DNA of 64,000 nucleotides from Syntrophales bacterium (GCA_963668175.1 OY764159.1:896001-960000), one strand, 5' to 3'. Shown: positions 1 to 64,000, counted from the stretch's first letter. Notes: generated by a model from the letters alone, not told the origin. Translations and numbers: made by a program.

Positions 1-137
1 ACACTATCGAAGTCATGGAAAATTAGCCGCACGCTATTGATTTTTCATCCTGCCGTTATTACCTTAATCATCAAAGTCGGTTATTGTCGCGTGGAGCGTT
101 AAACCATGGACAAGGGCAGTCTAAATGGAGAGAAATT

Positions 138-899
138 ATGTTGATGATCGAAGATTTACAGGTGAAAATCGGCGGAAAAGAGATCCTGAAGCATATCGAT
201 CTCGAGATCAAGGAAGGAGAGACGCACATCCTCTTCGGGCCGAACGGTTCGGGAAAAACCTCGCTTCTGATGACTATTATGGGCTATCCGCAGTACGAAG
301 TAACGGCGGGAAGAATCGTTTTTAAGGGGCACGATATCACCCATATGCCTGTTTACGAGCGCGTCCGGCTGGGTATCGGGATGTCGTTTCAGCGCCCACC
401 GACGATCCACGGACTTAAAACGCGCCAGATGGTGCAGATATGTGCCGGAAACGGGAAAAATGCCGACGTGGAGGCCATGGCGGAGAAGGTCAATTTTTCG
501 GCTTTTCTGGACCGCGATATCAACGCCGGCTTCTCCGGCGGGGAGATCAAGCGCTCCGAACTTCTTCAATTGATGGCCCAAAACCCGGACCTGCTGCTTT
601 TTGACGAGCCTGAATCGGGCGTCGATCTGGAAAACATCGTTCTTGTGGGCAATATGATCAGCCACCTCCTGCAGAGGGATTTTACGAAGGCCCTCGATAA
701 GAGCCAGAAGCAGCTTCACCAGGAAAGGAGCAAAATGGGGCTCATCATCACCCATACGGGCTTCATCCTGGATTACCTGACAGCCGATAAAGGACAGGTT
801 CTCTACGAAGGCGTCATGAGCTGTAAGAGCAATCCCCATGAAATCTTTCAATGTATCAAGAAAGCCGGATACGAGGAGTGTATACGATGTACGACTTAG
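138..899 (+). CDS. sufC: SufC-like ABC ATPase of Fe-S assembly (SmsC type)
   Basis: Walker A GPNGSGKT, signature FSGGEIKR, Walker B LLLFDEPESG, C-terminal C...CxxC; ATG at 138 after GGAG; overlaps a sufB-like gene. Confidence 0.88.
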   Translation: MLMIEDLQVKIGGKEILKHIDLEIKEGETHILFGPNGSGKTSLLMTIMGYPQYEVTAGRIVFKGHDITHMPVYERVRLGIGMSFQRPPTIHGLKTRQMVQICAGNGKNADVEAMAEKVNFSAFLDRDINAGFSGGEIKRSELLQLMAQNPDLLLFDEPESGVDLENIVLVGNMISHLLQRDFTKALDKSQKQLHQERSKMGLIITHTGFILDYLTADKGQVLYEGVMSCKSNPHEIFQCIKKAGYEECIRCTT

Positions 900-2098
900 A
901 CGAAAAAGCTGCCGCAGCCAAGGAGAAAAAGGCCGCGCTGGGACCGGATATCGATTTGTCCAGCTTTACGGCTGAACCTGTTCAGCACGAGTATCTCCAG
1001 GACTTGACCAAGCTCTCAAAAAAAGACAAGCAACGGATCATCGAAGCAGGCGTCGATGCCGGGGAAAAAGGACGGTCCGGCACTTATCTGCAGAAGGACA
1101 CCGCCGTCATCCATTCCCGTTCGAAGCAGGAAGGCCTTGAAGTCCTGCCGATCAAAAAGGCCCTAAAGGAGGTTGACTGGGTTAAAGACTATTACTGGAA
1201 GCTTGCGGCTGTCGATGCCGACAAGTATACGTCCAAGGCCCAGCTAGAACTGCACGACGGCTACGTGATCCGGGCACTGCCGGGAAGCAAAGTGATCTAT
1301 CCCGTCCAGGCCTGCCTCTATATTGACAAGGAGAACCTGAGCCAGTACGTCCACAACCTGATCATCGTGGAAGAAGGGGCCGAACTGCACGTCATCACCG
1401 GCTGTACTGCGGCGTCCCATCTTAAAAGGGGCCTGCATGTAGGGATATCCGAGTTTTTCGTCAAGAAGAATGCCAAGCTCAGTTTCACCATGATCCATAA
1501 CTGGGCGGAAGAGATGATGGTTCGGCCGAGGTCCGTCGGGGTCGTCGAGGAGGGCGGCCTGTTTCTGAACAACTATATCTGCATGAAGCCGGTTAAGTCG
1601 CTCCAGATGTATCCCACGACGTATCTCACGGGAAAAGGGGCTGTTGCGCGATTTTACAGCCTGCTGGTGGGAAGCCCCGGCTCCGAAATGGATGTCGGCG
1701 GACGCATCTTTCTCAAGGAAGAGGACACCCGGGCGGAGATCGTGGCCCGCGCCATCAGCAACGGCGGCAGGATTATTTCCCGGGGCGATCTGATAGGCGA
1801 GAAGCCGGGCGTCAAGGCCCATCTGGAATGCCGCGGGCTTCTCCTGAACGGTGGCCTGATCCATGCCATTCCCGAGCTTCAGGGCCAGGTGGACGGCGTC
1901 GAGATGTCCCACGAGGCCGCCGTCGGCAAGATCGCCCAGGAGGAGATTCTATACCTCATGTCCCGCGGTTTGACGGAGGACGAGGCCACATCGACGATTG
2001 TCAGGGGATTCCTCAGCGTTGATATTCCGGGCCTGCCGCCGCAGTTGAAGGCGGAAATAGAGCGGGCCGTGGAATTGAGTGAAAAAGAACTGATGTGA
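887..2098 (+). CDS. sufB: SufB/SufD-family Fe-S scaffold protein (SmsB type)
   Basis: SufBD beta-helix motifs (HNLIIVEEGA, HLECRGL, IPEL, SHEAAVGKI, YLMSRGL); GAGGAG RBS before ATG 887. Confidence 0.88.
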   Translation: MYDLDEKAAAAKEKKAALGPDIDLSSFTAEPVQHEYLQDLTKLSKKDKQRIIEAGVDAGEKGRSGTYLQKDTAVIHSRSKQEGLEVLPIKKALKEVDWVKDYYWKLAAVDADKYTSKAQLELHDGYVIRALPGSKVIYPVQACLYIDKENLSQYVHNLIIVEEGAELHVITGCTAASHLKRGLHVGISEFFVKKNAKLSFTMIHNWAEEMMVRPRSVGVVEEGGLFLNNYICMKPVKSLQMYPTTYLTGKGAVARFYSLLVGSPGSEMDVGGRIFLKEEDTRAEIVARAISNGGRIISRGDLIGEKPGVKAHLECRGLLLNGGLIHAIPELQGQVDGVEMSHEAAVGKIAQEEILYLMSRGLTEDEATSTIVRGFLSVDIPGLPPQLKAEIERAVELSEKELM

Positions 2099-2215
2099 TG
2101 AGTCCATAGGACGGAAATCGCACTTCCTCAATCGATACGGTCCGGATGGAATGGTCATGGTCCGCGAATCCTGATGGAATCAGGGTTGGACCGGCGCATT
2201 TTGTCGAAAAACTCC

Positions 2216-2244
2216 TTGACAAAAGGCAGTACCGGTGCTTTAAG
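2216..2244 (+). promoter_or_regulatory. Possible sigma70 promoter for tRNA-fMet
   Basis: TTGACA at 2216-2221; weak -10 (TTTAAG) 17 nt downstream; about 35 nt upstream of the tRNA. Confidence 0.3.
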
Positions 2245-2277
2245 GAGCATTCGGTTTTGCCTAGGCAAGGCCGGTGC

Positions 2278-2354
<77 letters not shown>

Positions 2355-2363
2355 AGAAATTAC

Positions 2364-2397
2364 AAGGGGTTAGCTGAAACGGCTAATCCCTTTTTTG
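2364..2397 (+). terminator. Rho-independent terminator after tRNA-fMet
   Basis: GGGGTTAGC-loop-GCTAATCCC hairpin followed by T7. Confidence 0.8.
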
Positions 2398-3122
2398 CAT
2401 TTTCAGGGGGATTTTCCAACGGATTTCTAACGGAATGAAAAGTATCTTACGGATGCCGGCCGGTTATGGGGATTGGCATCGATAGTACAGGCAGTTTTTA
2501 ACCGGCCTCCCAAAAACTGAATCGTTTTCGGAAGACCGGCAAGTCTATCTTTTATTTCTGCTTAATAAGCCGGTTCCGCCGCGGACAATATCCCCGCCAG
2601 TAGCGGCGATCCGCCGACAGCCAGGGCTTCTTCCTCGTCGATGGCCACCTTCCTGATCCTGATCTGCTCGATTTTCCGTATCAATGCATCAACAGAAGCA
2701 ATCGTGTCTGGAGTGTATTTTGTCAGAGATTTATCAAGACTGTGACTTTGCCGGATGTCTTCGTTTTCGAGGATACGTGCTTCACAGCGCTGCATTCTCC
2801 ATGGGTGGCGGTTCCATATGTTAAATTTTTTACCATGCGGAAAAGTGAAGTCAAGGAAATGTTCCGCATGTTTAATATCGTGTTCCAATATACAGAAGAA
2901 GCGGCTGCTGCCGGCCGATGCTGTGTTACGAATCATCACCCGATTAAAGAACAGGGTGTGATCTTCAATGGAGTATCGACACTTTGATGGTTGATATCTC
3001 CCTCAATTTGCTTTACATATTTACGGGAGCTTCAAGAAGTCTGTCGCTTATGGATAAGATTGAGGCTTCCCGCGTAATGATTTGGAAGTCATTAGCAGGT
3101 TTACGGACGAAAGGAGATTAAG

Positions 3123-4619
3123 ATGTCTGAGGCAGAGGTAAATCAAGGGGTAACCAGACGGGGCTTTATCAAGGCCGGGGCCGTCGGCGCCAGTGCGTTG
3201 GCTCTGGGGCTGGGTGCAGGCGAGGCGAAAGCCCAGGAGGCCGTCCCCAAAAAGTGGGACCGGACCGTCGACGTCGTCGTCGTAGGAGCAGGCGGTGCCG
3301 GATTGGCCGCCGCGGTCACCGCCAGGGAGAAAGGTGCGGACGTTCTCGTCCTGGAGAAAATGGCCGTCATCGGCGGCAACACAATCATTTCCGGCGGTTT
3401 CCTCAATGCAGCCGATCCCAAGAGGCAGGGCAAGCTGAATATTCAGGATTCTGCGGAAAACCATTTCAAACAGACCATCGCGGCGGGGGATTATCGCGCC
3501 GATGCGGAAAAGGTGAAGATACTGACGGCAAACGCCAACGATGCCGTCCAGTGGCTGGAGAGCCTGGGGATGAAGTTTGACGATAAGGTCATTCAGATTT
3601 ACGGCGCCCTCTATCCGCGGTCCCATATTCCCGTCGATCCGAAAGGGACGGGCTACATCAAGACCCTGAAGGCCGCCGCCGATCAACGGGGCGTCAAGAC
3701 CCTTACGGAGGTAAAAGTCGACAGCATCATCAGGGAAAAACAGTTGAGCGGCCGCGTCCTCGGCGTCAAGGTGTTCGACAAGAGGAAAAAGGCACTCTAT
3801 ATCAGGGCCAGGAAAGCGGTTGTTCTCGCTTCCGGCGGGTTTGGAGCCAACAAGGAATTACGGGCCCTGCACGATCCCCGCATGAAGGACCTCACGACAA
3901 CGAACCATCCGGGGGCCACGGGGGAGGTCATCCTGGCCGCCATGAATATCGGTGGATACCCCATCGGCATGGATTACATCCAGTGCAATCCCGGGGCCCC
4001 TCCCGGAAGGGACCTCCGGATAACCCTGCATCTGGATGTATCGGGGTTTATCTTTGTCGACAAGAGAGGGAAGCGATTTGTTGCGGAGGACGAGAGGCGG
4101 GACGTGCTCCGTGAGGCCATCCTCAACCTGCCGGAAAAATACGGCTTTACCGTTCTCGATGATCAGGTCTTTCAGGGTTACGACAGGATTACGCGAGATA
4201 CGACTATGGCCGGCATCAAGGAAGGGGACGCCTGGACAGCCAATACCCTTGAAGAACTCGCCGGGAAAATGGGTGTTCCCGCCGACGCATTCGTCGCCAC
4301 CGTTAAACGTTACAACGACGTTATCGTAGCCGGCAAGTCGGACCCGGACTTTAATAAAAACCCGCGGAACCTGACCAAGAAGATTGAGAAAGCTCCCTTC
4401 TGGGCCTGTTATGCCGGTATGGCGGTCCACCACACCATGGGCGGCCTGAATATCAGCACCAAAGCGGAAGTGCTGGACCATGACCGCAAGCCGATCCCCG
4501 GCCTTTATGCAGCCGGGGAAGTGACAGGCGGTATCCACGGCACCAACCGTGTCGGCGGAAACGCCATTGCCGATATCTTCGTTTTCGGCCGCATCGCCGG
4601 CGCCAACGCAGCCGGTTAA
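3123..4619 (+). CDS. Tat-exported FAD-dependent reductase, flavocytochrome c/fumarate-reductase flavoprotein family
   Basis: TRRGFIK Tat motif with AKA cleavage site; VVVVGAGGAG FAD motif; HHTMGG and GGIHGTNRVGGN motifs; no CxxCH heme motifs. Confidence 0.88.
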   Translation: MSEAEVNQGVTRRGFIKAGAVGASALALGLGAGEAKAQEAVPKKWDRTVDVVVVGAGGAGLAAAVTAREKGADVLVLEKMAVIGGNTIISGGFLNAADPKRQGKLNIQDSAENHFKQTIAAGDYRADAEKVKILTANANDAVQWLESLGMKFDDKVIQIYGALYPRSHIPVDPKGTGYIKTLKAAADQRGVKTLTEVKVDSIIREKQLSGRVLGVKVFDKRKKALYIRARKAVVLASGGFGANKELRALHDPRMKDLTTTNHPGATGEVILAAMNIGGYPIGMDYIQCNPGAPPGRDLRITLHLDVSGFIFVDKRGKRFVAEDERRDVLREAILNLPEKYGFTVLDDQVFQGYDRITRDTTMAGIKEGDAWTANTLEELAGKMGVPADAFVATVKRYNDVIVAGKSDPDFNKNPRNLTKKIEKAPFWACYAGMAVHHTMGGLNISTKAEVLDHDRKPIPGLYAAGEVTGGIHGTNRVGGNAIADIFVFGRIAGANAAG

Positions 4620-4647
4620 TCCGGGCGGCATACGTGCTTCGACATGG

Positions 4648-4684
4648 AAAGGCAGGGCCAGCATGGTCCTGCCTTTTTCTTTTG
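4648..4684 (+). terminator. Rho-independent terminator
   Basis: AAAGGCAGGGCCA-gca-TGGTCCTGCCTTT hairpin followed by T-rich tract. Confidence 0.75.
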
Positions 4685-4781
4685 TCTGCATTCGATGTTT
4701 TGTAAGCGATTCCGGGTGATGACGATAGAGGATCTCTCTTAATATTACTCCAGTCGGAAAAAACATGCTATACTGTACACT

Positions 4782-5084
4782 ATGAATATCATCGGCATTA
4801 AATATTGCGGCGGCTGCAATCCTGTCATCGACCGGCAAAGGCTGGTGCAGGTGCTGGAGAAGATGTTGCCTCCCGGCTTCAAATTGGCGACTAACGAGCC
4901 GCCGCAAGACTGGTCCATGGGCGTTTCCCTGTGCGGATGCCCGACGGCGTGCGCGGAGATTACAACCGCCGGGAGCCCGATCGGTAAGTGGATCTGCATC
5001 GGCGGAGAAACGATCGATCTTGTGTCCGTCCGTGAGGAGGAGATGGCAGGCAAGGTCGTCGAAAAGATTAAAGCTCAGCTATAG
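4782..5084 (+). CDS. Small Cys-rich hypothetical protein (CGGCNP...CGCxxAC)
   Basis: 100-aa ORF with clustered Cys, co-oriented with neighbours. Confidence 0.7.
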   Translation: MNIIGIKYCGGCNPVIDRQRLVQVLEKMLPPGFKLATNEPPQDWSMGVSLCGCPTACAEITTAGSPIGKWICIGGETIDLVSVREEEMAGKVVEKIKAQL

Positions 5085-5132
5085 CAAGGGATTGATGTTG
5101 AATCTATATCTTACATAAAGGGGGCGGAGGCG

Positions 5133-5732
5133 ATGGCGAAGAAAATAACGGAAGGCAAGAAGCCGGGAAGAAAAGTGATCATTCTTTTGGGGAGTCCGCG
5201 GAAGCGGGGAAACAGTACGATATTGGCGGAGCGGATTGCCAAGGGGGCTAAAGCCGCGGGAGGCCGTATCGAAACATTTTACCTCCACGGCATGGAGATC
5301 GCCCCCTGTAAATCATGCTACGTCTGCAAGAAGCCCGGAAGCAAGGGGTGCTCGATCCAGGACGACATGCAGATGCTCTACCGGAAGATGCTGGAAGCGG
5401 AAGCCTGGGTAATCGCCAGTCCGGTTTACTGGTTCAACATGTCGGCCCAAATCAAGATCTGGATGGATCGCTGTTTTGCCTTGTCCGCTTACGGATTGGA
5501 TTCATTTGAAGGCAAGCGTATCGCCATCGCGATGGCCTATGGCGGCGACGACCCGTTTGACTCGGGCTGCGTCAATGCGCTGCGGACCTTTCAGGATGCC
5601 TATGCCTATACAAAGGCTGAAATAGTCGGCATGGTGTACGGCAGCGCCATGAACGCCGGTGAGATTAAAATCAACCGGGACCTGCTTCACGAAGCCGAAG
5701 AACTCGGATACCGTTTGGCGGCCGGTGACTGA
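5133..5732 (+). CDS. Iron-sulfur flavoprotein / NADPH-dependent FMN reductase family
   Basis: GSPRKRGNST FMN-binding loop, CxxCxxC-x7-C cluster motif, SPVYWFN; GGAGG RBS. Confidence 0.88.
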   Translation: MAKKITEGKKPGRKVIILLGSPRKRGNSTILAERIAKGAKAAGGRIETFYLHGMEIAPCKSCYVCKKPGSKGCSIQDDMQMLYRKMLEAEAWVIASPVYWFNMSAQIKIWMDRCFALSAYGLDSFEGKRIAIAMAYGGDDPFDSGCVNALRTFQDAYAYTKAEIVGMVYGSAMNAGEIKINRDLLHEAEELGYRLAAGD

Positions 5733-5775
5733 ACGAAACGTCGCCGCGTCTTGAAAGACAGGGGAGTGAGCAAGT

Positions 5776-6693
5776 ATGCCGTCCGATATTAAGAAAGTTG
5801 CCGTGGTCGGGGCGGGCGCCCTGGGGGCGGCCTATGGAGGGCTGTTGTTCGATGCGGACAGGCAGGGCGTCGCCTTTGTCGCTGCCGGAGGGAGGCTTGA
5901 GCGTCTCCGCCGGGAAAGCCTGGTCGTCAACGACAGGAAGTACGAGATTCCGGTTCTGGGTTCCGACGATCCCTCGCCGCCGGCCGATCTTGTTCTTGTC
6001 GCCGTGAAGTATCACGATCTCGACGATGCCATCAGGGACATGAAGGGGAGGATCGGCAAGGAAACCGTCATCATGTCGGTCATGAACGGCATCGACAGCG
6101 AAGAGCGCATAGGCGCTGCATACGGAATGGAACATATGTTGTATGCCGTATCGGTCGGCATCGATGCCTTGCGGGTTGGAAACCGCGTTACATATACGAA
6201 CCAGGGGAAAATCTATTTTGGAGAAGCGGCCAATCCGCATGTCAGCGAGCGAGTCCGGAAGGTTCAGGCCCTGTTCGATAAAGCGGGGATCGTCTATGAA
6301 ACGCCCGCCGATATGCTGCATGTCCTCTGGTGGAAATACATGATCAACGTGGGCATCAATCAGGCTTCGGCCGTGCTGCGTGCCCCTTACGGCGTCTTTC
6401 AGACCTCGAAGGATGCCCGGGAACTGATGGCGGCCGCCATGAGAGAGGTCGTTGCTCTGGCGGAGAAGCTCCATATCGCGCTTTCGGAACAGGATATGGC
6501 CGATTTCGATCCGTTCCTTATGCGTCTGAGTCCTCAAGGCAAGACGTCGATGCTTCAGGACGTGGAGGCCGGCAGAAAAACGGAAGTGGAGATGTTGGCC
6601 GGCAAGGTCATCGACATGGGCCGGCGTATGGGTGTTTCGACCCCGGTCAACCAAATGCTGTACGATCAAATCAAGAAAATTGAAATGTCTTGA
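5776..6693 (+). CDS. panE: Ketopantoate reductase family (2-dehydropantoate 2-reductase)
   Basis: GAGALG Rossmann motif, VK, NG, WxKxxxN, SMLQD-x5-TEVE motifs. Confidence 0.85.
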   Translation: MPSDIKKVAVVGAGALGAAYGGLLFDADRQGVAFVAAGGRLERLRRESLVVNDRKYEIPVLGSDDPSPPADLVLVAVKYHDLDDAIRDMKGRIGKETVIMSVMNGIDSEERIGAAYGMEHMLYAVSVGIDALRVGNRVTYTNQGKIYFGEAANPHVSERVRKVQALFDKAGIVYETPADMLHVLWWKYMINVGINQASAVLRAPYGVFQTSKDARELMAAAMREVVALAEKLHIALSEQDMADFDPFLMRLSPQGKTSMLQDVEAGRKTEVEMLAGKVIDMGRRMGVSTPVNQMLYDQIKKIEMS

Positions 6694-6998
6694 ACGGAAA
6701 CCTCTCGAGATCAATCCGGCAGCCCGGCCCTCCGGGAGAGGGTCGCGGTGTTTCCAGGTACACCCCCGTTTCCTTTGCCGTATCCTTGCCTGAGGAACGT
6801 CGTCCGTTGAAACAGGAGGTGCTGCGAAGCAGTGATTCATCCAGTAACGCTTCGATATGCTCCGCCGGGTAAGAAGCCGACGGGTGAGGGCAGGCATATT
6901 CTAAAGTCCGAAGGGGGAAACGCATTTTTTTTAACAACCGATTGTTGGGGCGGAGATTCACGCTTGGCCCGCGCAAGAAATAACGGATGGAGGCGACA

Positions 6999-9014
6999 AT
7001 GAGCGAGGAAACATCGGTAAAAGGGGATTTCGTTCACCCGGTATTTGCCCTGATTCCGACACTGCAACTGAAGAAGGGGAAGATCGTTTCTGCGGAAGAG
7101 GCGGTGCGTATCATCAGGGACGGGGATACGGTGGCGACGGAGGGTTTTGTGGGAACCGCCTTTGCCGAGGAGATCGCCATGGCTCTGGAAGACTATTTCC
7201 TTAAGACCGGTTCTCCCCGGAACCTCACCATCGTCTATGCGGCGGGACAGGGGGACAGCAAAGAAAAGGGCCTGAATCACCTGGCTCATGAGGGATTGGT
7301 CGGCAGGGTCGTCGGCGGCCATATCGGTCTGGCCCCCAAGCTACAGACATTGATCCGGGAAAACAAGATTCTGGCCTACAATTGGCCGCAGGGCGTCATC
7401 TCCCATTTTTTCCGGGATGTCGCCGCCCGTCGCCCCGGCGTCATTTCCCGGGTCGGCCTGGGAACTTTTATCGATCCGCGGCATGACGGCGGTAAATTGA
7501 ACGAGAAGACCTTCAGGGAAGGGGAGGATCTCGTCAAACTCATGTCCATCGATGGGCAGGAATACCTCTTCTACAAGGCTTTTCCCATCAATGTCGCCAT
7601 CATCAGGGGGACGACGGCGGATACGGACGGCAATATCACGATGGAAAGAGAGGCCCTCACGATAGAATCGCTGGCCATGGCCATGGCGGCCAAGAACAGC
7701 GGCGGCTTTGTCATGGTCCAGGTCGAACGCATTGCGGAACGGGGGACGCTGAACTGCCGGGACGTGAAGATCCCGGGCGTCATGGTGGACTGCGTCGTCG
7801 TAGCCAAGCCGGTCAACCATTGGCAGACTTTTACAGTACAATACGACCCGTCCTTCAGCGGCGAGACGAAAGTGCCCATGACCTTTATTCCCCCGATGGA
7901 CATGGGGATGCGAAAGATCATCGCCCGGAGGGCCGCCTTCGAGCTCAGCCCCAACAGCGTTGTGAACCTGGGTATCGGCATGCCCGAGGGCGTGGCCAAC
8001 GTCGCCAATGAGGAAAAGGTGATCGAGTATCTGACGTTGACGACGGAGCCTGGCACGATCGGCGGCATGCCCAACGGGGGCCCGAATTTCGGGACGGCAA
8101 CAAATATGGAATGCCTGATCGACCAGCCTTACCAGTTCGATTTCTATGACGGCGGCGGACTGGATGCGGCCTTTCTCGGCTCGGCGGAGGTCGACGCCGA
8201 AGGCAACGTCAACGTCAGCAAGTTCGGGCCCAGGTTTGTCGGCCCCGGGGGATTCATCAATATCAGCCAGAATGCCAAGAAGGTCGTATTCATGGGAAGC
8301 TTCACGGCCGGGGGATTGAAGGTATCGACGCGGGACGGTAAACTGATCATCGACCAGGAGGGCCGGGAGAAGAAGTTCGTCAAGCAGGTCGAACAGAAGA
8401 CGTTCAGCGGTTACTATGCAGCACTGGATAAGAAGACCGTCTATTACGTAACGGAGCGCTGCGTCTTTTCGCTGACGGAGAAGGGCATGGAGTTGACCGA
8501 GATTGCCCCGGGCATGGACCTGGAAAAGGATATCCTTGCCCAGATGGAGTTTGAACCGATTGTGAACGGTTCTCCCAAATTGATGGACTCCAGGATCTTC
8601 TCGCCCGGTCTCATGGGGCTCAAAAATGAACTGCTCAGCATCCCGCTGGAGCATCGCCTGATCTACAATGCGGAGGAGAACAGCTTCTTTGTCAATTTCG
8701 AAAATCTGTATATCCGTTCCAGCCGCGAGATTCAGAAGATCAAGACCTTGATTGAGACGATGCTGTCGCCCCTCGGCAAAAAGGTCTATACGATCGTCAA
8801 CTACGACAACTTCAACATCCTGCCGGAACTGATGACTGAATATACCGACATGGTGAAGTACGTCATGCGGTTTTATGAGAGCACGACGCGTTACACGACA
8901 AGCGCCTTCCTGCGCATGAAACTGGGGGACGAATTGCAGAAGCGCGACCTTGCTCCCCATATTTACGAAACGAAGGAAGAGGCGCAGATATTCCTTCGCG
9001 AACAACAGGAATAA
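6999..9014 (+). CDS. Family I acyl-CoA:acetate CoA-transferase (propionate CoA-transferase/YdiF-like, fused) with C-terminal extra domain
   Basis: VGLGTFIDPR, NLGIGMPE, catalytic Glu (TTEPG), FDFYDGGGLD, GGFINISQ, YVTERCVF; GGAGG RBS before ATG 6999. Confidence 0.9.
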   Translation: MSEETSVKGDFVHPVFALIPTLQLKKGKIVSAEEAVRIIRDGDTVATEGFVGTAFAEEIAMALEDYFLKTGSPRNLTIVYAAGQGDSKEKGLNHLAHEGLVGRVVGGHIGLAPKLQTLIRENKILAYNWPQGVISHFFRDVAARRPGVISRVGLGTFIDPRHDGGKLNEKTFREGEDLVKLMSIDGQEYLFYKAFPINVAIIRGTTADTDGNITMEREALTIESLAMAMAAKNSGGFVMVQVERIAERGTLNCRDVKIPGVMVDCVVVAKPVNHWQTFTVQYDPSFSGETKVPMTFIPPMDMGMRKIIARRAAFELSPNSVVNLGIGMPEGVANVANEEKVIEYLTLTTEPGTIGGMPNGGPNFGTATNMECLIDQPYQFDFYDGGGLDAAFLGSAEVDAEGNVNVSKFGPRFVGPGGFINISQNAKKVVFMGSFTAGGLKVSTRDGKLIIDQEGREKKFVKQVEQKTFSGYYAALDKKTVYYVTERCVFSLTEKGMELTEIAPGMDLEKDILAQMEFEPIVNGSPKLMDSRIFSPGLMGLKNELLSIPLEHRLIYNAEENSFFVNFENLYIRSSREIQKIKTLIETMLSPLGKKVYTIVNYDNFNILPELMTEYTDMVKYVMRFYESTTRYTTSAFLRMKLGDELQKRDLAPHIYETKEEAQIFLREQQE

Positions 9015-9020
9015 CGCCCT

Positions 9021-10376
9021 TTAGCCGCTGAACTTTTCGATATACCGATCCATCCTGAACTTACGGCGGAGCCCCGCTTCGTTCATATACCGGACGGTTC
9101 CGAAGATGTTCCTCTCCCGCCACGGCCGGTCGTGCTTTCCGAAGCACCAGGATATGCCGGCGAAGCTGTTCGGATCGCGGCCGTCCAGGTTGTATTTATT
9201 GTTGAGGTAAATCATCCGCTCGTAGGCTTCTTCGGGCGACGGCGACCACTCGATGATCTTCTTCCCCCAGTACATGCGCAGGTAATTGTGCATCTTTCCC
9301 GTAAGAACCATCTCTCGCTGGGCCGCGTTCCAGCAGGCGTCGTGGGTTTCGCCCCCTTCGAGTTCGCTCATGGTGTATTGGTAAGGCCGCGGGTCGGCGG
9401 CATGTTTCTGCAGGGTCTGCCTCGCCCAGGCGGGCAGGGAATCGAACCGGTCGTAGAGATCGTTATAATGCGTAAAGTTGACGGCAAGCTCCCGCCGGAC
9501 AATCAGCTCTTCGAGATAGCCCTCTTGGGCCGCTTGCGGGATGCCCTCCGCCGACTTTATCTCCAGGGCGATAAAGAGGGGGGAAATCTGCCCGAAATGC
9601 AGATAGGGGCTCATATCCGAAGTACAGCCGGAGATCGGATCGTTATGCAGCTTCGGGTAGTCCGCCAGATGGCGGCCGATGAACTCGGCCAGATGTCTCT
9701 TGGCCCGTGAAGTTCCTCCTTCGTAACGAGTGACGAAGTTCACCGTGCGGTCTATCTTCGTAGGGCAGAGTATCGTCTTAATGCTCTGCCGGAGGGTGAC
9801 GCCCGCGATCTTGAGGGAAAGCGATTCGCGGCGGGCGGGCGTTTCCGGAAGCGAAACGAGAAATTCCGGAAGGCGGCATTTGATGTGGGGTCTGAGCACC
9901 GCAGCCGAATACGCTTCCCTGTCCAGGGCTTCCTCCACGGGCACGACGGTGTCCGTTTCCACTTCCGTCATGCGGCAGGGGGCATGGTCGGCAATGTTAC
10001 GACGCCAGTCCTTCTGAAGGCGGAGGTAACCCCGGTCGGCGACAATAGCCGCCGCCTCTGCGGCCATGAGCAGGACCTCCTGTTCGATAGCTCCCCGGCG
10101 GAGGATAAACTGGATGCCCCTCTTTTCCAGTGCGGCATACATTTCCTGCAGACCTTCCAGCATGAAGGTATAATGACGGAGATTGGCTTCGGGGAATTGA
10201 TCGGTCAGCACGAACAAAACGACAAGCGGCAGGTCCAGGTCGTTGGCCTGTCCGATGGCGAATTCAAGGGCATGGTTCCATTCGGCCCTTTGAGAGGCCT
10301 GCATCCAGTAAAGAACATAGCGGCCTTTACGGACGGCGAAACGGTTGAGAAGCTTGATTCTTTGCGGCTGGATCAT
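9021..10376 (-). CDS. phrB: Class II CPD photolyase
   Basis: YVLYWM, SPYLHFGQIS, EELIVRREL, GKMHNYLRMYWGKK, LDGRDPN, HDRPW motifs. Confidence 0.92.
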   Translation of the reverse strand: MIQPQRIKLLNRFAVRKGRYVLYWMQASQRAEWNHALEFAIGQANDLDLPLVVLFVLTDQFPEANLRHYTFMLEGLQEMYAALEKRGIQFILRRGAIEQEVLLMAAEAAAIVADRGYLRLQKDWRRNIADHAPCRMTEVETDTVVPVEEALDREAYSAAVLRPHIKCRLPEFLVSLPETPARRESLSLKIAGVTLRQSIKTILCPTKIDRTVNFVTRYEGGTSRAKRHLAEFIGRHLADYPKLHNDPISGCTSDMSPYLHFGQISPLFIALEIKSAEGIPQAAQEGYLEELIVRRELAVNFTHYNDLYDRFDSLPAWARQTLQKHAADPRPYQYTMSELEGGETHDACWNAAQREMVLTGKMHNYLRMYWGKKIIEWSPSPEEAYERMIYLNNKYNLDGRDPNSFAGISWCFGKHDRPWRERNIFGTVRYMNEAGLRRKFRMDRYIEKFSG

Positions 10377-10539
10377 AGGCAGACCTTTTCGGGTTTCCGA
10401 TCATCTCTCATTTCCGCAAATCGTGATGGCAGAACTATAGGGGCGGGAACGGGCCGTGTCAATGAAAACCTGCTCGAATTGCCGTTGTCCCCCGGGAGGA
10501 TGTGATGATATATTGAGGACAAAAAAGGGAAATACGGCC

Positions 10540-10875
10540 ATGAAAGACATCTTTCCAGAACCGATTACAAGACTTCCGGAGGCCGATATGCCTCTGAAGG
10601 GTGTTCGCGCCTATCTGTCGCAGGCTGACCGGCATCAGGTCATATTCATGCAGTTCGACTGCGACGACGAGATGGCGGAACATGCCCACGCCGCCCAGGT
10701 CGGATTCGTCCTGGAGGGGAGAATCGATCTCGTCATCGACGGGACCCTGCATACGTACCGCAAGGGCGACCGGTACTATATTCCTGAAGGTGTCCGTCAT
10801 TCCGGGAAGATCTATGCCGGATACGCCCAGGTAGCCTATTTCGACGCCCCCGACCGTTACGCGGTCAAAAAATGA
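10540..10875 (+). CDS. Cupin-domain protein
   Basis: HxH-x3-Q...EG motif and YIPEGVRH cupin motif 2. Confidence 0.82.
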   Translation: MKDIFPEPITRLPEADMPLKGVRAYLSQADRHQVIFMQFDCDDEMAEHAHAAQVGFVLEGRIDLVIDGTLHTYRKGDRYYIPEGVRHSGKIYAGYAQVAYFDAPDRYAVKK

Positions 10876-10945
10876 AACGGATATGAAGATGTCTCCGCGA
10901 CCGATGCCGGGCGTCGGTTGTTAAGACGGGTTCCTTCCGGCGCCG

Positions 10946-11893
10946 TCAGGGTATAGCGCCGAAAGAGTCCAGCGCTTTCCGGAACGACTTGAGATCCCCG
11001 ATCTCCATGACCTGGATGTACTTATCGATCTTCTTGATCAAGCCGGAGAGGGTTTTCTTCGGTCCGATTTCCAGGATGGTATCGATGCCCATGGACGCCA
11101 TCTTCTCGATGGTCTCCTGCCAGCGAACCGGCGAGATGATCTGCCGTCGCAGCAGGTCGCGGGCGTTTTCCGGCGTATATAAGGCGTCGGGATCGCAGTT
11201 GGGGATGACGGGAATCTGAAAATCTCCGAAGGTGATGCGGCTGAGATTCCCCGCCAGGGATTCCGATGCCGTCTGCAACAGCCGGCAGTGGCAGGGGACG
11301 CTGATGGGCAGTTTGATGACAATAGTCGACTTGATCTCCTTGGCGGCGGCCATGACCCTTTCCACCGCGGCCGTGTGGCCGGATATGGACATCTGCCTGG
11401 GGGCGTTGAGAACCGATACGGTGACAACCTCATCCTCTTTCGCGACTTCCCGGCAGATACGGCGGACCTCCTCATCATCCAGCCCGATGACGGCGGCCAT
11501 GGCGCCGCTTCCCACGGGGACGGCATCCTGGTGATATTGGGCGCGGGCGTAGACCAAAGGAAAAAGGTCGTCCAGGCCGATGGCCCCGGCAGCGTAAATG
11601 GCGCTGTATTCGCCGAGACTGTGTCCGGCGGCTACTTGGGGAGATATCTGCAGGAATTCCTTGCACAGGGTATAGACGGCAACTTCCAGGGTCAGGATCG
11701 TGGTCTGGGTGTTCACGGTCAAGTCCAGGGCTTCCTGCGGTCCTTCGAAGCAGAGGCGCGCCATATCGAAACCGAGGCTTGCCCCGGCCCTGTCGAATAT
11801 CTCCCGCACGGATTTGAACTCCGCGTAGAGATCCCTGCCCATGCCTGTAAACTGTGTACCCTGTCCCGGGAAGACCAAAGCGAGATTACCCAT
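10946..11893 (-). CDS. fabD: Malonyl-CoA:ACP transacylase
   Basis: VFPGQG, GHSLGE nucleophile, conserved Arg, PCH His, SPVRW, EIGP. Confidence 0.92.
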   Translation of the reverse strand: MGNLALVFPGQGTQFTGMGRDLYAEFKSVREIFDRAGASLGFDMARLCFEGPQEALDLTVNTQTTILTLEVAVYTLCKEFLQISPQVAAGHSLGEYSAIYAAGAIGLDDLFPLVYARAQYHQDAVPVGSGAMAAVIGLDDEEVRRICREVAKEDEVVTVSVLNAPRQMSISGHTAAVERVMAAAKEIKSTIVIKLPISVPCHCRLLQTASESLAGNLSRITFGDFQIPVIPNCDPDALYTPENARDLLRRQIISPVRWQETIEKMASMGIDTILEIGPKKTLSGLIKKIDKYIQVMEIGDLKSFRKALDSFGAIP

Positions 11894-12025
11894 GAATACC
11901 TCTGAAGATGATGTGCTGGTAGAGGAAGTACCCTTTTTTCTTCGCCCGGTCAACCGGAAATAGCGGGAAGCGCCCGTCTTCCATGGCCGCCGCCGTTTCC
12001 AGTACCGCGCGGGAAGGGAGGAGAT

Positions 12026-12769
12026 CTATATCCGATGGCCGCCATCCACCTCGATGACGCGGCCGTTCAAGAAGTCGCATTCGATGATGAATTTGACGGC
12101 CTGGGCGATCTCCGCCATCTCCCCGAAACGGCCCGCCGGAATATGGGCACATATTTCGTCGATGATCTTCTGGCCCATCTTCGCCGTCATTTCCGTCCGG
12201 ATGTATCCCGGGGCGATGGCCGCCGAGCGGATGCCGTACGGCGCCAGTTCCTTGGCCCAGGTGACCGTCATGGCGGCGACGCCGGCCTTCGTGGCGGAGT
12301 AGTTGGTCTGCCCGTAGTTGCCGGCCCGGCTGATGGACGAGATGTTGATGATTAGGCCCTTGACCCCATGCCTGGCCATCTGGGCCGCCGCTTCACGCCC
12401 GCAGAGAAAAACGCCCGTGAGATTGACCTGCAAGACCTTATCCCAACTGGACAAGGGGAATTTTCTCAGGATTTCGCCCTTTTTCCTGACAAAGACGGCA
12501 TCCGCCGTGATGCCGGCGTTGTTGATCAGGACATCGGGCGGACCGAATCGGGCCGTATAGTCGGCAAAGAAGGCTTCCACGTCCTTTTCGTTCGTGACAT
12601 CGACGACGGCCCCTTCGATGCCAGTTTCCCGCGCCAGGGCTTCAAGGTCTTCTTTAAGAATATCGATGGCATAAGGAAAGGCACCCAACTCCTTCAACTC
12701 CTTGCCGAACTGCTTCCCCATGCCTCTGGCTCCGCCGGTGATGACGATCCTTTTTCCCTTGATATCCAT
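12026..12769 (-). CDS. fabG: SDR 3-oxoacyl reductase (FabG/PhaB-like)
   Basis: TGGARGMG, NNAG, GQTNYSATK catalytic YxxxK, PGYIxT. Confidence 0.85.
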   Translation of the reverse strand: MDIKGKRIVITGGARGMGKQFGKELKELGAFPYAIDILKEDLEALARETGIEGAVVDVTNEKDVEAFFADYTARFGPPDVLINNAGITADAVFVRKKGEILRKFPLSSWDKVLQVNLTGVFLCGREAAAQMARHGVKGLIINISSISRAGNYGQTNYSATKAGVAAMTVTWAKELAPYGIRSAAIAPGYIRTEMTAKMGQKIIDEICAHIPAGRFGEMAEIAQAVKFIIECDFLNGRVIEVDGGHRI

Positions 12770-12805
12770 GTGAGGTGCTCCTCGGTGATGATGGTCCGCT
12801 TTCGT

Positions 12806-14503
12806 TTAAATTTCATTCACGTATAGGCCCGGCGCTTTTTCCAGGGGAGGATAGGTTTTTGATCCCAGGGAGGGCGGTCTGGTCATGGCATCGCCTCTGG
12901 AAAGAAGCCACTCGCGCCAATCCGTCCACCACGATCCCCGTTTCTCCGGCTGGGAGGACTGCCAGGCATCCGGCTCCAGATCGCTGTCGCGATCGACATC
13001 GCCTGCCCAGTACTTCCGACGCGAAATCTCGGACGGCGGATTGACGATGCCGGCGATATGGCCCTCACTGGCGAGAACGTACCGCACCGGACCGCCCACG
13101 AGGCTGCAGGTTCGGAATGCAGAGCGCCAGGGGCTGATGTGATCCTGCTGCGCTCCGACGGCATACAGGGGTTGTTCGATGCAACCCAGATCGATGGGGC
13201 AGTCGCCCAGGACGACGGCGTCCTTTTTCACGAGCTTGTTGTGTAAATACAGGTCCCGCAAATAGAAGGCGCACATGGCTTCCGGCATGCGCGTGCTGTC
13301 GTCGTTCCAGAAAAGCATGTCGGACTTCGGAGGCGTTCCTCCGTAGAGATAGTTGTGGACGTAATTTCGCCAGACGAGACTGTCCGACCGGAGGAGCCGG
13401 AATGTCTGGCTGATGTATCTCGAATCAAGATAGCCGTCTGTTTTCATAAGCGATTCGATGGCTTCGATTGCTTCCTCGCTGACAAAGACGCCGATGTCGC
13501 CCGGTTCGGAAAAATCCGTCAGCGTGGAAAAAAGGCTCCAGTCGGCTATCGGGACCGGTCCCGATTCCTTCCACATCCGGTTCAGCCATGCCATCAACGC
13601 GGCCAGAACCGTGCCGCCAATGCAGTACCCCGCCGCATGAACCTGGGGGGCTTTGCAGATTTCGCCGGCCACGAGAGCGGCCTGGAGGGCTCCCTTGAGC
13701 ATGTAGTCCGTGAATGTCGTGGCGCGCATGTCTGCGGTCGGATTTTTCCAGCTCGTGATAAAGACGTTGAATCCCTGACTGCGAAGATAATGAACAAAAC
13801 TATTTTGCGCGGTAAGGTCGAAAATGTAGAATTTGTTGATCCAGGGCTGGATTAGGACGATCGGTATTGCATACGTCTTTTCCGTAACCGGCGAGTACTG
13901 GATGACCTCCAGCAGACCGTTGCGATATACGACACGCCCGTCGGAGGTCGCGATATTTTCTCCTGGCTTGAAGGCTCTGTGGTCGACAATGGTGAGCAGG
14001 CTGTCGCCCCGAAGTCCATCGTCGATCCAGTTCATGAACCCCTGCAGGACGCTTGATCCGTCGGTATCGATGAAACGCTGGACGGCCCCGGGATTCGTCC
14101 AGAAGAAGTTGGACGGGGCGATGGCGTTCAGATACTGGCTGGACCAGAATCGGGCGCGACGCCTCTCGTCTTCCCGGAGGCCCGGGACGGTATCCACAAA
14201 ATCGCGCAGCCAACTGCTGAACACGGCATAGTAACGGCGTGTCAGGGACGCGTGATTTCTGATATGGCCCATGAAATGGTCTTCATCCTCCTCCTCCGGC
14301 TGTAAGGAGGAGGCGGAACCGGAACCCTGCGGCAGTTGGTGACGAAGAACTTCCAGGTTCAAATCTTCCAGGCGGGACATGAGGTCCGCCACTTTTTGCT
14401 TCAGTTCTTCCGAGTTCTGAAGCCAGGCGTCGCAAACTTTACGGAAGGAGGATGCCGCCCCGAACGGATCGACGATCTTTTCCAGAGGGTTCATAATCCC
14501 CAT
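12806..14503 (-). CDS. phaC: Polyhydroxyalkanoate synthase (single-subunit class I/II-like)
   Basis: PSNFFWTNP N-domain, PWINKFYIFDL, SWKNP, lipase box GYCIGG, DHI (Asp), GHIAG (His), SWW, APGxYV. Confidence 0.92.
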   Translation of the reverse strand: MGIMNPLEKIVDPFGAASSFRKVCDAWLQNSEELKQKVADLMSRLEDLNLEVLRHQLPQGSGSASSLQPEEEDEDHFMGHIRNHASLTRRYYAVFSSWLRDFVDTVPGLREDERRRARFWSSQYLNAIAPSNFFWTNPGAVQRFIDTDGSSVLQGFMNWIDDGLRGDSLLTIVDHRAFKPGENIATSDGRVVYRNGLLEVIQYSPVTEKTYAIPIVLIQPWINKFYIFDLTAQNSFVHYLRSQGFNVFITSWKNPTADMRATTFTDYMLKGALQAALVAGEICKAPQVHAAGYCIGGTVLAALMAWLNRMWKESGPVPIADWSLFSTLTDFSEPGDIGVFVSEEAIEAIESLMKTDGYLDSRYISQTFRLLRSDSLVWRNYVHNYLYGGTPPKSDMLFWNDDSTRMPEAMCAFYLRDLYLHNKLVKKDAVVLGDCPIDLGCIEQPLYAVGAQQDHISPWRSAFRTCSLVGGPVRYVLASEGHIAGIVNPPSEISRRKYWAGDVDRDSDLEPDAWQSSQPEKRGSWWTDWREWLLSRGDAMTRPPSLGSKTYPPLEKAPGLYVNEI

Positions 14504-14519
14504 CCTTGGCCTGAAGCCT

Positions 14520-14768
14520 TTAATGCTTGATGCTGTCGGGATTTTCGATGAAAGTGACTATCTCTCCTATGGTTGTTTCTTCGTTCAGAAGATCGAGGGG
14601 GACCTCGATCCCGAAAGTCTCTTTGAGGTAGGTCTGTAAATTAACTGCGGCGATGGAATCCCACTCGGGTATTTCGCTCAACATCGTTTCGGGGGTGACA
14701 TCGGCGGCACTCATTTCCGGGAAGATTTCCTGGATGCCGGTCATGATTTTTTTCAGCGTTTTGCTCAT
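14520..14768 (-). CDS. acpP: Acyl carrier protein
   Basis: 82 aa, acidic, WDSIA phosphopantetheine Ser, FGIEVP; GAGGAGG RBS. Confidence 0.88.
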   Translation of the reverse strand: MSKTLKKIMTGIQEIFPEMSAADVTPETMLSEIPEWDSIAAVNLQTYLKETFGIEVPLDLLNEETTIGEIVTFIENPDSIKH

Positions 14769-14798
14769 AGAGCCCTCCTCGTAGTCGCAGAGAATTAG

Positions 14799-15779
14799 TT
14801 ACAGCCGGATAAGATTCGCCCCCCAGGAAAGTCCCCCGCCGAACGCCACGGTCAAAACGAGATTGCCTTTCGCGATAACCCCGTCCGCAATGGCCTCATC
14901 GAGCGCAACCGGGATGGATGCACTGGCCGTGTTGCCATATTTGTGAAGATTTACGAAAAACCTTTCCACCGGCATGGCAATTTCTTCAGCAATTTTGTGG
15001 ATGATATTGATGTTGGCCTGGTGGCATATGAAGCAGTCGATGTCGTTTAAATCGATACCGGCCTCCCGGCATATCTGCCGGATGATTTCCGGACCCTTGT
15101 CGATCGTAAACGAGAAAACGTCGATGCCTTTCATCTTGAAAAAGGCAAGTCTGGGATTGGTCATCTTTTCAAAGGGAAGCATGGTGCCGCCTCCGGGAAC
15201 GCAAATGGTGTCGTGCCTGCCGCCGTCCGTTTTCAGGCAGGAGCGCAGGACACCTCGGCCGGATTCATTGCCGGCCCTGAACAGAACGGCCCCGGCGCCA
15301 TCGCCGAAATAGGGATAGGTGCTGTAATCTTTTTTATTCAGGATCTTTGAGTACATTTCGGCGGCAATAAAAAGGACGTTGTCGTGGTTGCCCGATTTAA
15401 TCATGGCATCGGCGAGGGCGATGCCGTATGAACTGCCCGAACAGACGGAGTTGATATCGAAGGCAAAGGCATTCCTGGCGCCGATAAGGTGTTGCACCCG
15501 GGTCGCCGTTGCCGGCTGCATGCGGTCCGGTGATGACGTGGATACCACAACGGCTTCCAGTTCTCCGGCGGGAAAATCGGCTTTCTTCAGGCAGGCGAAG
15601 GCCGCCTGGACGGCGAGATCGGAGGTACAGATATCCTCGGGCGAGTTCCTTCTGGACAAAACGCCCGTTTTTTCACGGATAAGCGCCTGCGCCTCAAGGG
15701 AAAACTGGGTTAGATCTTCGTTGTTGATTTCAAGTTCCGGCAGATAGCTTCCCGTCGCGCAAACAACTGTGCTTCTCAT
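14799..15779 (-). CDS. fabH: 3-oxoacyl-ACP synthase III
   Basis: GSYLP, catalytic Cys (CSG), FGDGAGA, HQAN, GNTASAS, FGGGLSWG; GGAGG RBS. Confidence 0.92.
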   Translation of the reverse strand: MRSTVVCATGSYLPELEINNEDLTQFSLEAQALIREKTGVLSRRNSPEDICTSDLAVQAAFACLKKADFPAGELEAVVVSTSSPDRMQPATATRVQHLIGARNAFAFDINSVCSGSSYGIALADAMIKSGNHDNVLFIAAEMYSKILNKKDYSTYPYFGDGAGAVLFRAGNESGRGVLRSCLKTDGGRHDTICVPGGGTMLPFEKMTNPRLAFFKMKGIDVFSFTIDKGPEIIRQICREAGIDLNDIDCFICHQANINIIHKIAEEIAMPVERFFVNLHKYGNTASASIPVALDEAIADGVIAKGNLVLTVAFGGGLSWGANLIRL

Positions 15780-15881
15780 GAGGGGGACCTCCGTGGGTTT
15801 GGATGGGTTGCTGACTGAAAGGTCCTTTGCTTCGACTTCGGTTTCTCCGGAAGAGACGGTTGAGATTGGGCGGCTGCAATT

Positions 15882-15949
15882 ATTATAAAGTGCGACAAAA
15901 TTTCAACATCCGTAAAGTTCTATTTAACCACATGACGGAAATCTGTCAA
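15882..15949 (-). promoter_or_regulatory. Candidate promoter elements for the fabH-acp-phaC-fabG-fabD cluster
   Basis: Minus-strand TTGACA (15944-15949) with a weak -10, and a separate perfect TATAAT (15882-15887), in an AT-rich intergenic region. Confidence 0.35.
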
Positions 15950-16248
15950 TACCTCTTTTGCCGATTCGTCTCCGATTTCAGGTTCAGCGAGTCGGAGCTT
16001 TCTTTTATGACCGAGAGGAATACGGACATGCGTCCGGGAAATTCTGCTTCCGTTTGACAGCCTTGGGTTAGTCTGGTATAGGCATAACGTAAAATGGCAA
16101 AAGGTGGGCGGTTCATGTACCTGCCACGTCTCCATGAGGAAATAAGTGGAGGACAGGACCTGAGAAAGGGATTTTCATGACATAACCCAGACAGAATCGA
16201 GATGGGTTATCATAAGTTGTGTTTCTTTTTTGGGAAAGGAGAACTTGT

Positions 16249-17208
16249 ATGCTTTTCGGTAAGTGTTTAAAAACCGGTGTTGTGCTGCTTGCCGTACTCT
16301 TTTTCAGCGCAGGCGTCCTGGAAATGGATGCCTACGCGAGGGCGGGGAGCGGAAGGTCAATGGGAAGCAGGGGGTCGCGGTCCTACAGCTCCCCCAGCCG
16401 CTCAATCACGCCTTCGCCGACCCAGCCGTCGCGCCAGGTGGCTCCACCGATGCAGCCGGCCCCGGCTCCTGCCCCGCGGCCCAGCATGTGGCGCAGTTTT
16501 GCCTACGGAGCCCTGGGCGGCATTGTCGGCGGTATGCTTTTCAGCGGCCTCAGTCACGGATTCGGCGGTGGCGGCGGTTTCGGAGGCAGCGGTATCGGCT
16601 TTATCGAGATTCTTTTGATTGGTCTGATCCTTTACGGACTCTATCGTATCTTCAGAAAGAAGAAGGAGGAGGAAGTCTACAGCGGAGGCTATGCCCGGAC
16701 AGGGACGGACCAGCCGGTCGGACAGCCGGCATATGGGGCTCAGGATCAGGGGTATCAAGACAATCAGGTCGATGCCGGCATCGGTTATATCCGGCAGATG
16801 GATCCTTCTTTTGACGAGGGACGCTTCACGGACCAGTGTACCGATCTCTTTTTCCGTGTCCAGGGGGCGTGGGCCAACAGGGACATGTCGACTGCCCGCA
16901 GCATCCTGACCGATGAGATGTACGGTATCCTGCAAGGCGAGGCCGACAAGCTCAAGGCGGAAAAGAAGTTCAACAAGCTGGACAACATCGCGGTCCGCAA
17001 CGTCGAGATTACGGAAGTGTGGCAGGAAGCGGGGAAGGATTTCATTACCGTCAAATACCTCGCCAACCTGGTGGATTATACGGTGAGCGAGTCGGGCGAC
17101 CTTTTGGAAGGCAGCAAGACCGACCCGGTCAAATTCGAAGAGTACTGGACTTATACAAGGCCGGTGGGGAATAATCCCTGGCAGCTTTCCGCCATCAACC
17201 AGCCTTGA
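16249..17208 (+). CDS. Tim44-like domain membrane protein
   Basis: Signal peptide, ARAGxGxSxGSRGSR, Gly-rich TM segment, DPSFD...F..VQxAW, FEEYWTY; AAGGAG RBS. Confidence 0.85.
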   Translation: MLFGKCLKTGVVLLAVLFFSAGVLEMDAYARAGSGRSMGSRGSRSYSSPSRSITPSPTQPSRQVAPPMQPAPAPAPRPSMWRSFAYGALGGIVGGMLFSGLSHGFGGGGGFGGSGIGFIEILLIGLILYGLYRIFRKKKEEEVYSGGYARTGTDQPVGQPAYGAQDQGYQDNQVDAGIGYIRQMDPSFDEGRFTDQCTDLFFRVQGAWANRDMSTARSILTDEMYGILQGEADKLKAEKKFNKLDNIAVRNVEITEVWQEAGKDFITVKYLANLVDYTVSESGDLLEGSKTDPVKFEEYWTYTRPVGNNPWQLSAINQP

Positions 17209-17234
17209 TATAAGACCATCATAGGAGATTCGAG

Positions 17235-17267
17235 AAGGGCGGCTCTACAGGCCGCCTTTCTTTTTTT
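17235..17267 (+). terminator. Rho-independent terminator
   Basis: AAGGGCGGC-loop-GCCGCCTTT followed by T run. Confidence 0.75.
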
Positions 17268-17545
17268 GCCGGCTTTGCCGGGGATGCGTTGCATCGTCCC
17301 CGCATTTCCGGATCGGACGTTCCGTAGATATCTCCCTGCCGCGGCTCTTATCGGCATCCGATTTAAGTTGAGGATTCCTGCACGGTGCATCTTTTGGGTT
17401 TTCTGTTCCTCCGCGTCTGATGATGGTCTTCTGTTCCCGCCCGTCATTGCCGTCGTCGCACAGCGCCTTCGGTAACGATCCAAGGCAATCTCCGGAGCGT
17501 TTCGTTTACGGCGCAGAAGACATGGGATACGGCGTTTCCGGCAAT

Positions 17546-17580
17546 AAAAAAGGCGCCTCTCTTAAGAGAGAGGCGCCTTT
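17546..17580 (-). terminator. Rho-independent terminator of hppA
   Basis: 11-bp perfect stem GGCGCCTCTCT/AGAGAGGCGCC with A6 on the left, giving T6 on the minus strand. Confidence 0.85.
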
Positions 17581-17623
17581 GGTTAAACGAAGGTTTCTAA
17601 CCTTACCGGACCACCGATAACGG

Positions 17624-20074
<2,451 letters not shown>

Positions 20075-20665
20075 TCAAACCTCCTCATTAAAAATTTTTA
20101 TGGACTTACCATGATACTGATTCATAGCCGCCTGGATGCCAGACGACAGTAATTCCATGATAGCCATCGACGCCTCTTCTATAATATTAGGTATAAATTC
20201 CATTTCATCCTTACTGAAGAGTTCCAGCACATAGCTCTCAACCAGCCCCTTGTGCGCCGGTTTTCCAATACCCAGCCGGACACGGGTGAAATCTCCGGTG
20301 CCGCTCTGCTCGATGATAGACATCAAACCCTTATGGCCGCCGTGGCCGCCGCCTGATTTCAGACGGATCGACGGAAACGGCAGGTCCAGGTCATCATGGA
20401 CGACAATCAGATCCTGAATCCCTATCTCAAAATAGTCAATGAGCCTCTGTACCGCAAAACCGCTTAAATTCATGAATGTTTGCGGTTTAGCCAGCATGAC
20501 CGGGACAGACCCGATCTTTCCTTTGCCGTAAAAAGCGTCGAACTTCTTTTGCCCTACGGCAATATCGAACTTATCGGACAAGTGATCAATCACCAGAAAT
20601 CCGATGTTATGCCTGGTGAACCGGTATTTCGTGCCGGGGTTTCCAAGCCCGACGATAAGCTTCAT
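20075..20665 (-). CDS. pth: Peptidyl-tRNA hydrolase
   Basis: LIVGLGNPG, TRHNIGF, KPQTFMNLSG, HDDLD, GGHKG. Confidence 0.96.
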   Translation of the reverse strand: MKLIVGLGNPGTKYRFTRHNIGFLVIDHLSDKFDIAVGQKKFDAFYGKGKIGSVPVMLAKPQTFMNLSGFAVQRLIDYFEIGIQDLIVVHDDLDLPFPSIRLKSGGGHGGHKGLMSIIEQSGTGDFTRVRLGIGKPAHKGLVESYVLELFSKDEMEFIPNIIEEASMAIMELLSSGIQAAMNQYHGKSIKIFNEEV

Positions 20666-20744
20666 CTAAAACCCCCGTGAAGGCACGATTAAAAAGGACA
20701 TTTTTCTGTTCCCGTTTCCTTGGGAGGTCCCGGGGACCGGAAAA

Positions 20745-21389
20745 TTATTCCGTCACCTTCTGCTTGATGACTTCAGGTGCCTTGGGGGCCTCTCCCTCGG
20801 CTTCTTCCGCTGCCGGGGCCGCCTCTACGCGGGCGGAAATGATGGAGACGACGACGGCATCGTCGGCATCGACCACTTCGATTCCTTTGGCAACGGCTAT
20901 ATCCTTCACTTTAAGCGAGTGACCGATGTCCAGCCCGCTTATATCGATCTCGTAAAATTCCGGTACTTCCGAGGGAAGACAGGATATCTTCACCTCTCTC
21001 TTCTGGTGAAGCAGCTCGCCGCCGTTTTTGACCCCTACGGGCGTTCCCTTGAAATGCAGCGGGATATCCCATTCAATGGCCTGGTCCATTCTCACTTCGT
21101 AAAAATCGGCATGAAAGAACCGGCGGCCGAGGGGCTCCATCTGGAGTTCCTTGATAACGGAGAGTTTTTCCAGCTTCTTGCCCTGGTCTTCGATGATCAG
21201 TTTGATTAAGATATTCTCTTCCTTCTTCTTCATCAAAGCTTTGAGGTCGGCCGCACTGATCACCATGGGCATGGACTTTGACCCCGCACCGTAAAAGACG
21301 GCGGGAACGAGGCCCTGATTCCTTAACCTTCTGGCCGGTCCCTTTCCGGTTTCCTCCCGGGTCACGGCCTTTAATTCGCTGATTTCCAT
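20745..21389 (-). CDS. rplY: 50S ribosomal protein bL25 (Ctc type)
   Basis: GKGPARRLR, VPAVFYG, HADF, GVKNGG; prs-rplY-pth order. Confidence 0.95.
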   Translation of the reverse strand: MEISELKAVTREETGKGPARRLRNQGLVPAVFYGAGSKSMPMVISAADLKALMKKKEENILIKLIIEDQGKKLEKLSVIKELQMEPLGRRFFHADFYEVRMDQAIEWDIPLHFKGTPVGVKNGGELLHQKREVKISCLPSEVPEFYEIDISGLDIGHSLKVKDIAVAKGIEVVDADDAVVVSIISARVEAAPAAEEAEGEAPKAPEVIKQKVTE

Positions 21390-21407
21390 GTGTCCTCCTT
21401 AAACTGC

Positions 21408-22349
<942 letters not shown>

Positions 22350-22382
22350 CTGTTTTCCCCTTGGTGATTCTTATTCACGTAA

Positions 22383-22457
22383 TGGCTGGGGCGGGAGGAT
22401 TCGAACCTCCGTATGCAAGATCCAAATTCTTGTGTCTTACCGCTTGACGACGCCCCA
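22383..22457 (-). tRNA. tRNA-Gln(TTG)
   Basis: Reverse complement TGGGGCG...CGCCCCAGCCA, anticodon stem CAAGA/TCTTG with TTG; usual ispE-tRNA-Gln-prs position. Confidence 0.95.
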
Positions 22458-22485
22458 TTTCCGGTAAACGGCACGGAATTCCGGC

Positions 22486-23325
22486 TTATAACGTCGTGAC
22501 CCTGAAAATGGACCAGTCGCCGGCAATCCGAATGTTTTTTTCTGCGTCCTGTGCAGACAATGCGTCTTCAAAGATTCCAAAAACGGTCGGACCGCTTCCC
22601 GACATCAGGGCGCCCAGGGCACCGTTTTGTATGAGCAGCTCTTTGATGTTCCTCAACGAGGGATGAAGTTGCAGAGAGACCTTCTCGAGATCATTATGAA
22701 GCCCTGCTGCCAGATCATGAACCGTATAAAATCGCGGGATGCTATAATGGTTTGGTGCGTTTGTCAATCTTAAATTCAGCTTTTCGTAGACCGTCTTCGT
22801 GGACAGCTCAAAGCCCGGATTGATGAGAATGAGCCAGATTCTGGGGATGCCCTCGGCCTTCTCCAGGCGCTCTCCGATCCCGAAAGCCCAGGCAGTCGCC
22901 CCGAATATGAAGAACGGGACATCAGCCCCCAGCGTTTTCGCAATATTAATAAGGTCTTCTGTGTCGAGACCGAAATCCATCAGGTCGTTCAGTGCCATCA
23001 ATGTTGTGGCGGCGTTGGAGCTTCCTCCTCCCAGGCCGGCCGCCATGGGGATCGCTTTGCGGATCGTGATGTGAATGCCTCCGTGATAATCCATCCGGGA
23101 AAACAAGGCGCGAGCGGCCCTGTAGACAATATTCCCTTCATCTTCCGGTAAGTTGCTTCCGGGACAGCGGAGGGTTATGCCCTCGGCTGCCGGAGCAAAT
23201 TCCATTTCGTCATAAAGACTGACCGCTTGCATCAGGCTCGCAATGTCGTGATAGCCGTCTTCCCGTTTTCTTAAGACATTGAGGACGAAATTGATCTTGG
23301 CCGGGGAAAGTCTGGATAAGGTCAT
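22486..23325 (-). CDS. ispE: 4-diphosphocytidyl-2-C-methyl-D-erythritol kinase
   Basis: PAKIN, GYH, GLGGGSSNAA, GADVPFF, MSGSGPT. Confidence 0.95.
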   Translation of the reverse strand: MTLSRLSPAKINFVLNVLRKREDGYHDIASLMQAVSLYDEMEFAPAAEGITLRCPGSNLPEDEGNIVYRAARALFSRMDYHGGIHITIRKAIPMAAGLGGGSSNAATTLMALNDLMDFGLDTEDLINIAKTLGADVPFFIFGATAWAFGIGERLEKAEGIPRIWLILINPGFELSTKTVYEKLNLRLTNAPNHYSIPRFYTVHDLAAGLHNDLEKVSLQLHPSLRNIKELLIQNGALGALMSGSGPTVFGIFEDALSAQDAEKNIRIAGDWSIFRVTTL

Positions 23326-23570
23326 GAGGGATACTTCCTTGACAGGCCGTACGGAGGTTCCCTCAGCGGCAGGAGAGCCGTGCTGAAAGCAGAGCCTCAC
23401 GGGATTCTCGGATTCATCTTCCCGCTGGTATCTTCGGTATCCTCGCCCTGTCTCTTATTTTTGCCTTTCCTAACACAACTCGATGGGAAAAGCAAAGAAA
23501 GGGTGCCTCGGTCTTCTACGCTATATCGCATTAAAACTATTGATTTAAAATGGGAAATAGAAGAGGCGTC

Positions 23571-23840
23571 ATGGAAAATGACTGCGCATCGCACATTCCG
23601 GGAGTCACGCAGGTGACGATGATGGTCTCTCTGCCAGGCGAACAATCCTTATTGCGTCTTTGCTCTGGGATGGCAGGGCGTCAATATGTGAATTATACGA
23701 GAGAGTTGAATGAAGCGGTTTTATATTCTCTTCAGGAGTCAATCGAATTCTTCCGCCGGATGTCCCGCGGGAACGGGAGACATCCGGTAATCTATTATAC
23801 AATAAATAAAGGTTTTTCTTCGCTGGCAGTTAGGTTATGA
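23571..23840 (+). CDS. Hypothetical protein (uncertain)
   Basis: 89-aa ORF with GAGG RBS filling the gap between ispE and the DUF1844 gene; no recognised motif. Confidence 0.3.
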   Translation: MENDCASHIPGVTQVTMMVSLPGEQSLLRLCSGMAGRQYVNYTRELNEAVLYSLQESIEFFRRMSRGNGRHPVIYYTINKGFSSLAVRL

Positions 23841-23874
23841 AGGCTTGTGTGGAAGAGTCAGCGGAATGATTCGG

Positions 23875-24321
23875 TTATTTCCCGGCCTTCGCTTTCTCTT
23901 TGACATAACGCATCCGCAGCTCGAAAAGCAGGTTCTGCACGAGACGCATTTCTTCGGCGTCCAGGTTGTTCTTCGTCTTTTCTTCCAACATTCCAATGAT
24001 ATCGATGGTTTGCTTGGCGGCCTCCAGGTTGACTTCCGCTTTGCCGGTTGCCGGGTCCGCAAAATCCCCGAAATGGAACATGGCACTCGTGCTCAAGGAA
24101 ATGATGAAATTGGCGAAGTTGATTTCGGGATAACCGAAGTCATCATCGGCTGTGTCGGTGTCTTTTTGTGTTTCATCCATCGCCTCCGGCTTCGCGGTTG
24201 CGGCGCCGTCTGCGTCGGCCGCCGCCCGGTCTTGCCGGTCTTCCTCCCGGCTTTCTCCTGTTTCGCTGAACATCCGCCGGTCTTTGACGACAAAGCTCTT
24301 CTCTTTCTTTTCCTCTTCCAC
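23875..24321 (-). CDS. DUF1844-family protein
   Basis: FVVKDRR N-terminus, AKQTIDIIGMLEEKTKNNL, ELRMRYV; GGAGG RBS. Confidence 0.85.
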   Translation of the reverse strand: MEEEKKEKSFVVKDRRMFSETGESREEDRQDRAAADADGAATAKPEAMDETQKDTDTADDDFGYPEINFANFIISLSTSAMFHFGDFADPATGKAEVNLEAAKQTIDIIGMLEEKTKNNLDAEEMRLVQNLLFELRMRYVKEKAKAGK

Positions 24322-24387
24322 GTTAGCCCTCCTTCGTTTTCTCCATACCGGGGTACGGAACGGGTCGTGATCGAAAACGGTATGCCG

Positions 24388-25236
24388 TCAACGCGTCGGC
24401 CTCATGCTGCGAAGCCGGGCAATCCTCTCGTCAATCGGCGGATGGGTGCTGAAAAGGTTCATGAATGCCCTCGCTGTCAGCGGATTGACGATAAACATGT
24501 GGGCTGTAGAGGGATTGGCATTCATAGGCATTGCCTGCGAGGCCCGCGATAATTTTTCCAGCGCCCCGGCCAGTCCGTAGGGTTTACCAGAGATTTGCGC
24601 ACCGCCGTCATCGGCCAGATACTCCCGGGAACGGGATATGGCCATCTGGATGAGCGTTGCTGCAATGGGGGCCAGGATGGCCATGACGACCAGGCCGATC
24701 ACGCCACCGCCCTCGTCGTCGTCGCGGTTGCCTCCGCCGAAGATGGCCGCAAACTGCGCCATATGGGCCAGCATTACGATCGCGCCGGCAATGGTGGCGG
24801 CAATGGACCCGATCAGGATGTCCCTGTTTTTGATGTGGGTCAGTTCGTGGGCAAGGACGCCCTCAAGCTCATTTCTATCGAGAATTCTTAATATTCCGGC
24901 CGTGACAGCCACTACGGCATGGTGTTCGTTCCGGCCGGTGGCAAAGGCGTTCGGCGTATCCTCCGGAATGATGTATACTCTTGGCATCGGCAGATTCGCC
25001 CGTTGGGCCAGGCCGCTCACGATGCCGTACAGTTCCGGCGCCTGGTCGGGCGTCACTTCCTGGGCATTGTACATGCTGAGAACGATCTTATCCGAAAACC
25101 AGTAACTGCCGAAATTAAGTACGGTAGCGAATACGAAGGCGACAAGAACGCCTCCTTTGCCCCCGATCAGGCCCCCGATCAGCATGAGCAGACCGGTTAA
25201 AGCTCCCAACAGCAAGCCCGTCTTGATCGTATTCAT
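24388..25236 (-). CDS. htpX: Zinc metalloprotease HtpX
   Basis: PNAFATG, HELTH (HExxH), [15 protein letters not shown]. Confidence 0.95.
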
Positions 25237-25362
25237 GGTATGATATCCTCCTTCGGCACATGGCCCGGCCAGGTGCCACTCTGTTTTGTGATAGTCAATC
25301 TTTCCGCCAAGGCCGCTTTCTCACGGTCATAACATACGACGGACTTCTTTTACGGCCCTGGT

Positions 25363-27966
25363 TTATTTCGACTTCTTCTTTTTCTTCGTGAAGCGGAAAT
25401 CGCCGGAATCGGCAATGTCCGCTTCGATCTGGTCGCCCTCTGTGAAGGTTCCGTCAAGGAGCTTCATGGCCAGGGGGTCCAGGATCATCTTCTGGAGCGC
25501 CCGTTTCAGCGGCCTGGCCCCATAGATAGGACTGTAGGCGTTTTTGGCTATATAATCTTTTCCTTTTTCTGTCAATTCGAGCGAAAGTTTCCGCTCCGCC
25601 AGGCGCTTACGGATCAGGTCGATCTGGATTTCGACGATCCGTTCGATGTCGCCGAGGCTGAGCGCCCGGAAACTGATGATGTCGTCGATCCTGTTCAGGA
25701 ATTCCGGTTTGAACGTCTGCCGGAGGACCTCCATGGTCCGATTGCGTTTTTCCTGCTCGTCCAGGGCTTCGTCCTGAATCCAGTGGCTTCCCACGTTGGA
25801 GGTCATGATGACGACGGTATTCTTGAAGTCGACCGTCCGTCCGTGGCCATCGGTGAGCCGGCCGTCGTCGAGGATCTGCAGCAGGATGTTGAAGACGTCG
25901 GGATGGGCTTTTTCGATTTCGTCGAACAAAAGGACGCTGTATGGCCTCCTCCGCACCGCTTCGGTCAGATATCCGCCTTCGTCGTAGCCCACGTAGCCCG
26001 GAGGGGCCCCGATCAGCCTGGCAACCGTATGTTTTTCCATGTATTCGGACATATCGACGCGGATCATGGCGTGTTCGTTATCGAACATGAACTCCGCCAG
26101 CGCCCGGGCCAGTTCCGTCTTGCCGACGCCTGTCGGTCCCAGGAAGATGAAGGAGCCGATGGGCCGGTTGGGGTCCTGCAGACCCGACCGCGCCCGTCTC
26201 AGGGCGCTGGATACGGCAGCTATCCCCTCGTCCTGACCGACGACGCGCTGCGTCAGCCGCTCTTCCATGTGGATGAGCTTCTGAACGTCGCTCTCCATCA
26301 TGCGCGTCATGGGAATTCCCGTCCAGTTGGCAACGACCTCCGCCACGTCTTCGGCGTCGACCTCTTCCTTGAGCATCTTCTGGCCCTTTTGGACCTCTTC
26401 CAGCTTGGCCTGCTCCTGCTCCATCTCCCGGTCGAGTTCCACGAGCTTGCCGTAGCGGATTTCGGCGGCTTTAGCCAGGTCGCCGCTGCGCTGGGCATTC
26501 AGTTCGTCCGTTTTGAGCTGCTCGATACGTCCCTTGATGGCCTGGATATGCTTGATGGCGTCCTTTTCGCTGCCCCAGTGGAGTTTCATCCGGTTCATCG
26601 ATTCCCGGAGTTCGGCGAGCTCCTTTTCAATCTTTTCCCGCCGTTCGGCCGTCGTCTTGTCCGTCTCGTTCTTCAAAGACTGGCGTTCGATCTCCAGCTG
26701 GAGGATCCGCCGGTCGATGACGTCGATTTCCGCCGGCATGCTGTCCAGCTCGATTCTCAGGCGGGACGCCGCTTCGTCGATCAGATCGACGGCCTTGTCC
26801 GGCAGAAAACGATCGGCGATGTAGCGGTGCGAAAGCGTTGCCGCTGCAATGATCGCCGAGTCCTTGATCCGGACGCCGTGATGGACCTCATACCGCTCTT
26901 TCAGCCCCCGAAGGATGGCGATCGTGTCCTCGACGGTCGGTTCCTTGACCAGGATGGGCTGAAAACGCCTCTCCAGGGCGGGGTCCTTCTCGATATGCTT
27001 TCGGTATTCGTTGAGGGTTGTGGCTCCTACGCACCGCAGCTCTCCTCTGGCCAGCGCCGGCTTGAGCATGTTGGAGGCGTCCACGGACCCCTCCGCCGCT
27101 CCCGCGCCGACGACGGTATGGATCTCGTCGATAAAGAGGATGATCTCCCCTTCGGCGCTCGTTACTTCCTTGAGAACGGCCTTCAGGCGCTCTTCGAATT
27201 CGCCGCGATACTTGGCCCCGGCGATGAGGGCGCCGATATCGAGGCCGATAACCGTCTTGCCTTTCAGATTTTCCGGAACGTCCCCATTGACGATCCGCTG
27301 CGCCAGCCCTTCGACGATGGCCGTCTTGCCGACGCCGGGCTCCCCGATCAGGACCGGGTTGTTCTTGGTCCTGCGGGAGAGGACCTGCATGATTCTGCGG
27401 ATCTCTTCATCCCGGCCGATGACCGGGTCGAAGGACCCCTTGCGGGCCAATTCGTTGAAGTCTTTTGCGTAACGCTTCAAGGCCTGGTACTTGTCCTCGG
27501 GATTGGGATCGGTTATGCGCTGGTTTCCTCTGAGTTCCACCAGGACCTTGAATATGCCGTCCCTGGTAATGCCGGCTTCCCGCAGGATTTGAGCCACGGC
27601 GCCTTCCTTGCTGTCGGTCATGGCGATCAGCACGTGTTCGGCGCTGACGTATTCGTCCGTCAACCTCGCGGCCTCGGCTGTGGCGTTATCCAGAATCCTG
27701 TTCAGAGTTGTCGTAATGTAGGACTGGCCGGCTCCGGGTCCTTGAACGCCGGGCATTCTCTTAACGGCATCGTTCAGCCGGTCTTCAACAAACTTCGTAT
27801 CGGCGCCCATTTTTTTTAAAATGGCGCCCACGATGCCTTCCTGCTGCTTCAGGAAGGCGATAAGCAGATGTTCGGCCTCGATGCCCTGATGGCCGTACTG
27901 ATTGGCGAGGGACTGGGCATCCTGAAGGGCTTCCTGAACTTTTAAAGTGAACTTATCGAATCTCAT
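25363..27966 (-). CDS. clpB: Chaperone ClpB
   Basis: Two AAA+ modules ([16 protein letters not shown]), coiled-coil M domain, GYVG pore loop. Confidence 0.97.
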
Positions 27967-28078
27967 ATGGCCTCGTTTTAATCTTACGTATCTTTATATT
28001 AGCGTCTATATTCGGCCTATTCCATCACGCTCATGCGAGCCGGCCCCGTTCTACGGGATGTCCCAATGGATGCGCCGC

Positions 28079-28948
28079 TTAAATAATGGGTTTTTCAATG
28101 CTTACGAATATTTTTCCATTCTTAAAGACGGAGATGTTGCCCGTCGACTCGGAAAGGACCATGGCGATGGCGTTGGAGATGCTCGTTATACCGGCGGCGG
28201 CGATATGCCTGCTGCCCAGCCCCTGGGGAAAATCCTTGCTTTCCAGGGCGGCATTCAAGTGCCTGCCCGCCGTTACAATGGCCCCGTCTTCCTTGATGAC
28301 GAACGCCCCGTCGATGGCGGAGAATTCCTTGATGGTTTCCTTCAATTCCGGGTTGAGGATGTTGCGTTCCTGTTCCGTATACCCCATGAACGGATTGATG
28401 ATCATCTGCCGGGAGAGCTGCATGACCTTTTCATGGTCTCCAAGGACGAACGTCGTTCCGACCTTGCGCCCTTCCCGTCCCTGGGCGGCCAGCTCCAGAC
28501 TGATATTGAGAACGGCTCCGAACACCTCGGGATAGACGGCTTCCGTGATATCCGATATATTTTCGGACGTCAGGAATTCGAACTCTTTTCCCACATCGAG
28601 AATGAAAAGGCTGTCCACGTAGCCGAACCGGGGCACTCCGCTCAGACAGACCAGCTTGTCCCCTTTCTTGAAGAGGCCGATGGCGATTCCCTTGATGACG
28701 GCGGTCTTGATCTGTCCGATCCTGGTCAGGTTGACATTGGGAATATTCAGGACGGTCGCGGCCGATGCCAGATCAGCGGGAATCTCTTCGTTTTCCCGGG
28801 ATACGAGGACCAATTTGGTCTGATTGACGTCGCCCATGCACGTCGGCAGCTCCGACGCCAAACTTGAGTAGACCAGGATAGCGTTTGCCTGAATATCGCT
28901 CGCTATCCGGCACGCCGATTCCAGAATCACTTTGTTGATGGAACTCAT
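28079..28948 (-). CDS. Diadenylate cyclase, DacZ/CdaZ-like architecture
   Basis: DisA_N motifs DGA, GSRH, SES; GREG motif; N-terminal alpha/beta domain; no TM helices. Confidence 0.85.
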   Translation of the reverse strand: MSSINKVILESACRIASDIQANAILVYSSLASELPTCMGDVNQTKLVLVSRENEEIPADLASAATVLNIPNVNLTRIGQIKTAVIKGIAIGLFKKGDKLVCLSGVPRFGYVDSLFILDVGKEFEFLTSENISDITEAVYPEVFGAVLNISLELAAQGREGRKVGTTFVLGDHEKVMQLSRQMIINPFMGYTEQERNILNPELKETIKEFSAIDGAFVIKEDGAIVTAGRHLNAALESKDFPQGLGSRHIAAAGITSISNAIAMVLSESTGNISVFKNGKIFVSIEKPII

Positions 28949-29258
28949 GAACTTTAAACCCCCTCGTCGGGAAATGGATTTTCCCGTCTCTCAGATGTTG
29001 ATATTTTCATAATTCGCTTTCTTATTCGATGATTGCATTTTCAACGCTAAGTTAAACACAGAAGGCGGGGTTGTCAAGTTGATAGCCGGGGAAATGGGCC
29101 GATCTTGCTGGGTCTGTCCGTATCGGAACCTGCCGATGGGCCGCTGTCCCTGGTTGTCATGGAGCGTGTTCGACGGACCCTATACCGATGCGCCATTTTT
29201 GCTTGCCAACGACAGGCGGGGCTGTTATATTTTCGCCTCTCAACAGGGGGTAAAAAGC

Positions 29259-30290
29259 ATGGAAATCGGAATTGTCGGTCTTCCCCAGAGCGGCAAGAGC
29301 ACATTGTTTGAGATCATGACCGGCTCGGCCAGCCGCGATGTCCATAACGAGCCGTGCCTGCGGGGGCAGGCTACGGTTCCCGATCAGCGCCTGGAGCACC
29401 TTGCGGGTATTTACAAACCGCAGAAGACGACGCCGGCGAAAATTCCCTTCGTGGATGTCAATGCCCGGGGAGAGAAAGCCTGGGAGGCCATTCGCCAGAG
29501 CCTGAGCGGGGCGGAAGGGCTGCTCCATGTGATCGACGGTTTTACGGCCCCGGACGTGCCGTCCTGCATCAGCCAGTATCAGAAACTTGAGGAAGAGCTG
29601 ATTCTCTCCGATCTGATGGTCGTCGAAAACCGTCTGCAGCGGCTGGCCAAGACAACGAAAAATGCATTAAAGCCCCAGGATATTCAACAGTCGCAAATCC
29701 TGCCGCGGGTCAAGGATCATCTCGAAGCCGGCAGGCCGATCCGGGCGTTGAACCTGACAGCCGAGGAGGCCTTTTCCCTGAAGAGCTTTTCATTCTGGAC
29801 GATTAAGCCCGAGTTGGTGGTGATCAACGAGGGCGAGGAGGAACGCACCCTGACCGGCGCGTTTCGCGAAGCAGCCCAGTTGAACTCCCCGGTAATAGGC
29901 CTATGCTGTCAGATCGAAGCGGAACTGGCGGGGCTGAAACAGGAGGAGCAGAAAGAATTCCTGGATTCCCTGGGGATCGACGAACCCGCCTTCGGCCGGG
30001 TCATCCGGGCGGCTTTCTCGCTTCTCGGACGGATCAGCTTCTTTACGGTAGGCGACGACGAGGTCAAGGCCTGGGTCATCCCGGAGGGGACGAAGGCGCC
30101 GAAGGCGGCCTCGGCCATCCACAAGGACTTCGAGCGCGGTTTCATCAAGGCCGAAGTAGCTTCCTACAGCGATTTCCTGGCCTGCGGCGATTCCATGAAC
30201 GGCGTCAAGGCGGCGGGCAAGCTGCGCCTGGAAGGCAAGGACTATATCGTCCTGGACGGCGACATCATCACCTTCCGCTTCAACGTTTAA
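29259..30290 (+). CDS. ychF: YchF/Obg-family P-loop NTPase, divergent
   Basis: GLPQSGKST; C-terminal FFTVG-EVKAW, IHKDFERGFIKAE, RLEGKDY-DGD. Confidence 0.8.
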   Translation: MEIGIVGLPQSGKSTLFEIMTGSASRDVHNEPCLRGQATVPDQRLEHLAGIYKPQKTTPAKIPFVDVNARGEKAWEAIRQSLSGAEGLLHVIDGFTAPDVPSCISQYQKLEEELILSDLMVVENRLQRLAKTTKNALKPQDIQQSQILPRVKDHLEAGRPIRALNLTAEEAFSLKSFSFWTIKPELVVINEGEEERTLTGAFREAAQLNSPVIGLCCQIEAELAGLKQEEQKEFLDSLGIDEPAFGRVIRAAFSLLGRISFFTVGDDEVKAWVIPEGTKAPKAASAIHKDFERGFIKAEVASYSDFLACGDSMNGVKAAGKLRLEGKDYIVLDGDIITFRFNV

Positions 30291-30354
30291 TGAATGACCG
30301 GGGATGTAATCCCCGGAAAATACCCACCGTAACATGTCCCCCGATTTACTGCGC

Positions 30355-31470
30355 TCAGTCCCGACCCTCCGGCAGGAATATCCGGCGCGCGATCTTTCCG
30401 GCAAGCGTCTCTTTTGTGTGCAGGGCCCCGTGGGGACAGACTTCGATACAGCAATAACAGCGGATGCAGCGGTCGTAATCGAAGAGGAGAGCGCCGCCGC
30501 CGGGCGTTACAGCATCGGCGGGACACATGTCCCAACACTTACCGCACATCCGGCAGAGAGGCGCGTCGACGACGGGCCTCTGAAGCAAATGGCGGCGGAG
30601 AAAGCCATGGGCCTGCCTGGGACCGAACATGGGCGAGGCCATGGCGGGGAGTTGAAAGTCGCGAATAACGGGCAGCATACCGTCGATCTCCGGTGGGGTT
30701 CCGATTAATCCCATCTGGTGCGCCGTCCGCATGGTCGGCATTTTCTCCGGTGCCAGCCCCAGCATCCGGCACACGGCGGCGTCAACGGAGAAGGCATCCG
30801 CCGAACCCATCAGGACCCCGATCTCCTTCGGCAGGCCCCTCTTTCCCGGGCCCTCGCCCTCCATGGCCAGGATACCGTCCAGGACCGTGAAGGCCGGTTC
30901 GATCTTCCGGCAGATCAGGACTAAAAGCCGGGCAAACATATCCCGGTCGATCCCGGCGCGCAGGTGCCACTCCGCTTTGCGGTTTCCCACGATGCAGCCG
31001 AACATGTTCTTGACGCCCAGAGTCATAAGCATCTGACTGTGGGTTTTCAGCTTGGGCAGATTGATGATCCAGTCGGCCCGGACGGCTTCTGCGGCCGCGT
31101 CGATAAGATCGAAGGGTTTGCCGACATCGAGTTTAACCGTATCGCGAAAGGCATGGCAACGGACGTCCATGTTATTGAGAGCTTCGGCAACGCCGCCCTC
31201 TTTCAGAATATTTTCAAAGGAGCCCATGGCTGGACTGTCCGCAACCGTCGTCCGGGCGCCCCTGTCAATGACGTACTCAACGGCGGCCTTGATCACCAAG
31301 GGATGCGTCAGTATGGCCTGAGAGGGTGTCGCCGCGATAAGGAAATTGGGTTTGATAAGGACATGATGGCCTTTCCCGATCCTGCCTCCGCCGATGGCGT
31401 CCATGATCTCGAAAAAGACGGGCCGCAATGTTTCATAGGCATACGATGCGTGCCTGACGATGACTTTCAT
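30355..31470 (-). CDS. DUF362 protein with C-terminal 2x[4Fe-4S] ferredoxin
   Basis: VLIKPN, THP, NLPKLKTH, KNMFG, MEGEGP; two CxxCxxCxxxCP motifs. Confidence 0.88.
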   Translation of the reverse strand: MKVIVRHASYAYETLRPVFFEIMDAIGGGRIGKGHHVLIKPNFLIAATPSQAILTHPLVIKAAVEYVIDRGARTTVADSPAMGSFENILKEGGVAEALNNMDVRCHAFRDTVKLDVGKPFDLIDAAAEAVRADWIINLPKLKTHSQMLMTLGVKNMFGCIVGNRKAEWHLRAGIDRDMFARLLVLICRKIEPAFTVLDGILAMEGEGPGKRGLPKEIGVLMGSADAFSVDAAVCRMLGLAPEKMPTMRTAHQMGLIGTPPEIDGMLPVIRDFQLPAMASPMFGPRQAHGFLRRHLLQRPVVDAPLCRMCGKCWDMCPADAVTPGGGALLFDYDRCIRCYCCIEVCPHGALHTKETLAGKIARRIFLPEGRD

Positions 31471-32441
31471 AGGCGGTCAAAGGCCTGAACGATGGTTTCT
31501 ACAAAGATTTCCCGGTGAAAAAGAAAGGCCCCGACATGGCCGCCCTCCAGCCAGCGCAGGCTGGAGCCGGGCCAATGCCGATGCAGTTTTGCGGCAGACT
31601 CCGGGGGGATGTACGCGTCGTTGCGGGCGGCGACAAGAACGGCCGCCGCAGGCGCCTGCGGCGGCGGGTAACGCCGGATATCCATGATGTTGAGCAGCTC
31701 CGTCATGAATTCCCTGGCCTCGTCCGGCCCTTCATGTTCATGATTCAGGGCATCCCAGGCGCAGTACCGGGAGAGTATCCCTTCGAGGAAGACGGCACTC
31801 GGCGAATGGGGCGCGATGCAGGGAGCGATAGCCACAGGTCCCGGCGACAACGCACCGACAAGGGCCGCCATATGCCCGCCCATGCTGATTCCGGAGACAC
31901 CCATCTTCGTATATCCTTCCCTACGTAGCCAGGCGAGAAGGGTGCTGCCTTCCGTCAGGGCGGCGCTTCCCATCAGGATGAGGTCGCTTACGCATCTCAG
32001 CATTTTACTGTGCTGTCCGGGCGGTCGCCGTTTTCCGTAGTACGGATTCTCCAGGATCAGGGAGCCGATGCCCCTTTTCGCAAGCGGCAAGGCCAGGGCC
32101 TTTCTTCTTCTCTCGAAGCCCTCGTCTCCCGTGGCGGCGAGGTGGAGGCAAACGGGAGGTCGGCCGTTCCCGTCGATCGGAAGGATCATCTCCACGTAAG
32201 CGGTGCCGCTTTCCGGCGGAAATCCTCTCGCTTCGAAGGGACTTGCGAACCGGCCCTGCCTGATCCTTATGCCGTCAGCCCTTTCTTCTCTATCCCACGA
32301 GATCGAAATCTTCGCCTGTGCCCGTTCCTGAAGCCAGTCGGGGCTTAGCGCCTTGAGAAAACCCATATCCCCCCAGCCTTGCCGGAAAAAGAGGGGCCGG
32401 TTCGAGTAACGGGCATACAATCTGTCAAGAAGGCTGCTCAT
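31467..32441 (-). CDS. Alpha/beta hydrolase, DUF2048/ABHD18-like
   Basis: FFxxGWG, HLAATGD, LENPYYGxRRP, GISMGG nucleophile, DAYIP, GGHV. Confidence 0.8.
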   Translation of the reverse strand: MSSLLDRLYARYSNRPLFFRQGWGDMGFLKALSPDWLQERAQAKISISWDREERADGIRIRQGRFASPFEARGFPPESGTAYVEMILPIDGNGRPPVCLHLAATGDEGFERRRKALALPLAKRGIGSLILENPYYGKRRPPGQHSKMLRCVSDLILMGSAALTEGSTLLAWLRREGYTKMGVSGISMGGHMAALVGALSPGPVAIAPCIAPHSPSAVFLEGILSRYCAWDALNHEHEGPDEAREFMTELLNIMDIRRYPPPQAPAAAVLVAARNDAYIPPESAAKLHRHWPGSSLRWLEGGHVGAFLFHREIFVETIVQAFDRL

Positions 32442-32657
32442 GTTTTCATCCGTCGCCGGCGGCATTTCTCTATTGAAGATGGGTGAGCGGTTGTTGAATG
32501 AGGGTATCCTCGGGAGGCCCGGAGATTGCCTGGGGTTGCCCGTTCTACCTGCATCGCAGCCTTAATGATAGGGCGAACGAACATCCCGCCCTGCATTTGG
32601 CCGCCGACACACTGGGCATGACGGGACGGGTCGCAAGGGGGTCGGAGTAAAGGCTCG

Positions 32658-33902
32658 TTAAAACACCGACTCGCCGATGATGTGCCAGCCTGTCGGTCCG
32701 TTTTTGAGATAGAAGAGCTTGTTGGAATCGCTGTCGAAGTTGTTGGAGCGGTATTTCTGGACAAAACGTACGACGGCGATCTGTCCGTTCTGTTCCGGCG
32801 GCAGGAGGATGGCCAGGTCTTCCATCTTGACGCGGATGAATTTCTTGCTGCTGTTGACCTTTTCCTTTTGGCGCCGGAAGGCCTCGTAACCCATGCCTTC
32901 GCTGCTTATAAACTCCTTGGCGAAATAGCCGATATATTTTTTCGTGTTGCCGCTTTCCCAGGCTTGACGCCATCCTTCAAGGAATTTCATGATCTCCATG
33001 GAGGTCCGGTTCTGCTCGCCGATAGACGCAAGATTGAGTTTGCCGACGACCGTGATCGGCGTGCCGGAAGGCTTCAGCCATCCCGCGAGCTCTTTTAAGT
33101 CTTCGTTGCTGACGACAATGCAGCCCTTGGTGTTCTGCAGGTCTTCCTGACCGATATTCTTTCCGTTACTGTGACCGTGCAGCCAGATGCCCGTGCCGTT
33201 CTTCCTGTCCTTGCGGTCGAGAAAATTCGGATAGTTGAGGACGAAGGCGCCATACCCGTATTTCTCCGGCAGGCTGCTGCCCGGGGTGAATCTCATGAAG
33301 AAGTATGTCCCTTTCGGAGTGGCGAGGTCGCCGGCTTCTTTCTTGTCATTGTGGTTGGCGCCGACGATACAGGGATAACTTTTGACGAGGTTGAATTTCC
33401 CGCCGGTGAAACGGAAGAGATGAAGGGTCTTGTTCTCTTTTTCGCATATCAGGAGATATTCGCCGGTCGTGGCCAGAAGAAAAGGCTGCGGCGTTTTGTC
33501 GGGTGCGATGACGAGGGGAACGGCTTGCGGCATCGGTGTTGCCTGTGCGGTCGTAGCGGCCGGGGTCGCTGTTGCCGGAGAAGTTGCGGCAGCAACGGGT
33601 TGGGTGGTTGCGGCCTTCGGCTGTTCCTGGACGGCTACGGCCGCTTTCGCGCCTGGCGGCGGCGGGAGGTAGGCGGCCATCCTTTTCTGCGCATCGGACA
33701 GATGGGCATAGGCCTTTTGCACGTCCTTCTGGCCCAGCGCATCCTGGACCTGGCCGATCCGGGCATGGGTGTCGGCCACGAGCTTTGCCAGCGCCCGGTT
33801 GGCGGCCCCCTCTTTATAGTACAAATAGGTCAGAACGCCGTTGGAGGCGATGAGCGCCATAAAGACGACAAACCTGACTATTCGGAATGGTTTTGAGGTC
33901 AT
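32658..33902 (-). CDS. L,D-transpeptidase (YkuD) family protein with C-terminal NTF2-like domain
   Basis: N-terminal TM, Ala/Pro/Thr linker, GDxxTPxG, LNYPN, GIWLHG, TKGC catalytic Cys, WRQAWE...FVQKY. Confidence 0.88.
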   Translation of the reverse strand: MTSKPFRIVRFVVFMALIASNGVLTYLYYKEGAANRALAKLVADTHARIGQVQDALGQKDVQKAYAHLSDAQKRMAAYLPPPPGAKAAVAVQEQPKAATTQPVAAATSPATATPAATTAQATPMPQAVPLVIAPDKTPQPFLLATTGEYLLICEKENKTLHLFRFTGGKFNLVKSYPCIVGANHNDKKEAGDLATPKGTYFFMRFTPGSSLPEKYGYGAFVLNYPNFLDRKDRKNGTGIWLHGHSNGKNIGQEDLQNTKGCIVVSNEDLKELAGWLKPSGTPITVVGKLNLASIGEQNRTSMEIMKFLEGWRQAWESGNTKKYIGYFAKEFISSEGMGYEAFRRQKEKVNSSKKFIRVKMEDLAILLPPEQNGQIAVVRFVQKYRSNNFDSDSNKLFYLKNGPTGWHIIGESVF

Positions 33903-33923
33903 GGTCCGGTCTCGCCTTTACGT

Positions 33924-35090
33924 CTAAGCAAATTCCTTTTCAATCCGTAACATAGCCTCCTTGAGCCTGTCGTCGGGGACCGTAAGGGATATGCGGATGA
34001 ATCCTTCGCCGTATATGCCGTAAGCCGTGCCTGCCGCGACGACGACGGCTGTTTTATCGAAAAGGCGGTTAGTGAACTCGATGGAGGTCATTCCCGCGGG
34101 TACAGGCATCCAGAGATAAAATGTCCCTTTGGGGGGCGTAAAGTCGACGCCGATTTTCTTCATGGTCGCGAGAACCAGCTGCCGCCTGCGGGCGTAGATA
34201 TCAAGCATGCGGCCGATGCTTTCTCCCTCTTTGCTCAGGGCATGGATGCCGGCGAACTGAATCGGATTGAAGATGCCGGAATCGGTATTCTCCTTCACCT
34301 TGCTGATGGCGGCGATCAGGTCGGGATTGCCTACGGCCATGCCGATTCTCCAACCGCACATATTAAAAGGCTTGGAAAGGGAGTTGAGCTCGACGCCCAC
34401 ATCCTTGGCACCCTCGGCCATCATGAAACTCAAGCGTTCCTGGCCGTCGAAAAGGATTTCGCTATAGGGGTTGTCATAGCAGACGGCGATGTCATACTGC
34501 TTGGCGAAGGCCACGAGCTTTTGCAGAAAATCCCTGGTGGCGCAGGCGCCGGTCGGATTGTTCGGGTAATTGAGGAAAATGGCGGTGGCTTTATTCGCGA
34601 TATCCGAGGGGATATCTTCAAAAACGGGCAAGTAGCCGTTTTGCGAGAGAATCGGGACGTTGTAAGGTTCGCCGCCGCCCATCAGGATGCTGGCCCTGTA
34701 GGCCGGATAACCCGGGTCCGTCATCAGGACTGTATCTCCCGGATTCACCCGCGCGAGGATGAAGTGATGACAGCCTTCCTTGGATCCGATGAGGGCCAGA
34801 ATTTCGCTGTCGGGGTTCAAATCCACGCCGTAACGGTTTCGATACCAGTCGGCTACGGTCTTGCGAAAGGCCTGCATACCCTTTTCCTCATCTATGGGGT
34901 AGCGGTGGTTTTGAGGGTCGAAGGCCGTCCGCACCAGTTCGTCGATAATGGGTTTGGGGGTTTCTTCGACAGGATCGCCGATCGCCAGGCTGATCACGTC
35001 CACTCCGTCCGCCTTGGCTTTGCTTATTTTTTTCCGGAGCTCCATGAATAGGTATGGGGGGATCTTTGTCAAGCGCTCAGCGGTCTTCAA
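33924..35090 (-). CDS. dapL: LL-diaminopimelate aminotransferase
   Basis: Class I aminotransferase (GSKEG, NYPNNPTG, SLSK, GWRIG); adjacent to dapF. Confidence 0.88.
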   Translation of the reverse strand: MKTAERLTKIPPYLFMELRKKISKAKADGVDVISLAIGDPVEETPKPIIDELVRTAFDPQNHRYPIDEEKGMQAFRKTVADWYRNRYGVDLNPDSEILALIGSKEGCHHFILARVNPGDTVLMTDPGYPAYRASILMGGGEPYNVPILSQNGYLPVFEDIPSDIANKATAIFLNYPNNPTGACATRDFLQKLVAFAKQYDIAVCYDNPYSEILFDGQERLSFMMAEGAKDVGVELNSLSKPFNMCGWRIGMAVGNPDLIAAISKVKENTDSGIFNPIQFAGIHALSKEGESIGRMLDIYARRRQLVLATMKKIGVDFTPPKGTFYLWMPVPAGMTSIEFTNRLFDKTAVVVAAGTAYGIYGEGFIRISLTVPDDRLKEAMLRIEKEFA

Positions 35091-35130
35091 ATAACGTCTC
35101 CTTTCCCTTGATGATGCATCAGAATAAGAA

Positions 35131-35949
35131 TTACAGGTAAGCTTCTTCCCAGAGGGCTCCCTGATAAACTACTTTGACCTTTCCTTCAAGATAAATTTTT
35201 TCATATCTTCCGCCGGTTTTGGAAAAATGGATCTTCAGGGTTTCCCCGCTTTTGACCTGGACGCTGACGGGAGACTCCACAAACCCCAGGGATGCGGAAA
35301 CGAGCGCCGATGCCACGGCGCCTGTGCCGCAGGCCAGGGTTTCGTCTTCGACGCCCCGCTCGTAGGTCCGGACGGCCAGGGTGCGGCCGTCTATGATTTT
35401 CGCAAAATTGGCGTTCGTACCGGCGGGCCGATACCGCTCATGATAACGAATATTCCGGCCGATGGACACGATATCCATCGATTCTATGTTTTCGGCCAAA
35501 TGGACGACATGGGGGACGCCGGTGTTGATGCTGGAAACGACGAATGACCGGCCGTCGACGTCAATCGGATAATCGAGTGCCAGGGAATGCGAGTCCGTCA
35601 GGCGCAACTTGACGACATCGCCGTCCACTTCGGCGTCGATGATTCCCGCCAGAGTCTCAAAGGACATCGTGCTTTTGGCGATGCCTTTGAGATAGGCATA
35701 CCGGGCAGCGCAACGGCCCCCGTTGCCGCACATGTCCACTTCGCTGCCGTCGGCGTTGAAGAAACGCCACCGAAAGTCCACCTTGTCCGACGTTTCGATA
35801 AGGATGAGACCGTCCGCTCCCACGGAGACCCGCCGTTTGCAGACGGCCGTGACGAAATCGACGACGTTGCCCACCGCAAGAGATTGATCCCGATTGTCGA
35901 TGAGGATGAAATCGTTGCCGCTCCCGCTCATTTTGAAGAATTCGATCAT
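35131..35949 (-). CDS. dapF: Diaminopimelate epimerase
   Basis: GNDF, NADGS-MCGNG, GVPH, ERG-ETLACGTG. Confidence 0.95.
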   Translation of the reverse strand: MIEFFKMSGSGNDFILIDNRDQSLAVGNVVDFVTAVCKRRVSVGADGLILIETSDKVDFRWRFFNADGSEVDMCGNGGRCAARYAYLKGIAKSTMSFETLAGIIDAEVDGDVVKLRLTDSHSLALDYPIDVDGRSFVVSSINTGVPHVVHLAENIESMDIVSIGRNIRYHERYRPAGTNANFAKIIDGRTLAVRTYERGVEDETLACGTGAVASALVSASLGFVESPVSVQVKSGETLKIHFSKTGGRYEKIYLEGKVKVVYQGALWEEAYL

Positions 35950-36024
35950 GCCGTCTTGCCTTTCAACTCCCGTCCGGACGTGCGGTGTTTCCGTCCTTGT
36001 TCTTGCGTTTTAAGTATGGATGCT

Positions 36025-39000
36025 TCAGCCTCTTCGCCTCTCCAGGTTCTCCTTGATCTGGCGGGCGATGACCTCTACCTGGTCGCCCAGAAGAACCTTC
36101 AGCGGTATATCCGCAAGATAGCTGTCTTTCCAGGGGAGATTGTACTCGTTGATGAGATTCCTGATGTCGTTGTAACGATGTCCGAGGACGGCCCGTTTCG
36201 TTTCCATGGGCAGCGTTTCGTTAAAGGTTACATGGATGAGGAGCAGGCTCCTGACGCCGATTCCTTCTCCCAGCATGGGGATGATCACGATGGAGGCACC
36301 GTCGTATTTGCCCTGTCCTATGTATATATTCGCCGTCCGCGCGATCGTCTTCTTCGTGCCCATGAGGATGTTCGAGCCTTCGGCGCGGGACGTCATCTCT
36401 GCGGCGATGCCATGCCTTGTCCTGATGGAGATGGTGGAATTCTCTCCCGGCGACCCGTCCGCCTCCAGATTGTTGATATCGTAGAGGGTATACCCGTTGA
36501 CCGCCGCGATGGCGGGCTGTATGCGGATAATGGCCGGTATGTTCTTGCTGATCATGGACTTGGCGGTGAAACCGAGCGTCCGGAGGAGATCGAAGGCCAC
36601 ACCCCTGAGTTGTTCTTCCTTGCGGCTGGTTCCCACCGTAACCGTCTTGGCCTGGTGACGGATGGCGTCGACCGGCCGTGAAAGCTCGTCGATCAAATGC
36701 CCCAGGGAGATATCCAGGAAGACGATCGGGGAAGGCATCTCCTCCTTGACTTTGAAGTCGTGCCAGAAGTCTTCCAGGGGCAGTTTGCCGATGCTGTACT
36801 TCAATAGCAGAACGAGGTCCGATAGGGCTTTCACGGAAGTGAAGACGAACCCGCCATCGTTTCGGCGTTCGTAGAACCGGTCGGTGAAATCCATGACGAG
36901 CCGCCGCAGGTACGTATCGTTGACTTTTTCGTACAGGTTGAAATTGTGCCTGGCCTGTTCCAGCATCCGTTGGTTCAGGTTGCCTCTGAATTCCCGGAGG
37001 AAAGAGGCGTCATCGTCGATATGACAGGCGGCGTAGTAACCCCAGAGATGGCCGGCAAGGGTGTTCAGGATCACAGGCGCCGGGTGTCCCCCGCGGCGTA
37101 TGCCGATGACGCTGTCGGCGATCTGGTTGAAGCGGCTGTCGCCCTCGTCCGCAAAGACGACGACGCCGGCCTTATGGGCCTTGAAAATGGCCACATCCTT
37201 GATGATATCGCCGATTACGGCTTCCGGGCTGCCGGCGGCGCAGACGATAATGAGCGGCTCGGCGGAGAGATCGATGTGTTTCTTGTTTTCGATGATGTCC
37301 GACGAGATGGTCTTGTAACACAACTCGCTCAGTTTGATCCTTATTTCATCGGCGGCGGCCTTGTTCGGACCGCTGCCGACGATGGCCCAGTATCGTTTCT
37401 TTTTGGAGAGACCCTGTACGGAGTCGCAAATTTTGTCTCTTTGTGCAAGCACGGAGAGCATCGCCGACGGGATATGTTCGAGGTTGAGAAGTTCGTCGGC
37501 GATGGCGTTGTCGGACATCGTTCCCAGCATCTTGGCAAGACTCAGAGCCAATATATGGCCGGCGACGATTTGGGAGTAAAACGCCTTTGTCGACGCCACC
37601 GACATTTCGATATCCCGGCCGTCGCTCGTGTAAAAGACGCCGTCTGATTTGGACGTAATATCAGACTGCCGGCGATTAACGATGGAGATAACCATGGCTC
37701 CGCGCTCGGACGCCATCGCCACGGCCCGGTTGGTGTCGGTCGTCGTTCCGGACTGGGTGATGGGAATAACGAGCATATCCTTAAGGTCTTCTTCCAGACA
37801 GAAACCGCTCATTTCGGAGGCTATCCTCGCTTCGACCTTGATACGCGAATTTTTCAGATATCGTTCAAAGGCGTCCGCCACGGCGCTGCCGGCAACAGCG
37901 GCGGTCCCGTGCCCGATGACGGCGATGCGCTGAATCGCTTTGTCCTTGATGGCCCTGGTAATCTTTTCGGGGAATATATCTGAGCCGAGGTTGAAGGAAA
38001 CGGCGTGGCCGCCGCCTTCCCTTTCCGTAATGCGGTATTTGCCCCGGAGGGTCTTCCTGACGGACAAGGTGGATTCGTTGATCTCCTTCATGAAGAAGTG
38101 GCTGTAGTCGCCGCGGTCGATATCGCGGGTCGTGATTTCGGCCTTCTGAATATCCTTCTGTCCAATGGCGATAGGGGTACCGTCGTAGAAGAAGGCGCGG
38201 ATTCCGGAAGTGCCCCCTTCCGAGTCCTGCTCAAGAACGAATATCTGTCCCGCCGTGCCTCCGTCATCGGCCGCAGAGGTCTTTTCGCCGTCCATCTTGA
38301 GAAAGTGGGGCGTCCCCTCCACCAACCCGTATAATTCCGAAGAAAAGATATACCGGTCGGGAGCCATGCCGACGTAGATCGTCTGTCCGCTGCCCCTCAG
38401 GGCCAGGAAAGCCTTTCCCGGTTCCATGTCGCTGATCATGGCGATGGCGTGTGATCCCTCGAAATCCCGGACCGCCAGCCGGAACGCCTCGGCGAGGTCA
38501 TGGCCGGCCGTCAGGTGTTTTTCTATCTGAAGAGGGATGATTTTCGTATCGGTCGTCACGTCCGACGCGATGAGGTCCCCTCCGTCTGCTTCAAGTTTCT
38601 CCTTGAGGCTGAGATAATTGTCGATGTCGCCGTTCAGGACGACGCTGATGGAACGGGCCATGGGCCGCTCCGCATCACGCAGGGTGTAATTGTTGACGGG
38701 ATGGCAGTTTTCTTCCGTGATGGAGCCGACGGAGGCCCAACGGGTGTGGGCGAAGGTGGTTAGATGGACGGCCTCCTGGCCGACAAAGGCTTTGAATACC
38801 TGATCGTTTTCAATGGTGCTGCGCAGAGACCGGACATTCTGTCCCAACTCGCCGATAATGGAGAAGGTTTTGTACGTGAATGTAAGGGCGGCTCCGTCGG
38901 GATGACCGGAGGACGTTCCGTTTCCATTCCCGTCTGTCGAAAGGTGAATCTTACCATTGAAGAGGTCGCCGCTTTGCGATCTCTTGAGAAAATCGTCGTA

Positions 39001-39768
39001 TTGGCCGTTCTGTTTCAGCTTCTCCAGAACCGAGTCGATGTCACGGCTTTTTTTGACACTGAACAGGATCTGAATCCCTGCCGAATCGCGGCCGCGGACT
39101 TCCAGCCGGTCGATACAGTTGAGCAGGAAGTTGATATCGCGGTATTTCGCGAGCGAGGCCGGGGTCAGGTCCGACGGGGACTTGGCGCCCGCCAGTTTTA
39201 AAATCCGTTCCTGATTGTTGAGAATATCCTTCTCAAGGGCCCAGGCGATGTCCTTAAGCCTGACGAGCCGGCTGTTGATCATTTCCAGGTCCCCGGTGGA
39301 GAAGTGGCCGGCGCCTTCTTCCAGCTTCTTTTCCTCTTCCGCGTAGAACGCCGCCATTTGTTTTTGGGCGGCCCAGAGAAGGCCGGTTTGCGCGGTGTTG
39401 AAAAACAGGGCGTCGAAATTTTCGTTCCTTTTCAGCAATTCCAGCGATTTCTCTACGGGTTCCAGGCATCGGTCGCCGTCCAGATAATCGATCGGAGAAA
39501 TCCCTTGAGACAAAAGCGCCTGCATCCCCTTGGCCTTCATTTGAGCAAAGGAACGGGCCAGCACATCGCTCGCATCGAACGAAGCGGTCTGTATGGGCCG
39601 CTTTACGGCCATGATGCCCGCGAGTCCGCAATGAAGCCGGGCCTGGTAGCAGGGAAAGAGAATGATGCTCCCTGCCGGGGCATTACAGGGATCGATGCCG
39701 ATATAAATTCTCCAGGTGAGGTTGGATCGGAAAAAATCAGCCCCGTTTTTCAAGAATCGTCTGATCAA
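36025..39768 (-). CDS. glmS: Giant glutamine:fructose-6-phosphate amidotransferase-like protein
   Basis: CGLAG, RGRDSAG, HTRWAS, LNGDIDN; SIS motifs QSGTTTDT, VASTKAF, AKTVTV; TTG start with AAGGAAG RBS. Confidence 0.8.
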   Translation of the reverse strand: MIRRFLKNGADFFRSNLTWRIYIGIDPCNAPAGSIILFPCYQARLHCGLAGIMAVKRPIQTASFDASDVLARSFAQMKAKGMQALLSQGISPIDYLDGDRCLEPVEKSLELLKRNENFDALFFNTAQTGLLWAAQKQMAAFYAEEEKKLEEGAGHFSTGDLEMINSRLVRLKDIAWALEKDILNNQERILKLAGAKSPSDLTPASLAKYRDINFLLNCIDRLEVRGRDSAGIQILFSVKKSRDIDSVLEKLKQNGQYDDFLKRSQSGDLFNGKIHLSTDGNGNGTSSGHPDGAALTFTYKTFSIIGELGQNVRSLRSTIENDQVFKAFVGQEAVHLTTFAHTRWASVGSITEENCHPVNNYTLRDAERPMARSISVVLNGDIDNYLSLKEKLEADGGDLIASDVTTDTKIIPLQIEKHLTAGHDLAEAFRLAVRDFEGSHAIAMISDMEPGKAFLALRGSGQTIYVGMAPDRYIFSSELYGLVEGTPHFLKMDGEKTSAADDGGTAGQIFVLEQDSEGGTSGIRAFFYDGTPIAIGQKDIQKAEITTRDIDRGDYSHFFMKEINESTLSVRKTLRGKYRITEREGGGHAVSFNLGSDIFPEKITRAIKDKAIQRIAVIGHGTAAVAGSAVADAFERYLKNSRIKVEARIASEMSGFCLEEDLKDMLVIPITQSGTTTDTNRAVAMASERGAMVISIVNRRQSDITSKSDGVFYTSDGRDIEMSVASTKAFYSQIVAGHILALSLAKMLGTMSDNAIADELLNLEHIPSAMLSVLAQRDKICDSVQGLSKKKRYWAIVGSGPNKAAADEIRIKLSELCYKTISSDIIENKKHIDLSAEPLIIVCAAGSPEAVIGDIIKDVAIFKAHKAGVVVFADEGDSRFNQIADSVIGIRRGGHPAPVILNTLAGHLWGYYAACHIDDDASFLREFRGNLNQRMLEQARHNFNLYEKVNDTYLRRLVMDFTDRFYERRNDGGFVFTSVKALSDLVLLLKYSIGKLPLEDFWHDFKVKEEMPSPIVFLDISLGHLIDELSRPVDAIRHQAKTVTVGTSRKEEQLRGVAFDLLRTLGFTAKSMISKNIPAIIRIQPAIAAVNGYTLYDINNLEADGSPGENSTISIRTRHGIAAEMTSRAEGSNILMGTKKTIARTANIYIGQGKYDGASIVIIPMLGEGIGVRSLLLIHVTFNETLPMETKRAVLGHRYNDIRNLINEYNLPWKDSYLADIPLKVLLGDQVEVIARQIKENLERRRG

Positions 39769-39937
39769 TGGCTGCTTCCTTTCGTTGCTGAAAATGCAGT
39801 GATTGGTTATATCCTCCGCTACCCCGCCCCGGAGGTCTCTTTATCATATTCCCGCCGAACCGTTCCAGTCGTTTTATCCTCTCGGGATTTCAACGTTGAA
39901 TTATACGGAGCGACGCAGAATCAGTAAAGTGAAAGTA

Positions 39938-41206
39938 TTATGATTTGCAGGAGGGGATCTGTTCCAGCACCCGGACCGTCGTCCGATCGACGACCTGACG
40001 AAGCCATTCGGTGCCGGTGGAAACGCCTCTGTTACTTAACCCTTGAATCGTTTCGATGTAGTTTGCATCTCCCTTTTCCAGTTCGGTTTCAACATAATGC
40101 AGAAAGTCGTCGCGTTCTTTGAGACCCCAATCGGCTTCGCGGCCGTCCGTCAGGCAGCGTTCCACGACCGGCCAGTTGGCAAGAAATTCTCTCTGCCGGG
40201 TGAGGATTGTTGCCCGGTCCCCCGCAGGCAGCTTTCTTTCGGCAAGCCCGATGGAAGCATCCATCTTTTCCGAAAACTCACGGAATCGTTTCAATCTTTC
40301 CTTCAAAGCAAGATCGAGTTTATCCATCGCCCCTGCAAAGAGCTCATCGCCGTGTTCCCGTCCCTTGAAGAAGGGACGGCGGACATGGAGATACCACTGT
40401 TTGAGGGCCAGCAGGTTTGCGATATAGATGATGTTGTTTCGGACTTTGCGGCCTATGTCCCGGTACAGCCCGGGAGTGAATGCCTCCGCCGAATATGCCC
40501 CGGCATTTTCAGCAATCACAACACCGCCCTGCGGATAATCCTTGCGGCAGATGGTGCCGGCCGCCGTGACTGAACCGTAGCCGATCCTTACCGGCCCCGC
40601 CAGTCCTCCCTGGCCCCCCAGGAAGATGGGATTCTGATTGAGCATGACGCCTGCGGGGACGTCGCCGAGCAGGGACGGTGTTGCCTTGTCCTGGTTGGGT
40701 GTGTAATTGAAATGGATATAGGAACTGCCGACTTCGCTGTGGTTTTTGCGGTTTGTGCCGCCGGCCATGAAGCAGTCGCAGAAATTGATGAGGCTGCCCA
40801 GTGTGACGAAGGGAAAGAGGATCGTCTGCTTCAATCCCACCGTGTGGGCCGTATTTGCTTCTTCTTCCAGGATGCATCCTTCCCGGATCTGCGCTCCGCT
40901 GCCGGCGGCGGCATGGTCGAGAAACACGGACGATTTGCAGAATCCCCCGTGCAGCTTGACATCCGCTCCCAACTGGCAGTCATCCAGAGTGACGGGGGCT
41001 TCATAGCCCAACCTTGCGCCGCGTCCTATCAGCGTGGAGCCGCCGTAAATCCGGCTTCCGCCATAGATCCAGACGCCGTCGCCGGAAATTCTGTCCAAAG
41101 ATACTTCCTCGCCGATATCCACGGAGAAAGGATTTGGTATCCGTACCCCTTTTTCCATGAGCTTGACGATATGACGCGGTATCGGTGAAGGTCGGGTTTC
41201 TGTCAT
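39938..41206 (-). CDS. GlmU-like left-handed beta-helix acetyltransferase lacking the nucleotidyltransferase domain
   Basis: Begins like the GlmU C-terminal half (LMEKGVRIPNP); hexapeptide repeats; FNY motif; upstream of the glmS-like gene. Confidence 0.7.
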   Translation of the reverse strand: MTETRPSPIPRHIVKLMEKGVRIPNPFSVDIGEEVSLDRISGDGVWIYGGSRIYGGSTLIGRGARLGYEAPVTLDDCQLGADVKLHGGFCKSSVFLDHAAAGSGAQIREGCILEEEANTAHTVGLKQTILFPFVTLGSLINFCDCFMAGGTNRKNHSEVGSSYIHFNYTPNQDKATPSLLGDVPAGVMLNQNPIFLGGQGGLAGPVRIGYGSVTAAGTICRKDYPQGGVVIAENAGAYSAEAFTPGLYRDIGRKVRNNIIYIANLLALKQWYLHVRRPFFKGREHGDELFAGAMDKLDLALKERLKRFREFSEKMDASIGLAERKLPAGDRATILTRQREFLANWPVVERCLTDGREADWGLKERDDFLHYVETELEKGDANYIETIQGLSNRGVSTGTEWLRQVVDRTTVRVLEQIPSCKS

Positions 41207-41274
41207 TCTCTTATCCTGAATGACCGCCTGCGGCGGGTACGGGAAAAGCGGCTTGGGGGATGATGCCTTGTTGG

Positions 41275-41571
41275 TTAATCGTCTAGGCCGTCCATGCCGT
41301 ACTTGACCAGTTTCTTTTGGAAGGTGTTTCTGTTGATGCCGAGATAATGGGCTGCCTTGGTTTTGACATGGTCGGACCGTTTCATGGCAATTTTAAACAG
41401 ACTCTTTTCCACCATCGACACGATATCTTCGTGCAATCTGCTTTTACCGTTGCCGGTAGAGCAGAGAATGGTGGCCAGGTCTTCAATATTTTTTTCGATC
41501 TTTCCTTCAATCGTTTCCGACGCTGCCGGCTGTTTCTTATCGGCGACGGCTTTTTCTTTTTGTGTGTTCAT
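41275..41571 (-). CDS. Fis-family HTH protein
   Basis: VEKSL...KAAHYLGINRNTFQKKL HTH_8 motif; GAGG RBS. Confidence 0.82.
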   Translation of the reverse strand: MNTQKEKAVADKKQPAASETIEGKIEKNIEDLATILCSTGNGKSRLHEDIVSMVEKSLFKIAMKRSDHVKTKAAHYLGINRNTFQKKLVKYGMDGLDD

Positions 41572-41696
41572 GGGCAAGAGATCCTCAGTGTAAGTAGTCG
41601 TATATGATGTTGCGTTATTTGCCGATCTTCGATTTCCATTTTGCCGGGAACCGCCGCTTGCCGCAAGGAGCCCCACTACGGAGCCTTCGCGCTTGT

Positions 41697-42215
41697 TTAT
41701 AGCGGTACGATCTTCATGACGATGATTCCCGAAAGCACAACAGCCGCAAACCAGGCGGCAATGATATCTGATAAATTGACCGTGGGATTTTCCATCTGCG
41801 CCCGGACCTCATTATCCACTTTCTCCCGGTCCAGATGGAGATCAAGATGCCGGATCAGATCCGGATAATCCTGGTAGGCATTGGACAACACATGGAATCC
41901 CTTGGTCGTTGTCAGGAGAAAATATATTTTTCTCCGCATAGAGAGTGTGCCGATGTGCGTTATCTCATGCCACAGAAAGCTTTTCTCCCGCAGAAATTTC
42001 TTGATCCTGATCTCCTCTTCTCCGGCGGTTACGCGACGGGACATGGCCTCAAAAAAGATCAAGGCCGAAGGAATGAAAAATGCCGTGAGAACCAATCTCT
42101 CTGTCGGGACTCCTTTGTATAGCACAGACAGTAAAAGCAGGACCAGCAGGAGGATGACGGCCAATCCCAATGGGATCAAGAAGGCTTTTCTAATGCGGAA
42201 AATGTGCTGGGTCAT
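41697..42215 (-). CDS. Hypothetical membrane protein
   Basis: Two N-terminal and one C-terminal hydrophobic helices; AGGA RBS; co-oriented with moaC. Confidence 0.7.
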   Translation of the reverse strand: MTQHIFRIRKAFLIPLGLAVILLLVLLLLSVLYKGVPTERLVLTAFFIPSALIFFEAMSRRVTAGEEEIRIKKFLREKSFLWHEITHIGTLSMRRKIYFLLTTTKGFHVLSNAYQDYPDLIRHLDLHLDREKVDNEVRAQMENPTVNLSDIIAAWFAAVVLSGIIVMKIVPL

Positions 42216-42259
42216 GGGTTTCTGTATATCCTTTCAAACAAGCAAGAACCGTAACGGCG

Positions 42260-42745
42260 TTATGTATCTTTTCTGATGAAAGGACCGCTCTTGCCGCCTA
42301 TTTTCGAGAGGAGCTTGATATCGCTCAGAATCATTCCCTTGTCGGCGGATTTGCACATGTCGTAGACAGTCAATGCCGCCGTGCTCACCGCGGTCAGGGC
42401 CTCCATTTCCACGCCTGTTCTTCCCAGGGACCGGACCGTTGCCTCGATTTGTACCACACCCTGATCGACATCGACCGACAAACGCAGATCGATATCGGTC
42501 AATTCCAGGGGATGGCAGAGAGGGATCAACTCCGGCGTTTTCTTGGCCGCCATAATGCCCGCAATACGGGCCGTGTGAAGAACATCCCCCTTTGGCAGTC
42601 CCTGCCGGGCTATCAAGGCTGCGGTCTCCCTGCTCATGAGTACCTTGCCGCTGGCCGTGGCCTCGCGGACAGTCGCTTCTTTCGACGTGACATCGACCAT
42701 TCTTGCGCGGCCTTGATCATCAAGGTGGGATAATTGAGATATCAT
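42260..42745 (-). CDS. moaC: Cyclic pyranopterin monophosphate synthase
   Basis: MVDV, KGDV, LIPLCH, TGVEMEAL, YDMCK, GGKSG. Confidence 0.96.
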   Translation of the reverse strand: MISQLSHLDDQGRARMVDVTSKEATVREATASGKVLMSRETAALIARQGLPKGDVLHTARIAGIMAAKKTPELIPLCHPLELTDIDLRLSVDVDQGVVQIEATVRSLGRTGVEMEALTAVSTAALTVYDMCKSADKGMILSDIKLLSKIGGKSGPFIRKDT

Positions 42746-43034
42746 AAGAATTCTACAATGATTTTGTCAGAAATTGGTGAAGCTGCCGGATAAATAGGCG
42801 AAGAACTTAACATAGCTCATAACCGCCGTCAAGGACGTTCACGGGATTTTTTTATTGCGCGGGATCAACCTTTGCAAGGGACGGCCGAAGAAAATGATTT
42901 TCTAAAGAGGAATTGATTCTCTTCACGTTCCCGCCCCAATAAAAACAGTATGATTTGTCTAGAAAGATCCGACATTACTTTCTTAACTTTAGGTCATAGC
43001 TTTTTCTTATCATTTAGCTTCTATTCAATCCTTA

Positions 43035-43063
43035 TTGATTACAGCCGATGTCAACTATAGAAT
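43035..43063 (+). promoter_or_regulatory. Sigma70-like promoter of the RND operon
   Basis: TTGATT-17 nt-TAGAAT. Confidence 0.55.
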
Positions 43064-43237
43064 AGAGCGGCGTAATAAGCATGTTATTCAGGTAGCTTAC
43101 GTCGCTTGTTCTCTCCTTTCGGGAGTTACTGACGACAACGCGCAGTAAGTTATGATGCGGTCCTGTTTATCCGCAGACTTCACAGGCGAGAACGGAGGAT
43201 CGAAAAGTAAGGCCTTGTTACAAAGAGAGGACGAGAA

Positions 43238-44452
43238 ATGAAACAGACGGAGGCCCAGTCATTTCTCCGTGGGTATATCATCCCCCTGGCTTGCGCCCTC
43301 TTCTTGGCGCCAATGCTCATCTTGGCCTGCCATGAAGAAAAACGGTCCATGCCTCAGCCAGAGGTTTATGTCTCCCAGATTATTGTGAGGGATGTTCCAA
43401 TTATCAACGAATGGGTCGGTTCTACTGATGGGCTGATCAACGCCACAATCCGTGCCCAGGTGACGGGATATCTGATTACCCAGGATTACAAGGAAGGTGA
43501 TTTTGTTAAGAAAGGGGACACCCTTTTCCGAATTGATCCTCGTCCTTTTCGCGACGCGTTGGATCAGGCCAGAGGAACGCTTGCCCAACTCATGGCCCAA
43601 CATGAGAACACCACGGCCAATCTGGCACGGGTCAAGACACTGGCGGCGGAAAATGCGCTCAGTAAAAAAGATCTTGATGATGCAACCGGTGCGGAACGCT
43701 CCGCAGGGGCTGCAGTCGTCGCTGCAAAAGCTGCAGTGGAAAAAGCCGGACTGGATCTGGAATTCACACGCATCGTTTCCCCGATCAACGGCATTGCCGG
43801 CATAGCCAGGGCTCAGGTAGGCGATTTGGTGGGGCCATCGCAGGGAACGGAATTGACGACCGTATCGACGATCGATCCGATCAAGGTCTACTATACCATC
43901 AATGAACAGGCCTACATCAGTTTCATGAAGCCTTTCCCTTCCCGGACCGAAGGCCTGGAGGCGGCTAAAAAACTGGATATAACGCTGATCTTAGCCGACG
44001 GTACCGTGTATCCGTATAAGGGAACTTTCTATGCCATCGACCGGCAGGTCGATGTCAGGACGGGGACTCTGCGGGTAGCGGCGACATTTACCAATGCTCG
44101 CTCCCTCCTCCGTCCCGGGCAGTTTGTCCGCGTCCGGGTTCAGCGGGGCATGCAGAAAGGCGCTCTTCTCGTTCCTCAGCGGGCTGTGACGGAGTTCCAA
44201 GGTGGTTACCAGGTGGCAGTCGTAGGTTCCGACAACCGGGTGTCGGTGAGACAGGTGACGCCAGGTGAACGTCTGGATAACCTCTGGATCATCGAGAAGG
44301 GGCTTAAGCCTGACGAGATGATCATCGTCGACGGCACAGGGAAAGTTAGAGACGGGATGCTTGTGATACCCAAACCATTTGCCCCGCCGACAACTGCTGA
44401 CACATCCATCGCTCCGAAGACGCAAGACCGGCTCCGCGCCGGCGTAAAGTGA
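43238..44452 (+). CDS. RND efflux periplasmic adaptor (MFP), lipoprotein
   Basis: ILAC lipobox, IRAQVTG, SPING, LRPGQFVRV, VPQRAV. Confidence 0.92.
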   Translation: MKQTEAQSFLRGYIIPLACALFLAPMLILACHEEKRSMPQPEVYVSQIIVRDVPIINEWVGSTDGLINATIRAQVTGYLITQDYKEGDFVKKGDTLFRIDPRPFRDALDQARGTLAQLMAQHENTTANLARVKTLAAENALSKKDLDDATGAERSAGAAVVAAKAAVEKAGLDLEFTRIVSPINGIAGIARAQVGDLVGPSQGTELTTVSTIDPIKVYYTINEQAYISFMKPFPSRTEGLEAAKKLDITLILADGTVYPYKGTFYAIDRQVDVRTGTLRVAATFTNARSLLRPGQFVRVRVQRGMQKGALLVPQRAVTEFQGGYQVAVVGSDNRVSVRQVTPGERLDNLWIIEKGLKPDEMIIVDGTGKVRDGMLVIPKPFAPPTTADTSIAPKTQDRLRAGVK

Positions 44453-44456
44453 AGCC

Positions 44457-47400
44457 ATGTACCGGTTCTTCATCAGACGCCCTATCGTAGCTATCGTCAT
44501 AGCGATCGTCACCGTGATCATCGGTCTCGTTTCCATGGTAGGATTGCCGGTGGCTCAATATCCCAACATCGTTCCTCCCGAGGTCCTTATCCAGGCCACA
44601 TACGTGGGCGCTGATGCACTGACTATCGAGGCTTCTGTGGCCACCCCCATCGAGCAGCAGATGAGCGGCGTGGATAACATGAACTATATGTTCTCCCTGA
44701 ATCCCAATAACGGGTTGATGCGGATGACCGTGAACTTCGACGTCAACACTGATCCGAACACGGATCAGGTGCTTACCCAGTTGCGCGAGTCCCAGGCGGA
44801 GAGGCAGCTTCCTAATGACGTACGGAATTACGGCGTGACCGTCCAGAAGGCATTGTCCGCCCCTCTCATGCTTATCTCTTTGAACTCGCCCGGAGGGACC
44901 TATGACGCCACTTTCCTGGCCAATTACGCCTACATCAATATCGTCGATCAACTAAGCCGCGTGAAAGGAATTGCGACCATTGCCGTTTTCGGTGCCGGCC
45001 AGTATGCTATGCGCTGCTGGGTACGGCCCGATGTGCTCGCCAAACTCAACATCACTATTCCCGAAATTGTTGACGCCATAGAGAAACAGAATACCGTGAA
45101 CCCGGCCGGGCAGGTTGGCGGCGAACCGCTCCCCCCGGGACAGGAATTCACCTATGCTATTCGAGCCCAAGGCAGGCTGGTAACAGAAGAACAATTCGGT
45201 CAGATCGTCATCAGGGCCAATCCAGGCGGTTCCTTGGTCAGGCTGAAAGATGTGGCTCGCCTGGAACTGGGTTCCCAAGACTACAATATCGCAGGGCGCT
45301 TCAATGGCAAGCCGTCGGCTATTCTCGCTCTGTATCAACTCCCCGGAACAAACGCCCTGGAAGCGGTCAACAGAGTCAATAAGGTCATGACGCGGCTCTA
45401 TTCCTCGTTTCCACCCGATCTTGATTACGGGATTGCTCTCGACACCACGCGATCCGTGACGGCCGGGCTCCGAGAGATCGTCCTGACCCTGGGCATCGCA
45501 ATGGTTCTCGTGATTCTGGTGGTATTCGTCTTCCTGCAGGGATGGCGGGCGACGCTCATACCCATCGTCGCGGTACCGGTATCGCTGATCGGCACATTCG
45601 CCTTTTTCCCCATCCTGGGTTTTTCGATTAATCCGATCGCTCTCATGGGTATGGTCGTCGCCATCGGCCTTGTCGTAGATGATGCTATAGTGGTCGTCGA
45701 AGCGGTCCAGCGCCATATTGAGGAGGGATTGGCGCCCAGAGAAGCCTCTATCAGGGCCATGAACGACGTTTCCGGGCCGGTTGTGGCGATCGGTCTGGTT
45801 CTGGCATCGGTGTTTCTTCCCACCGTATTCATCCCCGGGATCACCGGCCGTCTCTATACCCAGTTTGCCGTGACGATAGCCATTTCGGTCCTCCTTTCCG
45901 CATTCAACGCCTTGACGCTGAGTCCCGCCCTTTGTTCAATTCTCCTCAAGCCGAAAGAAGAAATACATCGCGGCCTGCTCGGCCGGTTTTACCTCAGCTT
46001 CAATCAGGCCTTCAATTGGACGAGAGAAGGGTATCTTGCCATTTCCCTTGCCGTGATTCGCAAGACAACGATCGGTTTCATGATTCTGGCAGTAATGACC
46101 GCCGGAGTTTATATACTTGGGAAACGGTTGCCCGCCGGTTTTCTGCCGGAAGAGGACCAGGGCTATGTCTACGCGGTCATCCAGCTTCCCAATGCCGCCT
46201 CGCTTCAGCGGACCTCGGAAGCGTGCCGGCAGGCCGAACGTCTCATAATGAATATCCCGGGAGTAGAACATTGTACCACTGTAGTCGGTTTCAACTTGAT
46301 GAGCTTTGTCCGCAACACATACAGTGGTTTCTTCTTTATACGGCTGAAAGAATGGGATGTCCGGAAAAGGCCGGAGGAGAAGGCTGCGGGTGTTATTGCG
46401 CGCCTCAATCGAGACCTGGGAAGGCTCCCAGAGGGTACGGCCTTTGCGTTTTCCCCACCGGCTATACAAGGGATCGGTACTGCTGGAGGGGTTACCTTTA
46501 TACTCGAGGACCGGACGGGCAATGATATTGCGTTCCTGGCCGAAAACACAGGGATTTTCCTCGCCGCGGCACGTAAACGCCCCGAACTGGCTCGGGTGAC
46601 GACGACCTTACTGACCGACGTGCCCCAATACTTTGTGGACGTAGATCGCGATAAGGTCTTGAGCCAGGGGGTAGATCTAGCACAGGTATACGGCACCCTC
46701 CAGGTGTTCATGGGTGGGCAGTTCGTTAACTTCTTCAACCGGTTCGGCAGGGAATGGCAGGTATATGTGGAAGCAGAGGGCGACTTCCGGACGGATACAA
46801 ACCACCTTGGTCAGTTTTATGTCCGGAATGCCAATGGTGATATGGTGCCGTTGGCAGCGGTAACGAGGGTCGAAAGACGGATTGGACCTGAGTTTACTAT
46901 GCGATACAACCTGTTCAGATCGGCCCAGATCAATGCCATAGCTGCACCAGGTTATAGCTCCATCCAGGCGATGGAGGCCATGGAAGAAGTATTTGCCCAG
47001 ACGATGCCGGCCGGAATGGGATTCGATTATCTTGGTATGTCTTTCCAAGAACAGAAAGCCCGGCAAGGAGTACCTCCTGCGGCTGTCTTTGGCTTATCGT
47101 TATTGTTTGTGTTTTTGATCCTGGCCGCATTGTATGAGAGCTGGTCGCTTCCGTTCAGCGTCCTTCTCAGCACGCCCATCGCAGTCTTCGGCTCATTCAT
47201 GGCCGTTTCGTTGCGAGGCATGCCGTTCAATATCTACACACAGATCGGTCTTATCGTCCTGATAGGCTTGGCCGCAAAGAATGCAATCCTGATCGTCGAA
47301 TTCGCCAAGAACGAATACGAAAGTGGGAAGCCTTTACAGGAGGCGGCGCTCGCCGGCGCCCGTCTGAGGCTTCGTCCCATCCTGATGACTTCATTCGCCT

Positions 47401-47642
47401 TCATTCTTGGCTGCCTGCCCCTGGCTACGGCGAGCGGGGCTGGCGCGATGGCCCGGGAAGTCATGGGGACCGGTGTTATCGGAGGAATGCTTGCAGCCAC
47501 TGGAATTGCCATTTTTTTCATTCCGATGATGTTTTTTGTGGTCAGCAGGTGGAATGAAAGCTGGCGCAATGTCGGAAACCGGAAAGATAACCCCTCGACG
47601 AACCCGCCTTCGGGCGGCTCGACTGAAAAAGGGGGGACATAA
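44457..47642 (+). CDS. RND efflux permease (HAE1/AcrB family)
   Basis: FFIRRPI, QYPNI, GLVVDDAIVVVE, AKNAILIVEF, RLRPILMTS. Confidence 0.95.
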   Translation: MYRFFIRRPIVAIVIAIVTVIIGLVSMVGLPVAQYPNIVPPEVLIQATYVGADALTIEASVATPIEQQMSGVDNMNYMFSLNPNNGLMRMTVNFDVNTDPNTDQVLTQLRESQAERQLPNDVRNYGVTVQKALSAPLMLISLNSPGGTYDATFLANYAYINIVDQLSRVKGIATIAVFGAGQYAMRCWVRPDVLAKLNITIPEIVDAIEKQNTVNPAGQVGGEPLPPGQEFTYAIRAQGRLVTEEQFGQIVIRANPGGSLVRLKDVARLELGSQDYNIAGRFNGKPSAILALYQLPGTNALEAVNRVNKVMTRLYSSFPPDLDYGIALDTTRSVTAGLREIVLTLGIAMVLVILVVFVFLQGWRATLIPIVAVPVSLIGTFAFFPILGFSINPIALMGMVVAIGLVVDDAIVVVEAVQRHIEEGLAPREASIRAMNDVSGPVVAIGLVLASVFLPTVFIPGITGRLYTQFAVTIAISVLLSAFNALTLSPALCSILLKPKEEIHRGLLGRFYLSFNQAFNWTREGYLAISLAVIRKTTIGFMILAVMTAGVYILGKRLPAGFLPEEDQGYVYAVIQLPNAASLQRTSEACRQAERLIMNIPGVEHCTTVVGFNLMSFVRNTYSGFFFIRLKEWDVRKRPEEKAAGVIARLNRDLGRLPEGTAFAFSPPAIQGIGTAGGVTFILEDRTGNDIAFLAENTGIFLAAARKRPELARVTTTLLTDVPQYFVDVDRDKVLSQGVDLAQVYGTLQVFMGGQFVNFFNRFGREWQVYVEAEGDFRTDTNHLGQFYVRNANGDMVPLAAVTRVERRIGPEFTMRYNLFRSAQINAIAAPGYSSIQAMEAMEEVFAQTMPAGMGFDYLGMSFQEQKARQGVPPAAVFGLSLLFVFLILAALYESWSLPFSVLLSTPIAVFGSFMAVSLRGMPFNIYTQIGLIVLIGLAAKNAILIVEFAKNEYESGKPLQEAALAGARLRLRPILMTSFAFILGCLPLATASGAGAMAREVMGTGVIGGMLAATGIAIFFIPMMFFVVSRWNESWRNVGNRKDNPSTNPPSGGSTEKGGT

Positions 47643-49057
47643 TGAGAAAAACCGTGACGCTGATCCTTCTTGTTCTCGTTTTGGGCGGATGCGTGGTCGG
47701 TCCCGATTACAAACGTCCGCCGGTGGAAACGCCCGAAAAATGGCGGTTCGCCGAGGCACAGACAAAGGACCTCGTCGATACAGCCTGGTGGGAACAGTTT
47801 CATGACCCAGTTCTCGATGGGCTGATCGCCACCGCTCTGTTGAAGAATAAGGACGTTAGGATCGCCACGGCCCGTTTGGAGGAGTATCGGGGAAGATATG
47901 GGCTTGTGAGGGCCGCATTCTTCCCTCAAGCTGGTGCCGCTGCCAGTGCGGGACGTCAACGTTCTACGGAGATAGGTGTGATTCCGCTGACCGCCGCTGT
48001 GGACAATCCGGTGGATCTATACCATACTTCGATGTTCGCCAGTTGGGAGATCGATGTGTGGGGAAAGCTGCGGCGCGGGTCGGAAGCGGCAAGGGCCGAT
48101 TTGTTGAGTAGCGAAGAAAGCAGGAGGGCCGTCATCCTCTCATTGGTCGCCTCTGTCGCCAGTGCCTATGTCAATCTACGCAGTCTTGACCGGCAATTGG
48201 AGATTGCGAATGAAACGGCTCGGGCACGCGCCGAATCCTTTCGGATATTCTCTCTTCGCTACCAAGAGGGCTTTGTCTCCGAACTTGAACTCAGCCAGGC
48301 CAAATCGCTTTATGAAAGCGCTCTGGCCACAGTACGCATCTATGCCAAGTCTATTGCCCTGCAGGAGAACGGGATGAGCATACTATTGGGCCTAAACCCG
48401 GGTGTCGTCGAACGAGGAAAGACGATAAGCCAACTGGGGCTGCCTGCAGTACCGGCTGGCCTCCCGTCGGACCTTCTGGTGAGGCGGCCTGACATCCGAC
48501 AGGCCGAGCAGGATCTTGTCTCGGCCAATGCCCAAATCGGCGTCGCCCGCGCCCGGTATTTCCCCTCTATTACGCTCACCGGGATATTCGGCTGGGAGAG
48601 CACAAGCCTCTCGCAGCTTTTCACGGGTCCAGCACGGAACTGGAGCTGGGCCGCCTCCGCGACGCAGCCGCTCTTTACCGGCGGTTCCATTACTGAACAA
48701 GTCAAGATATCAGAAGCCGTTCGCGATGAAGCCATCCTTCAATATCAGAAGGTGATCCAGAATGCATTCCGAGATGTCGAGGATTCTTTGGCGAATCAGC
48801 GGCAGATACGCGAGCAGCTTGCTGCCCAGGCGCGGCAAGTGGAATCATTGCGGACCTATGCCCGGGTTGCCCGACTCCGCTATGATAATGGCTATACGAG
48901 TTACATAGAAGTGCTGGATGCCGAGCGGAGCCTCTTCGATGCGGACCTCGCCTATTCGCAATCCCAGGGAGATCTATTCCAGGCCTATATCAACCTTTAC
49001 AAGGCAATGGCAGGTGGCTGGGTTATCACCGCGGAGAAGATGACAAACGCGCCGTAA
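47642..49057 (+). CDS. Outer-membrane efflux lipoprotein (OprM/NodT family)
   Basis: LGGC lipobox, GPDYKRP, WWxxF, WEIDVWG, RRPDI, LYKAMAGGW. Confidence 0.93.
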   Translation: MRKTVTLILLVLVLGGCVVGPDYKRPPVETPEKWRFAEAQTKDLVDTAWWEQFHDPVLDGLIATALLKNKDVRIATARLEEYRGRYGLVRAAFFPQAGAAASAGRQRSTEIGVIPLTAAVDNPVDLYHTSMFASWEIDVWGKLRRGSEAARADLLSSEESRRAVILSLVASVASAYVNLRSLDRQLEIANETARARAESFRIFSLRYQEGFVSELELSQAKSLYESALATVRIYAKSIALQENGMSILLGLNPGVVERGKTISQLGLPAVPAGLPSDLLVRRPDIRQAEQDLVSANAQIGVARARYFPSITLTGIFGWESTSLSQLFTGPARNWSWAASATQPLFTGGSITEQVKISEAVRDEAILQYQKVIQNAFRDVEDSLANQRQIREQLAAQARQVESLRTYARVARLRYDNGYTSYIEVLDAERSLFDADLAYSQSQGDLFQAYINLYKAMAGGWVITAEKMTNAP

Positions 49058-49313
49058 TGAGAAATATCCTTCTTAACGTCTATCGCCACTCATTCCCTTC
49101 CTGTTTGGCTCGGCAGGATGCTATCCTTGCAACGGCTGTCACTGTTGGCTGAACCCCTTCCTCGACACAATGACCCCGCAGGATTCACTTTGGCGCTGCA
49201 CAATCATTCGCGGTCGGCGAACCTGAAAAAAGACTTGCATATCGATGCCTTTTTCTGCCATATCTCTCTATCCCTTTGAAATCTACTGCGTTTGGGTACT
49301 GAAAGGAATCATT

Positions 49314-50840
49314 GTGATCGTCAAGGTCATCAGCAGCGCCGTCGTCGGCATCGATTCGCACCGAGTGGACGTTGAAGTCTATGTCTCCGCCGGATTGCCC
49401 GTATTTTCCATCGTCGGGCTTCCCGATGTCGCCGTGCGGGAAAGCAAGGATCGGACGAAGGCAGCGATCAAGAATGCTGGCTACCGGTTTCCCCGCCACC
49501 ATGTTACGGTCAATCTGGCTCCCGCCGATATAAAGAAGGAAGGGACGGGGTTCGACCTGCCCATCGCCGTGGGAATCCTCGCCGCCGAAGACATTCTGCC
49601 GGGCGACCGGCTCGCAGACTACAGTTTTACGGGCGAGCTTTCCCTGGACGGTGGCATCAAGGGCGTACAGGGCGTTTTGCCGGCGGCTTTGCGGGCCAGG
49701 GAGGATGGGCTCAAGGGGATCGTTGTTCCCAGTGAGAATGCCGAAGAGGCGGCCATGATCGAGGGTATCGACGTCATTCCGGTTTCTTCGCTTCCGGAAA
49801 TCGTCGAATTCTTCAGCGGCCGGCTGACGATAGACCCTTACGAACTGGACACGGCCGCGATGTTCAGGAACGGCGCCCGCTACGAGACCGATTACCGGGA
49901 CATCCGCGGGCAGGAACTCGCCAAGAGGGCGCTGGAGATCGCAGCCGCCGGTGGGCATAATGTACTGATGATCGGTCCGCCCGGTTCCGGAAAGACCATG
50001 CTCGCCCGCCGCCTGCCGACCATCCTGCCTCCCTTGTCTTTCGAGGAAGCGATCGAAACGACGAAGATATTTTCCGTGGCGGGATTGCTCGACAAGAAGC
50101 ATGCGATCCTTGCGGCGAGATCCTTCCGTTCCCCCCATCATACGATATCCGATGCCGGGCTTATTGGAGGCGGGCAGGTTCCTCGGCCTGGAGAAATCAG
50201 CCTCGCTCACCACGGCGTTCTCTTTCTCGACGAGCTTCCCGAATTCAAAAAGAACGTCCTGGAGGCCCTCCGCCAGCCCCTGGAAGAAGGTGCGATCACC
50301 ATCACCAGGTCGTCCCAGACGGCGACTTATCCGGCGCGGTTCATCCTGGTGGCCGCGATGAATCCCTGCCCATGCGGTTATTACGGCAGCAAAAACAGGG
50401 AATGCCGCTGCAACATGAAGCAGATTCGCCAGTACCAGGCCAAGGTATCGGGGCCGCTCATGGACCGTATCGACATCCATATAGAGGTGCCGTCGGTGGC
50501 CTACCGCGACCTGGCGGGAAAAGAAGGGGGGGACGCGTCCGGGGCTATAGCCGAACGGATTATGAAAGCCCGGACGGTGCAGGCGGGCAGGTTCAACGGC
50601 GGCATCGCGATCAACGCCCGGATGTCCGACCAGGACATCAAGACCTTTTGCGCCGTGGACGAAGAATCGACAGCCCTGATTGAGATGGCTCTGACCAAGT
50701 TCGGACTCACCGCCCGGGCCTACACGAAGATTCTTAAAGTGGCCCGTACCATCGCCGATCTGGAAGGACACGATACGATTCGTGCCAGCCATGTCGCCGA
50801 GGCGCTGCAATACAGAACGCTTGATCGGAGCGTTATTTAG
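49314..50840 (+). CDS. comM: YifB/ComM Mg-chelatase-like AAA+ ATPase
   Basis: IVGLPD, NLAPA, DLPIA, GELSLDG, GPPGSGKT, PHH, AMNPCPCG, ARTIADL; GTG start after AAAGGA. Confidence 0.9.
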   Translation: MIVKVISSAVVGIDSHRVDVEVYVSAGLPVFSIVGLPDVAVRESKDRTKAAIKNAGYRFPRHHVTVNLAPADIKKEGTGFDLPIAVGILAAEDILPGDRLADYSFTGELSLDGGIKGVQGVLPAALRAREDGLKGIVVPSENAEEAAMIEGIDVIPVSSLPEIVEFFSGRLTIDPYELDTAAMFRNGARYETDYRDIRGQELAKRALEIAAAGGHNVLMIGPPGSGKTMLARRLPTILPPLSFEEAIETTKIFSVAGLLDKKHAILAARSFRSPHHTISDAGLIGGGQVPRPGEISLAHHGVLFLDELPEFKKNVLEALRQPLEEGAITITRSSQTATYPARFILVAAMNPCPCGYYGSKNRECRCNMKQIRQYQAKVSGPLMDRIDIHIEVPSVAYRDLAGKEGGDASGAIAERIMKARTVQAGRFNGGIAINARMSDQDIKTFCAVDEESTALIEMALTKFGLTARAYTKILKVARTIADLEGHDTIRASHVAEALQYRTLDRSVI

Positions 50841-50884
50841 TGATAAGGACCATTCTGTTTCAACCTTAAGGAGGGGGAAAACGT

Positions 50885-51958
50885 ATGGATATCAAAATCG
50901 TGAAGGTGCCGGCAAAAAAGAGGAAGCCTAAACCGGCCGATGAATCCAAGTTGGGCTTCGGGCAGATCTTTACCGACCATATGTTCACCATGCAGTACTT
51001 CGAGGGAAAAGGGTGGTACGATCCGAAGATAGAACCCTATAAGGCCATAGCCCTCGATCCTGCGGCCATGTGCCTCCATTACGGGCAGCTGATTTTTGAA
51101 GGAATGAAGGCCTATTGGGGGAAGGATGGCAGCATTTTCCTGTTCCGCCCCATGGAAAACATCAGGCGCATGAATGCCTCGGCCAAGCGGCTCTGCATGC
51201 CCGAGCTGGACGAGAGCGGGTTTATGGATGCGCTGAAAAAACTGGTCCTGCTGGAAAAGGACTGGATACCCCGCGGCAGCGGGACATCCCTGTATATCCG
51301 TCCCACCATGATCGCCACGGAAACGGCGATCGGCGTTCATCCGTCCAATGCCTATCTTTTCTATATCATCGTAGGACCGGTGGGAGCCTATTATCCGGAA
51401 GGTTTCAGCCCGACCAAAATTTACGTGATCGAAGATTATGTCCGTGCGGCCCCCGGAGGTATCGGGTTCTGCAAGGCGGCGGCCAACTATGCCGCCAGTC
51501 TCCTGGCCAGCCAATATGCCATCAAGCAGGGCTATACGCAGGTCTTATGGCTTGACGCTGTCGAAAGGAAATATGTCGAAGAGGTGGGGACCAGCAACAT
51601 CTTCTTCGTCATCAAGGACGAGTTGATTACACCCCCGTTGTCGGGAAGTATCCTCCCCGGCGTCACGAGGGATTCCGTCATCAGGCTGGCGAAAAGCTGG
51701 GGCGTCAAGGTTTCGGAAAGGGCGCTGTCCATGGACGAGATCGTATCGGCGGCTGAGAACGGAACCATGCAGGAGGCCTTCGCCTCGGGTACCGCCGCGA
51801 TCGTGTCTCCTATCGGCAAGATTGCCTTTCGCGGCAAAGAGTATGTCTTTCAGGATGGCGGCGTAGGCAGACTGACCAGGCAACTGTATGACGAAATCCT
51901 GCAGATTCAATATGGAGAGAAGGACGATCCCTTCGGATGGCGCGTAAAAATATCATGA
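50885..51958 (+). CDS. ilvE: Branched-chain amino acid aminotransferase
   Basis: FTDHM, LHYGQ-FEG, YIRP, KAAANY (PLP Lys), ILPGVTR, GTAA. Confidence 0.95.
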   Translation: MDIKIVKVPAKKRKPKPADESKLGFGQIFTDHMFTMQYFEGKGWYDPKIEPYKAIALDPAAMCLHYGQLIFEGMKAYWGKDGSIFLFRPMENIRRMNASAKRLCMPELDESGFMDALKKLVLLEKDWIPRGSGTSLYIRPTMIATETAIGVHPSNAYLFYIIVGPVGAYYPEGFSPTKIYVIEDYVRAAPGGIGFCKAAANYAASLLASQYAIKQGYTQVLWLDAVERKYVEEVGTSNIFFVIKDELITPPLSGSILPGVTRDSVIRLAKSWGVKVSERALSMDEIVSAAENGTMQEAFASGTAAIVSPIGKIAFRGKEYVFQDGGVGRLTRQLYDEILQIQYGEKDDPFGWRVKIS

Positions 51959-52203
51959 GGTCCTTCTATTCGGTGTGATATTCGCCTCATGACGACCACT
52001 TATAAGAGCCATCCACAAGGATGTGGATAGGCCTGTTGGTAAAGCTGTTGATGGGTTGCATAAGGTTCGAATTGCTGCAATTTTATACCTCATTGCCCAA
52101 GGTATAGGCAGGAGTTAAAGTGAGCGATATCGAATAGATAGATTAAATATCCGGATATCGGTTACTTTCATATCCGCCATAAATAAGGATTGGCTTTTTT
52201 ACA

Positions 52204-52923
52204 ATGAAACATAACAGCCGAGAGAAAAAAATAAGGCGGGTTGCAGGTCCGTTCTGTTTTAAGGCCGCCTTGTTTTCAATGATTGCGCTCTTCCTGGGAT
52301 CGCTGTGCCCGGCTTTGCCGGCCGGTGCGGCCGCCCCGGACCTGGAGGCGCTCATCCGGGATATGCAGGCGAATTATGAGAAGACGGCGGATCTGAAGGC
52401 CGTCTTCGTTCAGGAAGTGACGCTCAAGTCCATGAACAAGACGGATCGCGAAGAGGGTGTCGTTTATTTCAAGAAGCCGAAGAAGATGCTGTGGGATTAT
52501 GAAAAGCCGAAGACCAAGAAGCTGGTGATCAACGCCAAAAAATCCTGGCTGTATATGCCCGAAGACAAGACGGTCTATGTTCAGGATTCGTCAGGCGTCT
52601 TCAAATCGAAAATCGTCGTGCGGTTTCTGGCGGGCATCGGAAGCCTTAAAAGCGATTTTTCCATCAAGTACTCTCAGCCGTCCGTCGACGAACAGGGCAA
52701 CTATCAGCTGACCCTGACTCCGAAGTCGCCGGGGCTTGGCGTGGGTAAACTTTTGATGACCGTCGACAAGGACAGTTATCAGATTATCCAGTGCCGGTTT
52801 TCCGACGCTTACGGAAACGCCACCCGCATTCAGTTCCAAAACATTCAATTAAACGGCGGTATGCCTGACAAGATGTTCACATTCGTAACGCCTCCGGGCG
52901 TCGATACCGTCAAGATGCCCTGA
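52204..52923 (+). CDS. lolA: Outer-membrane lipoprotein carrier LolA
   Basis: Signal peptide, A-F-Q, KKPKKMLWDY, WLY, F-PPPGV-like C-terminus; start uncertain (52204 or 52279). Confidence 0.85.
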   Translation: MKHNSREKKIRRVAGPFCFKAALFSMIALFLGSLCPALPAGAAAPDLEALIRDMQANYEKTADLKAVFVQEVTLKSMNKTDREEGVVYFKKPKKMLWDYEKPKTKKLVINAKKSWLYMPEDKTVYVQDSSGVFKSKIVVRFLAGIGSLKSDFSIKYSQPSVDEQGNYQLTLTPKSPGLGVGKLLMTVDKDSYQIIQCRFSDAYGNATRIQFQNIQLNGGMPDKMFTFVTPPGVDTVKMP

Positions 52924-52945
52924 CAGACAGAGGCGTGACCGGCCG

Positions 52946-53248
52946 TTACTTTTCCGGAAGGACAATTTTTCTCTTTTCCGGATCTTCCTGTTGGCGATAG
53001 AAGATGGCTGTGTGTCCGATCGTACCGACCAGGGTGCACCCTGCCCGTTCGGCGAGGGAAGCGATGATCGCCTGTTTCGCCTCTTTGTCCTTGAATTCGT
53101 TGAACTTCACCTTGACGAGTTCGTGCCTGTCCAACTCTTCGTGAAAGGCCTTGACGAGGCTGTCGGTCAGCCCCTTCTGGCCGATAAGAACGGAGGGATG
53201 CAGATTATGGGCAAGCCCCCGGAGATATTTTTTCTGAAAGCCCTTCAT
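52946..53248 (-). CDS. yhbY: YhbY/CRM-domain RNA-binding protein
   Basis: QKKYLRGLAH-L-P-V-IG-KGL, HELVKV, IGH. Confidence 0.9.
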   Translation of the reverse strand: MKGFQKKYLRGLAHNLHPSVLIGQKGLTDSLVKAFHEELDRHELVKVKFNEFKDKEAKQAIIASLAERAGCTLVGTIGHTAIFYRQQEDPEKRKIVLPEK

Positions 53249-53271
53249 GTCGTATTCCTTTCCTGATTGCG

Positions 53272-55281
53272 TCAATCTTGCTCTCCGCTGAATTCCAGCA
53301 GAATAGCGTTCAACTCCCGAATCTGATCCCTTAGAGCCGCCGCTTTTTCGAACTCCAGATCGGCCGCCGCCTGTTTCATCTCGGCGGTGAGTCTGCGGAT
53401 GAGATCAGGCAGTTCTTCGGCGGATTCGTAGGGGACCTTCTCTTCCGAGACGACCGGGACCGTGAGATAATCGGCTTCGTAGATGCTGCCGAGGATGTCG
53501 CGGATATCCTTCTGGATCGTCTCTGGCGTGATATGGTTCTCTTCGTTGTAGCAGGACTGCAGCTTACGGCGCCGTTCCGTTTCCGTGACGCAGGCCTCGA
53601 TGGATTTCGTCATCTGGTCTGCGTACATCACGACCTGTCCCGAAACGTTTCTCGCGGCGCGGCCGCTCGTCTGGATGAGGGAGCGCTCGGAGCGGAGAAA
53701 TCCTTCTTTGTCGGCATCCAGTATGGCGACCAGCGACACTTCCGGGATGTCCAGGCCTTCCCGCAGCAGATTGACGCCGATCAGGACGTCGAAGACGCCG
53801 CGCCGGAGGTCCCTGATGATTTCGACGCGCTCCAGCGTCTGTACGTCCGAATGCAGATAACGCACCTTAATACCCAACTCCTGATAATAGGCTGTGAGAT
53901 TCTCCGCCATCCGCTTCGTCAGGGTCGTGACCAGGACGCGCTCCCCCTTCTCCTGCCGCTGGCGGATCGCATCGAGAAGGTCGTCGACCTGATGACGGGC
54001 CGGCTTGATCACGATTTCCGGATCCATCAACCCGGTGGGCCGGATGATCTGCTCTGCGATGCGGCCGGCCGCCTTGTCCAGCTCGAACTGCGCAGGTGTG
54101 GCCGAGACATAGATGCGCTGCTGGGGAAAGTCTTCGTACTCGTCGAACCGGAGCGGCCGGTTGTCGAGGGCGGAAGGCAGGCGGAAGCCGTGCCGCACGA
54201 GTGTCTCCTTCCGGGAACGGTCACCGCGGTACATCCCGATCAGTTGGGGGATCGTGGCATGGGATTCGTCGATGACGATCAGGGCATCCTTCGGCAGATA
54301 CTCCATCAGCGTCGGCGGCGGTTCGCCGGGCTGCCGGCCCGTCAGATGGCGCGAGTAGTTTTCGATACCCTGGCAATACCCCATCTCTTCCATCATCTCA
54401 ATATCGAACGATGTCCTCTGTTCCAGGCGCTGCGCCTCCAGCAGCATATTCCTGCCGCGCAATTCGGAGAGTCTTTCCCTCAGTTCATCACGGATATCGG
54501 TAACGGCGCGCCTCAGATTGTCTTCGGTGGTTACGTAATGGCTGCCCGGATAAACGGTCATGCTCGGAACCGTACGGATTTTCTTTCCCCGCAGGGGATC
54601 CACGATCGTCATCGACTCGATTGTATCCCCGAAGAACGCGATGCGGACCGCCATCTCCTCTTCGTAGGGAGGAAATATTTCGACGATGTCGCCGCGGGCG
54701 CGAAACGTCCCCCTGTGAAAATCGACATCGTTGCGTTCGTACTGGATTTCGACGAGCCGCTTCAGGAGGTCGTCACGGGAGATCTCCATGCCTTCCTCGA
54801 GGCGGATCGTCATGCCGTGGTAGGCCTCCGGCGAACCCAGGCCGTATATGCACGAAACGCTGGCGACAATGATGACGTCGCGGCGTTCGAACAGGGAGCG
54901 TGTCGCCGAGTGGCGCAATTTGTCGATTTCTTCGTTGATGGACGAATCTTTTTCGATATAGGTGTCGGTTGCCGGCAGGTAGGCCTCAGGCTGGTAGTAG
55001 TCGTAATAGCTGACAAAATATTCCACCGCGTTCTCCGGGAAGAGCGTCTTGAACTCCCCATAGAGCTGGGCCGCCAGGGTCTTGTTGTGGGCGATGACAA
55101 TCGCCGGCTTCTCCACGGCATGGATCAGGTTCGCGATGGTAAAGGTTTTGCCGGAGCCCGTCACGCCCAGGAGCACCTGATGGCCGTAGCCCTTTTCGAC
55201 GCCTTCCGTGAGCTTTGCGATGGCCTGCGGCTGATCGCCTTTAGGTTCGTAATCGGTAACGAGGTGGAACAGACCTGCCAT
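53272..55281 (-). CDS. uvrB: Excinuclease ABC subunit B
   Basis: [32 protein letters not shown]-terminal UVR domain. Confidence 0.97.
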
Positions 55282-55351
55282 GCATGTCCTTTCTTCAGCA
55301 CGGAAAATGAAAGCAGGATGAATCTTGGGGTTTTTGCAGATTGAACTTCGT

Positions 55352-56125
55352 TTAGTCCAGGATATTCGCCTTCATGAATGTCTTCTGCAGCGCATCCAGC
55401 GCATCGTATTTCGTCAAGTCGGACTGAATCGGCGTAATCGTGATCAAACCTTTTTTCAAAGCGTAGGCGTCGGAATCTTCATCTTCGCGATCGGCCAACT
55501 GGGTTTCGCCGGCAAGCCAGTAGTAAACGTTATCCCTTGGATCCATTCGCTTGTCGAAATTTTCGACCAGCCTTGCCTTGCCCTGTTTTACGACGGCTAT
55601 GCCCCTGATTTTATCGGGGGGAACAGCCGGTATGTTGACATTCAGGGCCAAAGGGCTCAACACGGGGTTCTTTGTAATGAAGAGGGCGATTTTCCGGGCG
55701 ATCCGGGCGGCAAAGGTGAAGTCCGCTTCCCGGTGGGTGTCGAGCGATACGGCCAGGGACGGCACGCCGAGAATAACGGCTTCCGTGGCGGCCGATACGG
55801 TTCCTGAATAGATGACATTGATGCCGACATTCGCCCCTCGGTTGATACCCGATACGACGAGATCGACGGAATTTTCCGTAAGCTCGTTGATTCCTATTTT
55901 GACGCAATCGGCGGGTGTGCCTGCGACCGAGTACCCGAAAAAATGTCCGTTCTTCCTGACGCGTTTGACCATGAGCGGCCGGGATATGGTAATGGCATGT
56001 CCTACGGCGCTCTGTTCGATTTCCGGAGCGACGACCAGACAGTCGGCTTCATGGCTTAGCTCGTCGTACAGGGCGCTCAATCCCCGGGCATGGACGCCGT
56101 CGTCGTTAGTGAGAAGAAAGTTCAT
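55352..56125 (-). CDS. surE: 5'/3'-nucleotidase SurE
   Basis: [27 protein letters not shown]. Confidence 0.96.
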
Positions 56126-57369
56126 TATTTTGCCTGAATGATCTGTCCATCCTTGATGGTTAACGTAAAGATGCTCTTGTCCGCGCTCCGGGAATCGGCG
56201 AACGTCGTCTTCCCCGTTGCACCGCGATAGCTCCTGAGGCTGGCGAGCCTTTCCCGGAAGGCTCGCCTCGAAGCGATCTTGTAATCGAGAACGATTCTTC
56301 GCGCGATTTGAGCAGCATCATAGGCCATGGCCTCGAGCGTTCCCGGATTCCTGCCGTATGCCGTGAAAAAAAGATCCGTAAATTCGATCGCCTCCCGAAC
56401 AAAACTATTGGTTGTGAAGCTGTCCATAAAGACGGCACCCTCCAGGGCGATGTCCGCTGCGGATTCGCCCAGCTCGTCTTTGGACTTTCCGCCCATGTCA
56501 GGATGATTCCATAAATTGGTTCCGAGAAGTTTGACGCCGCGCACGTTATAGAAAGCCAGTTGAGAGGCGATCATCTTAACCCTGCCGAACGCATCGGGAA
56601 TGAACAGGGCATCGAAATCAATGGCCGGCCGGTATTCCTCGTCATCCTCCTTCGCCTCCCGGGACGTCTTCTTGCTGCGTGCCGCCGTTTTCTGGGGAGG
56701 AGCGATGGCTTTAATCTCGTCGCCGAAATCCGTCTGGTCTGTCTTGTAGGACCGGGACCGCTTGATCGTCCCTTTGTGTTTGAGGACCTCCGCCCGAAAG
56801 AGGGCGGCCATTTCCCGCCCATAGTCGTCATGGGGATTAAGCATAGCGAAGTCTTTCATGCCGAGATCGAGCATACAGTATTCGACGAGGGCGCGGATTT
56901 GCTGCTGAGGTGTCAAGGCCAGTTGGAAAACGTTGTCCCCGATCTCCGTGATACCCTCTTTTTGCGACAGGATGATGATAGGCACGCCCAGCTTCTGGGC
57001 CTCCTCTACCGCCGCGGGTGCCTCTTCGGGCGATAACAATCCGACGATCGCGATAACTTTGTGCTCGCCGGCCAACCGCGAGACCGCGGCCTTCACTCCT
57101 GCCGCTTCACTGGCGGTGTCCTCAACGAATAGCTTAAAAGGACTGCTCGCTCCCGCGCCGAAGAGGTCTAGGGAAAGAATCATGGCCTCTGCGGCCCTGT
57201 TGCCGTTTACACTGTGTTTCCCTGTGAGAGGCAGCAGGCATCCGATGGCATACGGATCCGGATTCCCCTCTGCCGGGTTCGCGGTCTGCGCTCCGACGTC
57301 GGCTCCGAAAACGAGGCATGAGAGAAAAAAAAGAAACAGAATATATGACGATCTTCGGATAATGTTCAT
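56125..57369 (-). CDS. Periplasmic-binding-fold protein, LpoA C-terminal/LppC-like
   Basis: Signal peptide, IGCLLPLTG, DFDALFIPD, LLGTNLWN, YDA, GATG. Confidence 0.75.
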   Translation of the reverse strand: MNIIRRSSYILFLFFLSCLVFGADVGAQTANPAEGNPDPYAIGCLLPLTGKHSVNGNRAAEAMILSLDLFGAGASSPFKLFVEDTASEAAGVKAAVSRLAGEHKVIAIVGLLSPEEAPAAVEEAQKLGVPIIILSQKEGITEIGDNVFQLALTPQQQIRALVEYCMLDLGMKDFAMLNPHDDYGREMAALFRAEVLKHKGTIKRSRSYKTDQTDFGDEIKAIAPPQKTAARSKKTSREAKEDDEEYRPAIDFDALFIPDAFGRVKMIASQLAFYNVRGVKLLGTNLWNHPDMGGKSKDELGESAADIALEGAVFMDSFTTNSFVREAIEFTDLFFTAYGRNPGTLEAMAYDAAQIARRIVLDYKIASRRAFRERLASLRSYRGATGKTTFADSRSADKSIFTLTIKDGQIIQAK

Positions 57370-57552
57370 TAAGCATCCGTCAAGACATGGGCATGGTTCG
57401 GTTGCCCGTTTTTCATCACTCCCGCCGTCCTATCGGCCGGCGGCCATGGCTGCGGCGATGTTCGCCTGTATCTTTATGCTTGCGGGGTCATGCAGTGTGA
57501 CCTGCCCTTCGACTACGTAACAGTATAACAAACAGAAGCGGTCTTCAATAAG

Positions 57553-57590
57553 AAAAAGCCCGGGAGTTTTCTCTGAGGAATCTCCCGGGC
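57553..57590 (-). terminator. Rho-independent terminator of dnaK
   Basis: GCCCGGGAG/CTCCCGGGC stem with A5 on the left. Confidence 0.75.
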
Positions 57591-57620
57591 ATCATGTTTT
57601 CCTTATCTATATATCGGCGG

Positions 57621-59537
57621 TTATTTGACTTCTTCGAAGTCCGCATCGACGACATCGTCGTCCTTCTTAGCGGAGCCCTGCTGCCCGGCGTGGGCGCCGC
57701 CTTGAGGGCCATCCGCCCCGGGCTGACCCGTTGCCGTTTTGGCATACATGGCTTCGGCAAGCTTGTGCGACGCCGTCGTTAATTCATCCTGGGCCTTCTT
57801 GATGGCTTCCATGTCGTCGCCTTCAATCGCTTTCTTGACCCTGCCGATGGCCTCTTCGATCCGGCCTTTTTCGGCGGCGTCTATCTTATCCCCGAACTCC
57901 TTCACGTTCTTCTCGACGCTGTATACCAGGGCGTCTGCGTGATTCCTTGCTTCGATCAATTCCTTCTTCTTCTTGTCATCGTCCGAATGGGCTTCGGCCT
58001 CTTTGACGAACTTCTTGATCTCCTCCTCCGACAGACCGCTGGAGGCCGTGATCTTGATGCTCTGCTCCTTGCCCGTGCCCAGATCCTTGGCCGAGACGTG
58101 GACGATCCCGTTGGCGTCGATGTCGAACGTCACTTCGATCTGGGGAACGCCTCGCGGGGCCGGCGGAATGCCGACCAGTTCAAAGCGTCCCAGGGTCCTG
58201 TTGTCCCCGGCCATGGAGCGCTCGCCCTGAAGGACGTGGATGCTCACCGCCGGCTGGTTGTCCGCCGCAGTCGAGAATGTCTGGCTCTTCTTCGTCGGGA
58301 TCGTCGTGTTCTTCTCGATCAGTCTGGTCATGACGCCGCCCAGCGTCTCGATCCCGAGCGACAGTGGCGTAACGTCGAGGAGCAGGACGTCTTTTACGTC
58401 GCCTGCGAGAACGCCGCCCTGAATGGCCGCACCGACGGCCACGACTTCGTCGGGATTGACGCCCTTATGGGGTTCTCTGCCGAAAATCTCCTTCACTTTC
58501 TGCTGAACACGGGGCACCCGCGTCATGCCGCCGACAAGGATGACCTCGTCGATGTCCTTGGCGCCCAAACCGGCGTCCTTGAGGGCCGTTACGCACGGCG
58601 GCACCAGTTTTTCAATGAGGTCCTCCACCAGAGACTCCATCTTGGCCCTGGTCAGTTTGATATTCAGGTGCTTGGGCCCTGAGGCGTCGGCCGTGATGAA
58701 AGGCAGATTGATATCTGTCTCCATGGCCGTCGAAAGCTCCATCTTGGCCTTTTCCGCGCCTTCTTTCAGCCGCTGCAGCGCCATCTTGTCGTTTCTCAAA
58801 TCGATTCCCTGGTCTTTCTTGAATTCCGTGACCAGGTAATCGATCAGACGCTGGTCGAAGTCCTCGCCGCCCAGGTGGGTATCGCCGTTCGTCGCCTTGA
58901 CTTCAAAAACCCCGTCGCCGATTTCCAGAATCGAGATATCGAATGTGCCGCCGCCCAAGTCGAAGACGGCGATCTTTTCGTCCTTTTTCTTATCGAGGCC
59001 GTAGGCCAGGGCCGCCGCAGTCGGTTCGTTGATGATCCTGAGGACGTTGAGTCCCGAAATCCTGCCTGCATCCTTGGTGGCCTGCCTCTGCGAGTCGTTG
59101 AAATATGCGGGAACCGTGATGACGGCATCGTTAACCTTTTGCCCGAGAAAATCCTCGGCCGTCTGTTTCATTTTCACCAGGATCATGGAGGATATCTCCG
59201 CCGGGCTGTAGTCCCTGCCGCGCAGCGTCACCTGGGCATCTCCGTTTTTGGCTTCGGTGATTTTGTACGGCGTGATCGATTTGTCGTACTGCACTTCCTT
59301 GGAACTATATTTTCTGCCGATCATACGCTTGATGGCGTAAACCGTATTTTCAGAATTGGTAATGGCCTGCCTCTTGGCTATTTGACCGACGACCCTCTCT
59401 CCGCTTTCCGTGATGGCAATCATGGAAGGAGTCGTACGATTGCCCTCCTGATTCGCTATGACAACGGGATCGCCCCCTTCCATGATCGCAACACATGAAT
59501 TGGTTGTTCCCAAGTCAATCCCTATGATCTTTCCCAT
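57621..59537 (-). CDS. dnaK: Chaperone DnaK
   Basis: [32 protein letters not shown]. Confidence 0.98.
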
Positions 59538-59551
59538 CTCATCCTCCTTGC

Positions 59552-60175
59552 TTAGGCTTTAATCTCTATTCTTTTTCCAGATTCTTCCGCCTCTGGCTGT
59601 TTGTCTTGCCTGCTCCGCTTGCACACCGACACTTTGGCCGGCCTCAGGAGTCTGCCGTTCAGCAGATATCCCTTCTCGAACTCGCAGACGACCTTGTTGT
59701 CCTCATGCTGGTCGCTCTCCACTTTCATCATGGCTTCATGGACGTTCGGATCGAAATCCATGTCCCGGCAATCCACTTTCGTGACGCCGTACTTTTCCAG
59801 ATAACAGGCCAACTGGTTTTGTATAAGCTTCAATCCCTCCGTGAAGGCCTTGAAGTCGCTGGACGTCGCGGCATGTTCGATGGCCCTGTCCAGGCTGTCT
59901 ACCATCGGGAGGAGATCCCGCAGAAGGTTCTCGTTGCCGTACTTGATGGCCTCGCTCTTCTCCCTGACGGCCCTCTTTCTATAATTGTCCAGTTCCGCGG
60001 CTGCTCGAAGATACTTGTCGTAATGATCGGCAGCCTCTTTCTCCTTCGCCTTCAACTTATCCATGAGTTCGTCAACTGTTCCCCCCGGCCCTTCTTTGTG
60101 CATCGCTTCGTCGCTGAGCTTTTCCTGATCCGCCGGCGATCTTTCCGTCGGATCCTCTGTCGTTTTCCTAACCAT
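59552..60175 (-). CDS. grpE: Nucleotide exchange factor GrpE
   Basis: [29 protein letters not shown]. Confidence 0.96.
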
Positions 60176-60211
60176 TATTGCAGCAAAATCCCTTCTATGG
60201 CTTATTAGTCC

Positions 60212-60796
60212 CTACTTGCCGTCCGGTCTCTGGAACAGCTTGAAATCGATCATTTCGCAGATCACGTGGCCCACCGTGATATGGACTTCCTGGATACGCG
60301 GCGTATTGGTCGACGGCACAACAAGAGAATAATCCACAATCTTGGCCACGTCTCCGCCGTCCTTTCCCGTCAGGCCGATGGTCGTCATCTCCATCTTTTT
60401 CGCCATTTCCATGGCCTTGACAATGTTAGGCGACTTGCCGCTCGTACTCATTCCCCAGGCCACATCGCCCGGATGGCCGATCGCCCGTATCTGTTTGCTG
60501 AAAATTTCAGCATAGTCGTAATCGTTGGCGATACTTGTAATGACGGATGTATCGGTCGTCAAGGCAATCGCAGGGAGCGGCGGCCTTTCAATAACGAACC
60601 TGTTGACGAATTCCGCCGCCAGGTGTTGGGCATCCGCCGCGCTGCCGCCGTTCCCGAAAATCAGAATCTTGTTTCCGGCATTCAGGGCGTTGATAATGGC
60701 ATGAATGACTGTGATAATTCTCCCGAGATTTTCGTTGACGAAGGCGTCTTTAAGCCTCGCACTCTCTTTGAACGTCCTGACGATATGATCTTCCAT
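60212..60796 (-). CDS. gmhA: Phosphoheptose isomerase (GmhA/DiaA SIS family)
   Basis: GNGGSAADAQH, ND, STSG, RIQE-H-GH. Confidence 0.88.
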   Translation of the reverse strand: MEDHIVRTFKESARLKDAFVNENLGRIITVIHAIINALNAGNKILIFGNGGSAADAQHLAAEFVNRFVIERPPLPAIALTTDTSVITSIANDYDYAEIFSKQIRAIGHPGDVAWGMSTSGKSPNIVKAMEMAKKMEMTTIGLTGKDGGDVAKIVDYSLVVPSTNTPRIQEVHITVGHVICEMIDFKLFQRPDGK

Positions 60797-60826
60797 CAAT
60801 GCCACACAATGTTCTAATTTTGCGAT

Positions 60827-60855
60827 AATATATTTATCGTACCCAGTCATGTCAA
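60827..60855 (-). promoter_or_regulatory. Sigma70 promoter upstream of gmhA-grpE-dnaK
   Basis: Minus strand TTGACA-17 nt-TATATT. Confidence 0.65.
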
Positions 60856-61006
60856 GGGCAGGTGGGCATTATAATTTTCCCAGACCGGGAACGTATTGAC
60901 GGATGGCGGTTTCCACTACCGGGACGGGCTGATGGAATGATTATGCCGGTGATAAAGAGTGAATACGCAGGCATTTTGAGGTTTTGCATGTGGATACATT
61001 CCGGAA

Positions 61007-63064
61007 CTAGATGAAAAATAATTCATTCCGGTTGCGATCCTTCAATTCCGCAAGCTTTCCCTTGTTCCAGTCGGAAATGCGGCTGTAATATTGCGTGATT
61101 CGGGCAACACCGTCGACGTCCTCCGATCCGCAATGCAGGCAGGCGTCCGTAAGGCCCCGGGATGTTTGGCCGCAATGGAAACATACGGTGAATTCCGGCG
61201 AGAAAGCGAGCTGCCGGCTTTTCGTGTCCCGGAAAGCCCCGACAACCAACGCGATGAGTTTTGCCGGAGATACGGAGCGGCTTCCCAGGGAGATGAGCGT
61301 AATGGGACCGTCGCCGATCAGGGGATGGAAGGAACCCTCCCTGGCGATGCGGGCGGGGGGATCGACAGCCGCCGCTACGTCCAGGTGGGTTGAATTGCTG
61401 TAAAAGATCTCTCCCCGGCCTACGTTTCCCCTTACGTGACGGCCTGCCTCCGGAGAAAAGTACTTCAGATCGAGCCTGGCAAAACGATGCGACGTCGTCT
61501 CCGCGTGGGATTGTCCCAGGACGAATCTCATCCCGTGCCTTTCGCTCAAATCCTCGGCTTTCCGGAGCATATGCTCGATCACTTTCAGCCCGAAAGCATG
61601 TGCTTCCTCGGATTGATGTAAGGGCTTTCCCGTCATGATTCCGGCAAGTTCGTTCAGCCCTACCATACCGAAAAGGGAGACCGTCCGTTCCATACGGAAA
61701 TAAGGGTGTCCGTCCTTGTCCATCGTCATGAGCGACAGGGGCCCCTGCCCGCCGTACGAGAGGAGTCTTTCGATGAAATCCTTTTTCTGTACGTGGGCCT
61801 TGGCGGCCAGATCCATGATGTCGTCGAGCAGATTGAAAACGCTGCCTTGCCCCCTCTTCTCGCGGTAACCGAGCCTGGGGAGGTTGATCGTCACGTTGTG
61901 CAGGACGAAGGATCGCTCGGTCCAAGGAGTAGAGCGTTCCGGGCTTGCCGGCCGCTTTTCCTCCCGGCGATTCTTGCCCGAAGCAGCCGAGTCGTCGCGG
62001 TCGAAGATAAAGCAGGTATTTCCTTTTTCGGCGGCTACGGTGCCTGTTTGTTCCAGGAAAGCCTCGTGGCCCTCCGACTCGAAGAATTTTCCGGAGATAT
62101 GGACGATAGGACGCGGGAAGACGAAAGGCCTGCCCGATCCGTCGCCTTCCAGGAACACCGAAAAGATGGCTTCTGCGAACTTCCGGGCCTCGGTTTGATA
62201 ATCTCCGTAAACAAGGCCGGTCAAAACGCCGCCGGGACCGACGGCGGGAGACCCGGTAAGACCGTCGGGGATATCCCAGTAAAGATGGATGTCGGTGAAC
62301 ATCGCCTGCCCGCCCCGCGACGCGGTCAACTGGGAAAATTCGTAAATCAGCAGTTGGGCGATCTGGCGGATGTCGCCGTCGGAGAGTCCTCTCAAGTAGG
62401 GTGCGAATGAAATATTGACGGCGTCCCAGGCGATTACTCCGGCGAAATGGGCCTGAAGAACGGCGCCGAACCGCACCATGTGGGCGATCAACACCTCGGC
62501 ATGCCTCGCAGGCTTCGCTCCGGTTAGGGAATGAGGCAGGTTCAAGCCGAACTTCTTCAAATATTCGAGCGACTGGAAGGCGCTGTACGGCCTGTCGATA
62601 TAGCCGAGGCCGTGGAGATGAAAATCGCCGGCCGTGTGTGCATCCCCGACGTCCTGGGAAAAGACGTCGCGGAGGGCGTATTCTTTCTTGATGCCTTCGG
62701 CGAGGATGAGGTTCGTCCCCTCCGGACCGTGGGGCACGTTGGCATTTTCGCGGTTGCGGTGAAGGATCAACTGCCTCGTATCGTAAAGGGGAAAACCCAG
62801 CCGGGCATGCATTTTACCGGCCTTATCCAGGCCCCGCTCGATAAGTCTCGCATCAACCAGTTCCCGGATGAGGGCCGTCGTCAGCGTGCCGATGCCGGAC
62901 GCCATGATCTGCTTTTCAACCTCCCGGCTGATGGCTTGGGCCGTTTCGACGTCGATGTCCGTCTCCCGCATGAGGGCATCGACAATACGCTGCCGATTCC
63001 ATCCTGCCAGCTCCTCGCCCGATGTCCGGACAAATAGGGTTATATCGGTCGTTTCTTCCACCAT
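61007..63064 (-). CDS. nrdD: Class III ribonucleotide reductase (NrdD) homologue with ATP cone; catalytic residues apparently missing
   Basis: ATP cone, GDFHLH, SRGGQ, TINLPR, YSNS, two CxxC, WNKGK-E-DR; RITQY replaces RITGY. Confidence 0.85.
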   Translation of the reverse strand: MVEETTDITLFVRTSGEELAGWNRQRIVDALMRETDIDVETAQAISREVEKQIMASGIGTLTTALIRELVDARLIERGLDKAGKMHARLGFPLYDTRQLILHRNRENANVPHGPEGTNLILAEGIKKEYALRDVFSQDVGDAHTAGDFHLHGLGYIDRPYSAFQSLEYLKKFGLNLPHSLTGAKPARHAEVLIAHMVRFGAVLQAHFAGVIAWDAVNISFAPYLRGLSDGDIRQIAQLLIYEFSQLTASRGGQAMFTDIHLYWDIPDGLTGSPAVGPGGVLTGLVYGDYQTEARKFAEAIFSVFLEGDGSGRPFVFPRPIVHISGKFFESEGHEAFLEQTGTVAAEKGNTCFIFDRDDSAASGKNRREEKRPASPERSTPWTERSFVLHNVTINLPRLGYREKRGQGSVFNLLDDIMDLAAKAHVQKKDFIERLLSYGGQGPLSLMTMDKDGHPYFRMERTVSLFGMVGLNELAGIMTGKPLHQSEEAHAFGLKVIEHMLRKAEDLSERHGMRFVLGQSHAETTSHRFARLDLKYFSPEAGRHVRGNVGRGEIFYSNSTHLDVAAAVDPPARIAREGSFHPLIGDGPITLISLGSRSVSPAKLIALVVGAFRDTKSRQLAFSPEFTVCFHCGQTSRGLTDACLHCGSEDVDGVARITQYYSRISDWNKGKLAELKDRNRNELFFI

Positions 63065-63147
63065 CTCCCGTCCTTTGCTTCCCTCAATTGCGACATGCTT
63101 TATAATATAAGGACGAAAAGATCAAATAGGGAAAGGCATTTCCCTTC

Positions 63148-63176
63148 TTGACAGACCCCCATGGTTAACCTATATT
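63148..63176 (+). promoter_or_regulatory. Sigma70 promoter of the SPFH gene
   Basis: TTGACA-17 nt-TATATT about 40 nt before ATG. Confidence 0.65.
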
Positions 63177-63216
63177 GCCATACAATGTCATAACATTGGG
63201 AGGTTCAGGTGCAGGC

Positions 63217-64000
63217 ATGGGAATGAACAATACCGTATTTCTTGAGGTTATCGAGTGGTTTGATCAGACAGGGCAGGAAATGGTCCACCGGATTCCCGAA
63301 GAGGGGTCCGGGGAAATAAAATGGGGAGCCCAGTTAACCGTCCGGGAGAGCCAGGCGGCCGTCTTCTTTTATAACGGCAAGGCTTACGACGCCATCGGTC
63401 CCGGAAGGCATACCCTGAAAACCGCGAACATCCCCTTGATCACGAAAATCCTGAGCATCCCCTGGGGCATGACGAGTCCGCTCCGGGCGGAGGTCTATTT
63501 CACCAATATGAAGGTCTTTCCCAACCTCAAGTGGGGAACCAGGGACCCGGTCGCCTTCCGGGACAAGGAGCTCGGCGTCATACGTCTGCGGGCCTTTGGA
63601 ATATTCAATATCGCCATCGTCCAGCCCGTCCTTCTCATCAACAGCCTGGTCGGAACCCAGGGCGTTTTTAAGACCGCGGATATCGAAGAGTATTTGAACC
63701 GGGTCATCGTTTCCCGTTTCAACGACTTCATGGGGGAGCATGTCGATACGATCTTCAACCTCCCGTCCAAATACGAAGAGATGTCTGCGGGCCTCAAAGC
63801 GGCCCTCAAGGACGACCTGAGCCATTTCGGCCTGGCTTTGACGGACCTGTATATCAATTCCATTACGCCTCCCCCCGAAGTACAGAAAGCCATCGACGAC
63901 AAGAGCAAACTGGGCATGTTCGACGATCTCAATAAGTTGCTCAAAATGAAAGCGGCCATGGCCCTGGAGACCGCCGCCCAGGCGCAGAATACGGCCGGGG
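63217..64000 (+). CDS. SPFH/band-7 domain protein (YdjI-like), truncated by window end
   Basis: Hand translation MGMNNTVFLEVIEWFD...GAQLTVRESQAAVF..GPGRHTLKTANIP...KWGT; absent from the ORF track because no stop lies in the window. Confidence 0.82.
   Translation, partial: MGMNNTVFLEVIEWFDQTGQEMVHRIPEEGSGEIKWGAQLTVRESQAAVFFYNGKAYDAIGPGRHTLKTANIPLITKILSIPWGMTSPLRAEVYFTNMKVFPNLKWGTRDPVAFRDKELGVIRLRAFGIFNIAIVQPVLLINSLVGTQGVFKTADIEEYLNRVIVSRFNDFMGEHVDTIFNLPSKYEEMSAGLKAALKDDLSHFGLALTDLYINSITPPPEVQKAIDDKSKLGMFDDLNKLLKMKAAMALETAAQAQNTAG

Follow-up and report, generated by a model that had tools for sequence, protein, structure and literature searches.

In the canonical phaCAB system of the Cupriavidus necator type, a single PhaC polypeptide of about 565 aa, with a PhaC_N domain and a Cys-Asp-His triad, is linked to a thiolase, and an NAD(P)H-dependent SDR provides the (R)-3-hydroxy monomer of a short-chain polyester. 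The Pseudomonas PhaG route, which serves a class II PhaC, takes its monomers from type II FAS as (R)-3-hydroxyacyl-ACP by tapping the housekeeping FAS and AcpP, and PhaG and a CoA ligase give the CoA ester. To our knowledge, all characterised polyhydroxyalkanoate (PHA) synthases work on CoA thioesters. Engineered E. coli strains combining fabH or fabD with phaC are artificial and low-yielding; they use the host AcpP, and the transacylase side activities on which they depend are weak. A title cited in PMC11539682 reports PHB from E. coli over-expressing fabH or fabD with phaC, the accessible text of PMC3896788 describes copolymers from fabH mutants co-expressed with phaC, and the role of PhaG is re-examined in a preprint, as its accessible part indicates (bioRxiv 10.64898/2025.12.18.695248). 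NphT7 keeps to CoA esters throughout, needing neither ACP nor FabD; minimal type II PKS/FAS initiation modules group a KAS III of their own with a malonyl transferase and a private ACP, and the carrier insulates them from primary FAS. In the engineered NphT7 PHB pathway, as presented in the accessible part of PMC11539682, an irreversible decarboxylative condensation of the KAS III family replaces the thiolase.

The operon described here, located in a 64-kb window (the whole stretch of DNA analysed), resembles phaCAB in its PhaC layout, its triad and its SDR, and a short-chain polyester would be expected from it. However, it has no thiolase, and its C-C bond is predicted to form decarboxylatively, by KAS III with malonyl-ACP, the carrier being a private ACP and not CoA; its PhaC falls under the class I trusted cut-off and lacks both the F420-equivalent Phe and the Ser that precedes the catalytic His. 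As in the PhaG route, the monomers would be (R)-3-hydroxyacyl-ACP, but here with a private ACP, a KAS III and a class-I-like PhaC, and PhaG and the ligase are absent from the operon and its immediate flanks at three loci. The engineered E. coli strains, as far as the cited titles and accessible texts describe them, likewise combine KAS III, FabD, FabG (in some cases) and PhaC to make PHA without a thiolase, whereas the window operon is natural and conserved, having an ACP of its own and a PhaC clade that co-evolved. Unlike the NphT7 pathway, it includes ACP and FabD, and unlike the type II PKS/FAS modules, it has no elongating ketosynthase, chain-length factor, cyclase or thioesterase, its off-loader being a PHA synthase. 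The first-pass annotation did not know this arrangement as a described natural system, and our literature search found no published description of a natural fabH-acp-phaC arrangement, although the route itself has the engineered precedent in E. coli. The conserved operon, carried by an uncultured Syntrophales-like anaerobe, suggests a natural way of feeding polyester synthesis.

Gene content of the operon

All five ORFs were present on the minus strand, spanning 15779-10946 (Table 1). The first-pass annotation had read five co-oriented genes separated by 30, 16, 36 and 132 nt; the ORFs and the spacing are right, the first three gaps exactly and the fourth with FabD starting at the ATG at 11893, which gives the family-typical N-terminus. 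The longest FabD ORF (11953..10946) starts from a TTG and shortens that gap to 72 nt. The catalytic motifs named earlier for KAS III, ACP, PhaC and FabD were likewise confirmed from the translations. The promoter candidate is weak, as five such sites occurred in the region against 3.3 +/- 1.7 in shuffles, and no conserved element was common to the upstream regions of the window and of two other loci, L001 (Syntrophaceae) and L002 (Syntrophobacteraceae). The neighbours are housekeeping genes, and the GC content of the operon (0.54-0.58) is the same as that of its surroundings.

Table 1. Features of the operon, with positions counted from the first letter of the window.
Feature	Position	Strand	Models or remarks
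KAS III gene, FabH-type, 326 aa, at the head of the operon	14799..15779	-	PF08545 + PF08541, NF006829
Private ACP gene, 82 aa	14520..14768	-	PF00550
PhaC gene, divergent class-I-like, 565 aa	12806..14503	-	PF07167, TIGR01838
FabG-type SDR 3-ketoacyl reductase gene, 247 aa	12026..12769	-	NF006072
FabD gene, malonyl-CoA:ACP transacylase, 315 aa from ATG	10946..11893	-	TIGR00128
Candidate sigma-70-like promoter 5' of the KAS III gene (TTGAAA, 16-nt spacer, AATAAT)	15879..15906	-	10/12 consensus matches

The KAS III matched PF08541 (E 8.5e-34) and NF006829 (321.2 bits vs a cut-off of 249), was slightly under the TIGR00747 cut-off (281.4 vs 292.1 bits), and had the FabH structure 4dfe as its best PDB match (E 1.4e-64). 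Alignment to 4dfe placed the triad residues Cys (NSVCSG), His (CHQAN) and Asn (GNTAS), all intact. With both ACP_syn_III domains, the Cys-His-Asn triad and a score above the family cut-off, the protein is of FabH type; only the ACP and FabD encoded in the same operon suggest that it would use malonyl-ACP rather than malonyl-CoA. Its positional counterparts in L001 and L002 share 65 and 61% identity with it, respectively, and its clade (62-90% identity) is found in Syntrophales and Desulfococcaceae.

The SDR was above the NF006072 cut-off (309.8 vs 298 bits) and scored 204.5 bits against the ACP-dependent FabG equivalog TIGR01830 (cut-off 297.75), compared with 164.9 and 151.8 bits against the CoA-dependent PhaB models TIGR01829 and NF042966 (cut-offs 302.1 and 436, respectively). 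All three scores are under cut-off, and by sequence the substrate could be carried on ACP or on CoA. An SDR of the same subfamily (216.6 bits, 36% identity) follows PhaC in L002, and none occupies that position in L001. FabD exceeded the TIGR00128 cut-off (297.4 vs 260.9 bits) and carries the GHSLGEY motif; its ortholog lies directly 3' of PhaC in L001 (54% identity, 306.3 bits), and no FabD was found within the 9.8-kb contig of L002.

The ACP matched PF00550 (31.3 bits vs a cut-off of 20.8), with Ser38 within EWDS and 15 acidic against 5 basic residues; P34, D37 and S38 were nearly invariant in 24 sequences. We regard it as a private carrier rather than a housekeeping AcpP because it scored far under the cut-off of every NCBIfam ACP model (at most 29 bits, cut-offs 65 to 146), including the best AcpP equivalog (NF002147, 28.9 vs 84) and TIGR00517 (24.1 vs 70.45). 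Of 1.84 billion representative proteins, only 110 matched it at E<=1e-3, a number that fell to 22 at E<=1e-10, and the family is narrow and private. Its closest Atlas clusters were Thermodesulfobacteriota ACPs. The ACP and PhaC genes of L002 share 1 nt, where the stop codon of the former runs into the start codon of the latter.

In Pfam scans, none of the 57 window ORFs (5 + 28 + 24) proved to be a thiolase, phasin, PhaR, depolymerase, FabF/B, dehydratase or enoyl reductase, which agrees with the earlier list of pha and fab genes missing from the window. These absences apply to the window, which is part of a 4.57-Mb contig, and outside the cluster only ORFs of at least 100 aa, nearly all of at least 130 aa, were scanned, so that a small phasin could escape. 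A thiolase linked to phaC, the canonical phaCAB trait, was also missing from the flanks in L001 and L002. Across the window, L001 and L002, we found no thioesterase, acyl-CoA ligase or PhaG-like gene, no PhaE/PhaR partner subunit among the PhaC neighbours, no fabF, fabZ, fabI or plsX alongside the cluster, and no phasin, PhaR or depolymerase. The Ole (olefin/beta-lactone) pathway was considered and rejected: an OleC-type gene is lacking, the protein with the hydrolase fold is PhaC (E 7.4e-158), and OleA structures match the KAS III weakly (E about 1e-10 vs 1e-64 for FabH).

Conservation of the fabH-acp-phaC order

Synteny was examined directly at three loci of the PhaC clade, namely the window, L001 and L002. 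KAS III, ACP and PhaC genes occur in the same order at all three, in different flanks (Tim44-like/cupin, MTHFR/rpsF, and MucR/isocitrate lyase, respectively), and the loci span both sides of the deepest split in the 26-row clade. Among 78 non-clade PhaC loci, none had this order and none had a FabH or FabD homolog in the PhaC flanks; four of the nearest sister-group loci (Rhodocyclales; L005, L049, L061 and L076) carry a beta-CASP gene upstream instead.

Linkage was also tested indirectly, by comparing the longest-contig sizes of 120 PhaC rows with those of 120 FabH rows. Sixteen PhaC/FabH rows had exactly the same length, where chance alone would give about 0.75, a roughly 20-fold excess of contig co-occurrence. 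Since 8 of the 16 matched contigs are only 3.0-8.2 kb long, the two genes must be neighbours there, and in one matched pair both rows are named Syntrophus sp. SKADARSKE-3. The matching indirectly extends the PhaC-FabH linkage to about 15 more contigs. Because the order recurs in both other clade loci examined and in none of the 78 non-clade loci, and because of the contig matches, the arrangement is not due to chance; the first-pass annotation had made its reading depend on such conservation elsewhere, which was found in different families. Its description as a complete minimal assembly line fits the five genes of the window, whereas the conserved core consists of three, fabH-acp-phaC, with SDR and FabD each in two of the three loci. 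The five-gene line is the version of the window and not the definition of the family, since L001 has no SDR at the corresponding position and the contig of L002 no FabD.

The PhaC clade and its carrier entrance

The window PhaC matched PF07167 over residues 87-240 (E 2.6e-48; 164 bits vs a cut-off of 23.7) and scored 526.3 bits against the class I model TIGR01838 (E 7.4e-158), under its cut-off of 622.65; it was also under the class II (368.8 vs 855.4 bits) and class III (102 vs 365.3 bits) cut-offs. Residues 41-562 align to the full-length PHA synthase structure 9knj (E 1.2e-100), and the layout is that of class I, a PhaC N-terminal domain followed by an alpha/beta-hydrolase domain in one polypeptide, whose length agrees with the 560-600 aa or so of that class. 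Class I enzymes polymerise (R)-3-hydroxyacyl-CoA to a high-molecular-weight polyester, an activity that the window PhaC may share. In the PhaC tree, it falls within the 26-row clade (SH-aLRT 100), and the catalytic C294 (GYCIGG), D454 and H482 are invariant in 26/26 and 115/115 clade sequences.

The clade carries a signature of R379, K/R393, S394, C/S457 and E/D480. S394, K/R393 and E/D480 were present in 115, 113 and 115 of the 115 clade sequences, whereas the equivalent sites of the 78 non-clade PhaCs held Phe (76/78), Pro or Ala (77/78) and Ser (78/78), respectively. Residues were mapped using the 9knj alignment and the text of PMC5509742. The Phe that S394 replaces is kept throughout class I and II enzymes (F420 in Cupriavidus necator, F387 in Chromobacterium PhaC), and the clade also lacks the Pro preceding this Phe and the Ser located two positions ahead of the catalytic His. 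Basic residues 231 and 233, beside the classical adenine-pocket loop, are lost, and the basic R379 and K/R393 are new in the LID/contact-area-I segment. These changes lie exactly at the thioester-carrier entrance. The hydrophobic adenine pocket is kept, with F228 at the Met225 site of the Chromobacterium sp. USM2 enzyme, and the enzyme may therefore still use CoA; the pantetheine-binding loop L386-x-G388 is kept as well. The LID changes fall within the dimer contact, and an engineered F420S mutant was simply more active on the CoA substrate, according to the accessible text of PMC5509742; the signature may therefore concern activation rather than carrier choice.

Proposed route and alternative readings

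Most likely, the operon represents a dedicated ACP-based system of monomer supply and polymerisation for PHA in Syntrophales-like Desulfobacterota. By family chemistry, FabD would transfer malonate from malonyl-CoA onto the private ACP, KAS III would join malonyl-ACP to a short acyl-CoA, in the simplest case acetyl-CoA, as primer and so form 3-ketoacyl-ACP, and the FabG-type SDR would reduce this to (R)-3-hydroxyacyl-ACP. The condensation, decarboxylative and irreversible, would stand in for the unfavourable thiolase reaction, and the private, divergent ACP may shield the intermediate from the housekeeping dehydratase and elongating synthases. PhaC might then take the 3-hydroxyacyl unit straight off the phosphopantetheine arm of the ACP and polymerise it. 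We consider it probable that the first three steps feed the window PhaC, whatever the hand-off; the full chain including direct ACP-to-PhaC transfer is put forward tentatively. If it holds, the PhaC clade could be the first natural polyester synthase to depend on a carrier protein, within a 'type II' PHA system that has no hydroxyacyl-CoA intermediate, a possibility that we regard as real yet doubtful. With the same reserve, K/R393, S394, R379, E/D480 and the lost adenine-pocket basic residues could represent an ACP-docking adaptation.

The proposed route as a whole draws on the family assignments with intact active sites, the synteny at three loci, the contig matches, the narrow ACP family, the 1-nt ACP/PhaC overlap in L002, the absence of thioesterase, ligase and PhaG at the three loci, and the remodelled carrier entrance. 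Against it, no ACP-PhaC fusion was found among the 110 ACP matches, and the adenine pocket is kept. Also counting against it are the ATP cost of malonyl-CoA, which would be expensive for energy-limited syntrophs, the absence of SDR and FabD from one of the three loci each, an SDR whose sequence would suit ACP or CoA substrates, the position of the LID changes in a dimer contact, and a direct synteny seen at only three loci, the contig matches being indirect.

The same supply module could instead end in a transfer of the (R)-3-hydroxyacyl group to CoA by KAS III or FabD, with PhaC working on the CoA thioester. KAS III and FabD do have acyl-ACP:CoA transacylase side activities, but these are weak. 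The kept adenine pocket and L386-x-G388 loop favour this reading, as does the engineered E. coli precedent in which fabH or fabD over-expression with phaC yields PHB (title cited in PMC11539682) and fabH mutants with phaC yield copolymers (PMC3896788). The private ACP does not discriminate between direct and CoA hand-off because insulation requires it in both. However, none of the three loci has a gene for a dedicated transacylase, thioesterase or ligase, and a CoA hand-off gives no obvious reason for the clade-specific remodelling of the carrier entrance; we consider it somewhat unlikely.

Less likely again is a product other than a storage granule, with PhaC as an ester-forming off-loader and the private ACP as a type II PKS-like scaffold. 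Such a product might consist of short oligo(3-hydroxyacyl) esters or of an oligomer bound to ACP or protein, or be a lipid or secondary metabolite. A private ACP, a KAS III and an acyltransferase are the usual layout of small type II natural-product modules, no phasin, PhaR or depolymerase gene was found at the three loci, and the PhaC is under the class I trusted cut-off with an altered LID and dimer contact. On the other hand, known producers often carry their phasin and regulator genes away from phaC, the neighbours are housekeeping genes in three contexts, and no tailoring or export genes are common to the loci.

KAS III could also be a loader or transacylase rather than a condensing enzyme, moving 3-ketoacyl or 3-hydroxyacyl groups of beta-oxidation between CoA and the private ACP, so that degradation intermediates would supply the polymer with no malonyl extender. 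FabH enzymes have acyl-CoA:ACP transacylase activity, the hosts belong to fatty-acid and aromatic-acid degrading syntroph lineages, and FabD is absent from the 9.8-kb contig of L002. This reading is nevertheless improbable: the triad is intact, the NF006829 score is well above cut-off (321 vs 249 bits), the best solved relatives are genuine FabH structures, and FabD is in the operon at two of the three loci, and a housekeeping FabD could serve the third.

It is very improbable that the KAS III acts directly on malonyl-CoA in the manner of the acetoacetyl-CoA synthase NphT7, with a PhaB-like SDR that reduces acetoacetyl-CoA, a conventional PhaC, and ACP and FabD in an unrelated role. The engineered malonyl-CoA-dependent NphT7 route to PHB does work, as stated in the accessible part of PMC11539682, and the SDR scored nearly equally on the acetoacetyl-CoA reductase models (165 bits) and the FabG equivalog (204 bits), both under cut-off; but in all three loci the KAS III gene is separated from phaC by the ACP gene, FabD is co-operonic in two of them, and the KAS III has its best family matches among ACP-dependent FabHs. 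A fortuitous placement of housekeeping fab genes beside phaC, to which the housekeeping surroundings and matching GC content might point, is the least credible reading and already disfavoured, given an ACP far from the AcpP models, a cluster free of fabF, fabZ, fabI and plsX, an order kept across three families in different flanks, and a contig co-occurrence some 20-fold over chance.

Gene content and genomic setting of the operon

The operon comprises five co-oriented genes that encode, in order, a FabH-type KAS III, an acyl carrier protein (ACP), a PHA synthase (PhaC), a FabG-type SDR and FabD. These genes, with their identities, motifs and spacing, had been proposed in the first-pass annotation, and ORF calling, profile searches and inspection of catalytic residues bore out every detail that could be checked. 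The first three intergenic gaps are 30, 16 and 36 nt; if FabD is translated from the ATG at 11893, which is the family-typical start, the fourth measures 132 nt. The catalytic Cys/His/Asn of KAS III, the C294, D454 and H482 of PhaC and the FabD nucleophile motif GHSLGEY are intact, and the ACP carries Ser38 within EWDS. Shine-Dalgarno-like motifs were seen by inspection ahead of four of the five genes. A sigma-70-like site lies 5' of the KAS III gene, although such sites are barely enriched across the region. No convincing terminator was found 3' of fabD, and nothing in Rfam matched 10300–17300 at E ≤ 0.1.

Other pha and fab genes had been described as lacking from the window; consistent with this, Pfam scans of 57 window ORFs (those beyond the cluster all at least 100 aa, and nearly all at least 130 aa) revealed no thiolase, phasin, PhaR, depolymerase, elongating ketosynthase, dehydratase or enoyl reductase. 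Around the operon lie chromosomal genes of an ordinary kind (H+-pyrophosphatase, Pth, L25, PRPP synthase, ClpB, DnaK, UvrB and NrdD), and the GC content is uniform over the operon and its surroundings. The named relatives of the window's UvrB, at 77–78% identity, were without exception labelled 'Syntrophales bacterium' or 'Deltaproteobacteria bacterium', and the nearest database rows stood at 88–96%, which makes the host an uncultured, Syntrophales-like member of the Desulfobacterota/Thermodesulfobacteriota.

Features of the window and of related PhaC loci
Locus	Feature	Coordinates	Strand	Details
Window	FabH-type KAS III	15779..14799	minus	326 aa; NF006829, 321 bits (cut-off 249)
Window	ACP	14768..14520	minus	82 aa; PF00550, 31.3 bits vs 20.8
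Window	PhaC	14503..12806	minus	565 aa; PF07167, E 2.6e-48; TIGR01838, E 7.4e-158
Window	FabG-type SDR	12769..12026	minus	247 aa; NF006072, 309.8 bits vs 298
Window	FabD (ORF)	11953..10946	minus	335 aa from TTG, 315 aa from ATG; TIGR00128, 297 bits vs 261
Window	Fused family-I CoA-transferase, FadX-like	6987-9014	plus	675 aa; 436 bits, below cut-off 750
Window	Tim44-like protein	16219-17208	plus	PF04280, E 1.7e-39
Window	DacZ-type diadenylate cyclase	28079-28948	minus	DAC domain and DacZ_P sensor domain
Window	ABHD18-family alpha/beta hydrolase and DUF362 protein	30355-32465	minus	hydrolase PF09752, E 8e-89; 4-nt overlap of the two genes
Window	1247-aa protein	36025-39768	minus	glutamine-amidotransferase and SIS domains
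Window	Antisense ORF	5671-6897	minus	opposes PanE
Window	Antisense ORF	7341-9005	minus	opposes CoA-transferase
Window	Antisense ORF	49185-50810	minus	opposes ComM/Mg-chelatase-like gene
Window	Antisense ORF	53533-55344	plus	opposes UvrB
L002	Isocitrate lyase and malate synthase	5727-8802	minus	directly 3' of module
L005	Beta-CASP/RMMBL (RNase-J-like)	5402-6811		469-488 aa (four loci); directly 5' of PhaC
L049	Beta-CASP/RMMBL (RNase-J-like)	5458-6924		directly 5' of PhaC
L061	Beta-CASP/RMMBL (RNase-J-like)	5405-6871		directly 5' of PhaC
L076	Beta-CASP/RMMBL (RNase-J-like)	5394-6860		directly 5' of PhaC
Granulosicoccus L030	CoA-transferase homolog	2052-3962		53% identical; ~3 kb from unrelated PhaC

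Several further features of the window were recorded. The ABHD18-family hydrolase gene overlaps that of a DUF362 protein, which bears two 4Fe-4S motifs, an odd pairing. The recognised domains of the 1247-aa protein are confined to residues 337–742, and no Pfam family matched its long N- and C-terminal regions. DacZ-type diadenylate cyclases have been described mainly from archaea; this one is encoded in a bacterial window. The four long antisense ORFs (408–603 aa) had no Pfam family and are most likely shadow ORFs.

Conservation of the fabH-acp-phaC linkage

The best 120 PhaC relatives (49–96% identity) had names from Syntrophales, Syntrophus, Syntrophobacteraceae, Desulfococcaceae and Desulfobacterales, with a few bearing the generic labels Pseudomonadota or Thermodesulfobacteriota. 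Scanning one genome per species yielded at least 80 PhaC loci, mostly from Proteobacteria among the matches listed. Two of the 80 listed loci carried a PhaC of the window's clade, namely L001 from Syntrophaceae (57% identity) and L002 from Syntrophobacteraceae (50%), while the other 78 carried proteobacterial or other PhaCs (35–49%).

The fabH-acp-phaC part of the gene order singled out in the first-pass annotation recurs in both clade loci, as determined by tblastn with the window proteins followed by Pfam annotation, so that direct synteny covers three loci. L001 reads MTHFR, KAS III, ACP, PhaC, FabD and rpsF; L002 reads MucR, KAS III, ACP, PhaC and SDR, followed on the opposite strand by the glyoxylate-shunt genes for isocitrate lyase and malate synthase, and its ACP stop codon and PhaC start codon share one base. 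The flanks of the 78 non-clade PhaC loci among the matches listed contained no homolog of FabH or FabD. The SDR is missing from L001, and FabD from the 9.8-kb contig of L002. Both activities can evidently be provided in trans. The SDRs of the window and L002 are only 36% identical, yet the same subfamily is the best match for both. Because the flanks of the three loci have nothing in common, the module is kept, or moves, as a whole. No upstream element was conserved across the three loci. The Tim44-like gene, divergent from the operon's promoter region, is not kept beside the module in L001 or L002.

The KAS III has a clade of its own (62–90% identity) in the same taxa as the PhaC clade, and the solved structures nearest to the window's KAS III are those of true FabH enzymes (top 4dfe, E 1.4e-64). 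We compared longest-contig sizes between the best 120 PhaC rows and the best 120 KAS III rows: 16 pairs shared this size to the base, where ~0.75 would be expected by chance as estimated from near misses (150 pairs 1–100 bp apart). Seven shared contigs were 25–271 kb, one pair bearing the name Syntrophus sp. SKADARSKE-3 among the PhaC and the KAS III rows alike, and eight were 3,017–8,131 bp, so small that the two genes must adjoin. The 1,785-bp match cannot hold both genes and is therefore a chance match. The shared contigs indirectly extend the fabH-phaC linkage beyond the three loci.

The ACP scored at most 29 bits on every NCBIfam ACP model (cut-offs 65 to 146). A search of 1.84 billion representative proteins gave 110 matches at a threshold of E ≤ 1e-3, of which 22 reached E ≤ 1e-10; almost all were stand-alone proteins of 74–92 aa, and none of the 110 was an ACP-PhaC fusion by size or layout. 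Its nearest Atlas clusters (101 and 105 members) were made up of Thermodesulfobacteriota ACPs, and P34, D37 and S38 were nearly invariant (24 sequences). Judged by its sequence, the ACP is a private carrier.

In a tree of 106 PhaCs (quick IQ-TREE, LG+G4), the PhaCs of the window, L001 and L002 fell within a 26-row clade (SH-aLRT 100, branch length 0.42) and on both sides of its deepest split; hence, the fabH-acp-phaC linkage is most simply read as already present in the ancestor of the clade. Its closest outgroups were a Rhodocyclales PhaC group, the locus L003 and the pair of database sequences P0107/P0118, and no fab genes were found in the scanned loci of these outgroups. Four Rhodocyclales sister loci (L005, L049, L061 and L076) share a conserved pairing of their own, with a beta-CASP metallo-beta-lactamase gene 5' of PhaC; in L049 and L061, genes for an MCP-signal-domain protein and for an ODP-family di-iron protein come after PhaC.

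Residue signature of the PhaC clade

The structure 9knj, a full-length PHA synthase, matched the window PhaC from one end to the other (E 1.2e-100), whereas the TIGR01838 score of the window PhaC, 526 bits, lies under the class I trusted cut-off of 622.65. When 115 sequences of the clade were set against 78 PhaCs from outside it (11 sister, 67 other), a set of clade-specific residues emerged. P0107 and P0118, outside the clade in the tree, bear the classical residues, so the signature coincides with the clade, which on these residues is a distinct subclass.

Residues distinguishing the PhaC clade (window PhaC numbering)
Position	Clade	Sister and other PhaCs
379	Arg 108/115	Ser or His
393	Lys/Arg 113/115	Pro or Ala
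394	Ser 115/115	Phe 76/78
457	Cys/Ser 115/115	mostly Ala
480	Glu/Asp 115/115	Ser 78/78
484	Thr 98/115 (window Ala)	others Ala 67/67; sister group mostly Leu

These positions were mapped to PhaC_Cs, the Chromobacterium sp. USM2 enzyme, through the 9knj-search alignment and the available text of PMC5509742. Positions 393 and 394 correspond to Pro386 and Phe387 of PhaC_Cs, in the dimer 'contact area I' beside the LID; Phe387 is F420 of Cupriavidus necator, whose laboratory mutation F420S gave higher specific activity and a shorter lag (PMC5509742). The S394 codon (at about 13322–13324, minus strand) is the equivalent of this lab-evolved change. Position 480 is Ser475, and position 379 follows the contact-area-I Trp, where the mobile LID segment begins (PMC5509742). 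Position 484 is Ala479 (Ala510 in C. necator). This is an established specificity site, represented by A479T (PMC5509742), and the clade's usual Thr484 falls on it.

In the PhaC_Cs-CoA complex, as described in the available text of PMC7214940, the adenine is held by Met225 and Pro229, the ribose is covered by Ile177 and the pantetheine arm is held by the Leu379–Gly381 main chain. The pantetheine loop is retained in the clade (L386, G388), and the Met225 equivalent is Phe in 92 of the 115 clade sequences. Classical PhaCs are basic beside the adenine loop (Arg at 231 in 44/67 and Lys at 233 in 42/67), whereas the clade has Thr/Ser and Glu/Gln at these positions. Together with the changes in the LID and contact area, the lost basic residues point to a remodelled carrier entrance and LID. 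Such an entrance would be compatible with a non-CoA carrier; as to the choice of carrier, the residues are suggestive only.

Monomer supply and hand-off to PhaC

On established family chemistry, FabD would charge the private ACP with malonate, KAS III would condense a short acyl-CoA with malonyl-ACP, and the SDR would yield (R)-3-hydroxyacyl-ACP. PhaC would then polymerise these units, taken up either directly from ACP or via CoA. A plausible role of the private ACP is to keep this intermediate out of reach of the dehydratase and the elongation enzymes of housekeeping metabolism.

We tentatively favour direct take-up from the ACP thioester, a possibility short of an even chance, because ACP-PhaC adjacency is invariant, the three loci contain no thioesterase, ligase or PhaG gene, and the PhaC entrance appears remodelled. 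A detour in which the (R)-3-hydroxyacyl group is moved from ACP to CoA before PhaC is somewhat less likely. In its favour, CoA esters are the substrate of every characterised PhaC, and E. coli engineered to over-express phaC along with fabH or fabD produces PHB, according to a study cited in PMC11539682 and to PMC3896788, which implies transacylase side activities. It is doubtful that the product is an oligoester or lipid formed without a granule, and very unlikely that KAS III acts as a loader instead of a condensing enzyme. An NphT7-like or a fortuitous arrangement is, even taken jointly, the least probable, with ACP and FabD encoded together with KAS III speaking against a purely CoA-based NphT7-like route; this route, the Ole pathway and a housekeeping fab cluster were weighed and set aside.

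The textbook supply of PHA monomers follows three routes (thiolase/PhaB, beta-oxidation/PhaJ and FAS/PhaG), all of which deliver CoA esters. A natural, conserved operon of PhaC, private ACP and KAS III would be a fourth route, made irreversible at its first step by decarboxylation and insulated from beta-oxidation and bulk lipid synthesis, and would bear on carbon storage or the disposal of reducing power by energy-limited syntrophs in digesters and sediments. Full-text literature searches, with most subscription journals outside their scope, turned up neither a natural fabH-acp-phaC cluster nor a PHA synthase dependent on ACP. In print, the systems that come nearest are engineered strains combining FabH, FabD or FabG with PhaC, the engineered NphT7 route (a KAS III-family acetoacetyl-CoA synthase) and the Pseudomonas PhaG route. 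The polymerase family and the individual supply enzymes are familiar, but no conserved natural operon is known that links them by way of a private ACP and has a co-varying subclass of PhaC. If PhaC is indeed fed by ACP, the assumed need of PHA synthases for the CoA nucleotide would be overturned, and engineers would gain a compact kit of three to five genes for making polyester without a thiolase. The clade enzyme, whose wild type already has Ser at the F420S position, is attractive in its own right.

The FadX-like CoA-transferase of the window was considered as an ACP/CoA link and rejected, as it lies on the opposite strand, two genes off, and is absent from L001 and L002. Its homolog in Granulosicoccus also lies near a PhaC, one unrelated to that of the window.
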